Below are positions 1-53,399 of a stretch of 53,399 bases of DNA, in pieces. The stretch covers positions 1 to 53,399 of the forward strand of contig JALDAG010000002.1 in the NCBI GenBank assembly GCA_022729255.1, written 5' to 3'. This DNA comes from Candidatus Nanohalarchaeota archaeon. Lineage in GTDB: Archaea > Nanohalarchaeota > Nanosalinia > Nanosalinales > Nanoanaerosalinaceae. The notes beneath the pieces are model-generated. The model ran no database searches. It was given only the letters and a program-made list of their open reading frames with translations, and was not told where the DNA came from. Numbering within the stretch: the stretch's first letter is position 1; every line of letters starts with the position of its first letter. The position numbers were made by a program, and so were the translations under genes.

Positions 1-2
1 AA

Positions 3-119
3 GGCAAAGAAAAAGTGAAAGAGATGAACAAGGCAGATTTCGAGAAACTATTGAACTTTGAAAAAGCTCACCAGAACCGGAAAGGCATGAAAAAGTTTTT
101 GAGAAGTAACATGAGGTAA
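3..119 (+). CDS. 3' end of a gene cut by the window edge; probably ribosomal protein L31e with a C-terminal helical extension
   Basis: Open frame GKEKVKEMNKADFEKLLNFEKAHQNRKGMKKFLRSNMR* ends 4 nt before aIF6. L31e-aIF6 is a conserved archaeal gene order, so the identity rests on position only. Confidence 0.5.
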   Translation, partial: GKEKVKEMNKADFEKLLNFEKAHQNRKGMKKFLRSNMR

Positions 120-123
120 ACAT

Positions 124-786
124 ATGGCAGATGACCACATGTTCTTCGCAGACTACCAGGGAGATATAAACCTAGGTTTTCATGGAATAGTATCAGAATC
201 ATTCTCTGTTGTTGCCCCGGGGTTCAACAGAGCAGAGGTTTTTGGAACAAAGAAAGTTTTTGAGGGACTTAGGATATCGAACACTGATCTTATAGGATTA
301 TTCGCAGCTGGGAACTCCGAAGGTATAATTCTTCCGAACATTGTGTCTGACCATGAAAAAAAGCTTCTTGAAAAAAACGATATAAATTACATGGTTATCG
401 ATTCTAAGCACACAGCTATTGGAAACTTGGTGCTTGTAAACGACAAGGGATGTCTAATATCAGAGGTTCTGGAACCTTTCAGAGAAGAAATTTCCGATTT
501 TTTCGGTGTACCCGTCGAGACAGGTGTACTAGCAGGTACTGGAATGGTTGGTTCAGCGGGTTTCGTGACGGAAAAAGGTCTTTTGGTACACAGGGAAGCC
601 GAAAGAGAGGAGCTAGAAATCGCGGAAAAAGTCCTTGGAGTCAAAGGAGATATCGGTACAGTTAATTTCGGTTCTCCGTACGTTGGTACGGGTATAATAG
701 GTAACTCGAAAGCAGTGATGGTTGGGAACAACACTACAGGTCCCGAAACCGCAAGAATCGACAAAGCCCTAGGATTCCTTAAATAA
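124..786 (+). CDS. eif6: Translation initiation factor 6 (aIF6)
   Basis: 220 aa with eIF6 motifs GNLVLVNDKG, GTVNFGSPYVGTG and TTGPE. Confidence 0.95.
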   Translation: MADDHMFFADYQGDINLGFHGIVSESFSVVAPGFNRAEVFGTKKVFEGLRISNTDLIGLFAAGNSEGIILPNIVSDHEKKLLEKNDINYMVIDSKHTAIGNLVLVNDKGCLISEVLEPFREEISDFFGVPVETGVLAGTGMVGSAGFVTEKGLLVHREAEREELEIAEKVLGVKGDIGTVNFGSPYVGTGIIGNSKAVMVGNNTTGPETARIDKALGFLK

Positions 787-787
787 C

Positions 788-1633
788 TTATTCTTCCTTT
801 CTACCGTCCTTGTAAGTGATGGTTCTATGAGGATAAGGTATATCAACACCTTCCACAGTGAATCGTTTCTTGAAAGACTCTCTCAGGTCTCTGGCAGCCT
901 CCCATGCATCTCCCCTGGTCTTACCCCATATAAAAGCTTTCATGATTATCGCGGAGTCGCCCACTTCTGAAACCAGGACACGGCATTCATCAGTTATGGC
1001 TTTCTCGTGTTTTTCTATCTCGTCCATCATGAGTTCACGTGCCTGGTCTATGCTGGACTCGTAACTGATACCTATCTCCACATCGAACCTGGATTTCTTG
1101 TTCTTTATGGAATGGTTCATCAGAGATTCATTGATGATCTTAGAGTTGGGGATTATAACCCTGTCGTTTGCAGGAGTCCTAATATATGTGTGTCCAAGAG
1201 TGATATCTTCAACTTCTCCATAATCATCTCCTGTTGTAAGGTTATCACCTATTCTAAAAGGTTGGTAACCTGCTATAAGTATGCCTGAAATCATGTTAGA
1301 AAGTGTTTGCTGAGCAGCTAGACCAAGAACTATTCCTAGAAACCCTGCTGAGGCAAATAAAGTTATGGATATGGTTCTTAAACCCGGCACCGTGTATACG
1401 GCAAAAGATATTCCGATGATGTATATCAGAAGCCTGATGGTCTTTTTCATCATCTTGATGGACGTCAGGTTTATCTCCATCTTCTTGGACTCTTTCTTCT
1501 TGAAATGCTTTTCTATGAAAGCTGTTGAAAGCTTGGAGACTATAACAGTTATAGCCATTATGAGAACTATCTTTAACAGCAAAATTATCTCCGCCCTGTA
1601 AGGAGCTGCTAACCCTGAAATGTCTGTTAACAC
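788..1633 (-). CDS. mscS: Small-conductance mechanosensitive channel
   Basis: Three TM segments, GLAAQQTLSNMISG, PFRIGD, IPNS and C-terminal IPYP. Confidence 0.92.
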   Translation of the reverse strand: MLTDISGLAAPYRAEIILLLKIVLIMAITVIVSKLSTAFIEKHFKKKESKKMEINLTSIKMMKKTIRLLIYIIGISFAVYTVPGLRTISITLFASAGFLGIVLGLAAQQTLSNMISGILIAGYQPFRIGDNLTTGDDYGEVEDITLGHTYIRTPANDRVIIPNSKIINESLMNHSIKNKKSRFDVEIGISYESSIDQARELMMDEIEKHEKAITDECRVLVSEVGDSAIIMKAFIWGKTRGDAWEAARDLRESFKKRFTVEGVDIPYPHRTITYKDGRKEE

Positions 1634-1652
1634 TTTTCTACCTCATCATAAG

Positions 1653-2039
1653 TCAACCGTAATAGTAATCGTTCTGCTCTACAGGTTTCTCGCTACCCTC
1701 ATCGTCGAGTTCTTCCTCCTCCTCAAGCGGTTCCTCGTCATCTAACTCCTCTTTTTCGTATTCATCGTCTTCATAGGATTCCTCCAAATCCTCTTCGTAT
1801 TCCTCGTCTTCTTCATCTTTTTCCTCGACATCCCTGTCTATAACCTTTGCGAAAGCGAACTTGCTACCAACATTTTCCACTTCTATTTCAACGGTCTCTC
1901 CTATTTCAGTTTCAGGAACGAAAATCACGAACCCGTTGATTCTTGTGATACCATCTCCTTTTGAACCCATGTCTTCGATGGTTACTACAACTTTATCGCC
2001 TTCATCTACAGGCTGGCCAAAATCGATATCTTCACTCAT
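1653..2039 (-). CDS. TRAM-domain RNA-binding protein with a long acidic tail
   Basis: PVDEGD..VTIEDMGSKGDGITRINGFVIFVP..FAFAKV is the stand-alone archaeal TRAM pattern; about 50 aa D/E-rich C-terminus. Confidence 0.88.
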   Translation of the reverse strand: MSEDIDFGQPVDEGDKVVVTIEDMGSKGDGITRINGFVIFVPETEIGETVEIEVENVGSKFAFAKVIDRDVEEKDEEDEEYEEDLEESYEDDEYEKEELDDEEPLEEEEELDDEGSEKPVEQNDYYYG

Positions 2040-2149
2040 AAATAATACACCTTTTATACAAAAGAATACGTTGTTCTGTTTAATAAAATTGTCTAATTTA
2101 AAGATTTCCAGGGGAAAGTGGTTTATTTCTGGGAAATAATAATCGGTTT

Positions 2150-2707
2150 ATGTCAGATGAATGCATATTCTGCCAGTTGTTAGATAATCCTGAACAGACT
2201 TTGACAGTTCATGAAACAGATGATTTCCGTGCATGGCTTGATATAAATCCACGTGCAAAGGGACACACCATGATTGTTTCCAAAGAACACTTGAAGTCAG
2301 CGGAAGAAGTAGGAGAAAAACTTGTGGATATGTTCGAAGTGGCAAGGATAGTTGGCGAAAAAGCTATGAACGGTTTAGGCGCTGATGGGTATTCTATAGT
2401 TGTTAACAATGGAGAAGCCGCCGGTCAGATGTTAGATCATTTCTATATGATTGTTTTTCCACGTTTCTCCGATGATGAACGAGCTGGAACTCCTACAGGA
2501 GCTATATTCGGACCAGAAGAAGATCTTGATCAGGAAGACTTAAAAGCATTCCAAGAATCGATGGAATCCGCTGATTACAAAGAATACAAAGGTGAAACTC
2601 CTCCTCCACCTCTTGACAGAGATTACAGCGTTGAGGAAGAGAAGGGAAGTAAAGAATCTGAGAAAACATTTAAAGATCTAAGGAGAGGTTCAGCAGAGTT
2701 CAGGTAA
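2150..2707 (+). CDS. HIT-family protein with a degenerate histidine triad
   Basis: CIFC, LDINPRAKGHTMIV and NNGEAAGQ are present; the HxHxH position reads HFYMI. Confidence 0.85.
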   Translation: MSDECIFCQLLDNPEQTLTVHETDDFRAWLDINPRAKGHTMIVSKEHLKSAEEVGEKLVDMFEVARIVGEKAMNGLGADGYSIVVNNGEAAGQMLDHFYMIVFPRFSDDERAGTPTGAIFGPEEDLDQEDLKAFQESMESADYKEYKGETPPPPLDRDYSVEEEKGSKESEKTFKDLRRGSAEFR

Positions 2708-3721
2708 TCAGATCTCTTCGATTATATACTCTCTTTTGCCCATACCAATTTTCTCAGCGTGAGATATCTGTCTGCTATAATCTATCCTGCTTTTAAAACC
2801 TTTTTCTTCTACCAAGTCAACAGCAGCTTGATCGATAGCAACAGGATCCTCTGATACCAATACACCTATATCTTCTATAATCTTCTCCTGCTTCCTGTTT
2901 GTACAGTCACAGTCCCGAGTTATATCTTTAAGAACAGTGATGAAAAGACATTTTTTGTCCTTGAGTGCGCCTTCAGCGTATTCAGCTATCTTTTCCTGCA
3001 ACTCGATAGAAGAAGAATCACCCCATGGAATCTTGACCGCGTTCTCAGGGCACACCGAGATGCACTGACCGCAACCGATACATTTTTCATGATCTATCTC
3101 CGCCTTTCCATTTTTTATGCTTATAGCGTCTTCGGGACAGTTTAGAATACAGGTTTTACAACCCGTGCACATGCTTTTATTGACTTCCAGGTTGAAAGCG
3201 TTGTGCATTTCAAGCTTTCCTCCCTTTGAACCGAGTCCCATACCAACGTTTTTCAGGGCTCCTCCGATACCGTTGGCCACATGACCCGTGAAATGGGTCA
3301 CAACCAGAAGGGAACTGTAATTCTCAAGTTTTTTCCCGATCTTGACATCTTCAAAATATTTCCCGTTTTCGATACTGATTTTGTTTTCCTCGGTTCCGTT
3401 CTGACCGTCCGCTATCACTATATTTCCAAAGTTAAAACCGTTGTCCTTCGCTACTTCTTTGTGTGTGTCAGCAAACGATCTGTCACCTTTGTAGAGAACT
3501 GTGCAGTCCATCAAGCATTTTTGTTCTGCAGGGATTTTTTTGTAAAGTGTTTCAACGAACCCTGGGTCCAGGTGTGTGTCGCTTTTCCTCTCTCCAAAGT
3601 GCAGTTTTAAAGCCACAGAGTCTTCGGTTTCGAACTTTTTTTCGACAATCCCACCAATTTTTTCTTCCAGGTCTCTGAGACCGACGTTCTTGTTTATCCT
3701 GTGTAGAAATACTTTTGACAT
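2708..3721 (-). CDS. DUF362-family Fe-S protein with a 2x[4Fe-4S] ferredoxin insert
   Basis: KLHFGE, THFTGH, GGALKN.GMG, two CxxCxxCxxxCP motifs, CDC and DPVAID; start taken at the ATG of MSKV. Confidence 0.85.
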   Translation of the reverse strand: MSKVFLHRINKNVGLRDLEEKIGGIVEKKFETEDSVALKLHFGERKSDTHLDPGFVETLYKKIPAEQKCLMDCTVLYKGDRSFADTHKEVAKDNGFNFGNIVIADGQNGTEENKISIENGKYFEDVKIGKKLENYSSLLVVTHFTGHVANGIGGALKNVGMGLGSKGGKLEMHNAFNLEVNKSMCTGCKTCILNCPEDAISIKNGKAEIDHEKCIGCGQCISVCPENAVKIPWGDSSSIELQEKIAEYAEGALKDKKCLFITVLKDITRDCDCTNRKQEKIIEDIGVLVSEDPVAIDQAAVDLVEEKGFKSRIDYSRQISHAEKIGMGKREYIIEEI

Positions 3722-3765
3722 ACAACATTTTTTCAGGTGTGATTGATAAAAAGTTTTTCGAAATA

Positions 3766-6700
3766 TCAATTCAGGTCTGTAAATATTTCAACTGATTCTG
3801 TTTCACCCGACAAAGTTCTTATGTTCGCCGGTACCTTTGCCTCGTAATCGTAAATCCCGTGTTCTCCCTCGGTATTTGGATTAACCTCTGTTATGAACAC
3901 CAGATCCTGACTGCCGTCATAGGGCTCTCCCTGACTTGTGTCGTAAAGTATCCCTGTCTGAAAATCTTCTGTAATAGTTGAATTAACTACAGGTACTTCA
4001 CAGACTTCATCATCGCTGATAATGAAGCAATCCGTTTTGTCGGGTGTTCCATCACCTTCTTCATCCCATAAATCCTCTACTGAATCATTGTGGTTTGTTA
4101 TGCCGAGAGCATCGTCTATCGTTTCTAGAAAGCCTGTTTCAGTCGGTGCTTCGAGCTGACTGAATGAAATATCAGAATCTATATCAGCGAATAAAATGTT
4201 TCCTTCAGGTTCCTGTCTCAGCCAAGTGTTGAACTCAGAGTCATCGGCTCCAAGCCTAACAGTTTTTTCGCTGCCGCCATAAAAAATGTTGTAACTTGAG
4301 ACATCAACGAGTTCTGTCAGAGCTTCTTCTTCATCTGAACCTGGTTCGGCCGTAACTCTGTTCGGTCCCTGCACGAGTTTTTCAGTGAAACTCACGTTTT
4401 TTGTTTCCCCAGAGTCCAGAGTAACTGATTCTGTAGAGTAAGAAAGGAACTCCCATTCTTCACCGTATTCGTCTATTGAAAGATTTATCTCTATGTTTTC
4501 CGCTGTTAGATCACCTGTATTAGTTGTTTCTGCGATTATTGAGGTATCCTGATTTTCTACAATCCTGTCTTCAAAGTATAAATTATTTAATTCAACCGTG
4601 GGAGGTTCGATGACTTCCAAATTTCTGGATTCGTAGTCATCTTCTGTTTCTGCTTTTTGTTCATATTCTCCTGGTTCTTCTTCAACAGTGTATTCGAATT
4701 CAACGGTTTCACTACCTCCTGGCTCAAGTTCCAGTGTAACCAAGTCTTTAGTATCTCCTTCAACCTTGTAAATGATCTGTTGCTCTCCTGTTACACCACC
4801 TGTGTTTTCTACCGTTGTGTTAGGGTATATGGTTCCGTCCTGAACTGCTGTGTCAGGCGCCTCGAAATTTATTATTTCAAAATAAGGTTCAACAACTTCT
4901 ACAGTATAATCTTCGGCTTCTCCATAGAAATCATCGTTATAGGGATCCGTCTGGTACTCATCAAACATCAAGAAAGCTCTCAGCCTTGTTTCTCCAAGTT
5001 CTGCGTCTTCGGGAATAGTTAATGTTCCTGTGACCTGACATCCATCACTACCTGTTTCACAGCTACCTATATCATGGCTTCCCTGGTCGAACTCTATGTT
5101 TTGGTTCCAGTCACCGAAAACGTTGAAGTAGTGGTCATCTCCTGAGAACTCTGATTGAGATTCCATGGTGACATCATAACTACCTCCTGGCATTACGAAT
5201 GCTTTTTGACCAATTTCATCGTATGTGAAGTCGGCATAACCTCCATCGTCTCCTGAGGAATGGGAGATATCTGTCAACTCAAAATATGTTATGTGCTCGT
5301 ACTCTGTGTCACCCACTGCTATCTCATAACCTCCTATCTGGACCTTTGTATGGCTAGATTCATCATCTGTATGGATATAAACGTCATATATTCCTTCATC
5401 ATATTCTTCAGTGTCAAAATTATAAGTATGGGTGGTCACAGCTCCACCGTCAAGGGTTATCTCTTCTTCATCGACTATGTTGTTGTCAAATTCCATCTCT
5501 GTCAACTGTGTGCCCTCAAGGTCTCCAGTGTTGTTTATCTCAGCCGTCACTTCCAACATTTCCCCTGGATCAGGATTATTGGAGTCTATAATGTCGACCT
5601 CGAAATACCCGAGTTCCCCGATGAGCACATCTGTGCTGTCCGAACTGTCCTCTGATTCCACCACTGCCTCGTATTCCCCGGGCTCTTCTGTCGTGTCGTA
5701 GAAAAACGTGTCTGAATACACATCTCCAGATTCTAGATAGATGTTCTCAATCCTTTCCACCTCTTCATTGTTAAATATAAGCAGTATATCCTGCTCATCC
5801 TCAATATCTCCCACGTTCTCAACATCAAAATCGATTTCAAGAGTTCCTTCTTCATCTATAGGGCTGTTATCCCCTGTAATATCGACCTCGAAGAAAGGTT
5901 CCTGACCTTTTACGATGTTCGCAGTGTCATAATCATCATCAGACGATACGTTGACCTCATAAGTGCCGTCATCCTCTGTTGAAACGTCCTTGGTGAATTC
6001 CAAGGTACGAGTTTCATCTTCCTGTACCAGGAAGTCTTCCTCGACATCATCAAGATCATTATCAAAGTAGAACTCTATGTCCTGTTCCCCGTCCATCGTA
6101 CCAACGTTCTCAATCTCAGCTTCAATTTCAAGATAGTTTGCTACAGGGCTGTTGGTCGATGTTATGTCCACCAAAAAATCCATGTTTCCAACGAAAATAT
6201 CTCTTTCATAAGAATCATCCTGAGTCTCAGCTGTATGAGTATAGTAATACCCTCCTTCTTCTTCTACAGTATATTCAGGTGTCATAGTGTATGTGTCTCC
6301 AGGATCAAGGGTTTCAGTTTCCTCTGACACTGTACCTCCATCAAACATGTAGGTTATCTCTGCTGTTCCTGAAAGCTGTCCCGTGTTTTCTACGGTTATC
6401 TCGGGCTCTATTGTTTCACCCTCCAGAATCTCGGAAGGAGAATCAAAATCGATAACCTCGAAGTTATCATCCTGTATATCGATGGTGTAGTCATGAACCT
6501 GACCGAAAAAACCTCCTTCATCAGGATCATCGTGGTACTGATCGTACCTGAGTATCGACCTGAGTCTTGTTTCTCCCAGTTCTGCGTCTTCGGGAATAGT
6601 TAATGTTCCTGTGACCTGACAGCCATCTCCTTCTGTGGTACAACTTCCTATGTTTTGACTTTCCTCGAACTCCATGTTTCCTTCCCAGTCACCGAAAACG

Positions 6701-9700
6701 TTGAAGTAGTGTTCATCACCGTAAAAACCTTCCTCGGACTCCATAACAACGTTGTATGTGTTACCTCGTTCCACAGTTGCGACCTCTTCTGTGAAATCTA
6801 TGTATCCATCTTCGTCGTTCTCATTAGTATTTTGAATCTCTTCGATTTCGAAATAACTCATATACTCGTACGAAGGATCGGCTTCAGGCCTGGAATAATC
6901 TCCCACTCTTATGTATCCGCTGTCAGATTCATCATCAGACCTTATGATGTACTCGTAACGATCTTTCTCATCAGGAACAGTATGCTTGAGGGTTTCAGTA
7001 ACGCTTTCTTCTGGTTCGAGTTGGATCAATGTTGAGTTGACCACTTCTCCATCGAATAACAGTTCCAATTCCTGTTCGCCCTCAACGTCTCCCGTATTGA
7101 AAACCTCGAAATCCACTTCAAGTGTTTCGGAAACATTTAGAGGTCCGTTGTCACCTATTATAGATACTTCGAAAATATCAGGGTTTATAACATCGATTAG
7201 CTGGGATTCGGAATCATCAGAAGTGGTTATCTCCTCTATGTAATTTCCAACTTCGACATCTGATGTGTTGTAAGAGAAGCTAGTGGTGATGGAGTCTCCG
7301 GGTCCTAGAGAAATCGTTTCAGTATCTATTTGTTCCCCGTCGAAATAGTATCTCACGGTATCTGAAGCAGGTGCTTCACCTGTGTTCGTTATAGTTGCAG
7401 AAGCATAAGCATATTCTCCCTTCACGACTTCATCCATGGTCTCCATTTCAGTTATAATAAATTCGCTGTCAACTATCTCCACCGAAAAGTCCTGAGCTTG
7501 ACCCTCAAGATCTTCAAGATAAGGGTCATCTATGTAAGATGAAGCATCCACGAAAGCTCTCATACGGGTATCTCCCAGCTCAGCGTCCTCATCAACCAGA
7601 AAGGAAGAGGTCACATCGCAAGTTCCAGCACAGTCCTCAAGGTATATAGGGTCGTTGAAATCTATGTTTTGATCCCAGTCGAAGAAAAGCGTCAAATGGT
7701 GATCACCCCATCCTGGAGCATCATCCGTTGTGATGGTTATATCATATGTTTCGCCTCTTGCAAGGACAGCTTTTTCACCTATAACACCTTCTGTGTAGTC
7801 TATATAAATTGAATCTTCATCTTCTGGCTCTATCTCATTGCTGATTTCTTCCAATTCAAGATAAGATATGGTGCCATCGTCGTCACCAGCAGGAATATCA
7901 TAAGTACCTACCTGAACTGATACAGAGTCATAACTGTCTTCCGTCTCCACAGTTATATCGTAGACGTCTTCAGGATCGCCTGTGGTATCATAATCAAAGT
8001 TGAACGTTTGTTGGTCTCCTCCATCTAATATCACGTCCTCCTCAACATCCTCGATATTTCCATCGTAAAAAAAGTACACGTCTTTTTCGGCTTCTGCATC
8101 CCCCAAGTTTTCTACATCAACCTCCACAGTAATAACATCTCCTGGATCAATATCTGGAGGAGAAATGCCTGTTATATCGACGTGGTAATATGCTTCATCA
8201 CCGATAAGAACAGTTTCGGTGTCGGATTCGTCTTCTGATTCAACTGTGACATCTCTGTAACCTCCATCTTCTTCACTGGTAGTATAATTGAACTCGATGT
8301 ACTCCTGTTCTCCTCCTTCAAGCTCCAAACTTTGGGAACCTTCAAGAGAACCTTCAAAGAAGAAATCTATTGATTGTTCTTCTAAAAGACCTCCGATATT
8401 CTCCACCGAAGCGTTCACAGACAAAATGTCGCCAGGATCTGTCTCACTGGTATTCATGATTTCCACTTCGAAATAAGGAGCGTCTCCTATAACAACAGAG
8501 GTCGAATCCATATCATCATCCGTTGATATGTTCACCCTGTAGTCGCCATCAAGATCATCAACTTCTTTGGTGAAAAAGAAGGATTCCGTCTCTCCAGCAT
8601 CTATACCGGCCCTGTCTTCAGGTATTGTTTCTTCCAGACTGTGATTGAAATAAAAATCGATTTCCTGCTCTCCGTATATATCACCGGTGTTTTCTATTAC
8701 CGCTTCAACCTCCAACTCTCCTTCCTCGACAGGAGAATTAGTGATTATATCTGAGACCTCAAAATACATGTATTCGACTATTATAGGTCTTTCAAGCTGT
8801 TCAGAGCTGGTTTCCACACGGTGCTCGTACTCGCCTCTTTCCTCATCGACTTCATCATATACAAGTGTGACGGTTTCTTCCTCGTCTGGCCCTATTGTTA
8901 CGGTATCTGAATCCACTTCATGATCGTTGAAATAATAAAATATTTCTTCTGAACCCTCATAGGATCCATCGTTTTGGAGAGTTACTTCGACCTCCAGAGA
9001 TGTATATTTCTCAACTTCATTTGGAGAGTCGAAAGAAGACATTGTTATATCTGCTACCTGTTCTATCACTTCTCCATCTTCACCACTCTCTCCCATCTGA
9101 GAACCGCTTCCCCCGGATCCTCCTGAAACAGAAAGATCTCCTGAATCTTCAAAACTGGAAGTTGTCAACTCTATTATTCCTCCGTCTCCTCCATCTCCTC
9201 CTATACCTGACGATCCTCCTGCAGGACCTCCTGATCCTCCTGATCCTCCTCTACCACCTTCAGCCATAACTTCTCCAAAGATGTTTAGTTCAAAATCCGC
9301 AACTATATTTATGTTTCCTGCATCTCCTCCTTCTCCTCCGTCTCCCCCATCCCTGTTACCTCCAGCATCTCCTCCGTCTCCTCCGTCTCCTCCATCCGAA
9401 GAAACTGTTCCATATATGTTTACCTCTTCTGCAACAAAATCTATATTGTATCCGTTTTCTCCATTTCCTCCAGGTCCTTCGTCATCGTGATCATCACCCT
9501 CCTCTCCAGATCCGTCTAAGTATCCTGAATCAGTGACTTCTATGTATTCAGCTTCTATGTTTACTCCTTCAGGGCATACATCAACTTCTCCATCGATAAA
9601 AACTTCGTCGTATTGAGTTATATCGTCACAAATTTCATCTCCATCTCCATAAGTGACTTGTGAACTAACAGAATTAGATAACGATACCAAAAGAGCAAGG

Positions 9701-9738
9701 GCTATCAAAAGTTTCACAAGGCTGGAGAATTTTGCCAT
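3766..9738 (-). CDS. Large secreted acidic surface/adhesin protein (Gly-rich region, many CARDB-like Ig repeats, three GEVED-like domains)
   Basis: Signal peptide; GGDGG repeats; repeated 'V.N.G...G' CARDB-like units; three 'DW....F...LG.TR.R.....G...D[FY]' modules. Confidence 0.8.
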   Translation of the reverse strand: MAKFSSLVKLLIALALLVSLSNSVSSQVTYGDGDEICDDITQYDEVFIDGEVDVCPEGVNIEAEYIEVTDSGYLDGSGEEGDDHDDEGPGGNGENGYNIDFVAEEVNIYGTVSSDGGDGGDGGDAGGNRDGGDGGEGGDAGNINIVADFELNIFGEVMAEGGRGGSGGSGGPAGGSSGIGGDGGDGGIIELTTSSFEDSGDLSVSGGSGGSGSQMGESGEDGEVIEQVADITMSSFDSPNEVEKYTSLEVEVTLQNDGSYEGSEEIFYYFNDHEVDSDTVTIGPDEEETVTLVYDEVDEERGEYEHRVETSSEQLERPIIVEYMYFEVSDIITNSPVEEGELEVEAVIENTGDIYGEQEIDFYFNHSLEETIPEDRAGIDAGETESFFFTKEVDDLDGDYRVNISTDDDMDSTSVVIGDAPYFEVEIMNTSETDPGDILSVNASVENIGGLLEEQSIDFFFEGSLEGSQSLELEGGEQEYIEFNYTTSEEDGGYRDVTVESEDESDTETVLIGDEAYYHVDITGISPPDIDPGDVITVEVDVENLGDAEAEKDVYFFYDGNIEDVEEDVILDGGDQQTFNFDYDTTGDPEDVYDITVETEDSYDSVSVQVGTYDIPAGDDDGTISYLELEEISNEIEPEDEDSIYIDYTEGVIGEKAVLARGETYDITITTDDAPGWGDHHLTLFFDWDQNIDFNDPIYLEDCAGTCDVTSSFLVDEDAELGDTRMRAFVDASSYIDDPYLEDLEGQAQDFSVEIVDSEFIITEMETMDEVVKGEYAYASATITNTGEAPASDTVRYYFDGEQIDTETISLGPGDSITTSFSYNTSDVEVGNYIEEITTSDDSESQLIDVINPDIFEVSIIGDNGPLNVSETLEVDFEVFNTGDVEGEQELELLFDGEVVNSTLIQLEPEESVTETLKHTVPDEKDRYEYIIRSDDESDSGYIRVGDYSRPEADPSYEYMSYFEIEEIQNTNENDEDGYIDFTEEVATVERGNTYNVVMESEEGFYGDEHYFNVFGDWEGNMEFEESQNIGSCTTEGDGCQVTGTLTIPEDAELGETRLRSILRYDQYHDDPDEGGFFGQVHDYTIDIQDDNFEVIDFDSPSEILEGETIEPEITVENTGQLSGTAEITYMFDGGTVSEETETLDPGDTYTMTPEYTVEEEGGYYYTHTAETQDDSYERDIFVGNMDFLVDITSTNSPVANYLEIEAEIENVGTMDGEQDIEFYFDNDLDDVEEDFLVQEDETRTLEFTKDVSTEDDGTYEVNVSSDDDYDTANIVKGQEPFFEVDITGDNSPIDEEGTLEIDFDVENVGDIEDEQDILLIFNNEEVERIENIYLESGDVYSDTFFYDTTEEPGEYEAVVESEDSSDSTDVLIGELGYFEVDIIDSNNPDPGEMLEVTAEINNTGDLEGTQLTEMEFDNNIVDEEEITLDGGAVTTHTYNFDTEEYDEGIYDVYIHTDDESSHTKVQIGGYEIAVGDTEYEHITYFELTDISHSSGDDGGYADFTYDEIGQKAFVMPGGSYDVTMESQSEFSGDDHYFNVFGDWNQNIEFDQGSHDIGSCETGSDGCQVTGTLTIPEDAELGETRLRAFLMFDEYQTDPYNDDFYGEAEDYTVEVVEPYFEIINFEAPDTAVQDGTIYPNTTVENTGGVTGEQQIIYKVEGDTKDLVTLELEPGGSETVEFEYTVEEEPGEYEQKAETEDDYESRNLEVIEPPTVELNNLYFEDRIVENQDTSIIAETTNTGDLTAENIEINLSIDEYGEEWEFLSYSTESVTLDSGETKNVSFTEKLVQGPNRVTAEPGSDEEEALTELVDVSSYNIFYGGSEKTVRLGADDSEFNTWLRQEPEGNILFADIDSDISFSQLEAPTETGFLETIDDALGITNHNDSVEDLWDEEGDGTPDKTDCFIISDDEVCEVPVVNSTITEDFQTGILYDTSQGEPYDGSQDLVFITEVNPNTEGEHGIYDYEAKVPANIRTLSGETESVEIFTDLN
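4985..6627. repeat. Intragenic direct repeats between two GEVED modules
   Basis: 62 bp at 4985-5046 and 6566-6627 (2 mismatches); identical 27 bp at 5107-5133 and 6685-6711. Confidence 0.85.
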
Positions 9739-9946
9739 TATAACATCTTTATTACTTAAGGCTGTTTAATTTATTTATGTTTTTCATGTGGTCTAAGAGG
9801 AATATGACCCTTTAATCCAGTACCAAAACGGTTTTATTGTTACTTTAGAATAGTATACGATGGGAGGAAGATACATAAGGTATTCATAAGACTAGTTGGT
9901 AATTTCTTTAAATGATATAAAAATTTTTGTTACAAAGTAATTTTCT

Positions 9947-10912
9947 ATGGAAAAGAACAACTACTTGTTCATATTTGCTGCGGTCTTAATGGTATTGATA
10001 GCTGTGCTTGCCACAAACTTATTTGAAAGAGAAGAGACGAATCCTGATGTGATGGCTTCTTTTTACCCGTTTTATGATATAACCCAGCGAATTTCAGGAG
10101 AGGAAATCGATGTTGAGCCATTGGTACCTCCTGGAACAGAACCACACTCTTTCGAGCTTTCTCCAAGTGACAGGATGAAAGTGGAAGACGCTAAAGTTTT
10201 CATTTCCACAGGTGTTTCCTTCGAGAGATGGGAGGAAGAGGTAACAGACAGTGTTGATACCAGGATAGTTGATTCTTCGAAGGGCATAGAACTCTTAGAG
10301 GCTGAACATGAGCACAGTCATGACCATGATGAGGGAAATGATCACCATGACCATGATGAGGGAAATGATCACCATGACCATGAGCATTATGGAGATTATG
10401 ATACCCATTACTGGGTTTCACCTACCAATGCGAAGATTATAGCTGAAAACATAAAAGAAGCTCTCATAGAAGAATTTCCAGAGAAAAGCGAAGAAATTGA
10501 AAGAAATGCCGAGCAATTTATGGGAGAGATGGATAGGCTGGACGAAGAATTCGAAACAAGGCTTTCAGGATGTGACAAAGATACGATTGTGACAGCTCAT
10601 GCTGCTTTCGCATACCTTGGGAACGACTATGATTTCAGTCAAGTGCCTATACACGGGATATCTCCGATGTCCGAGCCAACTCCAAGCCAGATAGAAGAGA
10701 TAATTAAGGTCACCGAGGAAAAAGAACTCCAATACATATTTTACGAGGAACTGGTTGATCCAAGGGTTGCGGAAAATATAGCAGAGGAATCAGGTGTTGA
10801 AACACTTGTTCTCAACCCTGTAGCGGGTTCTGTGGATGGAGCTGAAGGATATGTTCCTATAATGGAGAGAAATCTTGGAAACCTTGAAAGAGCTTTGGAG
10901 TGTTCGCCATAA
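9947..10912 (+). CDS. znuA: Zn/Mn ABC transporter substrate-binding protein
   Basis: EPHSFE, His-rich loop, DTHYW, HAAFAY; first gene of an ABC triplet. Confidence 0.92.
   Translation: MEKNNYLFIFAAVLMVLIAVLATNLFEREETNPDVMASFYPFYDITQRISGEEIDVEPLVPPGTEPHSFELSPSDRMKVEDAKVFISTGVSFERWEEEVTDSVDTRIVDSSKGIELLEAEHEHSHDHDEGNDHHDHDEGNDHHDHEHYGDYDTHYWVSPTNAKIIAENIKEALIEEFPEKSEEIERNAEQFMGEMDRLDEEFETRLSGCDKDTIVTAHAAFAYLGNDYDFSQVPIHGISPMSEPTPSQIEEIIKVTEEKELQYIFYEELVDPRVAENIAEESGVETLVLNPVAGSVDGAEGYVPIMERNLGNLERALECSP
10319..10383 (+). repeat. 27-bp tandem repeat (about 2.4 copies) encoding HDHDEGNDH
   Basis: catgaccatgatgagggaaatgatcac exact x2, then an 11-bp partial copy. Confidence 0.9.
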
Positions 10913-11628
10913 TGAAAGCGGTAGAAGTTAAAAATGTTTCATTTAGCTTTGGAGATAATACCATATTAGAAAACGTTTCTATGGGTTTAGAGGAAGGTGA
11001 TTTTGTTGGGTTGGTAGGACCCAATGGTTCGGGTAAAACCACGCTTGCAAAAAACATTTTAGGACTTCTTGAACCTGATAGTGGAAGCATAGAGGTATAT
11101 GGAAGGTCTCCGAAAAAAGCACAGAAGGAGGGTTTGATAGGTTATGTGCCTCAGCACTACAAGAGAGATCATCACTTTCCAGCTACTGTTGAGGAACTCC
11201 TAAGAATTTCTTTGATGTTTGACGGAGTTAATCAGTCCTATGAACTACTGGAGGAGCTTGGGATAAAAAATCATCTTACCGAGAAATTCGAATCGCTTTC
11301 AGGAGGCCAACAACAAAAGGTTGTTACAGCTTTATCTCTATTAAAAGATCCTGAGATACTTGTGCTGGACGAACCATCGGTTGGAGTAGATATAAAGTCT
11401 CAAAAAGCGTTTTACAGTTATCTTGACCGGATAAGGGAGGACAGAGGCATAACCATCTTGATGATAAGTCATGATATAGGAGCTATATCAAGACACACTG
11501 ATGAAGCCATTTATTTGAACAAGTCTGTTTGCTGTCAGGCAGATACAAAAGAGTTACCAGGGATTCTTGAAGAGACCTATGGAGATGATTTTAGGCATTA
11601 CAGCCATGGAGGTCATGACCATGATTGA
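10912..11628 (+). CDS. znuC: Zn/Mn ABC transporter ATPase
   Basis: GPNGSGKT, LSGGQ, LDEP; TAATG overlap with znuA. Confidence 0.92.
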   Translation: MKAVEVKNVSFSFGDNTILENVSMGLEEGDFVGLVGPNGSGKTTLAKNILGLLEPDSGSIEVYGRSPKKAQKEGLIGYVPQHYKRDHHFPATVEELLRISLMFDGVNQSYELLEELGIKNHLTEKFESLSGGQQQKVVTALSLLKDPEILVLDEPSVGVDIKSQKAFYSYLDRIREDRGITILMISHDIGAISRHTDEAIYLNKSVCCQADTKELPGILEETYGDDFRHYSHGGHDHD

Positions 11629-12430
11629 GATATTTGTGGATTTTTTCCAGTACGATTTCATGTGGAAAGCGCTTTTGATAGGTCTTATGATATCTGTTTC
11701 TACGTCTATACTGGGTATATACTTGGTTCTTGAGAAAATGTCTCTTATAGGAGATGGACTGGCCCACGCATCTTTCGGAGGTGTTGCACTAGGATTTCTC
11801 TTAAATATAAACCCTGTGTGGACAGCTTTTCTGGTTGCAGGTCTAGGATCATTCGGTATAAACTACCTTGTATCAAGAAAAAAGACACACGGTGATGCAG
11901 CAATAGCACTCGCACTTTCTACAGGAATGGCGATAGCAGTTGTTATTATAGGTATTGTTGGAGGTTTCAATGCTGATCTTTTCTCATATCTTTTTGGAAG
12001 CATACTTTCCATTAGCTTTATGGATATAGGTTTTACTGCTCTTGTTACTTTTTCTGTTGTCTGCTTCTTCTTTCTAAATTATGATTCCATTATTCAGATG
12101 AATTTCAACGAAGAACTTGCAAAGCTTCACGGAGTTAAAACTTCAAGAGTTAGGTATCTATTAACCTTTTTTGTGGCTTTATCGGTTGTGACAGCGGTGA
12201 GAGCTGTCGGCATACTTTTAGTAACAGGTCTTATCGTTATTCCACCATTAACCGCTTTACAGATCGCTAAATCATACAAAAACGCAGTAATTCTTTCAGT
12301 AGGTGTGAGCGTTTCAGGGATGACTTTAGGGATATTCTCGGCCTACGCTTTAGATATACCTCCCAGCGGAGCTATCATAATCACTTTGATCTTTTTGTTC
12401 GTTTTTTCAACGTTTCTATCCGATGATTAG
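11621..12430 (+). CDS. znuB: Zn/Mn ABC transporter permease
   Basis: GDGLAH, YLFGSIL, VGILLV motifs; multiple TM helices. Confidence 0.92.
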   Translation: MIEIFVDFFQYDFMWKALLIGLMISVSTSILGIYLVLEKMSLIGDGLAHASFGGVALGFLLNINPVWTAFLVAGLGSFGINYLVSRKKTHGDAAIALALSTGMAIAVVIIGIVGGFNADLFSYLFGSILSISFMDIGFTALVTFSVVCFFFLNYDSIIQMNFNEELAKLHGVKTSRVRYLLTFFVALSVVTAVRAVGILLVTGLIVIPPLTALQIAKSYKNAVILSVGVSVSGMTLGIFSAYALDIPPSGAIIITLIFLFVFSTFLSDD

Positions 12431-12664
12431 AAAGAATCTTCTTTAAAGGAGGGATGACCAGTCAAGAGATATTTTGAGTTTTCAAAAAGTATCTTGGTTC
12501 TATATAGCTACATACAACTTATTTATTACAATAGACCTACCTCTTTTTTTTGAATCGTCTTTTTCTGTTCGGATTTGCGAGGAGATTTTTTTCCAGAAAA
12601 AATATTATTTGAAAAAGAGCATCTGTTTTATAAGATTTTATTTTTTTCCATATATGTGGTATCA

Positions 12665-12850
12665 ATGGTTGGTGATGAATTAGCTGAAAGGCTTAACAAG
12701 CTTAAAGAAGATTTTGTGGAAAAAGAAGGTAGAGAAGCATATGAAGAGATGGAAAAAAGATATATTGATGGTGATATAGACAACAAAATAGATTTTAAAG
12801 CAGCTAAAAAATTAATAGAGGAATTGGAAAGCGAAATGAACAGTAAATAA
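12665..12850 (+). CDS. Small charged helical hypothetical protein (61 aa)
   Basis: ATG at 12665, protein-like composition, followed by a T-tract. Confidence 0.55.
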   Translation: MVGDELAERLNKLKEDFVEKEGREAYEEMEKRYIDGDIDNKIDFKAAKKLIEELESEMNSK

Positions 12851-12867
12851 CCCTTTTCTTTTTTTTG
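12851..12867 (+). terminator. Oligo-T archaeal terminator candidate
   Basis: cccttttctttttttt directly after the stop codon. Confidence 0.4.
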
Positions 12868-12887
12868 ATGTAATATTTTATTAAATT

Positions 12888-13361
12888 ATGATATCATTAG
12901 ATGAGAGTATGGGGGAAGACATTTTAGAAGCGCTCGAGAAAATATCAAAAATGATAGGCAGAGATTTTGAATGGATGATTATAGGTAGTTGTAACATGTT
13001 TTTACAAGGTATAGATGTTATACCTAACGATATAGATATAGTAGCCCATGAAGGAAAATTTGAAGCCATAAAGAAGACGTTTTCAGAACACATAAAAAGG
13101 GATATTCACATATATGAGGGAACTTTAGGAAAATATCCCAGAATTATCGTTGAGATAGAGGGTGTAGAAGTAGAAATCATGGGAGAGGATGATAACGGAG
13201 TATATTTCAAAAACATCTCTGAAGGAACTCTGGAACTAGACATCAGAGGAATGAGATTGAAATGTTTGGAGCTTGAAAAAGAAGCCGAGGTATATGAGAT
13301 GTTGGGTCAAGAAAAAAGGGTAGAACAGATAGACGAATTTTTGAGAGATAAAATGGCATAA
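12888..13361 (+). CDS. Minimal Pol-beta-superfamily nucleotidyltransferase
   Basis: hhGS..h.LQG...P.DIDI motif; true start may be 12909. Confidence 0.7.
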   Translation: MISLDESMGEDILEALEKISKMIGRDFEWMIIGSCNMFLQGIDVIPNDIDIVAHEGKFEAIKKTFSEHIKRDIHIYEGTLGKYPRIIVEIEGVEVEIMGEDDNGVYFKNISEGTLELDIRGMRLKCLELEKEAEVYEMLGQEKRVEQIDEFLRDKMA

Positions 13362-13373
13362 GACTGTCGTGCA

Positions 13374-13634
13374 TTATCCCAGAAATCGGTAAAGGATAGC
13401 GATCAAAAAAATCAGGAAACCAAGTACAAGAAGTCTTATCTCGAGCACATATTCTTCTTCGTCCAATTCTCGGATGCTGAAACTGAAACTATCTTCTTCT
13501 GTTGAGGATATACCATTTTCCTCCTCAACGCTTATTTCAGCTCCGGAACTATCGCTTTGAAACCTTAAAAAAAGTCCTAAAGAGTTTGAAAGGAGTAAAG
13601 AAGAGATCAAAGCAAAACAGATTATTTTTTTCAT
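13374..13634 (-). CDS. Small membrane protein (signal peptide plus C-terminal TM)
   Basis: MKKIICFALISSLLL... N-terminus; the longer ORF-track start overlaps tRNA-Gly, so it was trimmed. Confidence 0.55.
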   Translation of the reverse strand: MKKIICFALISSLLLSNSLGLFLRFQSDSSGAEISVEEENGISSTEEDSFSFSIRELDEEEYVLEIRLLVLGFLIFLIAILYRFLG

Positions 13635-13651
13635 TTTTAACACTTGAGGGA

Positions 13652-13723
13652 TGCGCCGACCGGGAGTTGAACCCGGGTCGCCAGCATGGGAAGCTGGAGT
13701 CTTAGCCACTGGACCATCAGCGC
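13652..13723 (-). tRNA. tRNA-Gly(CCC)
   Basis: GCGCTGA..TCGGCGC acceptor stem, CCAGC-TTCCCAT-GCTGG anticodon arm, CCGGG-TTCAACT-CCCGG T arm; CCA not encoded. Confidence 0.95.
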
Positions 13724-13777
13724 TTGAATTTTTTTGGGTTACTCAAGTTTTTATCTGTTTTACACGAAAATTTTGAT

Positions 13778-14752
13778 ATGTCGACAGAGAAAACTTTGAA
13801 AAAATTCAAAACCGTAGAAGGCACATTCGAGCTAACTAAACATGTTTTCGGACAGGGCTCACCCACATGCGGTGTTATTTCAGGGGTTCATGGAGACGAA
13901 TTTCTTGCCAGAAAGGTAGCGGAACACCTAAAAGAGAATTTGGACAACCGCGTATTTAATGGAACTGTGCATATAGTATCAGATGCAAACATATTTGCAT
14001 GTGATGAGGGAAGAAGGATGACTCCTTGGCCCAGGTTTGAGAAAAACGAGGGAGAGATGAGAGATCTTAACAGGTGTTTTAAAACAGCTTTTGAAAACAT
14101 GAAATCAAAAAATAAGCTTAACACCACTCAGTTGATAGCAAGAGAGATATTAAGGGATTTCAAGAAATTTGATTTTGTCCTGGACCTACATAATGCTACT
14201 TCTGGAGGCTTTAAGGTAGATCAAACTCGTCTCAAGGTTTCAAACGGAATCCCTCAAGAGACAATAATCGAGATGGAGAAGATGGCTAAAAACAGCGGCA
14301 CAGATTTTGTGATGAGATCAGCACCTTCATGGTTAGGAGGAACTTTATCAAGCATTTTACCTCTTTTAAAAGTTCCTGTAATCACATTTGAAGTTTCTGG
14401 AGGTTCGGGCCGCGATAAAAAAGACTTTGAAAATTATATGGGTTATGTGGAGAACGTACTAAAATTTAAAGAGGTGTTGGATGGAGAAAACGTGTTTAAA
14501 GAACCATATTTTTTCGATCAGATAATACCAGTGTATTCTGACAGTTATGGTCATCTAAAACTTTTTGTAGAGCTGGGCGAGTTTATATATCCCGGTAAAA
14601 CCATAGCATTGATCCTTGATGATGAAGGGAACGCTGTTGAAGAAATATATTCGGAACATGAAGGTTTTATAGAGTCCATAACTGACTCTAAAGAAGTCAT
14701 TGAAGGTTCAAGGATTGTGAATATCGGTTCGAACGGTGAAGGTTTTAAATAA
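13778..14752 (+). CDS. Succinylglutamate desuccinylase/aspartoacylase-family (M14) Zn deacylase/peptidase
   Basis: GVHGDE, DLNRCF, DLHN, TFEV and a C-terminal biotinyl-lipoyl-like barrel. Confidence 0.88.
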   Translation: MSTEKTLKKFKTVEGTFELTKHVFGQGSPTCGVISGVHGDEFLARKVAEHLKENLDNRVFNGTVHIVSDANIFACDEGRRMTPWPRFEKNEGEMRDLNRCFKTAFENMKSKNKLNTTQLIAREILRDFKKFDFVLDLHNATSGGFKVDQTRLKVSNGIPQETIIEMEKMAKNSGTDFVMRSAPSWLGGTLSSILPLLKVPVITFEVSGGSGRDKKDFENYMGYVENVLKFKEVLDGENVFKEPYFFDQIIPVYSDSYGHLKLFVELGEFIYPGKTIALILDDEGNAVEEIYSEHEGFIESITDSKEVIEGSRIVNIGSNGEGFK

Positions 14753-14775
14753 ACTGGTTTTCTAATTTAGAGGAT

Positions 14776-15798
14776 ATGGAGAAAATAGTTCCTGACATCG
14801 TATCTTCAAGCCTTAAACGAGTTGAGCTCCCTGAAACCATTTGTATAGATGGGGAAAGAAGAGAGGTCTCTGAAGGAGATATAGTTGCTGTAAAAATTGT
14901 TTCTGAGGGAGGTAGTTATGATAAAGTTGAGGCTATTGACGGTGAAACCCATAAACTTGAAAATGGTATGACCATAATAGGAGTGCTCTGCGAGAGAAAA
15001 GCTGTTAAAGGTTTTGTGGGTCTAATGCCTGATGAGGCTAAAAGAGGAGACGTCTTGGATTTTATAGGTGGAGCTGGAGCTATAGGTAAGTGTGTATCAT
15101 CCTTTGAAGAACTTGGTGAACCATTTTCCGTCGAGGTCTTAGGTTTTCTTGTTAAGGATGGAGAGAAGATGAATGTTAAAGATTTTTCTATAGATATGGA
15201 GACAAAACTCAATGGCTGCTCGCCCATAGTAATGGTTTCTGGTACCAGGATGGATTCTGGAAAGACTACACTTGCGTCTAATTTGATAAAAGAACTTTCT
15301 GAAAGAGGTTTTTCTGTAGGCGCTGCCAAGTTAACAGGATTCACCAGACAGCGTGATAGGATAAAGATGGAAGAGTACGGTGCAGATGTCAGCATGGATT
15401 TCGTTGATGCAGGTCTTTTATCATCTTCAAATAGTTCAGAAGATGTTTTGTGTGCTGCAAAAGGTGTTCTAAATACTGTATCATCTAAAGGAGTTGATGT
15501 TATTGTTGTTGAATTAGGAGGAGGTATAATAGGTTATGATAACGTTTTTGAGGTTTTAACTGAAAGAGAAATTGTTGAAAATACTGTATACAATATAGTA
15601 ACTGTGATGGATCCCGTGGCAGCTTTTGGAGCTAAAAGAATGTTAGGTGAGAAAGACGTCTCTATAGATGTTTTTTCAGGTCCTGCGACAGATACAGAAA
15701 CCGGAGAAAGCCTTATAAAAACTTTCACTGAAGTCGATGCGTTAAATGGAAGAAAAAAATATGTTAAAATAGCTGACAAGGTAGAAGAAAACCTTTGA
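14776..15798 (+). CDS. DUF1611-like P-loop protein
   Basis: GTRMDSGKTT, AAKLTG..R.RD, DF.DAG..S, VELGGGI motifs. Confidence 0.72.
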   Translation: MEKIVPDIVSSSLKRVELPETICIDGERREVSEGDIVAVKIVSEGGSYDKVEAIDGETHKLENGMTIIGVLCERKAVKGFVGLMPDEAKRGDVLDFIGGAGAIGKCVSSFEELGEPFSVEVLGFLVKDGEKMNVKDFSIDMETKLNGCSPIVMVSGTRMDSGKTTLASNLIKELSERGFSVGAAKLTGFTRQRDRIKMEEYGADVSMDFVDAGLLSSSNSSEDVLCAAKGVLNTVSSKGVDVIVVELGGGIIGYDNVFEVLTEREIVENTVYNIVTVMDPVAAFGAKRMLGEKDVSIDVFSGPATDTETGESLIKTFTEVDALNGRKKYVKIADKVEENL

Positions 15799-15800
15799 AA

Positions 15801-16700
15801 TCAGGCCTTCGAATCCGATGTCTTATTCTTTAGAGCGTTGCTGTAGATATGTTCCATCAATATCTCTGGTATGTTCTCTCCAATAATATCTTCCAGATCA
15901 GCTATACCCGGAGAAAAGTTTATCTCTCCGATGTAAAAACCACCATTCTCAGATTCTATTATGTCTATTCCGCAAAAGTCAAATCCACAGAGCTTCGCGG
16001 CCTGAACTGCAGCCTCTTTCATCTCTTCAGTCGGTTCGTACTTCTCTCTTTTACCTCCCTGAGATATGTTTGACCTGAACTCATCTTTTCCTCCAATTCT
16101 CTTGTATGTGAAAGTTTTATCTCCCACAACAATCATCCTTATATCTTCCCCAGGGTTCTCTATGTATTCCTGTAGGCATATATCTTGTTCGAAGAGTGTC
16201 AGTGTATCTATTATAGGTGTAAGATCTGATTTTTCGTTCGCTTTCATTACACCCTTGCCACCATAACCAGATATTATCTTGATTATCACGGGATATCCCA
16301 GTTCCTCGGCAGCCCTTTGAGTTTCCTGTGTTGAAAGGGTGTAACTTGTATTGGGGACAGGCAGATTCCCGTCTTCCATAACTTTTATCATGTAGAACTT
16401 GTTCGATGCGATTGTTAGAGAGTCTACATCTACCTGTGTGTAAACTCCTTCGGTCTCTAGTATCTCTGGTATGTTCTCTCCAAAAAGCATCTCGTCACCG
16501 AAAACTCTGAGAAACACACAGTCGAAATCTGTGAGGTCGGTGGTCTTGTACATGAGCTGTACTCCGTTACCATTGTAAACCACTCTCAAACATTCCATTG
16601 GTACGGCTAGAACCGTATCAAAAAACTTTTCAGCTTCTTCCATCAATATATGATGTTGGTCGGATTCTTTACCATATATTATCGCACATCTAATCGTCAT
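15801..16700 (-). CDS. rimK: RimK/LysX-family ATP-grasp ligase (motifs intact)
   Basis: NKF, PVIIK..SGYGGKGV, QEYI, DIR, FRSNISQGG, GIDII, EINFSPG. Confidence 0.85.
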   Translation of the reverse strand: MTIRCAIIYGKESDQHHILMEEAEKFFDTVLAVPMECLRVVYNGNGVQLMYKTTDLTDFDCVFLRVFGDEMLFGENIPEILETEGVYTQVDVDSLTIASNKFYMIKVMEDGNLPVPNTSYTLSTQETQRAAEELGYPVIIKIISGYGGKGVMKANEKSDLTPIIDTLTLFEQDICLQEYIENPGEDIRMIVVGDKTFTYKRIGGKDEFRSNISQGGKREKYEPTEEMKEAAVQAAKLCGFDFCGIDIIESENGGFYIGEINFSPGIADLEDIIGENIPEILMEHIYSNALKNKTSDSKA

Positions 16701-17502
16701 CACCCTTTAATACCTTTGCCACCTTACTGAAAACGCTTTTTCCACTTATCTTCTTGAACATTTCCAGGTTCAACTCTGGTTTCATCTGCACAATAGTGTC
16801 ATCTACTATTCTAGCCCGACATATATCAGCACCTATGGATTCAGCGGCTTTCCTTATTTCTTCTTTCTGATCCGCTGATATGGTATGATAAGTTCTTGTC
16901 ACGTCTTTATCCTCCCATTCACCCTCTAGTTTTAGAGATATTATCGTTCCATCGATATAGAGAATGTCGAAGATAGCTCCATCTATATATTCCTGTGTTA
17001 AAAGATAGTTTTTACCGTACTCAATTCTATCGGCAAACTTTTGAAGTTCATCAGCATCATCTATCTTTGCGATATCTTTTCTATTGAAATTTTCGTACAT
17101 CTTGGCCACCGCGGGAAATTTAATGTTTTTTTCCACGGAAGTTAGGCCTTTTTCACTCGGTACTGCTATAGTGTTAGGTATTTTTGCTCCTTTCTCCTTC
17201 AGTACTTTGAAGAGGTAGTGTTTTTTTGTTAGTATGTGGAATGTGTTGGGTTTAAGATTAGCGTTAACGCTTTCCTCCTGAAGAGCTTCAAGCAGAACCC
17301 TTGAATATATCGATGCTTTTGGTTCTGGATCAAGGTATACCGCGTCAAAATCTTCTTTGATATTTCTGTCTTTCAGCTTGACCTTTGGATCTGTACCGGA
17401 ATTTATCGAAATATCTGCAAGTGAGTGGTATTCAACATTTTCGAACTCTCCTTCAAAATCTTCAAATTTATCGGGTTTATTCGTCAGCACTAGTAAATTC
17501 AT
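16690..17502 (-). CDS. Degenerate RimK-like ATP-grasp protein
   Basis: K..LF..L...G..IPNT, FPAVAK and QEYIDG are retained; the Gly loop and ExN motif are missing. Start taken at the ATG of MNLLV. Confidence 0.7.
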   Translation of the reverse strand: MNLLVLTNKPDKFEDFEGEFENVEYHSLADISINSGTDPKVKLKDRNIKEDFDAVYLDPEPKASIYSRVLLEALQEESVNANLKPNTFHILTKKHYLFKVLKEKGAKIPNTIAVPSEKGLTSVEKNIKFPAVAKMYENFNRKDIAKIDDADELQKFADRIEYGKNYLLTQEYIDGAIFDILYIDGTIISLKLEGEWEDKDVTRTYHTISADQKEEIRKAAESIGADICRARIVDDTIVQMKPELNLEMFKKISGKSVFSKVAKVLKGDDD

Positions 17503-19066
17503 CGAGCTTCCTTTCACCTCCTTTTTTTGAATCGGCTTTCCACACCCTTCTAACGTTTTCCGAGTTCCATTTCTCCAAGAAATCATCCGCTGATTCCGGG
17601 AAAACGTTTTTGAGTATTCTTCCACTTCTCATTATTTTTCCAAGCTGGAGCTCCAAGTTTTTCGATAGTTTTTCGTAGAAACCGATATCTGAGTAGATAA
17701 GGTTGTTATCTATCCTCCAGTAAGCCCTTGTATCTTTTGGTGCGAGTACAATGTATCCTCTTTCTCTTCCCTCGAACTCTGACATAGCTTCTCTTAGCTC
17801 CTTGTCATCCACGTAGTATACTCCTCCTGTTCCTGTATGTGAACTTGGATCGATTATCAGTATTTCTTTACCTTCCACACCCATGGCAAGACTGTAATGG
17901 CCTTTGGATGCGTTTGGGAAAAGCACAGGTTTTGCAAAGTTTGCAATTATTAGTGCTCCGTCATTGAACCATGTTTTGAACTCCTCGCTCAGATCAGTTA
18001 TATTCCTATTTTCCACAAATGCTCCTCTGACACCCTTGCTGGTAAGCTGTTCAACAGCATTTATGAGTTCAGGAGGTTCAACTCCCTTGTTGAGCTCGGT
18101 TCCAGAAACCTTTGCTAATCTCTCCTGACTTATACTGTACCCAAAAACTGCGAGAGCCATCTCAGCTGATGCTGGACCACAGTAAGAAGGTTCCTGAGCA
18201 ACAAAATAGTTCTTTATATCTTCAAGTGTTTCTATATCTGCTTTAACCCTCTTGAACATTATGTTTTTGTCCATGAGGTTCTTGTTCGGCGTTACCATGA
18301 AATAACCTTTGTCGGTGGCTATGGTGGTTGAGAACGTGGATATATCCCTTATTTCTCCGGATTCACCGTCTATCTTCACGTTGTTACCTCTTTTAATCAC
18401 ATCAGATGTTCTGAGATAAATCTGGCCAGCATAATTTTGAACAAGGTTTTTAAAACCAAAGAAAGCAAGGAAACCTAGTACTACAACCACGGTATAAGAA
18501 GCAGCTCTTAAAGTGGTTTCAATTATCTGTGTGGGCACTCCTAACTGTGTTATAGCGATTTCCAAAGCTACAAGGTAAAGAAAAACTTTTAAAGTCTTGA
18601 AAAATATATCTATACCTTGTGAAGCAAATCCCATGTCTTTTGCATACTTTTTAAGGCCTAAAGTCTCAAGAAAACTTTTTAGAAAGTTTATCAATATGTT
18701 TATGAGTATAAAACCCAGTATGAATATCAAGGTTGCGGAAAGTATGGAAGGTATGTAGTTCAAAACCTGTGTCAACAACTGATTAGTGGCGCCCGCATTT
18801 ATGTATAGAAGGGCGATAACAATTGTGACAACAGAAATCGTGTACTCTATGTATTTGTAAGGGGTTCTCGTTTTTTCTCTTTTTATCTCTTCAACACTTT
18901 CACCTTTTCTGTACTTTGAAATTTTCTTTGCAACTTTCACAAGTACCTGCGCCATCAAATAACCTAACAACAATATGAGAAGCGTTATCGCTATCTGAAC
19001 TATAATAGGCTGTTCTGCTCCTAGAGCTACTTGATCTAAATTAATTGATCGTAAAAAATCTATCAT
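17477..19066 (-). CDS. MscS-type channel fused to a C39/phytochelatin-synthase-like cysteine protease domain
   Basis: About 5 TM helices, then GFKNLVQNY..G.NVKIDGESGEI..I...ST...PN; then QEPSYCGPAS, GHYS and IIDP. Confidence 0.82.
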   Translation of the reverse strand: MIDFLRSINLDQVALGAEQPIIVQIAITLLILLLGYLMAQVLVKVAKKISKYRKGESVEEIKREKTRTPYKYIEYTISVVTIVIALLYINAGATNQLLTQVLNYIPSILSATLIFILGFILINILINFLKSFLETLGLKKYAKDMGFASQGIDIFFKTLKVFLYLVALEIAITQLGVPTQIIETTLRAASYTVVVVLGFLAFFGFKNLVQNYAGQIYLRTSDVIKRGNNVKIDGESGEIRDISTFSTTIATDKGYFMVTPNKNLMDKNIMFKRVKADIETLEDIKNYFVAQEPSYCGPASAEMALAVFGYSISQERLAKVSGTELNKGVEPPELINAVEQLTSKGVRGAFVENRNITDLSEEFKTWFNDGALIIANFAKPVLFPNASKGHYSLAMGVEGKEILIIDPSSHTGTGGVYYVDDKELREAMSEFEGRERGYIVLAPKDTRAYWRIDNNLIYSDIGFYEKLSKNLELQLGKIMRSGRILKNVFPESADDFLEKWNSENVRRVWKADSKKGGERKLDEFTSADE

Positions 19067-19123
19067 CTTTTTGTTCCCCCCAGAAATATGATTTATCTTT
19101 GCTCATTTAAAACCTTTCTGAAA

Positions 19124-20329
19124 CTACTTGGTTATTCCATATCCGACAAGACGCCATCTAGATCCTATCCTCCTTGATATGGCAACTCTTTCTCCTTTTT
19201 CGACACAAACAGGTCTGTTGAGCGTTACTTTAACATCACTGCCTGCCTGAGTAACAACACCTGATGTCTTCGCTGTTCCAACGTTTAGAAGGAGTGGTTC
19301 TTTCTCTTTGATGTTTTCAACTTTTTCAACGTCTTCTGAACCTACAGCTCTATCTAACAGCGTTACTTTCATCTCTAATTTATTTTTTACATCCGGTAGC
19401 TTGTCTTTTTTACCCAAAATGTTTCCGGCTAAGTTATCTGATTTTGTGAGAGCAGGATCAAGTTCTGTCTCCACTGCTGATAATCCTCCTGGCTTTGCAA
19501 CCTGAATTGATTCTCCTCCACTGATAATATTGGTTATAGTTGTGTTTATAGGCTTCCATTTCTTACCGTCTTTTCTTCCTGGCCTTATCTCTATCTCATC
19601 TCCTTTTTTGAGATGTCCTTTTATCACTGATCCTCCTAAAACACCTCCTTTCAAATTCTTTATGGATGTTTCGGGTTTGTTTATATCAAAGCTTCTGGCA
19701 ACTAACATCTGAGGATCTGCTTCCTCATCCCTTTCTGGTGTGGGTATAGTTTCCTGAATAGCCTCTATGAGCTTGTTTATATTTGTACCGTGCTGTGCTG
19801 ATACCGGGATTATGGGAGCATCTTCTGCTGTGCTTCCCTTTATGAACTGTTTTATCTGCTTGTAGTTCTTTATAGCGTCCTCCTTTGAAACAAGATCTAT
19901 CTTGTTCTGAACTATAACTATATTTTCTACGCCTGCTATGTTCAGGGCTTCGAGGTGTTCTCTTGTCTGAGGTTGAGGACATTTTTCTGCAGCAGATATA
20001 ATTAAAATAGCTCCGTCCATGATGCTTGCTCCAGAAAGGACGTTTGCCATAAGTGTCTCGTGACCTGGTGCATCAACTAAAGAAACTGTTCTCAGCGTAT
20101 CCGTTTCTCCACCGCACTCGCATTCTTCATCTACGGTATATTCATCACAATCCTTGCATCTCCTTAGAACCACATCGGCATAACCTATACGGATTGTGAT
20201 ACCTCTTCTAAGTTCTTCGGAATGTTTATCAGTCCATTTACCTGAAAGAGCTCTTGTTAAAGTGGTTTTTCCGTGATCTACGTGGCCCACAAGCCCTATG
20301 TTTACTTCAGGTAACAGGTTTTTTGACAT
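19124..20329 (-). CDS. eif2g: Translation initiation factor 2 gamma subunit
   Basis: [19 protein letters not shown], zinc knuckle, DAPGHE, QNKID, WRLVGYG. Confidence 0.97.
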
Positions 20330-20332
20330 GTT

Positions 20333-20734
20333 TTAGCTCTCTTCTTCGGTTTTTTCCGAGTTTTCATCTTCTTTTAAAAGTTCCTCTATATCTTTTGAAC
20401 CCTTCTCAGTAACCTTCGTGTTTAACTGAATTATGTCGTCGGAGACGGTGTTACCTCTCATAGTTTTCCTTCTTTTCTCACCTTTTTCAAGTTTCCTGAC
20501 TCCTGTACCGCCTTCTACAAGCACCTTTCTTCTTGCTGTTCCAAGAAGGTTTTTCCTCATGGGGAAGCCATCCTTGTCGCTTCCTCCGGTGATCTTGAGC
20601 TTGTAACCATCGAGTCCAACAACGCTTCCGTCAAACTCTTGGCCTATCCTCTTTCCATTTACAGCGTTTTTCTGATTTCCATCTATGTCAACAGAATAAG
20701 TTTTTCCGTTCTGAGCTCCTATTATTATCTGCAT
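20333..20734 (-). CDS. rps6e: 30S ribosomal protein S6e
   Basis: LKITGGSDKDGFPMR, RRKTMRGN, IIQLN. Confidence 0.96.
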   Translation of the reverse strand: MQIIIGAQNGKTYSVDIDGNQKNAVNGKRIGQEFDGSVVGLDGYKLKITGGSDKDGFPMRKNLLGTARRKVLVEGGTGVRKLEKGEKRRKTMRGNTVSDDIIQLNTKVTEKGSKDIEELLKEDENSEKTEEES

Positions 20735-20869
20735 ATATTACACCTCTGCTCAGTACTAGAACCTTTCTCGGTTTTTTCCCGGAGCATTCAATTGTTTCCT
20801 TTACAAACTTTTTAAATCATTACTTTTTTCCCGTTGGTTTATTATATGGATTTAACTTATTATTTTGTT

Positions 20870-21724
20870 ATGGCTTTTGTAGGAGAGGTCCTTGACGAGG
20901 CATGGAAAGCACTTATGTCCTTCTTCGAGTTAGGAGGTTTTTCACAGGCCGACCTGATATCGATAGTTATACTTCTTTTGGTTGGAATAATCGGTGGAAA
21001 AGTGATTTCCGAACTGTTGACAAGGCTCATGAAGATGTCGGGTGTAGATGAATTAGCTGTCAAGGTTGACATACAGAAATTTTTGAGGAAGATAGGTTTC
21101 AGCGGCTCTTTTTCGGAGTTTTCCGGCGCCTTATTAAAGTATTTTATATATCTTATAGTCTTTTTAGGTGTTTTTAATATACTGGGCTTCGAAGCTTTCA
21201 TGAGATATCTGCAGGCCATCCTTGGATACATACCAAACATGGTGTTGGCTTTTGCCATATTTTTCGTAGGTTTCGTTGTTTTTTCACATGTTGAAGAGAT
21301 TATAATCGGTTTTTACAGACAGAAAGGTCTTTTAAACATCATAGATGATGTTGAACCTACCACTCCTTCTTATGTGGTCTTGGCAAGATTTATCAGGGTT
21401 TTCGGCGTTTCAGCGGTTCTCATAATAGTGCTAGCTATCTTGGGGGTTGATACAATAATCGTTTACATGATGACTGCGGCTCTGCTTATAGGGTTCGTGA
21501 CGATGTTTATTGTAGGTTTCAGAGACATATTAAGGAATCTAGGTATTTCGATCTATATGCAGCACTCAGGAACTTTTCTAGCAGGTAAAAAGGTTTCTAT
21601 CGATGGAATGGAGGGTAAAATAGTTCATGTTACGCCTCTATACACTAAGATTAAACATGGTGAAGGGTTCGTTTACATCCCTAACTCCGAACTTCTTGGA
21701 AAAGATGTTGAGTACGGGGAGTGA
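20870..21724 (+). CDS. CmpX-like TM-helix/MscS-family membrane protein
   Basis: About 5 TM helices with YIPN, and a C-terminal MscS beta domain (G.KVSIDG.EG.I...IPNS); start uncertain (20834-20870). Confidence 0.75.
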   Translation: MAFVGEVLDEAWKALMSFFELGGFSQADLISIVILLLVGIIGGKVISELLTRLMKMSGVDELAVKVDIQKFLRKIGFSGSFSEFSGALLKYFIYLIVFLGVFNILGFEAFMRYLQAILGYIPNMVLAFAIFFVGFVVFSHVEEIIIGFYRQKGLLNIIDDVEPTTPSYVVLARFIRVFGVSAVLIIVLAILGVDTIIVYMMTAALLIGFVTMFIVGFRDILRNLGISIYMQHSGTFLAGKKVSIDGMEGKIVHVTPLYTKIKHGEGFVYIPNSELLGKDVEYGE

Positions 21725-21730
21725 TCAGTC

Positions 21731-23170
21731 TTGGATAAGGTAGTAGCTTACTACGTTGGACTTTTCCTGAGGATTTTTTCGGGTCTTCTTCTTTTACCCG
21801 TCGCTGTCGGCCTTTTTTTCGGGGAGAGCTTTATCGTGCTTGAGGGATTTATAATAGCATCCTTTGTAGCCATACTTTCCGGAGTATTTCTAATATTTGG
21901 TGAAAATGGTAAACCTGATGCTGTTCAGGGTATGCTTGCTGCTGTTATAGGTTGGATATGTGCTGTGGCGATTGGAAGCATACCTTTCATGCATGTGCTG
22001 GATATGGGTTTTGTGAATGCTTTTTTCGAATCCATGAGCGGGTTTACTACCACGGGCATGTCTCTAATAAGGTCTATGGAGTATGCACCTAAATCTTTAG
22101 TTTTTTGGAGGGCTTTTATACAGTGGATAGGAGGTTTAGGAATACTTACTTTTTTTGTAGCCGTCATAGTAAAAGTTGGTGGAGCGGCAACAGCATTAGC
22201 TACTGCCGAGGCTGATAAGACAGATTCCGGAAAAATCAGGCCTTCGGTGATTAACTCAATAAAATCTATGTGGTATGTATATATAGTTTTTACATTATTA
22301 CAGATATCTTTACTCTATTTAGGAGGTCTTAAACCCTTTGAAGCTCTCAACTATGCTCTTACAACACTTCCTACAGGAGGTTACTCTCATACAATAGGAG
22401 GTATCGCGGGATTTGGATCTGTCTTCGTTAACTCTGTGTTCGTGATTTTCATGTTTATTGGAGGCACAAACTTTCTTCTGCTCTACAGGTTGACAAAAGG
22501 AAATTTAAGTGCTTTTCTGGAAGATTTTGAGTTCAAGCTTTACGTCAAGATAATTCTAGTTGTTTTTACGATAATATCTCTAGACATTTTTATTAATCAA
22601 GGAGGTTCCATAGTTTCAGCTGCTGGAGATTCTATTTTCCACACGGTATCCGTGGCCAGTTCAACAGGGTTTGAACTTAGAAGTATTTCAAGCTTTCCAG
22701 AAGTATCTAAAATGCTACTGATAGGCCTTATGTTTGTTGGAGGATGTCTTGGATCTACTACAGGAGGAGTAAAGATGTACCGTCTTGGGATACTTCTTAA
22801 AATAGTATGGAGGGAGGTCAAGAGCTTTACTCTTCCCAGGTCAGCACTTAACTTTGTATCGGAGGGAGGCGAAAAACTGAAAAATGATGTCGTGTTCAGA
22901 ATAGTAGCCATATTCTTTCTCTGGTTCTCTATAGTATTTATCGGAGGTCTTATAACGGTTATGTTTTCAGGTCTAGGCATTTTAGAATCTATCCAAGGAA
23001 TTTTATCATCAATTTCGTCTATGGGTCCTTTATTGATGTCTCAAGAGACTCTTATAGCTTTACCACCTGGCATCAAATTGTTATGGAGTTTTATCATGCT
23101 TGCAGGAAGGCTGGAACTTTTGCCTATACTTGTTTTTCTCAATGTTGAGATACTTAAGAGGTTTTCATGA
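21731..23170 (+). CDS. trkH: Trk K+ uptake membrane subunit
   Basis: FESMSGFTTTG, QWIGGLG, GSTTGGVK, GRLE. Confidence 0.95.
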   Translation: MDKVVAYYVGLFLRIFSGLLLLPVAVGLFFGESFIVLEGFIIASFVAILSGVFLIFGENGKPDAVQGMLAAVIGWICAVAIGSIPFMHVLDMGFVNAFFESMSGFTTTGMSLIRSMEYAPKSLVFWRAFIQWIGGLGILTFFVAVIVKVGGAATALATAEADKTDSGKIRPSVINSIKSMWYVYIVFTLLQISLLYLGGLKPFEALNYALTTLPTGGYSHTIGGIAGFGSVFVNSVFVIFMFIGGTNFLLLYRLTKGNLSAFLEDFEFKLYVKIILVVFTIISLDIFINQGGSIVSAAGDSIFHTVSVASSTGFELRSISSFPEVSKMLLIGLMFVGGCLGSTTGGVKMYRLGILLKIVWREVKSFTLPRSALNFVSEGGEKLKNDVVFRIVAIFFLWFSIVFIGGLITVMFSGLGILESIQGILSSISSMGPLLMSQETLIALPPGIKLLWSFIMLAGRLELLPILVFLNVEILKRFS

Positions 23171-23215
23171 TTTTCCAAAACTTGTTTAAGTCGCGGCTAT
23201 CAGTAATGATATAGT

Positions 23216-23866
23216 ATGTATGTGATAGTTGCAGGAGTTAACACCATATCGAAAAGACTTATAGAGGATCTTGTGGAAAGTCATGATGTGGTAGTTGTGG
23301 AGGAGGATCAATCGAACGCTGAAAGTATCTACCATACAGGCGCAACAGTTATAAATGGATCTCCTTCTAATCTCTCTGTTTTAGTTGATGCAGGAGTTTC
23401 AAGAGCTGATGTACTTGTATCGACTCTCAGCCAACCCAACAGGAACATGGTGATATCTATGATTGGTAAAAAGTATGGTGTACCTAAAATAGTTGCAAGG
23501 GTCGAAGACAAGAGCTATGTGGATATATATAACATGTTAGAGGTAAATACTGTGGAATACACGGATATCGTGTATTCAGAATTTTTGTCTGTGATAGAAC
23601 ATCCATCAATGAGAAAAATAGCTAATGTTGGTTCGGATAAAGAGATAATAGAAGTTTTTGTCTCAGAAAAATCTGTTTTTGAAAACTTGAGGATAGATGA
23701 AATAAATGAGCTGGGCAGGTTTCCCGGTGAAAAAGCAGATATAGTCTCTATATTGCGTGAGGACGAAGTAATGGAACCAAAGGATACATTAAGGTTGAAA
23801 AAAGGAGATTCAATGATAATAATCGCTGAAAAAGGTGTGAGAAAAGATATCAGCAATATTTTCTAA
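23216..23866 (+). CDS. trkA: Trk K+ uptake regulatory subunit (RCK_N + RCK_C)
   Basis: TrkA architecture adjacent to trkH; the GxGxxG motif is degenerate. Confidence 0.85.
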   Translation: MYVIVAGVNTISKRLIEDLVESHDVVVVEEDQSNAESIYHTGATVINGSPSNLSVLVDAGVSRADVLVSTLSQPNRNMVISMIGKKYGVPKIVARVEDKSYVDIYNMLEVNTVEYTDIVYSEFLSVIEHPSMRKIANVGSDKEIIEVFVSEKSVFENLRIDEINELGRFPGEKADIVSILREDEVMEPKDTLRLKKGDSMIIIAEKGVRKDISNIF

Positions 23867-23870
23867 TTCC

Positions 23871-25649
23871 TCAACCTATCTTCCACCTGGGATTCTTTTT
23901 ATCCTTTATCTCTATTATCTCTTCCAATGCATTTAGTTCGTTTTGGGAGACATGTTCCTCCAAATCTCTGATCATATAGAGATCTTCTTTTTCTATATCT
24001 GTGTAATACGTTTCTCCTTCTTTTACCTGGCGGCCGACTTGTACATCTGTTAGAGATACGGCTACTTCATCGCCTTTTTTTGCTAAGTCAATAGATTCTC
24101 CTCCTTCCTGTACTGCTTTGATGGTGCCTAACGTGTCTCCTTTATGAGTCATGAATTTTGATCCTGGTGATATGGAGCCTTCTACGATTTCAACACCTAC
24201 TACTGCAGGATTCGAAGACCTGAAAACGTGTTCGGGCATTATCCTGAACTTTCCAGGTCTAGAGATTTTCTTCAAGGCGTTCTGAATCTTGTTTTGTTCG
24301 ATTTCGTATCTCCACTCTCTATAATTGTCTATTAACTCGTATATGATCTCTGAAGTGATGGTTTTCAATCCTTCTCTTTTTCGGTAGCTATCGGCGGACT
24401 TTGTCTCCTTCGTGTTGAAACCAAAAACAACTTTAAATTCTTCATCGCAACCTTTAAGCTCTAACAAGTCTTGCTTGGTTATTTTACCGACTTCAGCCTT
24501 TGATATAGGTATTTTTTCCTCCTGGAAAACTTTTGAGACAGCTTCAAGACTTCCAAGCGAATCAGCCTTGACTATAGCTCCTCTTGGAACCGTTTTAATT
24601 ATTATGTTTTCCATCTCCTCTTTTATCTCATTCCTTGCTACTTCGATCTCTTTCTCACTGCTTGCTGTTCTTACGGGTGAACCAGCCATTACATCCTCAA
24701 GTTTCTTGGCAGATATCTTAACACCGGAGGCAGGTGAGACTTCATCAAGTCTTTTGAAACTTTTCTCCCTTCTTATCTCAGTTAGAGGTTTGGTTTTCAG
24801 GAGAGCTTTAACTTTTGTTTCTATTATCCCGTTTTTACCTCCTAGCAGCAGGATATCGTTTCTTTTAATTGTTCCATCATAATGTATCACGTCGATGGTG
24901 GTTCCCATGCCCTTGACCTCATTCACTTCAAGCACAGTCCCCTTTCCTATCCCTTCTTTGATTGCTAAGTTGTCCGCCAAAAACTTTTGAGAAAGTCCTG
25001 ATATAAGCATCAAAAGTTCCGGTACTCCTTCACCGGTCTCTGCTGAGATAGGAACCACACCAATTTTTTTCTGAAAGTTGTCGACCCTGTCGAATCTTTC
25101 ACAGACTATATCATAATCATTTAAATCTCCCATGATCTTGTATATCTCTGTGTCCAACATCTCCCTAAGTTTTTTTGACTGTCTCTTGAAGTTCTGGGTC
25201 CAGCAAACCTTCTCGGTCTTCCAACCCGGAAGCCTGTCTATCTTGTTCAGGGCGATGATGAAAGGAGTCTTTGAATCTTTCAGTATTTCTATGGCCTCTC
25301 TTGTCTGGGGTTGAACACCGTCTTCTATGTCTATCACTAAAACAGCTATGTCTGATAGACTTCCTCCTCTTTTTCTAAGTGAGGTGAAAGCTGCGTGGCC
25401 AGGCGTATCAATCAATAGAAGTCCTGGTATTGTTAATTCTGTATCCATGCTTTCCAGAACGTCACCGCAGATGTTTTTTATCTTTTCTATCGGTACTTCT
25501 GTAGCCCCGATCATCTGAGTTATTGAACCCGCTTCTTTCTCAACTATTATAGAACCTCTTATATAATCAAGTAATGTGGTCTTACCGCTGTTGACATGTC
25601 CTAAAACCGATATTATTGGTTGTCTTATCTTTTGTTTTTTTTCGGCCAT
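23871..25649 (-). CDS. infB: Translation initiation factor aIF5B (IF-2)
   Basis: IRQPI, ITQMIGAT, DTPGH..F..LRKRGG, NKID, LGSLEA, VFRSSNPAVVG. Confidence 0.96.
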   Translation of the reverse strand: MAEKKQKIRQPIISVLGHVNSGKTTLLDYIRGSIIVEKEAGSITQMIGATEVPIEKIKNICGDVLESMDTELTIPGLLLIDTPGHAAFTSLRKRGGSLSDIAVLVIDIEDGVQPQTREAIEILKDSKTPFIIALNKIDRLPGWKTEKVCWTQNFKRQSKKLREMLDTEIYKIMGDLNDYDIVCERFDRVDNFQKKIGVVPISAETGEGVPELLMLISGLSQKFLADNLAIKEGIGKGTVLEVNEVKGMGTTIDVIHYDGTIKRNDILLLGGKNGIIETKVKALLKTKPLTEIRREKSFKRLDEVSPASGVKISAKKLEDVMAGSPVRTASSEKEIEVARNEIKEEMENIIIKTVPRGAIVKADSLGSLEAVSKVFQEEKIPISKAEVGKITKQDLLELKGCDEEFKVVFGFNTKETKSADSYRKREGLKTITSEIIYELIDNYREWRYEIEQNKIQNALKKISRPGKFRIMPEHVFRSSNPAVVGVEIVEGSISPGSKFMTHKGDTLGTIKAVQEGGESIDLAKKGDEVAVSLTDVQVGRQVKEGETYYTDIEKEDLYMIRDLEEHVSQNELNALEEIIEIKDKKNPRWKIG

Positions 25650-25982
25650 CCTTCCACCTCTCCTAAAAAGTTTTATTTAAAAAACTTAAAAGTCTTAACA
25701 GTTTTTTTCCTTCTACATCGATAAAAAAGAAACTAATTTGATGTTGAGAAAGCGGAGAAACAAAGTTTCGAAAAGGTTTGTATGGAGGAAAGGTTTTTCC
25801 CTTTCCCCCTGTCAAACTTTTAGTTTGATTATGGACTGTAGAGGTTTTTCTTTTTTTCACCTCTTCGGACCTCTTTTAGCCGTGTTTTTCAGCTTGTAAC
25901 AAGGACCGGAGGTTTTTCGACCGTCTTCTTCACAAGAGGCCTAACTCCTCAGGTAAAGATTGGACGGGCTACTGTTTATTCA

Positions 25983-26066
25983 CTAAAAATTAATATATGG
26001 TTTGTGTCTTTTTCCACCTATTTGTCCATATTTTAAGACAGTTTTCAAGGTTTTTTTGGGTGTCAT
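25983..26066 (-). CDS. Possible 27-aa basic micropeptide (MTPKKTLKTVLKYGQIGGKRHKPYINF)
   Basis: GAGGTG Shine-Dalgarno 7 nt before the ATG; no family recognised. Confidence 0.25.
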   Translation of the reverse strand: MTPKKTLKTVLKYGQIGGKRHKPYINF

Positions 26067-26293
26067 CTTTCAACACCTCTAATTCCAAAATGACATCTAT
26101 AATTTATAAGTGTATTGTTTTTACTGTTAAGGATTAAAATTTGTTAACCTTTTTTGTTTTGTTTTTAACTTTTCTCACGCATTCATAGTTTGCCTGGTAT
26201 GTCATCAAGGGTTGATTGATAGCTGTTTTGTTTTAAAATCCTGACTGATTAAACATAATAAAGTTGAGATTAATAACTGAATTCTAGTGGCAA

Positions 26294-26366
26294 GGCGGGG
26301 TAGTGTAGTGGACTATCATTGCACGCTGGGGGCGTGTAGACCCGGGTTCAAATCCCGGCCCGGCCA
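26294..26366 (+). tRNA. tRNA-Pro(GGG)
   Basis: GCACG-CTGGGGG-CGTGT anticodon arm, CCGGG-TTCAAAT-CCCGG T arm; G4:G69 mismatch in the acceptor stem. Confidence 0.9.
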
Positions 26367-26379
26367 ATCGGTTTCTCTA

Positions 26380-27126
26380 TCAGAAAAATTCGAGTCCTCT
26401 CTGAACGGGTTTTTGAACAACCTTTCCAGAAGTCATAACCATTGAAATTCTTTCAGTAGAAACTATTTGACCTTTTACAGATTTTATTGTTCCTGAGAGC
26501 CTGCCTTTACGTCTTATATTGGTACTTATCTTTTCAGGGTAAATTGTTTTATCTCTTAGATCCACGATTTTTTCGTTATAACCGTTTTTATCCAATACAT
26601 CCTCCAAAATATTTCCTTCAGATTCTTCAACTTTTTTATCTTTCCTTATGCTTTGACTTATACCCTTGGTTTCAGTTATCGATTTTTCCTTTTTCAATGC
26701 TTCTTCAGAGCTTAAATCCGAATGTATCTCAGCACCGAAATCAGCTCCCTGTTCTATCCATCTTCTCTCCAGTTTTTCGCTCCTGGTAACCCCGACCTTC
26801 ACCGACCGACCTGCCTGGACGAGGTATACTGAAAACCTTTTTTCGGTGTCAAGACCGTTCATGCCTCTGACGTAACCTGTGTATATATCTTTTTTCTTAC
26901 AGCTAAAACATTGATTACCTTTTTCTATATCTCTATAAGCAGGACATGGATTTCTGGAGCCTATGTCATTATAATAGCCTGTGCATTTTCTTTTGTTTGT
27001 CACTTCAAACTTTATACTATCGCCTGATCTTAGTTCTTTTCTGGTGAAACCCGTCTCATCTACTAAAAGCAGGTCTGCCATCCACTTTTTATCTTTCTTC
27101 CATTCGACTTTAACTATAGAAGACAT
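26380..27126 (-). CDS. DUF2797-family protein
   Basis: C.G..CP..QC..C, VYL...KVGVT....RW.EQGA, KGQ motifs. Confidence 0.8.
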   Translation of the reverse strand: MSSIVKVEWKKDKKWMADLLLVDETGFTRKELRSGDSIKFEVTNKRKCTGYYNDIGSRNPCPAYRDIEKGNQCFSCKKKDIYTGYVRGMNGLDTEKRFSVYLVQAGRSVKVGVTRSEKLERRWIEQGADFGAEIHSDLSSEEALKKEKSITETKGISQSIRKDKKVEESEGNILEDVLDKNGYNEKIVDLRDKTIYPEKISTNIRRKGRLSGTIKSVKGQIVSTERISMVMTSGKVVQKPVQRGLEFF

Positions 27127-27182
27127 TTCTAAGAATTTTTTTCCTAAGAATAAAAAAATTGAATAGAGGAAGGTTTTTTTTA

Positions 27183-27380
27183 TTAAACCTTCTTGTACTG
27201 AGAAATTGCTTCGACCTGGTCTTCAGTGGTCAAGAATACTGTTCTGCAACAGTAATTTTTGACACCTAGTTCGTCAAGTACTTCTCCAGCATCCTCACCG
27301 TTTTCTGTTCTTTCTTCGAACTCTTCCCACTTATCTCCGATGACTCTTCCACATGAAAAACATCTTACTGGTATGATCAT
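27183..27380 (-). CDS. rpoN: RNA polymerase subunit N (Rpo10)
   Basis: MIIPVRCFSCG..YCCR. Confidence 0.97.
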   Translation of the reverse strand: MIIPVRCFSCGRVIGDKWEEFEERTENGEDAGEVLDELGVKNYCCRTVFLTTEDQVEAISQYKKV

Positions 27381-27391
27381 AATTTAAACCT

Positions 27392-27793
27392 CTAACGGTA
27401 AGATTTCTGCTGTTTATGCCTTGCTCCTTTACTGGACTGGCTCGGCTTTCTTGTTTCGGTTCTCCTGTAATCTTCAACTAGAAGATGTCTGTCGTACTCC
27501 AGGTATTTATCCTTCAACTTCTTATCGTCGGAATGCTCCACAAGAGCCCTTGCAATAGCCATTCTAACGGCTTCAGCTTGACTCTGAATGCCGCCACCCC
27601 TTACATTGACATCTATGTCAACTTCTTCTGCCAAATCACCGGCTATTTTAATAGGTTCCTGAATTCTTAGTTTGGTGGTTCTTGTCCAGGAACTCAAAGG
27701 CTTTTTGTTGATTCGAAGCCTTCCAGAACCTCCTTCTTTTAGTGTTGCCCTGGCTTTGGCGGTCTTTCTTTTTCCGTTTGAATTTATTACCAT
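27392..27793 (-). CDS. rps9: 30S ribosomal protein S9
   Basis: GKRKTAKARA, GGGIQSQAEA, QKSYR. Confidence 0.97.
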   Translation of the reverse strand: MVINSNGKRKTAKARATLKEGGSGRLRINKKPLSSWTRTTKLRIQEPIKIAGDLAEEVDIDVNVRGGGIQSQAEAVRMAIARALVEHSDDKKLKDKYLEYDRHLLVEDYRRTETRKPSQSSKGARHKQQKSYR

Positions 27794-27795
27794 GA

Positions 27796-28191
27796 TTATG
27801 CACCTAATTGATCTGATATTTCTTTGATGGTTATGAAGTTTGAACCCCTTAGATCCTCTTCTAGGGCTTCTTGAAATACCTTTGCATCGCCTTCAGGTTC
27901 TTTAGCATATGTTTTGACATTTTTTAGCATATTTCTTCCCTTCTTGTTATTTGGAAGCATGCCTTTTATAGTCCTTTTAACTATCTTTCTTGGATTCTTT
28001 GGGAAGTAAGGTCCGTGATCTCGGCTGCCTCTGTTGTACTTCTGCCTGTAAGTCTCAACGGTCTGCTTTGGACTTCCTTTAACGATGACCTTTTCCGCAT
28101 TAAATATATGCACTTCTTTTCCTTTCTTTAGTTCTTCTACTGTTGATGTTGCGAGTCTCCCTAAAACGTGGTTCTTTCCATCTATATCCAT
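27796..28191 (-). CDS. rpl13: 50S ribosomal protein L13
   Basis: LGRLA, NAEK, GPYFPK.P..IVKRTIKGMLP; GGAGGAG SD before the ATG at 28191. Confidence 0.94.
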   Translation of the reverse strand: MDIDGKNHVLGRLATSTVEELKKGKEVHIFNAEKVIVKGSPKQTVETYRQKYNRGSRDHGPYFPKNPRKIVKRTIKGMLPNNKKGRNMLKNVKTYAKEPEGDAKVFQEALEEDLRGSNFITIKEISDQLGA

Positions 28192-28205
28192 TTTAATACT
28201 CCTCC

Positions 28206-28565
28206 TCACTTCATTATTTTTACTTGGTTTCCTTCAGGGTTTTTCTCGACAAGATCTTCTATAAACATAGTCTCTCCGACCTCATCTATAGATTCTTTGG
28301 CTTTCTTGCTGAACTGAAAAGCCGCTACTTCAACTTTTTTGTCCAACCTACCTGATCCCAGTACCTTCCCTGGTACAAGCAAAGTATCTCCTTCTTCAGC
28401 ATATCTCTGTAATTTAGATATATTTACTTCAACCCTGTTTTTATCCGTTTTCTTTAATTCTTCAGCTGCCTTTGTGTACACTCTGGCTCCTTCTTTTCTT
28501 CCTGCCTTTTCTAACTTGACAATCTCTTTTCTTAGTACGGGGTTTGATTTTTTCATAACATTCAC
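28206..28565 (-). CDS. rpl18e: 50S ribosomal protein L18e
   Basis: KSNP, EVNISK, VPGKVLGSG, VAAFQFS. Confidence 0.95.
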   Translation of the reverse strand: MNVMKKSNPVLRKEIVKLEKAGRKEGARVYTKAAEELKKTDKNRVEVNISKLQRYAEEGDTLLVPGKVLGSGRLDKKVEVAAFQFSKKAKESIDEVGETMFIEDLVEKNPEGNQVKIMK

Positions 28566-28632
28566 CTTTTCTAAAATAATCTTTTTTAAAGTATTTGGTC
28601 TTTCTGTTTTCTAACTTAAATGGTAGTATTAT

Positions 28633-28763
28633 TGCAGGGGGAGGGATTCGAACCCTCGGAACGCCTATGCGTACAGGATCTCTCAACTATTTTTCGGCTA
28701 CCGGACTTCTTAAGTCCTGCCCCTATAGCCGATCTCTCTTTGGCCTGGCTTGGGTACCCCTGC
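28633..28763 (-). tRNA. tRNA-Leu(TAA) with two introns (15 nt at 21/22, 28725-28739; 29 nt at 37/38, 28680-28708)
   Basis: Removing both inserts gives an 87-nt long-variable-arm cloverleaf. BHB central helices are GGCC/GGCT and CTTA/TGAG. The position between rpoD and L18e is conserved. Confidence 0.88.
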
Positions 28764-28773
28764 AGGGTTTTAA

Positions 28774-29550
28774 TCAGAGAGAATTTTCAAATTCTTCAAG
28801 TTCTTCTTCTATTATATCGATCGCTTTCCTCACTATTTTTCTTGGCTCGATTCCTGACACGGTTTCAACCTCGAACAAGAACTTGTCTCTGTGTTCCAAA
28901 TATTCTATCTCATCTCCCTCTTCTATATCTATCGTGTTTCTCAAGGAGTATAGTATCGATTCATCAACTTTTATTGGTCCATCCGCATTCTTGACTTTTT
29001 CAGTCGCTACCTTTGCTACTTCTTCGCTGTTTTCCACTTTTTCACCGTTCACTTTTATCTCTGGATAATATTTGTATGAAGCTACAGCCGCCTGAAACTT
29101 AGCATGCTGTTTGCCTGTTCCCAGCACCGCTTTTGCCTCTAATTCGAGTTCCTGGTCCTCGAGAAGTTTTATAACAAGTATGTCAGGGTTAACGGGTGTT
29201 ACTTTTTTGTCCGTGGGTTTTATGTGTTTCGCTTTTACGTAAGCTTCTCCTTCCTTTTTTAGAACCATTTCAACCCTGCAGTTAGGACACCCTTCTTCTG
29301 AATCGCATTCACAGTTTTCTGGAAGCCTGTACTCTTCTTCAGGGAACTTCCAAGGTACCATACCTATCCTGTGAGCAATTATCTCATCGAAAAGTCCTGA
29401 AGTGTTGTTGATGAAGTCCACCTCTTTTACCGCCATAGTGGGGACTTTACCTATCATAGTCCTTCTAAGAGCATTTGCGAACTGGGTTTTTGCGTCCTTT
29501 AGAAGGAACCTTATCTTTTTTTCTTTTTCTTCCAGAATCTCAACTTCCAT
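28774..29550 (-). CDS. rpoD: RNA polymerase subunit D (Rpo3)
   Basis: ANALRR, DEIIAHRIG, Cys cluster, HAKF. Confidence 0.96.
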   Translation of the reverse strand: MEVEILEEKEKKIRFLLKDAKTQFANALRRTMIGKVPTMAVKEVDFINNTSGLFDEIIAHRIGMVPWKFPEEEYRLPENCECDSEEGCPNCRVEMVLKKEGEAYVKAKHIKPTDKKVTPVNPDILVIKLLEDQELELEAKAVLGTGKQHAKFQAAVASYKYYPEIKVNGEKVENSEEVAKVATEKVKNADGPIKVDESILYSLRNTIDIEEGDEIEYLEHRDKFLFEVETVSGIEPRKIVRKAIDIIEEELEEFENSL

Positions 29551-29580
29551 AATTATCACTCAATCAATCTAATAACTGTA

Positions 29581-29979
29581 TCAGAAGCCCTGCGACTGCC
29601 TTCCTCTTTTTCCGCCTTTTCTTCTAGTTGAATCATGAGGTACAGGAGTCACGTCTTCTATCTTTCCGACGTTAAGATTGGATCGGGTAAGAGATCTTAT
29701 AGCCGGCTGAGCACCTTGTCCAGGTACTTTGTGGCTTGTACCTCCTGGAGCCCTGACCCTTATATTTATTTCTTCTATTCCTTTCTCTTCAGCTTCTTTT
29801 GCAGCTTGTTGTGCTGCTTTCATGGCTGGAAAGGCTCTTCCCTGTAGACGTCCCTTGTCGGTTATCATACCTGAGCTGTACCTTGCGATGGTCTCCGCTC
29901 CGGTAACATCTGTTATGTGTATGATTGTATTGTTAAAAGAAGCGTATATGTGGGCTATTCCTTGTTTTTTATCTTTCAT
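29581..29979 (-). CDS. rps11: 30S ribosomal protein S11
   Basis: [31 protein letters not shown]. Confidence 0.97.
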
Positions 29980-29989
29980 ATGTCAACAC

Positions 29990-30472
29990 CTATTGGTTTT
30001 GAATTATTTTTTTGGCGTTAGGTGAAACTTTTAGGTCTTTTTCCTCCTCTTTTGTCACCAGATAACCAGGCACGTTTACCTTGTTATCGCCAATTATTAT
30101 GTGTCCGTGGTTTATGAACTGTCTCGCCTGTTTCATGGTCGAAGCCAGTCCTTTTCTATAAACTATTGTCTGAAGCCTTCTTTCGAGTATGTCTTCTAAA
30201 CTCATATCAAGGATATCTGTCAGATCGGAATCTTTTCCTACTACACCAAGCCTTTCAAGTTTGTTCAGAAGGCTTTTTTCTCTTTGTTCATCCTTTGTTG
30301 CGTTGAGCTTTCTTGCTTCTCTTCTGAAGTTTCTCACGAGCGATTCGACTTTCCACAACTCTCTTTTCTCAGTCAATCCGTAGTTCATAAGATAATTTTC
30401 TTCTCTATCGATTCTTTCCCTGTCCCAACCTTTGTTGGGTGTTTCATAACTTTTTTTAAGTGTTTTAACCAT
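29990..30472 (-). CDS. rps4: 30S ribosomal protein S4
   Basis: YGL..KRELW, LERRLQT, ARQFINHGHI. Confidence 0.97.
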   Translation of the reverse strand: MVKTLKKSYETPNKGWDRERIDREENYLMNYGLTEKRELWKVESLVRNFRREARKLNATKDEQREKSLLNKLERLGVVGKDSDLTDILDMSLEDILERRLQTIVYRKGLASTMKQARQFINHGHIIIGDNKVNVPGYLVTKEEEKDLKVSPNAKKIIQNQ

Positions 30473-30481
30473 TTTATCACC

Positions 30482-30955
30482 TTACTCCTCTTCTTCCTCT
30501 GCTTTAACCCTTGAACGGGATACACCGACTTTTGCTCCACTTCTGAATGAAGACTGTGTTTTTTGACCTCTTACAGGCAGACCGATTTTGTGCCTCCATC
30601 CCCTGTAAGTACCTGTCTCTTTCAATCTTCTTATATCGAAATCTTCTTTAAGTTCAAGATCAGGACCTATGAGATGGTTATCTTCCCCGGTTTCGTGGTC
30701 TCTCCTTCTGTTCCTTAGGAAAGAAGGTATACCGTTTTCCTCCGGGTTCTTGATTATTTGTTCAAGCTCGTCTCTTTCTTCATCTGAAAGAGCTCCAATC
30801 TTCTGATCCATGCTGAACCTTGATGTTTTTGCTACTGCGTTAGCATATCTTTTGCCGACTCCCTTTATTGATGTAAGGGCTTCGGAAATTCTTCTATGTC
30901 CGTCAAGATCAGTTCTTGACAGCCTCACTATTTCCTGTATTTTTTCTTCTGACAT
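30482..30955 (-). CDS. rps13: 30S ribosomal protein S13
   Basis: IKGVG, YRGWRH..GLPVRGQKT. Confidence 0.97.
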   Translation of the reverse strand: MSEEKIQEIVRLSRTDLDGHRRISEALTSIKGVGKRYANAVAKTSRFSMDQKIGALSDEERDELEQIIKNPEENGIPSFLRNRRRDHETGEDNHLIGPDLELKEDFDIRRLKETGTYRGWRHKIGLPVRGQKTQSSFRSGAKVGVSRSRVKAEEEEE

Positions 30956-31072
30956 TGGCACGATACAACCTTTTCGTGAAAAACTTTTTAACTATTCCTT
31001 TAGTTTGACAAAAATACGACCTGCTTATAATAAATGTGTCTAACTTTTAAATACGTCTTGTTTTAGAATTAA

Positions 31073-31540
31073 TCAGTTGCCAACATCTATCTGGTATGTG
31101 TAGGTAACATTTCTGTCATCCCAATCAGCTTCTATCAGCACAATATAACTTCCTTCTTCTCTTATCCTGAATTCACCTATTTCATAGATACCTTTTTCTA
31201 TCTCTTCACCGGTTCTTCTGTCTTTCAAAACGTACTCTATTTCAGGATCCTTATAATTTGTTTTGAAATCTATATTGGAGTCAACCTCTATCTTAGGTTT
31301 TACCATAGGCATCAAGGTCGCTTCCATAGTGGGGTTGTCAGGTCTGAGGTGTTCCACACATGTATCTTCTTTGCAGTACTTTCCCATCACACCATTAACC
31401 TCTGTGTTTTCGGCATCAAGAACTATTTGAGGAGGGTTAAGTGAATTCATCTCTCCATTGTTATCAGTACCCTTTAGAACTGCGATTGACATCATCAGCA
31501 CTAATAGCGTAACGAATAATACAATTTTTTTGTTACTCAT
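31073..31540 (-). CDS. Hypothetical N-terminally anchored/secreted protein
   Basis: Hydrophobic N-terminus and a beta-rich body; lies between the S7 and S13 clusters. Confidence 0.6.
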   Translation of the reverse strand: MSNKKIVLFVTLLVLMMSIAVLKGTDNNGEMNSLNPPQIVLDAENTEVNGVMGKYCKEDTCVEHLRPDNPTMEATLMPMVKPKIEVDSNIDFKTNYKDPEIEYVLKDRRTGEEIEKGIYEIGEFRIREEGSYIVLIEADWDDRNVTYTYQIDVGN

Positions 31541-31593
31541 TGTAATTGTTGGTAAAAATAGAATGGGTTGAAGGAGGTTATAAAATTTTAGGT

Positions 31594-32193
31594 TTACCTA
31601 GCTCCTTCTGCTTCTCTTTCTCTTCTTTGCTTGTCCCTGATAGATCTTATGCTTGAATCGTTTTCGTATGCAGCTATTATTTCCTCTGCTAAGTATTTTT
31701 CTGCATCATCTTCAGCTGCAAGCCTCTTTTCGTAAGCTCCCTGTGCTATCATCCTAAGAGCTAAATCAACTCTCCTCATAGGAGAAACAATAACTGCTTC
31801 TCTAGCGATAACTCCTCCTCTTTGATATGAAACAACTTCTTCCTTGGGAGCAGAATTCTCTATCGCTTTTACAAATACTTGTACAGGGTTTTCTTCTGTT
31901 TCCTCCTCGATTATCTCAAAAGATTTTTCTATCAGAGTCCACAGTTTCTCTGATTTACCGACATTGTGTCCTGAAGTTATCTTGTGTTTGTTTCCTCTGT
32001 GACCTGCAACATAAAGCCTGTTGAGAAGCCTCTCAACTATCTGGACATCAGCCTTATAGAACTGTTTGTCCGGATGCCTACCCTTTGATCTTGGAGCCAT
32101 TATGTTGTCCAGGTTGATGTATCTCCTTAGACCTGGATCCTCTATTTCAACTTCATCACAGTCCCATTTGTCGAATAGCTTTACTCCTTCCAT
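31594..32193 (-). CDS. rps7: 30S ribosomal protein S7
   Basis: KLFDKW, IVERL, NPVQV...AIENSAP, SPMRRVD. Confidence 0.97.
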   Translation of the reverse strand: MEGVKLFDKWDCDEVEIEDPGLRRYINLDNIMAPRSKGRHPDKQFYKADVQIVERLLNRLYVAGHRGNKHKITSGHNVGKSEKLWTLIEKSFEIIEEETEENPVQVFVKAIENSAPKEEVVSYQRGGVIAREAVIVSPMRRVDLALRMIAQGAYEKRLAAEDDAEKYLAEEIIAAYENDSSIRSIRDKQRREREAEGAR

Positions 32194-32197
32194 TATA

Positions 32198-32620
32198 TCA
32201 CCTTGTTGGTTTCTGCTTTCTTCCTGCTACCAGTTCTTTTAGAGACACTCCATTGACCTTGGAAACTTGGAACCTTACAGTAGGTATGTCTCCTTTAGGT
32301 CCTCCGTCAGCACCTCCTATGCCTTCAATGATTACTTCGTCGTGCTCATCGATTTGTTCGATGGCTCCGTCACCTGGCACGAAAGCTGTTAAGTGTTTAC
32401 CGTTTTTTATCAGCTGAACTCTCACACATTTTCTGAGTGCTGAGTTCGGCTGCTTAGCTTCAATAATCCTTTTTTCAAGAACAATCCCTCTCGCCTGAGG
32501 GCTTCCTTCTAGCGGGTCAGATTTTTGTTTTAGATTAAGGTTTCTTCTCTTGTAATTTTTATCGCTCCATCTGTACTTCTGCCTTCTTTTTTTCAGCTTT
32601 CTTCCGTTGTATAGACCCAT
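32198..32620 (-). CDS. rps12: 30S ribosomal protein S12
   Basis: [26 protein letters not shown]. Confidence 0.98.
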
Positions 32621-32671
32621 TAGTTATCACTCTTTGACAAGAATATTTTTCGGATATTAGTTTTATAAATG

Positions 32672-33100
32672 CTAGTTTACCTTGACATCGTCGATGTCGA
32701 ACTCCCTCTTAAGGAATCTTTTGGTTATCTCAACGTTTCTACCGTCCTTCCCAACAGCCTGAGACCAGTCACTCCTATCAACTCTTATTCTAACAATTTT
32801 GCTTTCTCCTGACCTGTCGAGCTTTACTGATTTGACTTTAACAGGAACAACATTCTCTACAAATTTTTTCAAGCTGTCAGAGTGCTCGTAGACTTTTACC
32901 TTTTTGTTGAGGTTGCTCTGAACTTTTTTTATTGTTTTTCCACCTTTTCCTATAGCAAGACCTACTTTACCTTCTTCTACTACGAAGTAGGCACGATCGT
33001 CTGTGGTGATAGCATCCATCACCTTGACTCCTGTTATGTCTTCGAAAAGGTTTATGCTTCTTATGGTGTCTGTATCGAATTTTATCGTTACGCCTGACAT
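32672..33100 (-). CDS. nusA: Archaeal NusA-like KH protein
   Basis: GLAIGKGG and AVGKDGRN KH motifs; conserved position. Confidence 0.93.
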   Translation of the reverse strand: MSGVTIKFDTDTIRSINLFEDITGVKVMDAITTDDRAYFVVEEGKVGLAIGKGGKTIKKVQSNLNKKVKVYEHSDSLKKFVENVVPVKVKSVKLDRSGESKIVRIRVDRSDWSQAVGKDGRNVEITKRFLKREFDIDDVKVN

Positions 33101-33105
33101 GGTTT

Positions 33106-33372
33106 TCACACTATACTCTGTTTCTCTTTGATACCTACTGTTGTCACGTTGAATGGTTTTCCGCAGATAGATCCAAGTTCTCTGTTGTTACCCTGGAACT
33201 CTATCAACTCTGCATCTTCAACGTTATCTTGTATCTTTTTAACTATTTTGTCGGGTGAGTTTGATGCAAGTATAACTTTTTCGATTTCGCCCATGTTTTT
33301 CAATGTTTCTTTTGAACCTATGATGACTCTTCCATCTTTCGTTGCTCTTTTGACCATTTTTTTGATATTCAT
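33106..33372 (-). CDS. rpl30e: 50S ribosomal protein L30e
   Basis: IIGSKET, ELGSICGKPF. Confidence 0.94.
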   Translation of the reverse strand: MNIKKMVKRATKDGRVIIGSKETLKNMGEIEKVILASNSPDKIVKKIQDNVEDAELIEFQGNNRELGSICGKPFNVTTVGIKEKQSIV

Positions 33373-33393
33373 AGTATCACTTAATCCTTTTTT

Positions 33394-34761
33394 TTACATT
33401 TTTTCTTTAATCCATTTATTCATGGTTTTCCTGTTCTTGTTTTCTTTCTCTTTTTCGAGAAGTTTTTCCAGGTCTACCTCATCTATGTTATCTTCCACCA
33501 ACTTTTTTATTTCTGAAATATTCATCTTTGCGAGTTCATCGTAATCGATGTCAGCCCTGGATTTCTCAGCTTTTTCAGCCTCCCTTTTCTTTTCCCTCTC
33601 CTCTATTTTTCTCTGTTTTTCTTCCCTAATCTTTTTTCTTTTCTCTTCTATCTCTTTAAGAACTGATTCCGGAGCTTTTCCAGGTTTTGCTGTTAATTTA
33701 AGGTTACCTGTTCCCATTGGGATGACCTGTCCAAGTATTATGTTTTCAACAACCGATTTCAAAGGATCGATCTCTCCTTCTATCGCTGCGGTTGTTACGT
33801 GCTTTTTAGTTTCTTCAAAAGCAGCTCTCGCAAACACTGAATCCTTTGAGCCACAGATTCCATATCTTGTAGCTCCATTTATCTCTCCGTCCTTTGTCAT
33901 AGTGTCTGATATGAGAAGCAACCATCTATCATCTACTGCCATTCCCTGTTCATCCAGCGTCTTTCGCATCTCCTTGTATATCAGGTTCCTAGTCGCTTCT
34001 ATACCGAAGACTTTTTTGAATTGGAATATGTCGTTGCAGACAGTCCTAGTATCATCCACTTTTTTCAATCTTAGAACTTTTTTAAGATTTATACCTGCGG
34101 TCTGAACTCTCCATTCACCGTCTTCTTCAAGTATCACAACGTCTTTGATACCTTTGAATCCGTGAAGCCTGTAATTCATTATTTTAGCTTTTATGTCCTG
34201 AAGATCTTTCAGGCTGTAATCATCCTTGTCAGGGGTTATAGTGAGTTCATAATCGTCTACATTTATGTTCAAACTGTATTTTCCTTTGAGTTCTTCCACG
34301 ACTTCGTCGACATCCATAAGGTACTCTTCCAAAATTTCGGGGTTGATAACGAACTTCATCTCCAACATCGTAAGGTCTATCGTGTCCTCCGAAACAAGGT
34401 CTCCTAGGTTTACTTCTTTTATTTTTGCAGCTATCTCCTTAGCTTCTTCCTTAGTCCTGTGCCCTTCTTTGAGATAAATGTTCATTATAGGAGTTTTAGG
34501 ATTTCTTCTTGCATTGATGATTTCTATGAGTCTTGGAAGACCCTGTGTGATAGATACTTTTGCAGCTCCTGCACTGTGGTATGTTTCCATGGTCATCTGA
34601 GTTGCTGGTTCAGATATGGACTGTGCTGCAACAAGTCCTATTGCTTCTCCAGGTTCAAAAAGCATCTTTCTGTACTTTTCCTTAAGCTCTTCCTGGTTTG
34701 GACTGTCCCTGTACTTTTCAGGGAGTTCCTCAACATCTATAGTAGTATCTTGTTCTGTCAT
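33394..34761 (-). CDS. rpoA2: RNA polymerase subunit A'' (Rpo1C) with a C-terminal extension of about 95 aa
   Basis: [36 protein letters not shown]. Confidence 0.96.
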
Positions 34762-34771
34762 ATTAATCACC

Positions 34772-37201
34772 CTAGTCAGAGACCAGTTCACCTCTATCAG
34801 ACTTTGAAGGATCTATTCCATCCTCTCCGGCCTTGAACTGTACCACAGTTCCATCAGACGCCATCACCGAACGGTTTTCTTCGACTTTCAGATCCTGTAA
34901 AGCGTTTGAAATCCTACGGTACATGTATCCCGAAGTCCTAGTTCTTAGAGACTGGTCCATCAGTCCTTCCCTACCGGACATGATCTCGAAAAACATTTCA
35001 TCCGGTTCAAGTCCGTTAAATATAGATGATGCAACGAAACCTCTGGCCCTTGGACTTAGATCGTTCTTCTTGAAATGAGAAAGGTTTCTTTCTTTGAAAC
35101 CTCTTGAAATTCGTTCTCCTCTCACTGTTTCCTGCCCCATCAGTCCTGCCATAATGGACAGATTGGTCATTGAACCCCTTGCACCGGACTCTGCCATGAT
35201 CCTCGAGGAGTTCTCAGGTATCTCCCTGTCAACAATCTCCTCGACCTCGGTTGATATGGATCTAAGTTCCGATACAAGCTTCACTTCAAGAGTTTCTTTC
35301 TCGGTTTTACCTGTCAGAGGCTCTATTTCTCCTCTATCATATTTTTCGATCAGCTTGTTCGCCTCATCAACTCCTTTCTGTATCTCTTTTTCTATTTCTT
35401 TTCTTCCTTTTTCTGATACCTCAAGATCGGAGGTGCTTATGGAGAAACCTCTTCTGTCCAGGTATTTGATACCTAGTTTTGTCACCTGATCTATGAACTT
35501 CTGTGTTTCATCCTTATCGTACTCTAGAAGGAGCTGGTTCAGTATCTCGCCTCCGTAGTCTCCTACAAGATCCTCATCTATCACTCCTTCGATCAGTTCA
35601 CCGTCTTTTATCACCGCTTTTTTATTATCTATGTTTATCTTTTCAGGTATGAAGAGAGATATTATTTCTTTACCCGTCAAAACCTCTTTTTCCGGAAGTT
35701 CTTTGTCGTAAGCACCTGTTGCTGTAATAAGGTTGTAAGCTTTATCCCTAGGGATCTCATCGTCTTTACTCAAAAGGTATAGTCCTGATATGTGATCCTG
35801 CATCATACCCACGATAGGCCCACCGAACTTCGGAGACTTGATATGATTACTAACTTCCAGAAGCTCTTCAGCTTCAGCCCTTGCCTCTTCTGTCTGAGGT
35901 ATGTGCAAGTTCATCTCGTCACCGTCAAAGTCGGCGTTGTAAGGTGGACAAACAGCAAGGTTTATTCTGAATGTTTTGTAAGGCATTACCTTGACCCTGT
36001 GACCCATCATCGAGTTTCTGTGAAGTGAGGGCTGTCTGTTGAAAAGCACGACGTCCCCATCTATTAGGTGTCTCTCAACCTTGTAACCCGGTTCAAGCTC
36101 TTCTAATATCATTTCCTTGTTTTTATCAGTCAGTTTTTTCTTGGTTCCATCATCCCTGAAGATGTAGTTAACACCTGGATGGTTCTCAGGACCGTTTTCG
36201 ATCCACTGCTTGACCTTGTCCATGTTGTCTTCCTTGACCTTTACAGGTATGGTCAGTATCTTTGCTATATCTTCTGGTACACCTACTTCGTTTAGGTCGA
36301 TGTTTGGATCAGGAGATATAACGGTTCTTGCGGAAAAGTTAGCTCTCTTACCGATAAGGTTCTGCCTGAACCTACCTTCTTTTCCTTTGAGTCTTCCTAT
36401 AAGAGATTTTAGGCTTCTTCCCGATCTGTGCCTTGCAGGAGGTATTCCCGAAATCGAGTTGTCGTACATCGTTGAGGAATGGTACTGCAGTAGTTCCCAT
36501 AGATCCGAAATAATAAAGTCAGGTGCTTCTATTTCTATGTTGTTTCTTAGCCTCTGATTTATTCTTATCACGTCAACCAGTTTATGAGTAAGGTCGTCCT
36601 CCGATCTTTGACCTGTTTCAAGTGTTATGGAAGGTCTTATTGTCACGGGTGGAACAAGCAGGTTTTCTATTATCAACCATTCAGGTCTTCCACCTTTCAC
36701 ACCCAATTTTTCAGCTGTTTCAGTAGGTATCTTTTTAAATCTCTCCTTTATCTTGTCAGGCGTGATCTGTTCGCCATCCTCGTAGTAGCTATAAGGCTTT
36801 TCAAAATCTATATCCACTTTCTCGGTTCCACACTCGGGACAGGTGCTCATCCTGTTACTTTTTCTGAGGGATTTGTCCTCATTTTTCATCAAAAGTGTCT
36901 GGCACTCATTACATGTGAATCTCAAAAGGTTTCTTATCTTTTTAGCGTAAAGAACGTTAACTACAGGTTTTGCAAGATCGATATATCCAAAGTGACCTTT
37001 GCACTCTCTCATCCTGCCTCCACAGGTTCTACAAACCATACCAGGATCCAGTACACCAAGAGAAGGATCCATTACTCCTCCCTCTATAGGATATCCGTCT
37101 GCATCGTAAACTTCTGCCTTGCTTATCCTTTTAACAGCCATGTTTCTGATCTTTTCTGGATTCATAAGTCCGAACTTGATACTTTCTACTTTATTTGGCA
37201 T
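34772..37201 (-). CDS. rpoA1: RNA polymerase subunit A' (Rpo1N)
   Basis: [25 protein letters not shown]. Confidence 0.98.
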
Positions 37202-37211
37202 AGTGATCACC

Positions 37212-39005
37212 TCATTGCTCCTCCAACTCTATTTTTGGATCTATCATCATCGATTTCAACTCGTTTAACATCAGCAAGAACGCTTGAGGAACTTCTATGT
37301 CAGATACGTCACTGCTGTTACAGTTTGGACAGTATTTTTTGTCCTCCTGTCTATCATATACACCTACTTCTCCACATCTGTCGCAAACATAGGATATAGT
37401 GGAGTCGGATCCGAATCTCTCTTTCAGTAGAAGAGCTGATCCGTGTCCTACAAGGACGTCTTTTTCCATTTCTCCAAGTCTTAGGCCACCTTCCCTAGCT
37501 CTTCCAGCCGTTGGCTGTTTTGTAAGTAGGGTTACAGGTCCTCTTGCCCTAGCATGGATTTTATCCTCTACCATGTGGCTTAGTTTTAGGTAGAACCCGG
37601 GACCAATGAATATCTCTGCATCCTTCTTCTCTCCCGTTATGCCGTTGTACATTTCTTCTTTTCCATCATATCTGAAACCTTTTTCCTTAAGTGTCTCTCT
37701 CAAGTTATCTTCTTTTTCGTTATGGAACACCGTTCCGTCCACTTTTTCACCTCTTAGAGCCGCTGCTTTTCCTCCAATTATTTCTATTAGTTGTGAAACT
37801 GTCATACGACTCGGTATTGCATGTGTTGATAGTATTATGTCTGGCGTTATTCCTTCGCCTGTGAAAGGCATGTTTTCCTCCGGTACTATAAGCCCGATGA
37901 CACCTTTCTGTCCGTGCCTTGTCGCGAACTTATCTCCCAGTTGAGGAATCCTTTCAGACCTTATTTTTGTTTTTATCAACTTGTTTCCATCTTCCCCTTC
38001 TGTTATCATAACTTTGTCTACTATACCTGACTCTCCATGCCTAACTGTTCTTGAGGTTTCTCTTTCAGCTGCAAGTCCCATTTTTACTTCTTCAGAACTT
38101 CCAAGGAACTTAGGTGGAGATGTTTTTCCTACTAAGACGTCTCCTTCTTCCACTTCTGTTTCGGGATTTACTATTCCATCCGGATCTAATTTTTTATAGG
38201 CGTCCTCGGATTTGAATCCCCTTGTATCCTTATCAGGTACTTTTATTGAGTCTTTCTGTCCTCCCCAGTACCTTCTTGACTCCGTGGAATAAGTTCTGAA
38301 GTGGTGACTTCTTTTGATACCTCTTTCTATGGAGGATTTGTTAAATATGACTGCGTCCTCTATGTTGTATCCTTCAAAACTTGAAATAGCTATGACAAGA
38401 TTCTGTCCCACAGGATGGTCTCCAAGTATCTCTTTAAATGTTCTTGTCTCGACTATAGGATGCTGAGGATATGTCAAGATGTTTGATTGAGTGTCAAAAC
38501 GCGTGTGGAAGTTAAGTAGAGGAAGTCCAAGTCCTTGCCCGATCATCTTTGCACCGTAGTTGACTCGGTCTCCTCTGTTGTAGTTTGCGAATACAACTGC
38601 AGATGCTGAAAGACCGTGAGTAGTAGCAGGATCCAGTTCCATGTGCGTATGTTCTTCAGTTACCTTATCTTCGTTCATAGCCACAAAAGCGTTTTCTTCT
38701 TCTTCAGCATCAAGGTATTCTATGATTCCTTCATCAACAAGATCCTGTATGGTGATTTCTTCATTATTTATTTTCTCAACATGTTTCTCTTTTAGTAGAG
38801 GTTCTCCATCTTCAACTATTACCAGAGGTCTTCTCACCCTGTTACTGTCAGTGAGAACCCTTAGTTCATCTTTATCTTCTGCATAACTGATATTTACTTG
38901 GGTGTCTATTTCTCCATTCCTCCTTCTTTCCACAAGCTTGTCCCTGAGTTCTCTTGTTTTTTCTGTTCTTCCAACGAATATTCCATCTAAGTATACGTTT
39001 CCCAT
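37212..39005 (-). CDS. rpoB1: RNA polymerase subunit B' (Rpo2C)
   Basis: GYNIEDA, GDKFATRHGQKG, GGLRLGEME, C-terminal Zn finger. Confidence 0.97.
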   Translation of the reverse strand: MGNVYLDGIFVGRTEKTRELRDKLVERRRNGEIDTQVNISYAEDKDELRVLTDSNRVRRPLVIVEDGEPLLKEKHVEKINNEEITIQDLVDEGIIEYLDAEEEENAFVAMNEDKVTEEHTHMELDPATTHGLSASAVVFANYNRGDRVNYGAKMIGQGLGLPLLNFHTRFDTQSNILTYPQHPIVETRTFKEILGDHPVGQNLVIAISSFEGYNIEDAVIFNKSSIERGIKRSHHFRTYSTESRRYWGGQKDSIKVPDKDTRGFKSEDAYKKLDPDGIVNPETEVEEGDVLVGKTSPPKFLGSSEEVKMGLAAERETSRTVRHGESGIVDKVMITEGEDGNKLIKTKIRSERIPQLGDKFATRHGQKGVIGLIVPEENMPFTGEGITPDIILSTHAIPSRMTVSQLIEIIGGKAAALRGEKVDGTVFHNEKEDNLRETLKEKGFRYDGKEEMYNGITGEKKDAEIFIGPGFYLKLSHMVEDKIHARARGPVTLLTKQPTAGRAREGGLRLGEMEKDVLVGHGSALLLKERFGSDSTISYVCDRCGEVGVYDRQEDKKYCPNCNSSDVSDIEVPQAFLLMLNELKSMMIDPKIELEEQ

Positions 39006-39015
39006 CTTTATCACC

Positions 39016-40473
39016 TCATCTCTTCACTCCTTCATCTTCAAGCTCTTGTCTCAAAACGTTTTTGTTCATCTCATCCATTCCGGTTGTTACTTCACACTGA
39101 ATTGCCAGGTGCTTCCTTAATCCTATGTTCATACCTTCAGGAGTTTTTACAGGGCAAAGTCTTCCCCAGTGAGTTGGATGTAACTCTCTTGCCTCGAAGT
39201 GCTGCCTCTGTGATGAAAGTGGCGACACAACGTTTCTGAGATGCGCAAGGGTTTTTATCCTGTTACCTCTCTCAAGTCTCTGAGCTACACCGGTTCTTCC
39301 ACCAACCCAGTTACCTGTGGCCATCGCTGACATTATCTGGCTTGTCATAGTGTTGGCAACAACTGTGGATTGTAGGCTTGGAAGCCTTCCTCTCTTGGCA
39401 GATTTCTGAAAGTTGTATTTCATCCTTGCTACAAAACCCCATTTACCGAGAAAAACAGATCTGAACTGCATTTCCAAGAGATCTCCTGCTAGGTTCAACC
39501 TCTTGTTAGCATAGTGATCCATGTCATCTTCCTTGATATCTCCTTTTCCAAGCGCTATTATGTTCTTTACCATGGTACCTAAAAACCTGGCTTTTTCCTC
39601 TTTGTCTTCGGGCTCTCTTCCAAGGTGAGGTAGAAGGTATCTGTCCAGTATTTCTTTCACTCTCTCTTGCCTGTTCTTGTTTATACCTGATTTCCTTCCT
39701 ATATAATCAAGAGCGTCTTCAACCGTTTCAACATCGTTTTCATATATGTTTAGGTAGATATCTCCGGAGTACTTTTCTGATATATGCTGGATGATATCCC
39801 TGTCGGTTTCGAGTCCACAAGCCCTCATTATCACTACTGCAGGAACTTTTTTGACGTTCGCAAATGAGATATTGACTATGCCATCCTTCTTCCTTGTTAG
39901 AACATGTCTTTGTACGTAACCCGTTCTTTCGGAGTTTATCCTACATATCTCTTCTTCTCCATCTAACTGGTATATAGGCTTGTTGTTCACCAGTTCCTCC
40001 ATCGAGACGATTACCTTTTCAGAACCGTTGACTATGAAGTATCCCCCGGTATCTTCAGGATCCTCACCTATTTCGATTCTTTCCTCTTCAGTCATGCTGC
40101 TTGTAGGACATATGTCTGACCTGACCATGACAGGTATCTCTCCTATTGTGACTGTCTCCGTAGGCTGTTTTATCCCCTCAAATATAGGGGTCATCTCAAC
40201 GTTAACTCTTGCGGAATAAGTGAGATCTCTCATCCTTGCTTCATTAGGAGTTATCTGAAGCATGGAGCCATCCGCTTCTTTTACTATAGGTTTTCCTATT
40301 TCGACATCTCCAAGCTTTATGATAAGTTCTTCTCCACCTGGTAAATCCGGCTGTATTTCTCCTATATCATTAATAATTTTCTGGATTCTCGTGTTTACGA
40401 ACTTATTATAAGAATCTATGTGGTGTTCTACTAGTCCTTCACCCACCATCTGTTCTAAAAACTTCTTTTTCAT
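39016..40473 (-). CDS. rpoB2: RNA polymerase subunit B'' (Rpo2N)
   Basis: HIDSYN, GGYFIVNGSE, DHYANKRL, HWGRLCP.KTPEG. Confidence 0.97.
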   Translation of the reverse strand: MKKKFLEQMVGEGLVEHHIDSYNKFVNTRIQKIINDIGEIQPDLPGGEELIIKLGDVEIGKPIVKEADGSMLQITPNEARMRDLTYSARVNVEMTPIFEGIKQPTETVTIGEIPVMVRSDICPTSSMTEEERIEIGEDPEDTGGYFIVNGSEKVIVSMEELVNNKPIYQLDGEEEICRINSERTGYVQRHVLTRKKDGIVNISFANVKKVPAVVIMRACGLETDRDIIQHISEKYSGDIYLNIYENDVETVEDALDYIGRKSGINKNRQERVKEILDRYLLPHLGREPEDKEEKARFLGTMVKNIIALGKGDIKEDDMDHYANKRLNLAGDLLEMQFRSVFLGKWGFVARMKYNFQKSAKRGRLPSLQSTVVANTMTSQIMSAMATGNWVGGRTGVAQRLERGNRIKTLAHLRNVVSPLSSQRQHFEARELHPTHWGRLCPVKTPEGMNIGLRKHLAIQCEVTTGMDEMNKNVLRQELEDEGVKR

Positions 40474-40500
40474 CTTTATTAGCCTCCGGGGAGCTCAAAT

Positions 40501-40737
40501 CTATTTGTTAACGACTACTCTGTAGTAGTCTGTTTTTCCTGCGGTAGGGGAGTTTCTCCTTATGTGCACTACATCACCGGGCTCCAAATCCATTTTTTTC
40601 GCAACAGCATCGTTCTTTTTTATCTTCGGGAGATTTTCCTTTTCTATACCGAATTTTTCTAGAAGCTGTTTTACCTGTTTTTCATCCATTTTTTCGTGTT
40701 CCGGAACCAGTTCATGTTCTCTAATATTCATTGCCAT
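40501..40737 (-). CDS. rpoH: RNA polymerase subunit H (Rpo5)
   Basis: HELVPEH, LPKI...D, R.SPTAG...YYRVV; start trimmed to MAMN. Confidence 0.96.
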   Translation of the reverse strand: MAMNIREHELVPEHEKMDEKQVKQLLEKFGIEKENLPKIKKNDAVAKKMDLEPGDVVHIRRNSPTAGKTDYYRVVVNK

Positions 40738-41066
40738 AGGTGAGCATACCCCCTTCTTACCTTTTTTTGTTTTTTTGCATAGAAAGGTCTCTTTCAAATC
40801 ACATGCAAGATAGCAATAATTTTTAGACACAATTTTTATAAAGGTATCAAGGGATTGGGTGTTTTTCAATGCTGATTTGTGGTTTTAGATAAATCCTATT
40901 TTTTAATATGGCATATTGTCAGAATATTATGGAGGAATATGTTGTTTATTATTACATATGTCCTATTATCTGGTTCAAGGAAACGGTCGTGATTTGAATC
41001 AGAGCCTTATGAAACCCTAAAAGTTATTTAAAACAGTTTTACAAATTACTACATAGGTGTGAAAAA

Positions 41067-41903
41067 ATGGAGTTTTTTAACAAGATTATGGTTGTTGCTT
41101 TGATAATTATCGTGTTAATGCTGGGTGCGCCTATTTTGTGGGGTGCAGTAGGTGAAGTTCAGGATAGATCTCCTGACTTTGTTTCAAGAGCTGATAACGG
41201 AGTCGATTTATTGACTAATTATTACGAACAAGGTCCTTCTGTTGAAACAGGTGCTGAACTTGTGAGGTACTTGGTACTTCCTTTTCTGCTTGTATGGACG
41301 TTGATTTACGGTGTTCTTGAGGGCGGTGGAGGAAGATACCTCCCTAACAAAGTGATAATGCCTTTATCAGTTCTTCTTTCGATGACTTCAGTGTTTAGCG
41401 GAGCATTCGTAACTATATCTCTAGCTGTAAACTACTTTGGAGCTCTAGGAATATTCTTTGTAGGCTTCTACGTCTTATTCCTTGGAGTTGGAGCGTTCGT
41501 AAGGGAGAAAAACTGGGAGCACAAATCAGCGATAGAAAGGATGAATTACAAAGAAAGCTATCTACAGTCAGAGGCGGACAGGTTGGGAAAAAAAATCCTG
41601 AAGAACCTGAAAAAATCAAATCATGGAGGTTTTTTGATCCCTTCAGGGGTTGGAGCTGTTAGTTCTGACTACAATAATGATGTGCAGAGATTTGTAGGTA
41701 GATCATTAACTGACTTAGATAACCTAAAAAAGGATATGAAAAAAGTGAGGAAGAAAGTATCAAAAAAAGAGGACGATGCTCATTCTCTGAGACATGACCA
41801 TAAAATTTTGAAATACATGGGTAATATCGTTAATCTGTCTAAAAAATTCAACAGGATAGACGCTAAAGAAGAGAAAGCAGTTAATCAGAATCTAAAAGAT
41901 TAA
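41067..41903 (+). CDS. Hypothetical multi-TM protein ('LPFLL..IYG.L' family) with a basic C-terminal domain
   Basis: TM segments and a motif shared with 42115 and 42674. Confidence 0.7.
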   Translation: MEFFNKIMVVALIIIVLMLGAPILWGAVGEVQDRSPDFVSRADNGVDLLTNYYEQGPSVETGAELVRYLVLPFLLVWTLIYGVLEGGGGRYLPNKVIMPLSVLLSMTSVFSGAFVTISLAVNYFGALGIFFVGFYVLFLGVGAFVREKNWEHKSAIERMNYKESYLQSEADRLGKKILKNLKKSNHGGFLIPSGVGAVSSDYNNDVQRFVGRSLTDLDNLKKDMKKVRKKVSKKEDDAHSLRHDHKILKYMGNIVNLSKKFNRIDAKEEKAVNQNLKD

Positions 41904-41940
41904 TAAAAAGGTTTGACAAAGAAATAATTAGGTGGAATAA

Positions 41941-42039
41941 ATGATAACCGCATTTAAAGACTTTCTTAAAGGATTGATCATTGGACTTATCGCTGGAGGA
42001 GGACTGGTCTATCTGGCGATTAACATGGGTTACCTATAA
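41941..42039 (+). CDS. 32-aa single-TM microprotein (MITAFKDFLKGLIIGLIAGGGLVYLAINMGYL)
   Basis: Below the ORF-track size cutoff; AGGTGG SD-like motif upstream; clean hydrophobic helix with GxxxG repeats. Confidence 0.65.
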   Translation: MITAFKDFLKGLIIGLIAGGGLVYLAINMGYL

Positions 42040-42114
42040 GTATTTTTTGCCGAAAATTTGCCACTTTTCGGTAAATTATTTAAACAAAGGTAACGACTTC
42101 TTTAATGGAGATTA

Positions 42115-42660
42115 ATGATGTTTGAAGATGTAGGTATAGAGATGGTCTTGGAGTCTTTTCAAACTGAACCGATGAGATGGTTACTACCTTTTCTGCTGGT
42201 TTTCGTAATAATTTACGGTGTATTGCAGAAGATAGGTCTATTTGATAATAATACTATAGACGGAGCTCTGTCGGTTATACTGTCTCTGATAGTCATAGGT
42301 TATACCCCGCTGGTTGAAGGGATTTTTTATGTGTATATAACACAGCTATTCGGAGGAGTGGCAATACTTCTGCTTTCCATACTGGCATTTTTCATGCTTG
42401 CAACATTCCTTACTCAAGAAAAAGATGCTGGCAAATTGATGCCTGACAGTAAATTTCTTGTTGGAGGATCTGCATTAATCATCATCATTTTGATAGTTAA
42501 CTATGGTGTTCTAGATGTCCTTGGGATACCTATAAACATAACTTTTGGACAGATAGTTCCTTTCATAGTTCTTGGAGGCGTAGTAGGCTTTATGGCTTGG
42601 GTACTGAAAGGAGACAAAGGAAAAAGAGAAAGCACTGAAGATGAGTCAGAGGAGAATTAA
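42115..42660 (+). CDS. Hypothetical 5-TM protein
   Basis: LLPFLLVFVIIYGVLQKIGLF motif. Confidence 0.75.
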   Translation: MMFEDVGIEMVLESFQTEPMRWLLPFLLVFVIIYGVLQKIGLFDNNTIDGALSVILSLIVIGYTPLVEGIFYVYITQLFGGVAILLLSILAFFMLATFLTQEKDAGKLMPDSKFLVGGSALIIIILIVNYGVLDVLGIPINITFGQIVPFIVLGGVVGFMAWVLKGDKGKRESTEDESEEN

Positions 42661-42673
42661 AGGAGTGATATAA

Positions 42674-43162
42674 ATGGTAACTTTTGAGACACTGATTCAA
42701 AACCTTCAGAACATCTATTTTTTCTCCTATTTTATGCCCTTCCTTTTTGTATTAGCAGCTACCTATGGTATCATAAGCAAGATAGAGTTGTTTGAAGACG
42801 ATGTTGTGGATGCATCCGTTTCTCTTGCCGTGGGTTTCATGGCCATGCTGGGTATATACATACTCAATCTTGGAGATGTGATGGTTTATTTCTTCGGAGC
42901 TATCTCTGTCGGACTTGTAACCATTCTGGGATTCGTGTTGTTGGCCGGAATGTTCGGTGTAGACATTACTGATGTTGAGATGAGCAAAAAATGGATCGGA
43001 ATAGCTGGAGCGATAGTTTTAGGGATACTCTTGATAATGGTCAATGAATTCTTAGAAATTGATATAACGAGATATCTTTTCTCAGAGATGTCACTTACAC
43101 TTCTGATGATAGGAGGTATTATAGGTTTTGTATTTCTGCTTACTAAAAGCGGGAGTAAATAA
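42674..43162 (+). CDS. Hypothetical 5-TM protein, paralog of 42115
   Basis: FMPFLFVLAATYGIISKIELF motif. Confidence 0.75.
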   Translation: MVTFETLIQNLQNIYFFSYFMPFLFVLAATYGIISKIELFEDDVVDASVSLAVGFMAMLGIYILNLGDVMVYFFGAISVGLVTILGFVLLAGMFGVDITDVEMSKKWIGIAGAIVLGILLIMVNEFLEIDITRYLFSEMSLTLLMIGGIIGFVFLLTKSGSK

Positions 43163-43170
43163 CTGATATA

Positions 43171-43929
43171 TTACTTCCCTTTTTTCATATCTTCTACTAT
43201 ATCTGTGAGATCTCTCACGTTTTCAACCAGAGAGGGAAGAGTCTGCTGGAAGGCCTTCTCCATACCGCCTATCCTGGAATGAGAGTCCTCCATGTATTCT
43301 TCTATCTGAGAGACCTTCTGTATGAATTCTTTTTCATCTTCTTCTCTTCTTGTCTTTAGGTCGTGCACGGTTTCCTCTATATCCTTTAACCTTTTCATCA
43401 TATCATCGATTTCTCCATAAACGTTCTCAAATTCATCCTCTATATCAAGAAGTTTTTCCTCTATTATGGTCTCTATCAAGGCTTCTTCATCACTGCTTAT
43501 ACCAATGTCGGGAGACCATTCATCTTCAACAGGTTCTTCGAAATTTTCTTCGGGTGGTCTTTGAGTGGGTTCGTCCTGGTATTCTCTTTCTACAGGTTCG
43601 TTACCATAGTTATCCTGGTAACCTCCTTGATCCATACCTCTTTCTACTGGAGACATTGGTTCTTGACCTCTATCAGGATTAGGAGCGCCCCGAGACATAG
43701 AATTATTTTCTTGAATACTGCCACGATCTCTTTCAGCGGAATCTTTTATGACATTGTTCATAGCCTGATTTATATCTGAGTAAGCATATCCCTCATCTCT
43801 CAGTTTTTCAGTTATCTCGTTTTGAGAGTATCCCTGGTCCGAGAGATCCTTTATAGTTTCTTCTATACTTTTTTCTCCTTCTTCACCACCATCTCCTTTT
43901 AATTTTCCCAAAAATTCGAACTTTACCAT
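43171..43929 (-). CDS. Hypothetical cytoplasmic protein (N-terminal helical domain, disordered linker, coiled coil)
   Basis: GYSQNEI..GY repeats and heptad-rich C-terminus; sits at the end of the pilin-like array. Confidence 0.7.
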   Translation of the reverse strand: MVKFEFLGKLKGDGGEEGEKSIEETIKDLSDQGYSQNEITEKLRDEGYAYSDINQAMNNVIKDSAERDRGSIQENNSMSRGAPNPDRGQEPMSPVERGMDQGGYQDNYGNEPVEREYQDEPTQRPPEENFEEPVEDEWSPDIGISSDEEALIETIIEEKLLDIEDEFENVYGEIDDMMKRLKDIEETVHDLKTRREEDEKEFIQKVSQIEEYMEDSHSRIGGMEKAFQQTLPSLVENVRDLTDIVEDMKKGK

Positions 43930-43936
43930 TATTTAA

Positions 43937-44335
43937 TCACATCTCCCTCATTTTTTCTTCTACAATTTTTTTAACATCTTTTTCAGTCGTGAAATCGCTT
44001 TTAACAGGATCTAACATATCCATAAATTCTTCGATTTCCTTGAACTCTCTCTTCGAAACAAGCTTACGGGATTTTCTGTTCAGTTTCTTGATCTCCGAGT
44101 TCAAGGTTTCTATCCGGTGACTGAGTTTCTCATTTTTATTCTCCGAATTCGTCTTGTTCTGACTTATCTTCTTCTTGTGCTGGTTAAGCCTCTGCTCTAT
44201 ATTTTTGGTCTGTTCCTTGAGGTTTCTAACGTTTTTTTCAAGTTCCCTTATTCTTCTTGTTAAACCGTTAATCCTGTTTATCGGATCCTCTCCCTGTTCG
44301 GGTTCCTCTTCTTTGTTCCTTCCAAAGGGTGTCAT
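43937..44335 (-). CDS. Hypothetical coiled-coil protein
   Basis: Long heptad pattern; start at MTPFG. Confidence 0.7.
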   Translation of the reverse strand: MTPFGRNKEEEPEQGEDPINRINGLTRRIRELEKNVRNLKEQTKNIEQRLNQHKKKISQNKTNSENKNEKLSHRIETLNSEIKKLNRKSRKLVSKREFKEIEEFMDMLDPVKSDFTTEKDVKKIVEEKMREM

Positions 44336-44382
44336 GTAAAAATATATGTTAAAGGTGGTTAAATAACTTGTCTGGCTGAACA

Positions 44383-44784
44383 TCAATTAAACATCACTTT
44401 CGGTCTATCCGAGGGGACAAAGTTCAACTCTAGACCTATAACATCTCCATCGATTTTCGCCGGTATCTCAAAATACCTTTCATCTATCTCAATATATCTC
44501 TCAACTTGATCCTTATTGATATCCATGCCGTCTACAGTTTCAACATCTAACCTATAACATGTATGTAGATCTTGAACATTTTTTCTTTTACCTTCTTTCC
44601 AGCAGACCTGTGATAAAGTCGCGATCTCTCTTGCAACACGGTCACTGTCACCAATAATCATTCTCTCATCAATTTTTTCTTCTTGTTTTTCATGACCTAT
44701 AAGAACCAGTATAACTGTCATACCTGTTAAGATCAGTACAAGAGCGATAGCAACATATATATTGGTCTTCATGTCTTCGTCCAT
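44383..44784 (-). CDS. Pilin-like membrane-anchored protein (CW/CY paralog)
   Basis: N-terminal TM; VCW...TCY motif shared with neighbours. Confidence 0.65.
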   Translation of the reverse strand: MDEDMKTNIYVAIALVLILTGMTVILVLIGHEKQEEKIDERMIIGDSDRVAREIATLSQVCWKEGKRKNVQDLHTCYRLDVETVDGMDINKDQVERYIEIDERYFEIPAKIDGDVIGLELNFVPSDRPKVMFN

Positions 44785-44806
44785 AATTATCAACTGTTGA
44801 ATGGAT

Positions 44807-45331
44807 TCAAGGCACGTGAGTTGCTTTTACCTCTACTTTCCTGTCCTCAACCTTTTCTATCTCTAATCTGTAGGTGAATTTACCGTCCTGTATCCCGACG
44901 TTGTACATCGTTGTGTCCTGAGGAGGATCCCCTATATAATCCATCTCTATCTCGCAGAAATGATCTTCACATCTGTAATGTTGATCGTAAAAAGTCATGC
45001 ATAGATATTCGCCGCTACCGGACTCCTCGTTATATATTTTGTTGGGAGCATCGTTCGGTGCCTCGCCTCGTGTATCGTTGGCGAATATGGCCATAACGTT
45101 TCTTAATTCAACGGTGTATTCGCTTTTTGTACCGATAGAGTATCCGCAGACCATACCTATCTCATCGTTCAGGTTCTCGAAATCAGATACAACGTTCTGT
45201 CTAAAGCTTTGTTCCCATAAATGACTTAATTGTGTGAAAGCAACTGTGAAAGTCATTACACCTATTATGAGTCCTCCTATTATCCATATCCATATGCTGA
45301 CTGATCCTCCTTTCCTCTTCAGTTTTGACAT
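44807..45331 (-). CDS. Class III signal peptide (pilin-like) protein
   Basis: KRKG|GSVSIWIWIIGG followed by a hydrophobic helix. Confidence 0.72.
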   Translation of the reverse strand: MSKLKRKGGSVSIWIWIIGGLIIGVMTFTVAFTQLSHLWEQSFRQNVVSDFENLNDEIGMVCGYSIGTKSEYTVELRNVMAIFANDTRGEAPNDAPNKIYNEESGSGEYLCMTFYDQHYRCEDHFCEIEMDYIGDPPQDTTMYNVGIQDGKFTYRLEIEKVEDRKVEVKATHVP

Positions 45332-45804
45332 ATGTATACCGTACCTCCTTTTTTCTCTATTTTAATTTCTTCTCCACTACTTATAACGAGTTTTTCATCT
45401 TTATCGAAAACAAAACCTTGGAATATTTCTTCGTTGTTACAATCAACACCATAAAGAACAAGAGGTCTGTCGTTTATATCTGTTAGTTCCATTTCAGTTA
45501 GGAATTCTTCAAATCTGTCTTGTGGAAGGTTGAAACCCGAGACCACTTCTAGATCCTCCTCGCAGTTACCTCTATAGAAACCGTACATGACTATCTGGAA
45601 TTCCTCAAACCTTAATTCCTCTCCTTCGAATCCTGGACACACAGGGTATTCAGCTGTCTCTATTATCTGTCTGATCTGGTGTTCAGGTTCTATCCCGCCT
45701 AAAAAATTTAGGAGAACTGATACCCCGACTGAAATACCTGCAAGTGCTATAACAATTTTCCCTATCATGTCAAGCGGCAGTTCTGCCTTATGAAATGATT
45801 TCAA
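45319..45804 (-). CDS. Class III signal peptide (pilin-like) protein
   Basis: HKA|ELPLDMIGKIVIAL. Confidence 0.72.
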   Translation of the reverse strand: MKSFHKAELPLDMIGKIVIALAGISVGVSVLLNFLGGIEPEHQIRQIIETAEYPVCPGFEGEELRFEEFQIVMYGFYRGNCEEDLEVVSGFNLPQDRFEEFLTEMELTDINDRPLVLYGVDCNNEEIFQGFVFDKDEKLVISSGEEIKIEKKGGTVYICQN

Positions 45805-46195
45805 CTACCACTCCTCCATCTGGTAAACTGTGTTCGATCATAAGGTTTGTCTTATCCTCAAAATCATCTGGAACTTTTTCCACTTCTTCCCAGTCATCAG
45901 CATCTAGGGATATGCTGCCATCAAAACCTCCGTCAACATGCATCACCAAGTAACATTCGAAGCTGGACTCCGGATTCCTTATGCTCTGGTCGACACAGTT
46001 ATCGATAAGAACTTTCAGCTCTGTCTCCTCGTTTCCACTGTCCATTTCCACGATCTGAACACCGGATTCCTCATCGTTTCCCCATGGAACCCCGACCTCT
46101 ACATCACCTCTAAAGTTTATTATCAAGGTAACAGCTACCGAGACAGTTACCATCACTATCAAAAACTTTCCTATATAATCTAGTGATAAAGCCAT
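45788..46195 (-). CDS. Pilin-like protein
   Basis: MA|LSLDYIGKFLIV, minimal leader; C..CY motif. Confidence 0.68.
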   Translation of the reverse strand: MALSLDYIGKFLIVMVTVSVAVTLIINFRGDVEVGVPWGNDEESGVQIVEMDSGNEETELKVLIDNCVDQSIRNPESSFECYLVMHVDGGFDGSISLDADDWEEVEKVPDDFEDKTNLMIEHSLPDGGVVVEIIS

Positions 46196-46198
46196 CTG

Positions 46199-46726
46199 TT
46201 ATTCCACCACGATTTTTTCTTGATCATCCGTTTCATCGTATCTGTACATTACCAAAACATAATCACCTTCATCAAGATCATTATCGAAATCTATATAGTC
46301 GTTCCAACAGTCTGATTCTCCAAATATAGGTTCACAGAAGTTATTATCTTCAATTTTACTTTGGATATTGTCGTTCGATATGTGGTCATCGTCCGTTATT
46401 TCTTCCAGTATCCATCCAGCGCAGACCTCTTCGTCTGATAGGCGTCCCTCGTATCTTTTGTAGCAATCTAAAATTCCTGCAATCAATTGATCTTCAAGCT
46501 CTTCTCTATTTCCTCTCACTGCCCTGACCTCTTGTTGGCCTCCTCCACCACATCCGGTTGGTGGAAGATCACCTGGAAACACGAAACCTATACTGTCATA
46601 CATCAAACAGAACATACCTCCGCCTTCTCCACTCAAGGTATTGAGATAAACATTTACAAGAAGCGCAACGCCCACAAGCGCCAGTATCACTCCTGCTACA
46701 ACAGATATGCTTAAACCCTTTCTCAT
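46199..46726 (-). CDS. Class III signal peptide (pilin-like) protein
   Basis: MRKG|LSISVVAGVILAL. Confidence 0.75.
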   Translation of the reverse strand: MRKGLSISVVAGVILALVGVALLVNVYLNTLSGEGGGMFCLMYDSIGFVFPGDLPPTGCGGGGQQEVRAVRGNREELEDQLIAGILDCYKRYEGRLSDEEVCAGWILEEITDDDHISNDNIQSKIEDNNFCEPIFGESDCWNDYIDFDNDLDEGDYVLVMYRYDETDDQEKIVVE

Positions 46727-46765
46727 ATGAATAAGTTTATTCCTGTTAGAATAAAAAGTTAAACA

Positions 46766-47194
46766 CTACCTTAAAACGATTTTATCATCCTCTTCGCTGT
46801 ATCCTTCATGATAATAGGACATCACAAGCGTTTCACCGTCTTTTATGGAAACACCAGGGAAAACATTAAGATTTTCTTCTGAAAGCATTTCAAGCCGTCT
46901 CTTCACTTCTTCTTCACCTATATCGTCTTCAGGACCCTCTATGTGTATAAGGTAACAACCCATGTTCTCATTCATCCTTCCCTTGTTGGACATCTCCCAG
47001 CACCTATCAAGCAAAACAGCTATTTTGTTAGCTATCTCAGTCTCTGTACCTTCCAGTTTCTGTGTCTGTCCTTCAGGCACGTCTACACCCTGCAACATGG
47101 AGGATGCAAATAAAACCATCAAAGAAACTATCACAACAACACCTACAATTAGTATATACTGGCTGACATTTTCTTCTGCTTTCCTCTTCAACAC
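46766..47194 (-). CDS. Class III signal peptide (pilin-like) protein
   Basis: KRKA|EENVSQYILIV; RCW...GCY. Confidence 0.72.
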   Translation of the reverse strand: MLKRKAEENVSQYILIVGVVVIVSLMVLFASSMLQGVDVPEGQTQKLEGTETEIANKIAVLLDRCWEMSNKGRMNENMGCYLIHIEGPEDDIGEEEVKRRLEMLSEENLNVFPGVSIKDGETLVMSYYHEGYSEEDDKIVLR

Positions 47195-47631
47195 ACACCA
47201 CCTCTTATTATCACTTCATCTGTTTCAGGGCCCGACTCCTTCTTCTCTATACATATTTCAGTTTTATCCTTTATCCAACCGTTTTCAAGCTTTAGATCAG
47301 CTGTAACAGCTGCCACCCTTGTTCTATCAGTTTCAGGTATTGTTACGGTTATATACGTGTTTTCATCGACTGTTAAGTTGTATGATGAGATTTTTGTTCT
47401 ATAGGTGTACATTATAGGGTAATCATACCGCTCTACCCTGTTTATTATAGTAGCTAGCTCCCAGGCAAGGTTTTCTTGAGTTGCCTGAACAGTTCTTTCG
47501 GTCTGAAATCTCAAAATGTTGGATGCTGATATGACAAATATTACTGAGACCATTATTATGCCTACTGCAAAAAGACCCTCTGAAACCGCTGACAATCCTT
47601 TTGAACAGCTTTCATCAGTAACATTCTTCAT
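47188..47631 (-). CDS. Class III signal peptide (pilin-like) protein
   Basis: SKG|LSAVSEGLFAVGII. Confidence 0.7.
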   Translation of the reverse strand: MKNVTDESCSKGLSAVSEGLFAVGIIMVSVIFVISASNILRFQTERTVQATQENLAWELATIINRVERYDYPIMYTYRTKISSYNLTVDENTYITVTIPETDRTRVAAVTADLKLENGWIKDKTEICIEKKESGPETDEVIIRGGVC

Positions 47632-50107
47632 CTATATCTTCTCCTAGTTCTAATCCACATGTGCAGATTCCTTCGTTTTCAACATTTACTTCACATTCTC
47701 CATCCGAATCCCATTCAGACCATAGGATTTCTTCTTCATCAAAATCGTGGATGGTCTTGTTTTTCATGGTTCCATCACTGTAGTAATGAACTTCTCTTGT
47801 TTTATCTTCAGTTGACTCCATTTCATACAACAGCTGTCCTGAATCATCCCACCTCTTTTCTTCAGAACCATCGGAATCAGAACTTGACTCATATACTTTT
47901 TCCGTGTCTCCGTTAACAACTTCCCACTTCTCTATCTCGGACTTTCCATCCTCTTCTCTCTTTGACTCGATCAAGTGATTCGATCCATCGACAAATTCGT
48001 ATTTTTCTAACTCCAAAAAGTCTCCTTCACGTTCTTTGAACAATTTAGGATATCTGTCACCGTTTTCTACGATATATTCTTCATGATCAAGCTTTATACT
48101 ATAATCTGTGATATCTAATAATTCGAATTCCTGTTCAACAAGCAAAACACCGTCTTCTTCAACAACGGTTTCTAGATAATTAGGTGTTATACCTCCGGAT
48201 TCTTTTAACGTATCTATATTCTTTGAACCGTCTTCTCTCTCATATCTGCACTTTTCATCGTCTTCTTCCACTGTCAAGAACTCCGCACTTTTGAAACCTC
48301 CACCGACCTCGTAGAGATAATTTATGTCCTCTTTTTCACCTACTTCACATTCATCAGGATCACCAAATTCAGGGGAATCATCGTCGGTTTCTCTATATTT
48401 TATACTGGACAAGTCAATTTCACAGACCGTTTCCAGAGGATCTTGCTCATAGGAATGATCTGTTCCGTCCCCGAACTCGGGATCCACACGGTGCTCGTTT
48501 GAAACAGTAGGGGTATAGAACTGTTCATCAGGTTTACTAGGATCAAAAGTTTCCTGTTGTACCTCCGTACTTATACCTATGTTCCATTTAACAGCATCCA
48601 TCTCTCTTGATGGCGTTCCAGGGATGTTGGGTTCTCTAGGCACTGCACTATATTTTTGGTCTTCACACTCAACAACAAAGTTAACCGTCGTGTCGAATTT
48701 TAGATGTCTGTCCATATAACCACATCCAACAGGATTGCCTAGAGCGGCTATGAACGCGTCTACTGCGGCTTCTATTATATCTCCTATTATAGGCCAATCC
48801 ATTATCCCAAAATTGTCGAAAAAATTATATACCACTTGTTCAACATCGCCTCCAGCACAAATATGGATGCCTACACCGCTATCTCCACCTATTAAACCCT
48901 CCAAAAAGGTTCCAAGGATTTCTCTTGCAACTCCGGAAATTCCACCTGTTCCTATAAAATCTAATATTTCCATCACGTCAAGACATGCGATACCGTATTC
49001 GATGTCTTCCGTGTGAGGGAAAGTTGTCCATCCATCTATTTTTATACCGGGGAAAGGATCTGAGTCAGATATTTCTTCAGTGATGGACTTTGCTGCATCT
49101 CGAGAAGACAATGTATCGATATCCTCTTCCAGTGCATCTATGGATACAGGATCGTGAATCCTGTGCTTTATATTACACTCTATGTCTTCATCTTTCATGT
49201 AGTATTCTTCAATTTCATAAGCAACTCTCTTAGAAGCGTTTAAAACAGCTTTTTCAACTTTTTCAGGTGTTTCCTCGTTTATGTGCATTGGTGCTTCTGT
49301 TCCACGCATAGCACACTGGTGCCAGGCCCACATATCGGCATGTCCCTGGGAAAATGCGGGGAAAAGGAATAGATCAGAATTTCTGCTGTACCCGTCATTT
49401 CGCCCATACTCGTATCTATGTATGTTAGGTACTTTTGAAAGCTCATAATTGGTTATGTTCTCTATTCTTTCAATCCCATGATCTTCAAAGTAATCACTCA
49501 ATTTTTCATGCATGTAAACAAACCTGTTGTGGGTCAGGGTTTCATCTACTATTATATCATGTAGTTCTATCTCCGTATCCTCAGCAGATATCTTGAAGTC
49601 TCCTATATCTATTTCGGTCTTGAAACGGTCTTCATCTACTTCAGAAATATCTACGTTTGATTCATCTAAGTTGTAGGGGTAAAGCTCCTTTACATCAGCA
49701 TCTGAAATATGTATGTCAGAGAGTTTGTCCTGCATATAAGTCGCCGTTTGGTTCTCAAGGTTGTGCAATACAAACTCCCTTGAAGGCACCTGTTCATAAC
49801 CTCTGCACACCCAGTAGTTATCTCCTTCTGAATAATCCGTTCTACCTCCTCTTTCAGCTACATCCCTTACCGATTCTTTAGTAGAAGTTCTGAAGGACTC
49901 TCTTATGTATTCCATCACATTATCTGATTCATGGATGATATCTGAAACACCGTAATCTCTGTCTTCATCCGCACTACCTGGAGCCACAGGACTGTCCCTG
50001 CTGGATACTTGATACCATGTCAGGCCAACCATAGCTACCGAGATAACTATCAACATGATTACTATGGTGCTGAAACCTTTGCTTTTGATATTCATATTAT
50101 CACTCAA
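47615..50107 (-). CDS. Large (830 aa) class III signal peptide protein, possible pilus-tip adhesin
   Basis: KSKG|FSTIVIMLIV; acidic, Cys-containing; MORN/YwqK-like repeats at the C-terminus. Confidence 0.7.
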   Translation of the reverse strand: MSDNMNIKSKGFSTIVIMLIVISVAMVGLTWYQVSSRDSPVAPGSADEDRDYGVSDIIHESDNVMEYIRESFRTSTKESVRDVAERGGRTDYSEGDNYWVCRGYEQVPSREFVLHNLENQTATYMQDKLSDIHISDADVKELYPYNLDESNVDISEVDEDRFKTEIDIGDFKISAEDTEIELHDIIVDETLTHNRFVYMHEKLSDYFEDHGIERIENITNYELSKVPNIHRYEYGRNDGYSRNSDLFLFPAFSQGHADMWAWHQCAMRGTEAPMHINEETPEKVEKAVLNASKRVAYEIEEYYMKDEDIECNIKHRIHDPVSIDALEEDIDTLSSRDAAKSITEEISDSDPFPGIKIDGWTTFPHTEDIEYGIACLDVMEILDFIGTGGISGVAREILGTFLEGLIGGDSGVGIHICAGGDVEQVVYNFFDNFGIMDWPIIGDIIEAAVDAFIAALGNPVGCGYMDRHLKFDTTVNFVVECEDQKYSAVPREPNIPGTPSREMDAVKWNIGISTEVQQETFDPSKPDEQFYTPTVSNEHRVDPEFGDGTDHSYEQDPLETVCEIDLSSIKYRETDDDSPEFGDPDECEVGEKEDINYLYEVGGGFKSAEFLTVEEDDEKCRYEREDGSKNIDTLKESGGITPNYLETVVEEDGVLLVEQEFELLDITDYSIKLDHEEYIVENGDRYPKLFKEREGDFLELEKYEFVDGSNHLIESKREEDGKSEIEKWEVVNGDTEKVYESSSDSDGSEEKRWDDSGQLLYEMESTEDKTREVHYYSDGTMKNKTIHDFDEEEILWSEWDSDGECEVNVENEGICTCGLELGEDIDEECY

Positions 50108-50579
50108 GCGGCAGTGTAAGAGTTATACGGGTTTGTTCGGTCTGAGGTATTTTGATCATGATATCCCTCGATATAGATATCCTGTTCTCCGTGATTTCCC
50201 CTCTTTCGAATTTAGGACAGGAACTTCCTCCTATCTCGAGCATATAATCTGTTTCTATTGTTTTATTTAAATAACTCTCTATATATTCTTCAGCATGATC
50301 ATTGTCCATCCATGAAACCGTTTTATCATCTTCGAAGTCGCATAAACGGCCTAAAGCTGTAAACATAGGGATATAAGTGTCTTCATCGGGTACATAAGTG
50401 GCTTCTTTTAGATTTGTCAGGTGCACTTCAGCTATGAATGCTCTCTGCCTTCTTGTAAAAGTATCTATCTGATCGGTTGTGGTGGTAGTCCTCAAAACGA
50501 AAAGGAAAAGTGTTAATGATGATACGACAAGCACTCCGACCACTATATGCATGAGATTTGCCTGACCCTTAACAGCCAT
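50100..50579 (-). CDS. Class III signal peptide (pilin-like) protein
   Basis: VKG|QANLMHIVVGVL. Confidence 0.75.
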   Translation of the reverse strand: MAVKGQANLMHIVVGVLVVSSLTLFLFVLRTTTTTDQIDTFTRRQRAFIAEVHLTNLKEATYVPDEDTYIPMFTALGRLCDFEDDKTVSWMDNDHAEEYIESYLNKTIETDYMLEIGGSSCPKFERGEITENRISISRDIMIKIPQTEQTRITLTLPLE

Positions 50580-51348
50580 CGTCATTCCCTCCATGAACGT
50601 TCAGTTCTCCGTTTTCGTATGCTATATCGAGGTAATAACTTCCTGGTGAAAGGCTGAAATCAGATTCAAGGTCTTCTCTGAGTTTTATACAGTTCATATT
50701 GGTTTTGAGACATATCTTGTCGTTTTCTGAACATATCTCCTGTTCATTTGAGTACCTGACAGTCTCATGAACATCGGTATCCTGGTTTTCAGATCTTTCA
50801 ATTATACGGTTGATGGCGCCGGCAAGCTCCTCTAGATCCCCGTCCCTTAGTTCTATCTCCATACTTCCAGGAACTCTCAACCCATCTTTTATGTCTATGG
50901 TGACTGGAAAAGTTGTCGTCATCGTGCTTGAAAGACTAGGACCTGTCGAACTTTCAAGAGCTCCGAAATGAAATTTTTCAGGTTCGCATGTACCTGCTGG
51001 CAAATTTCCAATGTTTTCAAGACAATCATGTTCTATTTTAACGCTGTAACCGTACTCGAAATCCTCAGCGCAAGACGGTTCCTTTATTCTGTATGTATCA
51101 TTGTAATCATGTAGCTTTTCAGAATCAAGGGTGTACAATGCTGTAGGATCTTCCACCCTCAGACACCTTGTTATGCTTATAAAATTGGTGTTCATTTGTT
51201 CCATGAAGTCAGCTCTTTCAACCCCTTCATCTACAAAAATCTGGAAATCCAGGACTCTGTGAAGCAGAAATATCAGTAGTAAAGCAAAAATTATGACTAT
51301 CATCGGCTTGAGATATGTGCTGAACTGTCCTTTTCTAAATCTTTTCAT
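50569..51348 (-). CDS. Class III signal peptide (pilin-like) protein
   Basis: MKRFRKG|QFSTYLKPMIVII. Confidence 0.75.
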   Translation of the reverse strand: MKRFRKGQFSTYLKPMIVIIFALLLIFLLHRVLDFQIFVDEGVERADFMEQMNTNFISITRCLRVEDPTALYTLDSEKLHDYNDTYRIKEPSCAEDFEYGYSVKIEHDCLENIGNLPAGTCEPEKFHFGALESSTGPSLSSTMTTTFPVTIDIKDGLRVPGSMEIELRDGDLEELAGAINRIIERSENQDTDVHETVRYSNEQEICSENDKICLKTNMNCIKLREDLESDFSLSPGSYYLDIAYENGELNVHGGNDDGC

Positions 51349-51359
51349 AATTATCAACT

Positions 51360-51986
51360 TTAGTCTGGTCCACCACCTATATCTACTCCTTCTCCACACG
51401 ATACTCCTCTAAAATGTTCCACCCAGGTGTTTAATTCCAGTCCGTTTAGATTAATCTTCGCGTCTAAGCCACATGTACCTATGCCAGAGTTGCCTTCAGC
51501 GAAATCATCTCTGAATAGAGTATCCTCTATGTGGTCTTCCGCATCTCCTTTTTCCATACCCTCTATCTCAGTGTAGTACTCACACATCATCAAAGAACAC
51601 CTCTCAGCATCTAATTCTATGCCGTTACTGGAGCACTGTGTAACATGAAAACATCTTATACCGTCTTCGCAGAAGCTCATATAATCTCTTTCAACCATGC
51701 CTATCCTATCATCGTTTTTTATATCTGCGGTGAATCTCTGAGCACAGTAATCCAAAGCTTTCTCGAGTATTTCCTCCTCAGTGTTAGCTGTCTGGAAGTC
51801 TATGCAACGCGTCTGACACTTGTTTTCGATCTGGGTTTCGGTTTGGATATTCTGTCTAGGAGTTTCTCTTGGAACTACCCTATATACAAAAACGGAAACA
51901 ACAAGAACAACTATCAGGACTATTGTGAACTGTACCACTGTTTCAAGTGAGAGATCACCTTTCCTCAAAATTTTTTGATACACCAT
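51360..51986 (-). CDS. Cys-rich class III signal peptide (pilin-like) protein
   Basis: LRKG|DLSLETVVQFTIV with E at +5; 10 Cys. Confidence 0.78.
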   Translation of the reverse strand: MVYQKILRKGDLSLETVVQFTIVLIVVLVVSVFVYRVVPRETPRQNIQTETQIENKCQTRCIDFQTANTEEEILEKALDYCAQRFTADIKNDDRIGMVERDYMSFCEDGIRCFHVTQCSSNGIELDAERCSLMMCEYYTEIEGMEKGDAEDHIEDTLFRDDFAEGNSGIGTCGLDAKINLNGLELNTWVEHFRGVSCGEGVDIGGGPD

Positions 51987-51988
51987 AT

Positions 51989-53399
51989 CTAATCCTCCAA
52001 GTCTTCGATTTCGTCGGGATGGTCGTGAATTATGTTTTCAATAGCGGATTGCAGAATCTGGGCTGCTCTTTCACTCACGTAATCCCTTACAAAGTCCAAG
52101 TATTCATCTGGTATCTCGTCTGCAATGTCTGAAAGTTGACCGTCGAGAAGATCTTCATCCACAAAGTCTATTATATAATCAAGAGCCATATCAGCAACCT
52201 CAGAAAGTATATGAGCCATGATAATTTCGAAAAGAGTGTCCTCCCAACTACTTAAAACCATTTGTTGGAAATCAACGGGCATACCGGTCTCAGTGTAATC
52301 ATAATCTTCAAGGTCTTCTATATTATCTTTACAGTAAACAGGCAGCTCATGATCATCACCACAAGTTATGTACCCTACTTCGTCACACTTTTCTATCTCT
52401 GAATCGTCCATAACATCTTGATACATCTCGATACATTCCTCAACTTCTTCTTCCTTTTCAAATTGCAGTCTCACTGAATCATAACCGAATTCGTAGCCCT
52501 CCCATTGAGTTAATAACTCTACTTCCAGATTGTTCCAGTACATGGGCTGTAAATCCTCTATCTCGGAAGCTTCAATGCTAAAAGTTTCGGAGTAATCGTT
52601 GAAAACATCTTCATTTATATCAAATTCTTTTTCTAAGGTCGTGATTTCATCATCTAAAATCAAATAAGCTTTTTCGAGTTCCAAAGGATCTTCAAAATTG
52701 TTTCTAGCTTCCCACTCAATGTTTAAGTCCTGTCCCTGATTGTAAGTATCGCCGTCCTCAAAATTAAGAATGTCTAATGATAAATCGGCTTCCTGAAAAT
52801 TAGCCTCAACATACCTATCCTGATCCATGACCACGTAACACCTGTGATTATCGATGTAGTCACAATCTCCCTCCCAGAACTCGAAGCTAGATCCTTCTTC
52901 AGGAGTTGCTCTGACAGTGACATTGTCGGGATCTCTTAAAGAATCTCCTCCTTTAAAGGTATGTGGTCTGTCACGTGTCTCTTTTGGTGTTACCCTCCCA
53001 GCACCATTTAAACCTATCTCAAGTTCATGTTTATCAACAACAGCAGACCATTCGGAAAAAGGGATGTCATCATAATCATCCAGGTTTCTAAGAACTCTGT
53101 GAACCTCTAAATCAGCTTCTCCGGAACCTCCGTAAACATAATCCTCTTCTTGTTTCTCTGTAATTGGACATTTTGTCCTAAGGTCTTCGTCAGTGTCTCC
53201 ACCGCTATACTCGTTTTCAACCTTTTCAACCACATATTCGCACTTTTCATCCTCGAAGACCACGTTGTATGTGTTGGTTTCGTATGGTGGCCAGTAGAAG
53301 TTCCATATTTCTTGTTCTGTTAGGTCGTATTGTAGTAGTTCTGTGTGTTCGTTTAGTTGTTCTGTTATGCATTGTCCTGTTTCGCAGTTGTATGGTAGT
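51989..53399 (-). CDS. 3' part of a large acidic surface protein with an InlB B-repeat-like domain (5'-truncated)
   Basis: The frame stays open from 53263 to the window edge; G.G.V..VT.RATP..G..F..W.GDC..C.V.MD.DR.V.ANF motif. Confidence 0.75.
   Translation of the reverse strand, partial: LPYNCETGQCITEQLNEHTELLQYDLTEQEIWNFYWPPYETNTYNVVFEDEKCEYVVEKVENEYSGGDTDEDLRTKCPITEKQEEDYVYGGSGEADLEVHRVLRNLDDYDDIPFSEWSAVVDKHELEIGLNGAGRVTPKETRDRPHTFKGGDSLRDPDNVTVRATPEEGSSFEFWEGDCDYIDNHRCYVVMDQDRYVEANFQEADLSLDILNFEDGDTYNQGQDLNIEWEARNNFEDPLELEKAYLILDDEITTLEKEFDINEDVFNDYSETFSIEASEIEDLQPMYWNNLEVELLTQWEGYEFGYDSVRLQFEKEEEVEECIEMYQDVMDDSEIEKCDEVGYITCGDDHELPVYCKDNIEDLEDYDYTETGMPVDFQQMVLSSWEDTLFEIIMAHILSEVADMALDYIIDFVDEDLLDGQLSDIADEIPDEYLDFVRDYVSERAAQILQSAIENIIHDHPDEIEDLED

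Follow-up and report, generated by a model that had tools for sequence, protein, structure and literature searches.

An MscS-peptidase fusion, a RimK-family ligase and a RimK-fold pseudo-ligase as the core of a locus with a variable enzyme slot in Candidatus Nanohalarchaeota

An MscS-type membrane protein fused to a peptidase, two RimK-type proteins, a P-loop protein and an M14 amidohydrolase are encoded side by side at positions 13778..19066 of the window, the whole stretch of 53,399 nucleotides analysed here (contig JALDAG010000002.1 of a Candidatus Nanohalarchaeota archaeon), which raises the question of whether these genes form one system and what such a system would build or cut. The observation of this five-ORF locus was confirmed. 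Our best reading, held tentatively with a probability of roughly 0.45, is that a capped glutamyl peptide is assembled and cleaved in a cycle at the membrane. The genomes concerned comprise about 1 Mb and specify almost no amino acid synthesis, yet nearly all of them keep the locus, which therefore probably does something central.

Gene order and conservation of the locus

The core is located on the reverse strand and consists of the genes encoding the MscS-peptidase fusion (17477..19066), RimK2, a RimK-fold pseudo-ligase of 270 amino acids (16690..17502), and RimK1, a RimK-family ATP-grasp ligase (15801..16700). The forward strand encodes a DUF1611-related P-loop protein of 340 amino acids (14776..15798) and an AstE/AspA-type M14 zinc amidohydrolase (13778..14752). 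Upstream of the core, the aIF2-gamma gene (19124..20329, reverse strand) represents a constant border of the locus; at the other end, a tRNA-Gly(CCC) gene (13652..13723, reverse strand) is divergent from the M14 gene and lies 54 nt ahead of its ATG. All five ORFs were found at the positions given by the first-pass annotation, and the two overlaps and the convergent gap that it had described were re-found at the junctions. RimK2 starts inside the fusion gene (overlap 17477-17502), with GGAGGTGA ending 11 nt 5' of the RimK2 ATG at this junction; RimK2 and RimK1 overlap at 16690-16700 with the RimK1 ATG at 16700, or at 16690-16703 with the alternative GTG start at 16703; and the RimK1 and P-loop genes have convergent stops with a gap of 2 nt (15798/15801). 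A promoter and terminator scan of the locus, the models of which represent bacterial promoters only, yielded no excess over shuffled sequences, and PADLOC matched none of the five proteins.

The order MscS-peptidase, pseudo-RimK and RimK behind aIF2-gamma was detected in 56 of 61 related genomes, and the fusion in 64 of the 70 genomes of the phylum. The locus is more than a chance arrangement, as this gene order is conserved throughout the phylum and purifying selection acts on each of the five genes (dN/dS 0.02-0.11 relative to the nearest genome). The proposed co-occurrence of the five genes stood as such, but not as a fixed unit: only 8 of the 57 loci contain both the M14 and the P-loop gene, and unrelated ligases or peptidases occupy the slot behind the core in other lineages. 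The system is a three-gene core with a variable slot rather than a set of five fixed genes. In records named as Aenigmarchaeota the core sits away from S6e and aIF2-gamma, and the P-loop gene follows it at this other chromosomal site as well. On contigs of the non-halophile type the fusion mostly occurs without adjoining ligases, RimK being present in only 2 of the 37 loci with a visible downstream gene. The neighbourhood comparison revealed no conserved glycosyl, anchoring or ABC export gene adjoining the core. The arrangement had been called undescribed in archaea, and no description was found in the main texts of open-licence papers, the supplementary gene tables of which might list the genes.

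Domain structure of the core proteins

The fusion protein comprises MscS-type membrane helices and a beta-domain (about residues 20-270), directly followed by a papain-fold peptidase (residues 275-445) and a conserved helical tail. Its designation as an MscS-C39 fusion was borne out by matches to PF05552, PF00924 and PF13529, with which the fold and the catalytic residues agree; Q291, C296, H390 and D406 are all present and constitute a Gln-Cys-His-Asp site. Among 52 fusion members, 51 match PF00924, 41 match PF05552 and none matches the C-terminal MscS cage domain PF21082; structures of MscS were matched as well. The protein is therefore like MscS in its helices and beta-domain and unlike it in that the peptidase domain and the helical tail occupy the place of the third domain. 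No other MscS-peptidase fusion of such build was found in the searches made here, and an MscS fold with an enzyme replacing the cage would be a new means of coupling chemistry to a channel.

The Cys-His-Asp papain fold of the peptidase domain is shared with the endo-isopeptidase PeiR (best match, Z 19.1, rmsd 2.0 over 147 residues), with the glutathione-cleaving, primitive phytochelatin synthase Alr0975 (Z 16.7, ranked first by Foldseek) and, at nearly the same score, with C39 peptidases of transporters such as the ComA and PCAT1 domains (Z 16.4). The phytochelatin synthase family PF05023 left the window protein unmatched and matched 9 of the 52 fusion members at E <= 0.01. The cutting role that had been assigned to this domain is not supported in general, with Cys or His missing in 28 of 65 aligned copies.

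RimK1 exceeds the cut-off of TIGR00768 (171.6 versus 143.4 bits) and contains every ATP-grasp motif, with K102, K142, the glycine loop, D187, R189, R210-S211-N212, D247, E260 and N262 invariant in 56 rows. As judged from its sequence, this intact RimK of the earlier description belongs to the RimK-family alpha-L-glutamate ligases, with the corresponding activity predicted, and its closest structure match is bacterial RimK (E 2e-43 versus 3e-26 for ArgX/LysX). The supposed degenerate RimK proved to be homologous in fold to RimK1 with the catalytic motifs gone: RimK2 matches TIGR00768 weakly (E 6e-6), is aligned along its entire length with the RimK1 profile (probability 99.6) and has none of the glycine loop, RSN and E-x-N motifs. 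It is under purifying selection, with four invariant columns in 57 rows.

The RimK1 scores also bear on a housekeeping role in LysW-type amino acid synthesis, in glutamylation of F420, methanopterin or folate, or in a glutathione-like thiol, with unrelated neighbours. This explanation appears very improbable. RimK1 does score against the MptN and LysX/ArgX models, and, for the GCS2 variants, a thiol peptide would be in line with the combination of GCS2, a GshB-like ATP-grasp and a phytochelatin-synthase-like fold. However, all equivalog scores are far under their cut-offs (MptN 157.7 of 350 bits, LysX/ArgX 133.7 of 275.6, CofF 75.9 of 300 and S6-ligase RimK 101 of 331), and slot exchange and covariation, presented below, would be left unexplained. 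LysW, CofE and Mch gave 0 matches each in the window's genome, which is 91% complete and returned positive controls, and GCS2 was likewise not found in it. The earlier concern about a product of the LysW/ArgX, CofF or MptN type is weakened by these data.

The variable slot, covariation and block exchange

The slot contains one of four sets, namely the P-loop protein with or without M14; GCS2; YheC/D ATP-grasps; or M14 with a third RimK and MATCAP. Except for the P-loop protein, all slot families make or break amide bonds. The M14 protein was assigned to the AstE/AspA type in the first annotation, in agreement with its score against PF24827 (73.3 bits, cut-off 25) and with a zinc site (H38, E41, H138, E205) conserved in 15 rows. 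The P-loop protein occurs in 16 of 57 loci, with M14 alongside in 8 and absent from the slot in the other 8, and its gene is convergent on RimK1 in all 16 genomes carrying it. Its label as DUF1611-like is upheld by the fold and by named bacterial relatives but not by PF07755 (13.3 bits, cut-off 25). The structures 2G0T, 2OBN and 7XRJ of the DUF1611/DgcN group match at Z 17.7, 16.5 and 15.5, reaching into the N-terminal half (2G0T: rmsd 2.8 over 177 residues), at 11-12% identity; dethiobiotin synthetase (BioD) is on par with Z 16.3, and searching PDB sequences with the P-loop profile returned no match below E 0.4. The protein further differs from DUF1611/DgcN in its Walker A motif (residues 158-165), the full GKTT being invariant in 16 of 16, and in having no racemase neighbour. 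A DgcN-type D-glutamate pathway, as first suggested, was rejected: no racemase was found, the sole enolase-superfamily match in the genome (PF13378) reading as an enolase by its motifs. Among plasmid-borne relatives of the P-loop protein, the best is encoded in a PEP-mutase cluster, with an ATP-grasp gene on either side.

The content of the slot covaries with the state of the peptidase. With the four loci excluded in which the slot lies off-contig, all 34 loci with the P-loop protein or GCS2 retain the Cys and His pair, and it is absent in 26 of the 27 loci without either. On the tree this corresponds to six state changes, with 5-6 of 6 independent pairs in agreement and none opposed (sign test p 0.031-0.0625, from six independent contrasts only). 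Genome G042 is the single exception; a GCS2 gene elsewhere in that genome was considered as a rescue of the rule and rejected, being of a distant type that occurs in dead-peptidase genomes too. MATCAP is present in the slot of 19 of 25 dead-peptidase loci and in none of 35 active ones (p 0.125). From the covariation, testable functions can be predicted for the uncharacterised DUF1611-related family, which would stand in for GCS2, and for the MATCAP proteins of prokaryotes, which would replace the cysteine peptidase.

The slot families parallel the enzymes of tubulin tails, MATCAP is present and one YheC/D protein scores above the TTL Pfam cut-off, which is consistent with editing of protein tails. 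RimK1 and RimK2 would then glutamylate the acidic C-terminus of S6e, aIF2-gamma or the channel, to be erased by the cysteine peptidase, MATCAP or M14; RimK and RimB act in this manner on bacterial S6 (PMC11957791), and the ATP-grasp protein CDC123 binds eukaryotic eIF2-gamma (PMC4431377). We regard tail editing as possible, though doubtful. The S6e gene lies two genes upstream, and S6e has a C-terminal Glu in 32 of 45 loci versus 9% of the genome's 520 long ORFs, but this background counts non-coding frames too, halophile proteins often have acidic tails and the S6e of the window ends with Ser. Moreover, the last residue is conserved in none of the core or slot proteins, no LysW-like acceptor tail is conserved on the locus proteins, the core of the Aenigmarchaeota-named records adjoins neither S6e nor aIF2-gamma, and GCS2 and AstE/AspA indicate small substrates.

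The aIF2-gamma tree sorts by genus. Since the core trees sort by slot type and not by genus, block-wise exchange of the locus is likely. Pairs of the same genus with unlike slots share 81-87% identity in aIF2-gamma versus 43-67% in RimK1, and genus monophyly of RimK1 was rejected in three genera (AU p 9e-103, 4e-12 and 6e-5). Such exchange between fixed housekeeping flanks could point to an exported surface peptide or polymer, cleaved at the channel as in a peptidase-coupled transporter, its type being set by the slot and its exchange driven by viruses or hosts. The match of the peptidase fold to the PCAT1 and ComA domains fits this explanation, as does the secreted protease of Pseudomonas rloABC, which cleaves polyglutamate (PMC11957051). 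Nevertheless, we consider it unlikely: none of the glycosyl, anchoring or ABC export genes sought is conserved around the core, dN/dS is low throughout and PADLOC is without a match. To our knowledge, it has not been established that a polymer can pass through a pore of the MscS type.

A predicted glutamyl peptide cycle and its relation to known systems

In the preferred cycle, the core and slot enzymes would make and degrade a short N-capped, glutamate-rich peptide at the inner face of the membrane. The P-loop protein, or GCS2 in other lineages, may provide a capped starter such as an N-acyl or gamma-glutamyl amino acid. On the strength of its motifs, RimK1 would use ATP to put alpha-glutamate on the carboxylate of this starter, while the dead RimK2 may hold or tune RimK1. 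The Cys-His-Asp domain of the channel could cut or transfer the bond adjacent to the cap, a step that is tied to the first one by the covariation, and M14 might strip the cap by the chemistry of its family and liberate glutamate. Where the first step is missing, decay of the cysteine peptidase is seen, with a MATCAP carboxypeptidase usually in the slot. Free amino acids or small amides are the substrates of GCS2, DgcN and AstE/AspA. The likely use of the cycle is a reversible glutamate store that is released or exported near the channel, with tension control as a possibility; glutamate is the only amino acid made de novo in the family of this archaeon (10.1101/2022.05.20.492899).

Core order, the RimK1 fold, slot chemistry, covariation, the PeiR/Alr0975 folds and the plasmid neighbours of the P-loop protein are points for this cycle. 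Points against it are the few contrasts, G042, the low identity of the P-loop protein together with its BioD match, the P-loop loci without M14, the near-equal fit to C39 and the fusions without adjoining ligases on contigs of the non-halophile type; a glutamate store also leaves the exchange between genera unexplained. A more elaborate version appears rather unlikely to us: stretch would open a tension-gated channel whose peptidase cage, with ligase and pseudo-ligase docked, cuts and releases the glutamyl peptide, and the slot enzymes, among them a new class of P-loop amide ligases replacing GCS2, would set the peptide type and be swapped between genera like serotype loci. Each slot type comprises only a few soluble enzymes, which are amenable to direct assay.

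The logic of the five genes resembles the animal cycle of NAAG and beta-citrylglutamate (NAT8L, RIMKLA/B, GCPII and aspartoacylase), in which a cap enzyme, a RimK-type ligase, a peptidase and an M14 deacylase act on a small capped glutamyl peptide; the animal cycle differs in the folds of its cap enzyme and peptidase, in its unclustered genes and in being channel-less. Two enzymes acting in turn also extend polyglutamate on a small starter in the case of the methylofuran ligases MyfA and MyfB, but there each of them adds glutamate, with a C1 coenzyme as the acceptor (PMC8141765), and Mch was not found in the window's genome. RimABK of Pseudomonas and E. coli RimK, the structures nearest to RimK1, likewise pair a ligase with an erasing peptidase, and bacterial RimK makes both protein tails and free poly-alpha-glutamate (PMC11957791). 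In contrast to the present locus, the eraser of RimABK is a retropepsin and no membrane anchor is described; RimK1 also scores below the S6-ligase equivalog, and archaeal S6e differs from bacterial S6.

Transglutaminase domains, like the peptidase domain of the fusion, have a papain-like fold. The rloABC operon of Pseudomonas, linked to hypo-osmotic stress, combines a fusion of a membrane protein with an inactive transglutaminase, a RimK-like ATP-grasp and a peptidase that cuts polyglutamate (PMC11957051). RloB has seven membrane helices and a periplasmic domain, unlike the MscS fold with a cytoplasmic peptidase found here, RloA is a secreted aspartic protease, and neither a pseudo-ligase nor a variable slot is described. 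The rloABC families (secreted retropepsin, seven-helix transglutaminase protein) were not matched by the five locus proteins. The likeness is limited to the logic, and the nature of the archaeal product may bear on the substrate of bacterial rloABC.

Gene composition of the locus and conservation of its core

The five open reading frames described in the first-pass annotation, together with their two overlaps and the convergent 2-nt gap, were all found in the window at the positions proposed. Profile searches assigned the gene at 13778-14752 to the AstE/AspA group of M14 peptidases and RimK1 (15801-16700) to the RimK family with a score above the cut-off. The P-loop gene (14776-15798) and RimK2 (16690-17502) yielded weak P-loop and RimK signals, respectively, and the fusion gene (17477-19066) specifies MscS and C39-like domains. 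Strong matches (E < 1e-50) among 61 related genomes were obtained with the fusion in 56, with RimK2 and RimK1 in 57 each, and with the P-loop and M14 proteins in 16 each. According to the gene maps, the order fusion, RimK2, RimK1 is present in 56 of 57 genomes, the remaining contig stopping short of the fusion gene. The fixed unit is thus this core trio and not all five genes. The aIF2-gamma gene is located immediately upstream of the core in 48 of the 57 genomes, the other nine contigs ending there, and the fusion is present in 64 of 70 genomes across the phylum.

RimK1 retains every ATP-grasp motif in 56 aligned rows and is nearer to bacterial RimK structures than to those of ArgX and LysX. 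RimK2 can be aligned end to end with the RimK1 profile, yet lacks the ATP-grasp motifs; dN/dS values of 0.02-0.20 in the six of eight close pairs with unsaturated dS indicate that it is not decaying. The fusion comprises the membrane helix and beta-domain of MscS, whereas the cage domain, detected in none of 52 members, is replaced by a papain fold whose closest counterparts are PeiR, a phage lyase domain, Alr0975 and the peptidases of C39 transporters. Since the MscS beta-domain faces the cytoplasm, the peptidase domain is likely cytoplasmic as well. Additionally, the window contains a complete MscS gene with a cage domain (788-1633) and, just past the ribosomal protein gene S6e, another MscS-type gene that precedes TrkH and TrkA (20834-23866); TrkH adjoins S6e in most relatives.

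Variable gene content, peptidase state and probable exchange of the locus

The slot, comprising the genes between RimK1 and the PIN-rpoE' border, was surveyed in 57 loci. It contains the P-loop gene in 16 loci (with M14 in eight, six of them in the tandem arrangement of the window), M14 and a third RimK-like ligase in seven (most of which also carry MATCAP), GCS2 in 11, some of them with a YheC/D-like ATP-grasp gene, and between one and three YheC/D genes in 21, some of them with MATCAP; in two loci it lies off the contig. As many as three YheC/D-like genes occur in tandem (L075, L085), and two genomes carry beside M14 a second, divergent RimK1 copy (L056 4848-5771, L063 297-1205), these two copies together forming a separate branch of the RimK1 tree. 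In the window's genome the slot is followed by a zinc ABC-type operon and tRNA-Gly (9947-13723), with PIN-rpoE', the usual downstream border, on a separate contig (C38), a local rearrangement that two further genomes of the same genus share. Beyond it, an open reading frame of 1990 aa (3766-9738) encodes a very acidic, repeat-rich and probable surface protein whose N-terminus resembles a signal sequence and which includes a glycine-rich stretch.

The P-loop stop codon lies -26 to +11 nt from that of RimK1 in all 16 loci. In records named Aenigmarchaeota, a phylum whose sample of 301 genomes gave eight strong matches, the core occupies a different place, close to genes for elongation factors, with YheC/D and P-loop genes after it; the P-loop gene therefore travels with the core. 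One locus of this group (L251) has an inactive peptidase, a RimK1 that also lacks the RSN and E-x-N motifs, and no matched slot gene near the core.

The predicted structure of the P-loop protein is confident (pLDDT 92) and most closely resembles DgcN and the DUF1611 proteins, followed narrowly by dethiobiotin synthetase. The Atlas clusters nearest to it come from bacteria, and some of them bear the name DUF1611, as do three of its eight plasmid matches; the protein itself scores below the Pfam cut-off for DUF1611. As the Walker A motif is invariant, an ATP-dependent ligase would be as plausible as an acetyltransferase. A relative on the Priestia megaterium plasmid NZ_CP085446.1 (L262 3727-12415; 27% over 87%) is flanked by two ATP-grasp genes amid genes for PEP mutase, thiamine enzymes and an M20 peptidase, a set that looks like a phosphonopeptide cluster. 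Three alphaproteobacterial relatives (L263-L265), named DUF1611 or dethiobiotin synthase, are followed by an ABC transporter gene and in two cases preceded by an alpha/beta hydrolase gene.

Both peptidase residues, C296 and H390, are present in 37 of 65 aligned fusions. When four fusions with an off-contig slot are set aside, all 34 loci that have a P-loop or GCS2 gene retain the pair, versus 1 of 27 with neither. In a tree from which the motif columns had been excluded, the peptidase state changed six times, and five to six of six independent pairs were concordant, with none opposed (p 0.031-0.0625). MATCAP, counted with one further row at a contig end left out, occupies the slot in 19 of 25 loci with an inactive peptidase versus 0 of 35 with an active one (3-4 of 6 independent pairs, p 0.125). 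This exclusion is local only, since in a genome-wide search several P-loop genomes also had another MATCAP type away from the locus. For the exceptional genome G042, rescue by a GCS2 encoded elsewhere was rejected, that protein being of a distant type. The covariation suggests that the peptidase acts on the product of the P-loop protein or GCS2, and that these two are equivalents of each other.

The trees of RimK1 ('careful' setting), RimK2 and the fusion (both 'quick') cluster by slot type, whereas that of aIF2-gamma ('quick') clusters by genus. AU tests, selected after tree inspection, with tool-assigned genera and two paralogue rows excluded, rejected genus monophyly of RimK1 for g16 (p 9e-103), g27 (p 4e-12) and g12 (p 6e-5). 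Identities within a genus but between slot types are 81-87% for aIF2-gamma versus 43-67% for RimK1; between genera of one family sharing a slot type they are 70-81% versus 70-89%. The simplest reading of these comparisons would be an exchange of the locus by recombination in its flanks. A surface peptide made and exported by the locus, an improbable product, would account best for such block exchange.

Possible functions of the locus

We favour a capped glutamyl peptide cycle, with a probability of about 0.45, because those slot enzymes whose chemistry is known work on small amides and because glutamate, in passages of 10.1101/2022.05.20.492899, is the sole amino acid made by the family. Gene order, overlaps, motifs, folds, slot types, discordant trees and the covariation are observed directly, whereas we infer the substrates, a pairing of RimK1 with RimK2, a docking onto the channel, what the individual slot enzymes do and any form of gating. 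Editing of protein tails, rather unlikely, has a precedent in RimK/RimB as presented in parts of PMC11957791, and S6e ends in Glu in 32 of 45 loci, though in Ser in the window. RimK1 missed all equivalog cut-offs for RimK, LysX, CofF and MptN, and the window's genome (91% complete), in which RimK1 and RimK2 are the only clear RimK-like genes, yielded no match to LysW, CofE, Mch or GCS2. These results speak against the housekeeping ligase of LysW/ArgX, CofF or MptN type that the first-pass annotation had named as the refuting case.

Relatives outside halophiles and comparison with known systems

A search of 1.84 billion representatives with the fusion resulted in 58 matches at E <= 1e-30, of which about 45 are nearly full-length. 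Most non-acidic matches retain the Cys and His residues, and three of the ten checked carry the name Woesearchaeota; relatives of a non-halophile RimK2 are named Diapherotrites. Among 48 non-halophile metagenome loci with the fusion, the downstream gene is visible in 37 and is RimK2 in only two. The fusion therefore predates salt adaptation and does not always stand in a cluster with ligases; both points weaken the specifically osmotic part of the proposed tie to membrane tension or osmotic state. A record titled Colwellia polaris (L142) contains this archaeal fusion gene and is probably a mislabelled genome.

In bacteria, neighbourhoods of RimK, GCS2 and M14 genes that combine ligases with peptidases are a known kind, as reportedly set out by Iyer et al. 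in 2009. The open-licence literature yielded no description of the present locus, nor is it mentioned in the passages covered of nanohaloarchaeal genome papers (10.1101/2022.05.20.492899 among them). It is a real, conserved and undescribed variant of amide ligase-peptidase loci, and the closest described system, Pseudomonas rloABC as portrayed in parts of PMC11957051, is alike in logic but unlike in its parts.

Follow-up and report, generated by a model that had tools for sequence, protein, structure and literature searches.

A predicted four-helix module on the ends of RpoA'', ribosomal proteins and membrane proteins of Nanohaloarchaeota

A shared module on RpoA'' and eL31

Why should a subunit of RNA polymerase and a ribosomal protein end in the same peptide? 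The question arises from contig JALDAG010000002.1 of Candidatus Nanohalarchaeota archaeon (GCA_022729255.1; genome G000 below), of which positions 1–53,399 of the forward strand, a stretch of 53,399 nt, were analyzed (‘the window’). Here RpoA'' runs on beyond its GTG motif through a linker into a C-terminal module (Table 1); the true start of the gene is likely the ATG at 34761, directly past the RpoA' stop at 34772. An earlier note on this DNA had remarked that the ORF at the start of the window ends in a similar peptide, and had proposed a portable tag that could co-localize or couple polymerase and ribosome through a common partner or by self-association.

Both peptides are present where that note had placed them. 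BLASTP aligned the RpoA'' tail with the window-start ORF at 13/30 identical residues (E 5e-8), and the local alignment score of the pair (69) was reached by none of 10,000 shuffles (mean 28.0 ± 4.9, maximum 55). The similarity is thus significant in the very test that had been named as its possible refutation, and chance similarity of the two tails is ruled out. The segment noticed earlier was genuine but covered only the C-terminal part of a full module of ∼50 residues.

Table 1. Features of the window at the RpoA'' and eL31 loci
Feature	Position	Strand	Evidence
RpoA'' (Rpo1C), RNA polymerase subunit	33394..34791	-	PF04998, E 3e-48
C-terminal module of RpoA'' (51 aa), divergent DUF8129-like, four predicted helices	33397..33549	-	
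Stretch from GTG motif to module in RpoA'' (52 aa), mostly charged E/K/R-rich linker	33550..33705	-	
3' end of eL31 with the last 38 module residues	3..119	+	119-nt overlap, PF01198
aIF6, next gene after eL31, without module (context only)	124..786	+	PF01912, E 1.5e-45

The window begins at a contig end. Contigs C2 and C12 share an exact 119-base overlap, which allows them to be joined. The final 119 bases of contig C2 are window positions 1–119, and the complete upstream gene was retrieved there (G000:C2:23751-24266). It encodes eL31, as had been supposed under the name L31e: PF01198 matched with 36.1 bits (cut-off 25; E 7e-9), and the gene order is eS19-PDCD5-eL31-aIF6 (PF01090, PF01984, PF01198, PF01912). 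Elsewhere in the window, positions 3766–9738 (minus strand) encode an acidic protein of 1990 residues that looks secreted and contains repeated domains as well as a Gly-rich stretch.

Carriers in the genome and across the phylum

A profile search over all six-frame ORFs of G000 returned six carriers, each at E ≤ 8e-11 with the broad profile, followed by a clean gap (next match, E 1.2). The module is C-terminal in RpoA'', eL31, uS3 and a protein with two hydrophobic segments; it is N-terminal in a membrane-anchored protein and in an MCP signalling protein (chemoreceptor). In the membrane carriers, the placement of the hydrophobic segments suggests that the module would be cytoplasmic. What had been presented as a feature of one pair is therefore more widely shared, although both members of the pair do carry it. 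Identity to the RpoA'' module within the genome is 57% for uS3, 34% for eL31 and 29% for MCP, the eL31 copy being among the two least like it. The uS3 module is 94% identical to the copy of Ca. Nanoanaerosalina, the closest named record.

The module-bearing MCP, which has no obvious membrane segment, is surrounded by CheY-, CheW-, CheC-, CheD-, CheA- and CheB-like genes recognized by eye (G000:C49:56700-66400). Two histone-fold-like ORFs (G000:C26:13319-13552 and C38:7045-7293) gave sub-threshold profile matches.

Of 70 Nanohaloarchaeota genomes, 69 matched the module profile at E ≤ 1e-5. The 70th, G013 (93% complete), has the least acidic RpoA'' core in the phylum and an RpoA'' without module; the end of its uS3 bears a divergent candidate (E 0.004–0.02, weak but in the expected place) with an 8-residue insert and with K15, E34 and R40 kept. 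Given these matches and this candidate, the uS3 fusion is probably ancestral in Nanohaloarchaeota. The eL31 and RpoA'' of G013 have long Lys/Glu-rich tails without module; such tails may predate acidification.

We then have a census of loci from 29 relatives (G013, with no match, was omitted) comprising 172 carrier rows, a few of which are one gene counted twice via overlapping loci. The module was found on uS3 in 26 genomes, eL31 in 20, uL24 in 17, RpoA'' in 14, eS24 in 12 and uL10 in one, with blanks uncertain where genomes are incomplete; a family search in five genomes recovered the eL31 gene in one, so that the eL31 blanks of G005, G016, G018 and G021 are no absence calls. The two-segment membrane protein is a carrier in 12 of the 29 relatives, and an N-terminal module with an anchor accounts for 24 rows in 22 genomes. 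Further carriers are MCP, a PilB-type ATPase, an E2 acyltransferase and a KaiC-like ATPase. Altogether 76 rows are ribosomal and 14 are RpoA'' (90 in total), and 82 are neither. On the ribosome, a genome has up to four carrier proteins, some with two copies, and up to five copies occur in tandem; the search for stand-alone forms of 25–93 residues, a weak one, scored none.

A folded appendage on uS3 is thus phylum-wide, and particular families have it on eL31, uL24, eS24 and RpoA'' in addition. In the literature searched this alteration of two of the most conserved machines is undescribed, and it is surprising that ribosome and polymerase should have recruited the module repeatedly. Module-bearing tails can also distort marker alignments.

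The RpoA'' fusion follows families. One copy is present in all 10 genomes of family f1 (G000 included). In f4 the gene was recovered from six genomes, five of which have two copies; the 11 f3 genomes all lack it on RpoA'', though all 11 have ribosomal modules. The f3 tails, read for seven of the 11 genomes, end 11–13 residues past GTG, in agreement with the earlier description of canonical RpoA''. Conversely, G005 and G007 have the RpoA'' module and a uS3 whose acidic tail is kept without module. Obligatory coupling of polymerase and ribosome is therefore unlikely. The portable tag of the earlier proposal stands, with uS3, uL24, eS24 and uL10 added to eL31; its coupling part is weakened by the same two patterns and by the 82 rows that belong to neither machine.

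Two other RpoA'' genes deserve mention. That of G027 lacks the module and has, past GTG, a 162-residue acidic tail containing another kind of aromatic/basic segment; that of G006 (contig C12) lies inside an open frame of 949 codons, interrupted by a long insert resembling an intein with endonuclease.

Relation to known families

By sequence comparison the module is a divergent homologue of DUF8129 (PF26450), a family of no known function. In hhalign it matched 10 N-terminal repeats (4 annotated ETF proteins) over 45 columns with probability 96.9 and E 1.9e-10, against a maximum of 2.8 for 40 column-shuffled alignments. These repeats would be the PF26450-annotated part, since the remainder of the proteins is ETF. 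Shared with them are T/S10, E/D13, E34 and R40, whereas the haloarchaeal DUF8129-type repeats have lost K15, have weaker K38 and K41 and carry a net charge of −9.7. The best named Atlas clusters, taken as leads only, were also DUF8129 (0.79–0.83). Of 92 profile hits, 91 lack the DUF8129 label, which marks the module as a divergent subfamily; the sole bearer is an ETF protein, with no ribosomal or RpoA'' carrier labelled. As precomputed PF26450 annotation covers just four of 10 DUF8129-type hits as well, the Pfam model has a narrow reach, and this subfamily probably falls outside it. No publication on DUF8129/PF26450 was found. The present carriers give a first handle on this functionless family and its kin, phage and lipid-droplet proteins included.

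The lipid-droplet kin is NF033649 (LipDrop_Rv1109c), a whole-protein actinobacterial family that shares its C-terminal domain alone: model positions 146–197 of 198 matched a DUF8129-type repeat (E 4.8e-9), and one of our 27 modules matched (E 0.0047). Related proteins scored 36.5 and 51.9 bits against a cut-off of 110 and so fall outside the family. The available portions of the lipid-droplet literature gave no function for this C-terminal part; the accessible text of PMC5504291 describes DNA binding by lipid droplets via a different protein, MLDS, and that of PMC10699116 held nothing relevant to a function of the domain.

Among phage families, 11 of 27 modules matched positions 68–112 of phrog_1983 (PHROG 1983), weakly (best E 3.5e-4). 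The homologues in Microbacterium phages are hypothetical proteins of no known function, come from non-halophilic hosts and conserve K15 and K41 less than the archaeal module does.

Rho_N, HEH, SAP and LEM are small helical tags that serve as promiscuous nucleic-acid-binding appendages. They resemble the module in size, in terminal tethered position and in a T-V/I-x-E helix start; they differ in that the module model has an extra helix and no Pfam match. At E ≤ 0.001, Rho_N (PF07498) was found in none of the 70 genomes of the phylum (the control was detected in 9/14); it was also absent among the families matched by the 27 modules at E ≤ 1, and without an HMM match we ruled out the module as Rho_N. 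Single-module Pfam and NCBIfam searches gave nothing at cut-off, Foldseek no match in the PDB, and BFVD nothing under E 1.9, its top rows being uncharacterized phage proteins. A sequence search of solved structures gave best E-values of 0.078 and 0.049, which are not credible. Wide comparison with VIA-align listed generic helical repeats alone (best Z 5.4, rmsd 2.0, 49 aligned), a list outside which other families may lie.

No description of the module fusions was found in the text accessible to us, though subscription journals and supplements could hold domain annotations; the main texts of 10.1101/2022.05.20.492899 and 10.1101/2023.07.03.547478 mention neither ‘extension’ nor ‘DUF’.

Occurrence beyond the phylum

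The profile search gave 630 representatives of 50% clusters at E ≤ 0.001, and hosts and positions were taken from the best 150 of these 630. Among these 150, added hosts are uL22, eS6, uS4, bL31, MoxR, MinD-type, PhaE and thioredoxin-fold proteins, and 140 have the module at a terminus. An MSBL1 archaeon is among the sources that bear a name, as is a putative Paceibacteria record with the module on bL31. A contig in a record titled Colwellia polaris contains an archaeal-type block (eS24 with module, RpoE-like, Kae1-like) and is probably mis-binned.

In a second archaeal phylum (one record is titled Micrarchaeota), five of 31 genomes matched, with the module on eS6 in three and on uS4 in three; two further matches have no identified host. 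Acid-shifted lineages outside Nanohaloarchaeota have acquired the module on different ribosomal proteins. Within a module-carrying clade, the eS6 of one genome (G074) has, in the module's place after a long acidic linker, a C2H2-like zinc finger. Several G000 proteins also have terminal C2H2-like motifs.

The phage-type module matched 63 Microbacterium phage records, and in the one region read (phage Megan, gp23) it ends a protein whose gene is flanked by those for the major capsid and the major tail protein. The archaeal tandem module had no match in annotated phages; an IMG/VR scan gave two loci with partial matches within a 908-residue protein, judged spurious.

The terminal position raises an alternative that we consider unlikely: a ligand-free structural cap, in which a soluble fold would end acidic tails, guard against proteolysis or aggregation and space crowded complexes in a salt-in cytoplasm. 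Position at the very end of the chain fits it, as does the linker that precedes the module on uS3 (43% D/E), and the fold is freely lost, as from the uS3 of G005 and G007. Carriers in the second phylum are also more acidic: D+E in aIF2-gamma is 15.3–17.6% in four measurable carriers vs 10.2–12.7% in 18 non-carriers (28 loci, six without usable aIF2-gamma), a contrast that may be one event since the carriers may be kin. Yet many acidic tails stay uncapped (uL24 of G000 and the two uS3 just named), the least acidic member of the phylum has the divergent uS3 candidate, and lysines persist at three positions in acidic proteomes.

Anatomy and conservation of the module

AlphaFold2 predicted four helices for the RpoA'' module (residues 3–8, 11–20, 27–37 and 41–50; pLDDT 88.5). 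The tandem-module prediction was too low in confidence to inform (pLDDT 57.7, pTM 0.36), and a complex prediction for the RpoA'' and uS3 modules gave no answer either way (score 0.00). Across 199 modules E34 and R40 are invariant, and a basic residue is found at position 15 in 96%, at 38 in 86% and at 41 in 62%, with a mean net charge of −4 to −8 by family. Near-invariant K15 and the aromatic W46 characterize this subfamily.

The module is conserved above its linker. Identities for core, module and linker are 0.70, 0.50 and 0.31 in uS3 (22 of 26) and 0.69, 0.54 and 0.42 in RpoA'' (five genera). Modules on different hosts within one family (0.44) are about as alike as modules on the same host across families (0.42), and so the role of the module looks host-independent.

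In a tree built on 51 columns for 80 rows (14 genomes; many forks unsettled), lineage accounts for the grouping of modules better than host does, and the terminal eL31 module of f1/f4 forms a distinct, well-supported clade. By this grouping the RpoA''/eL31 pair with which we began joins two distant classes, RpoA'' being closer to the uS3 copy.

Lineage-wise similarity is what co-evolution with one partner per lineage would produce, and it brings in a possible though rather unlikely explanation, that the module is a protein-docking tag. It would bind a common cytoplasmic partner (chaperone, protease adaptor or scaffold) or itself, and so sort or cluster large complexes. The hosts are unrelated and nearly all are subunits of oligomeric assemblies, copies stand in tandem, and in four cases the uS3/uL24 or uS3/eS24 copies of one genome are sisters. 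The same similarity is, however, also expected from gene conversion or composition drift; no candidate partner was identified, and a common one is hard to name for relatives on phage structural-cassette and actinobacterial lipid-droplet proteins.

Possible function of the module

The comparisons establish that the module is tethered, occurs in multiple copies and has been interchanged among hosts. We tentatively favor, with somewhat less than even confidence, a host-independent tethered cap with a putative low-affinity RNA/DNA grip through a conserved basic cluster (K15, K38, R40 and K41). The module, predicted to fold alone as four helices on the charged tails of its hosts, whether ribosomal proteins, RpoA'' or membrane proteins, would gather its basic residues into a single surface close to where helices 2 and 4 begin, with the phosphate backbone as the putative ligand. 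Several copies per ribosome could give avidity in molar salt, and copies could let ribosomes, polymerase and membrane complexes stay close to mRNA and the nucleoid. We rank weak, multivalent nucleic-acid binding first because acidic proteomes have retained the lysines, 90 of the 172 rows are on RNA/DNA machines, the two mRNA-entry proteins (uS3 and uS4) each gained the module, in different phyla, and one eS6 bears a C2H2-like finger instead of the module.

Several facts count against the grip. The module is net acidic and has no structural match with a known nucleic-acid-binding fold; R40, jointly invariant with E34, may instead pair with it as a structural salt bridge. The basic cluster is eroded in the haloarchaeal repeats and, at K15 and K41, in the phage type. 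For some carriers (dihydrolipoamide acyltransferase, type II/IV secretion ATPase, MCP and ETF) a need to bind nucleic acid is not obvious, and the module is dispensable on single hosts. Either way, it offers a small soluble test object for the organization of ribosome and polymerase in molar salt.

The ribosomal proteins eL31, uL22 and uL24 sit at the peptide exit of the large subunit. One may imagine, as a quite improbable extension, a tether-based expressome in salt-adapted DPANN: the module in CTD position and those of uS3 and uS4 would grip nascent mRNA or each other, while exit-side and membrane copies would organize transcription, translation and membrane insertion within a nanosized cell. 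On such a reading uS4 would have been recruited independently in the second phylum and uS3 in Nanohaloarchaeota. The likeness to the eukaryotic RNA polymerase II CTD is one of position alone, at the C terminus of the Rpb1-equivalent chain, and no homology is claimed; RpoA'' has one or two copies of a folded module rather than heptad repeats, and the module has many other hosts.

Very unlikely, in our estimate, is a dedicated transcription–translation coupler in which the RpoA'' and uS3 modules would link polymerase and lead ribosome, directly or via nascent mRNA. The exit-side position of eL31 and uL24, far from mRNA, speaks against it, as do the many carriers outside both machines, and the patchy pairing of RpoA'' and uS3 modules speaks against coupling as a requirement. 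The positions of the two hosts fit: in the accessible text of PMC8116511 uS3 and uS4 flank the mRNA entry, and in that of PMC2675907 the RpoA'' C terminus contacts the Rpo4/7 stalk and the eukaryotic CTD is described as a bolt-on module. This stalk contact and bolt-on parallel keep the coupling idea alive for f1 and f4. Both hosts bear the module in 12 of the 29 relatives and in G000; where f4 genomes have doubled it on RpoA'' (five cases), four have doubled it on uS3 too.
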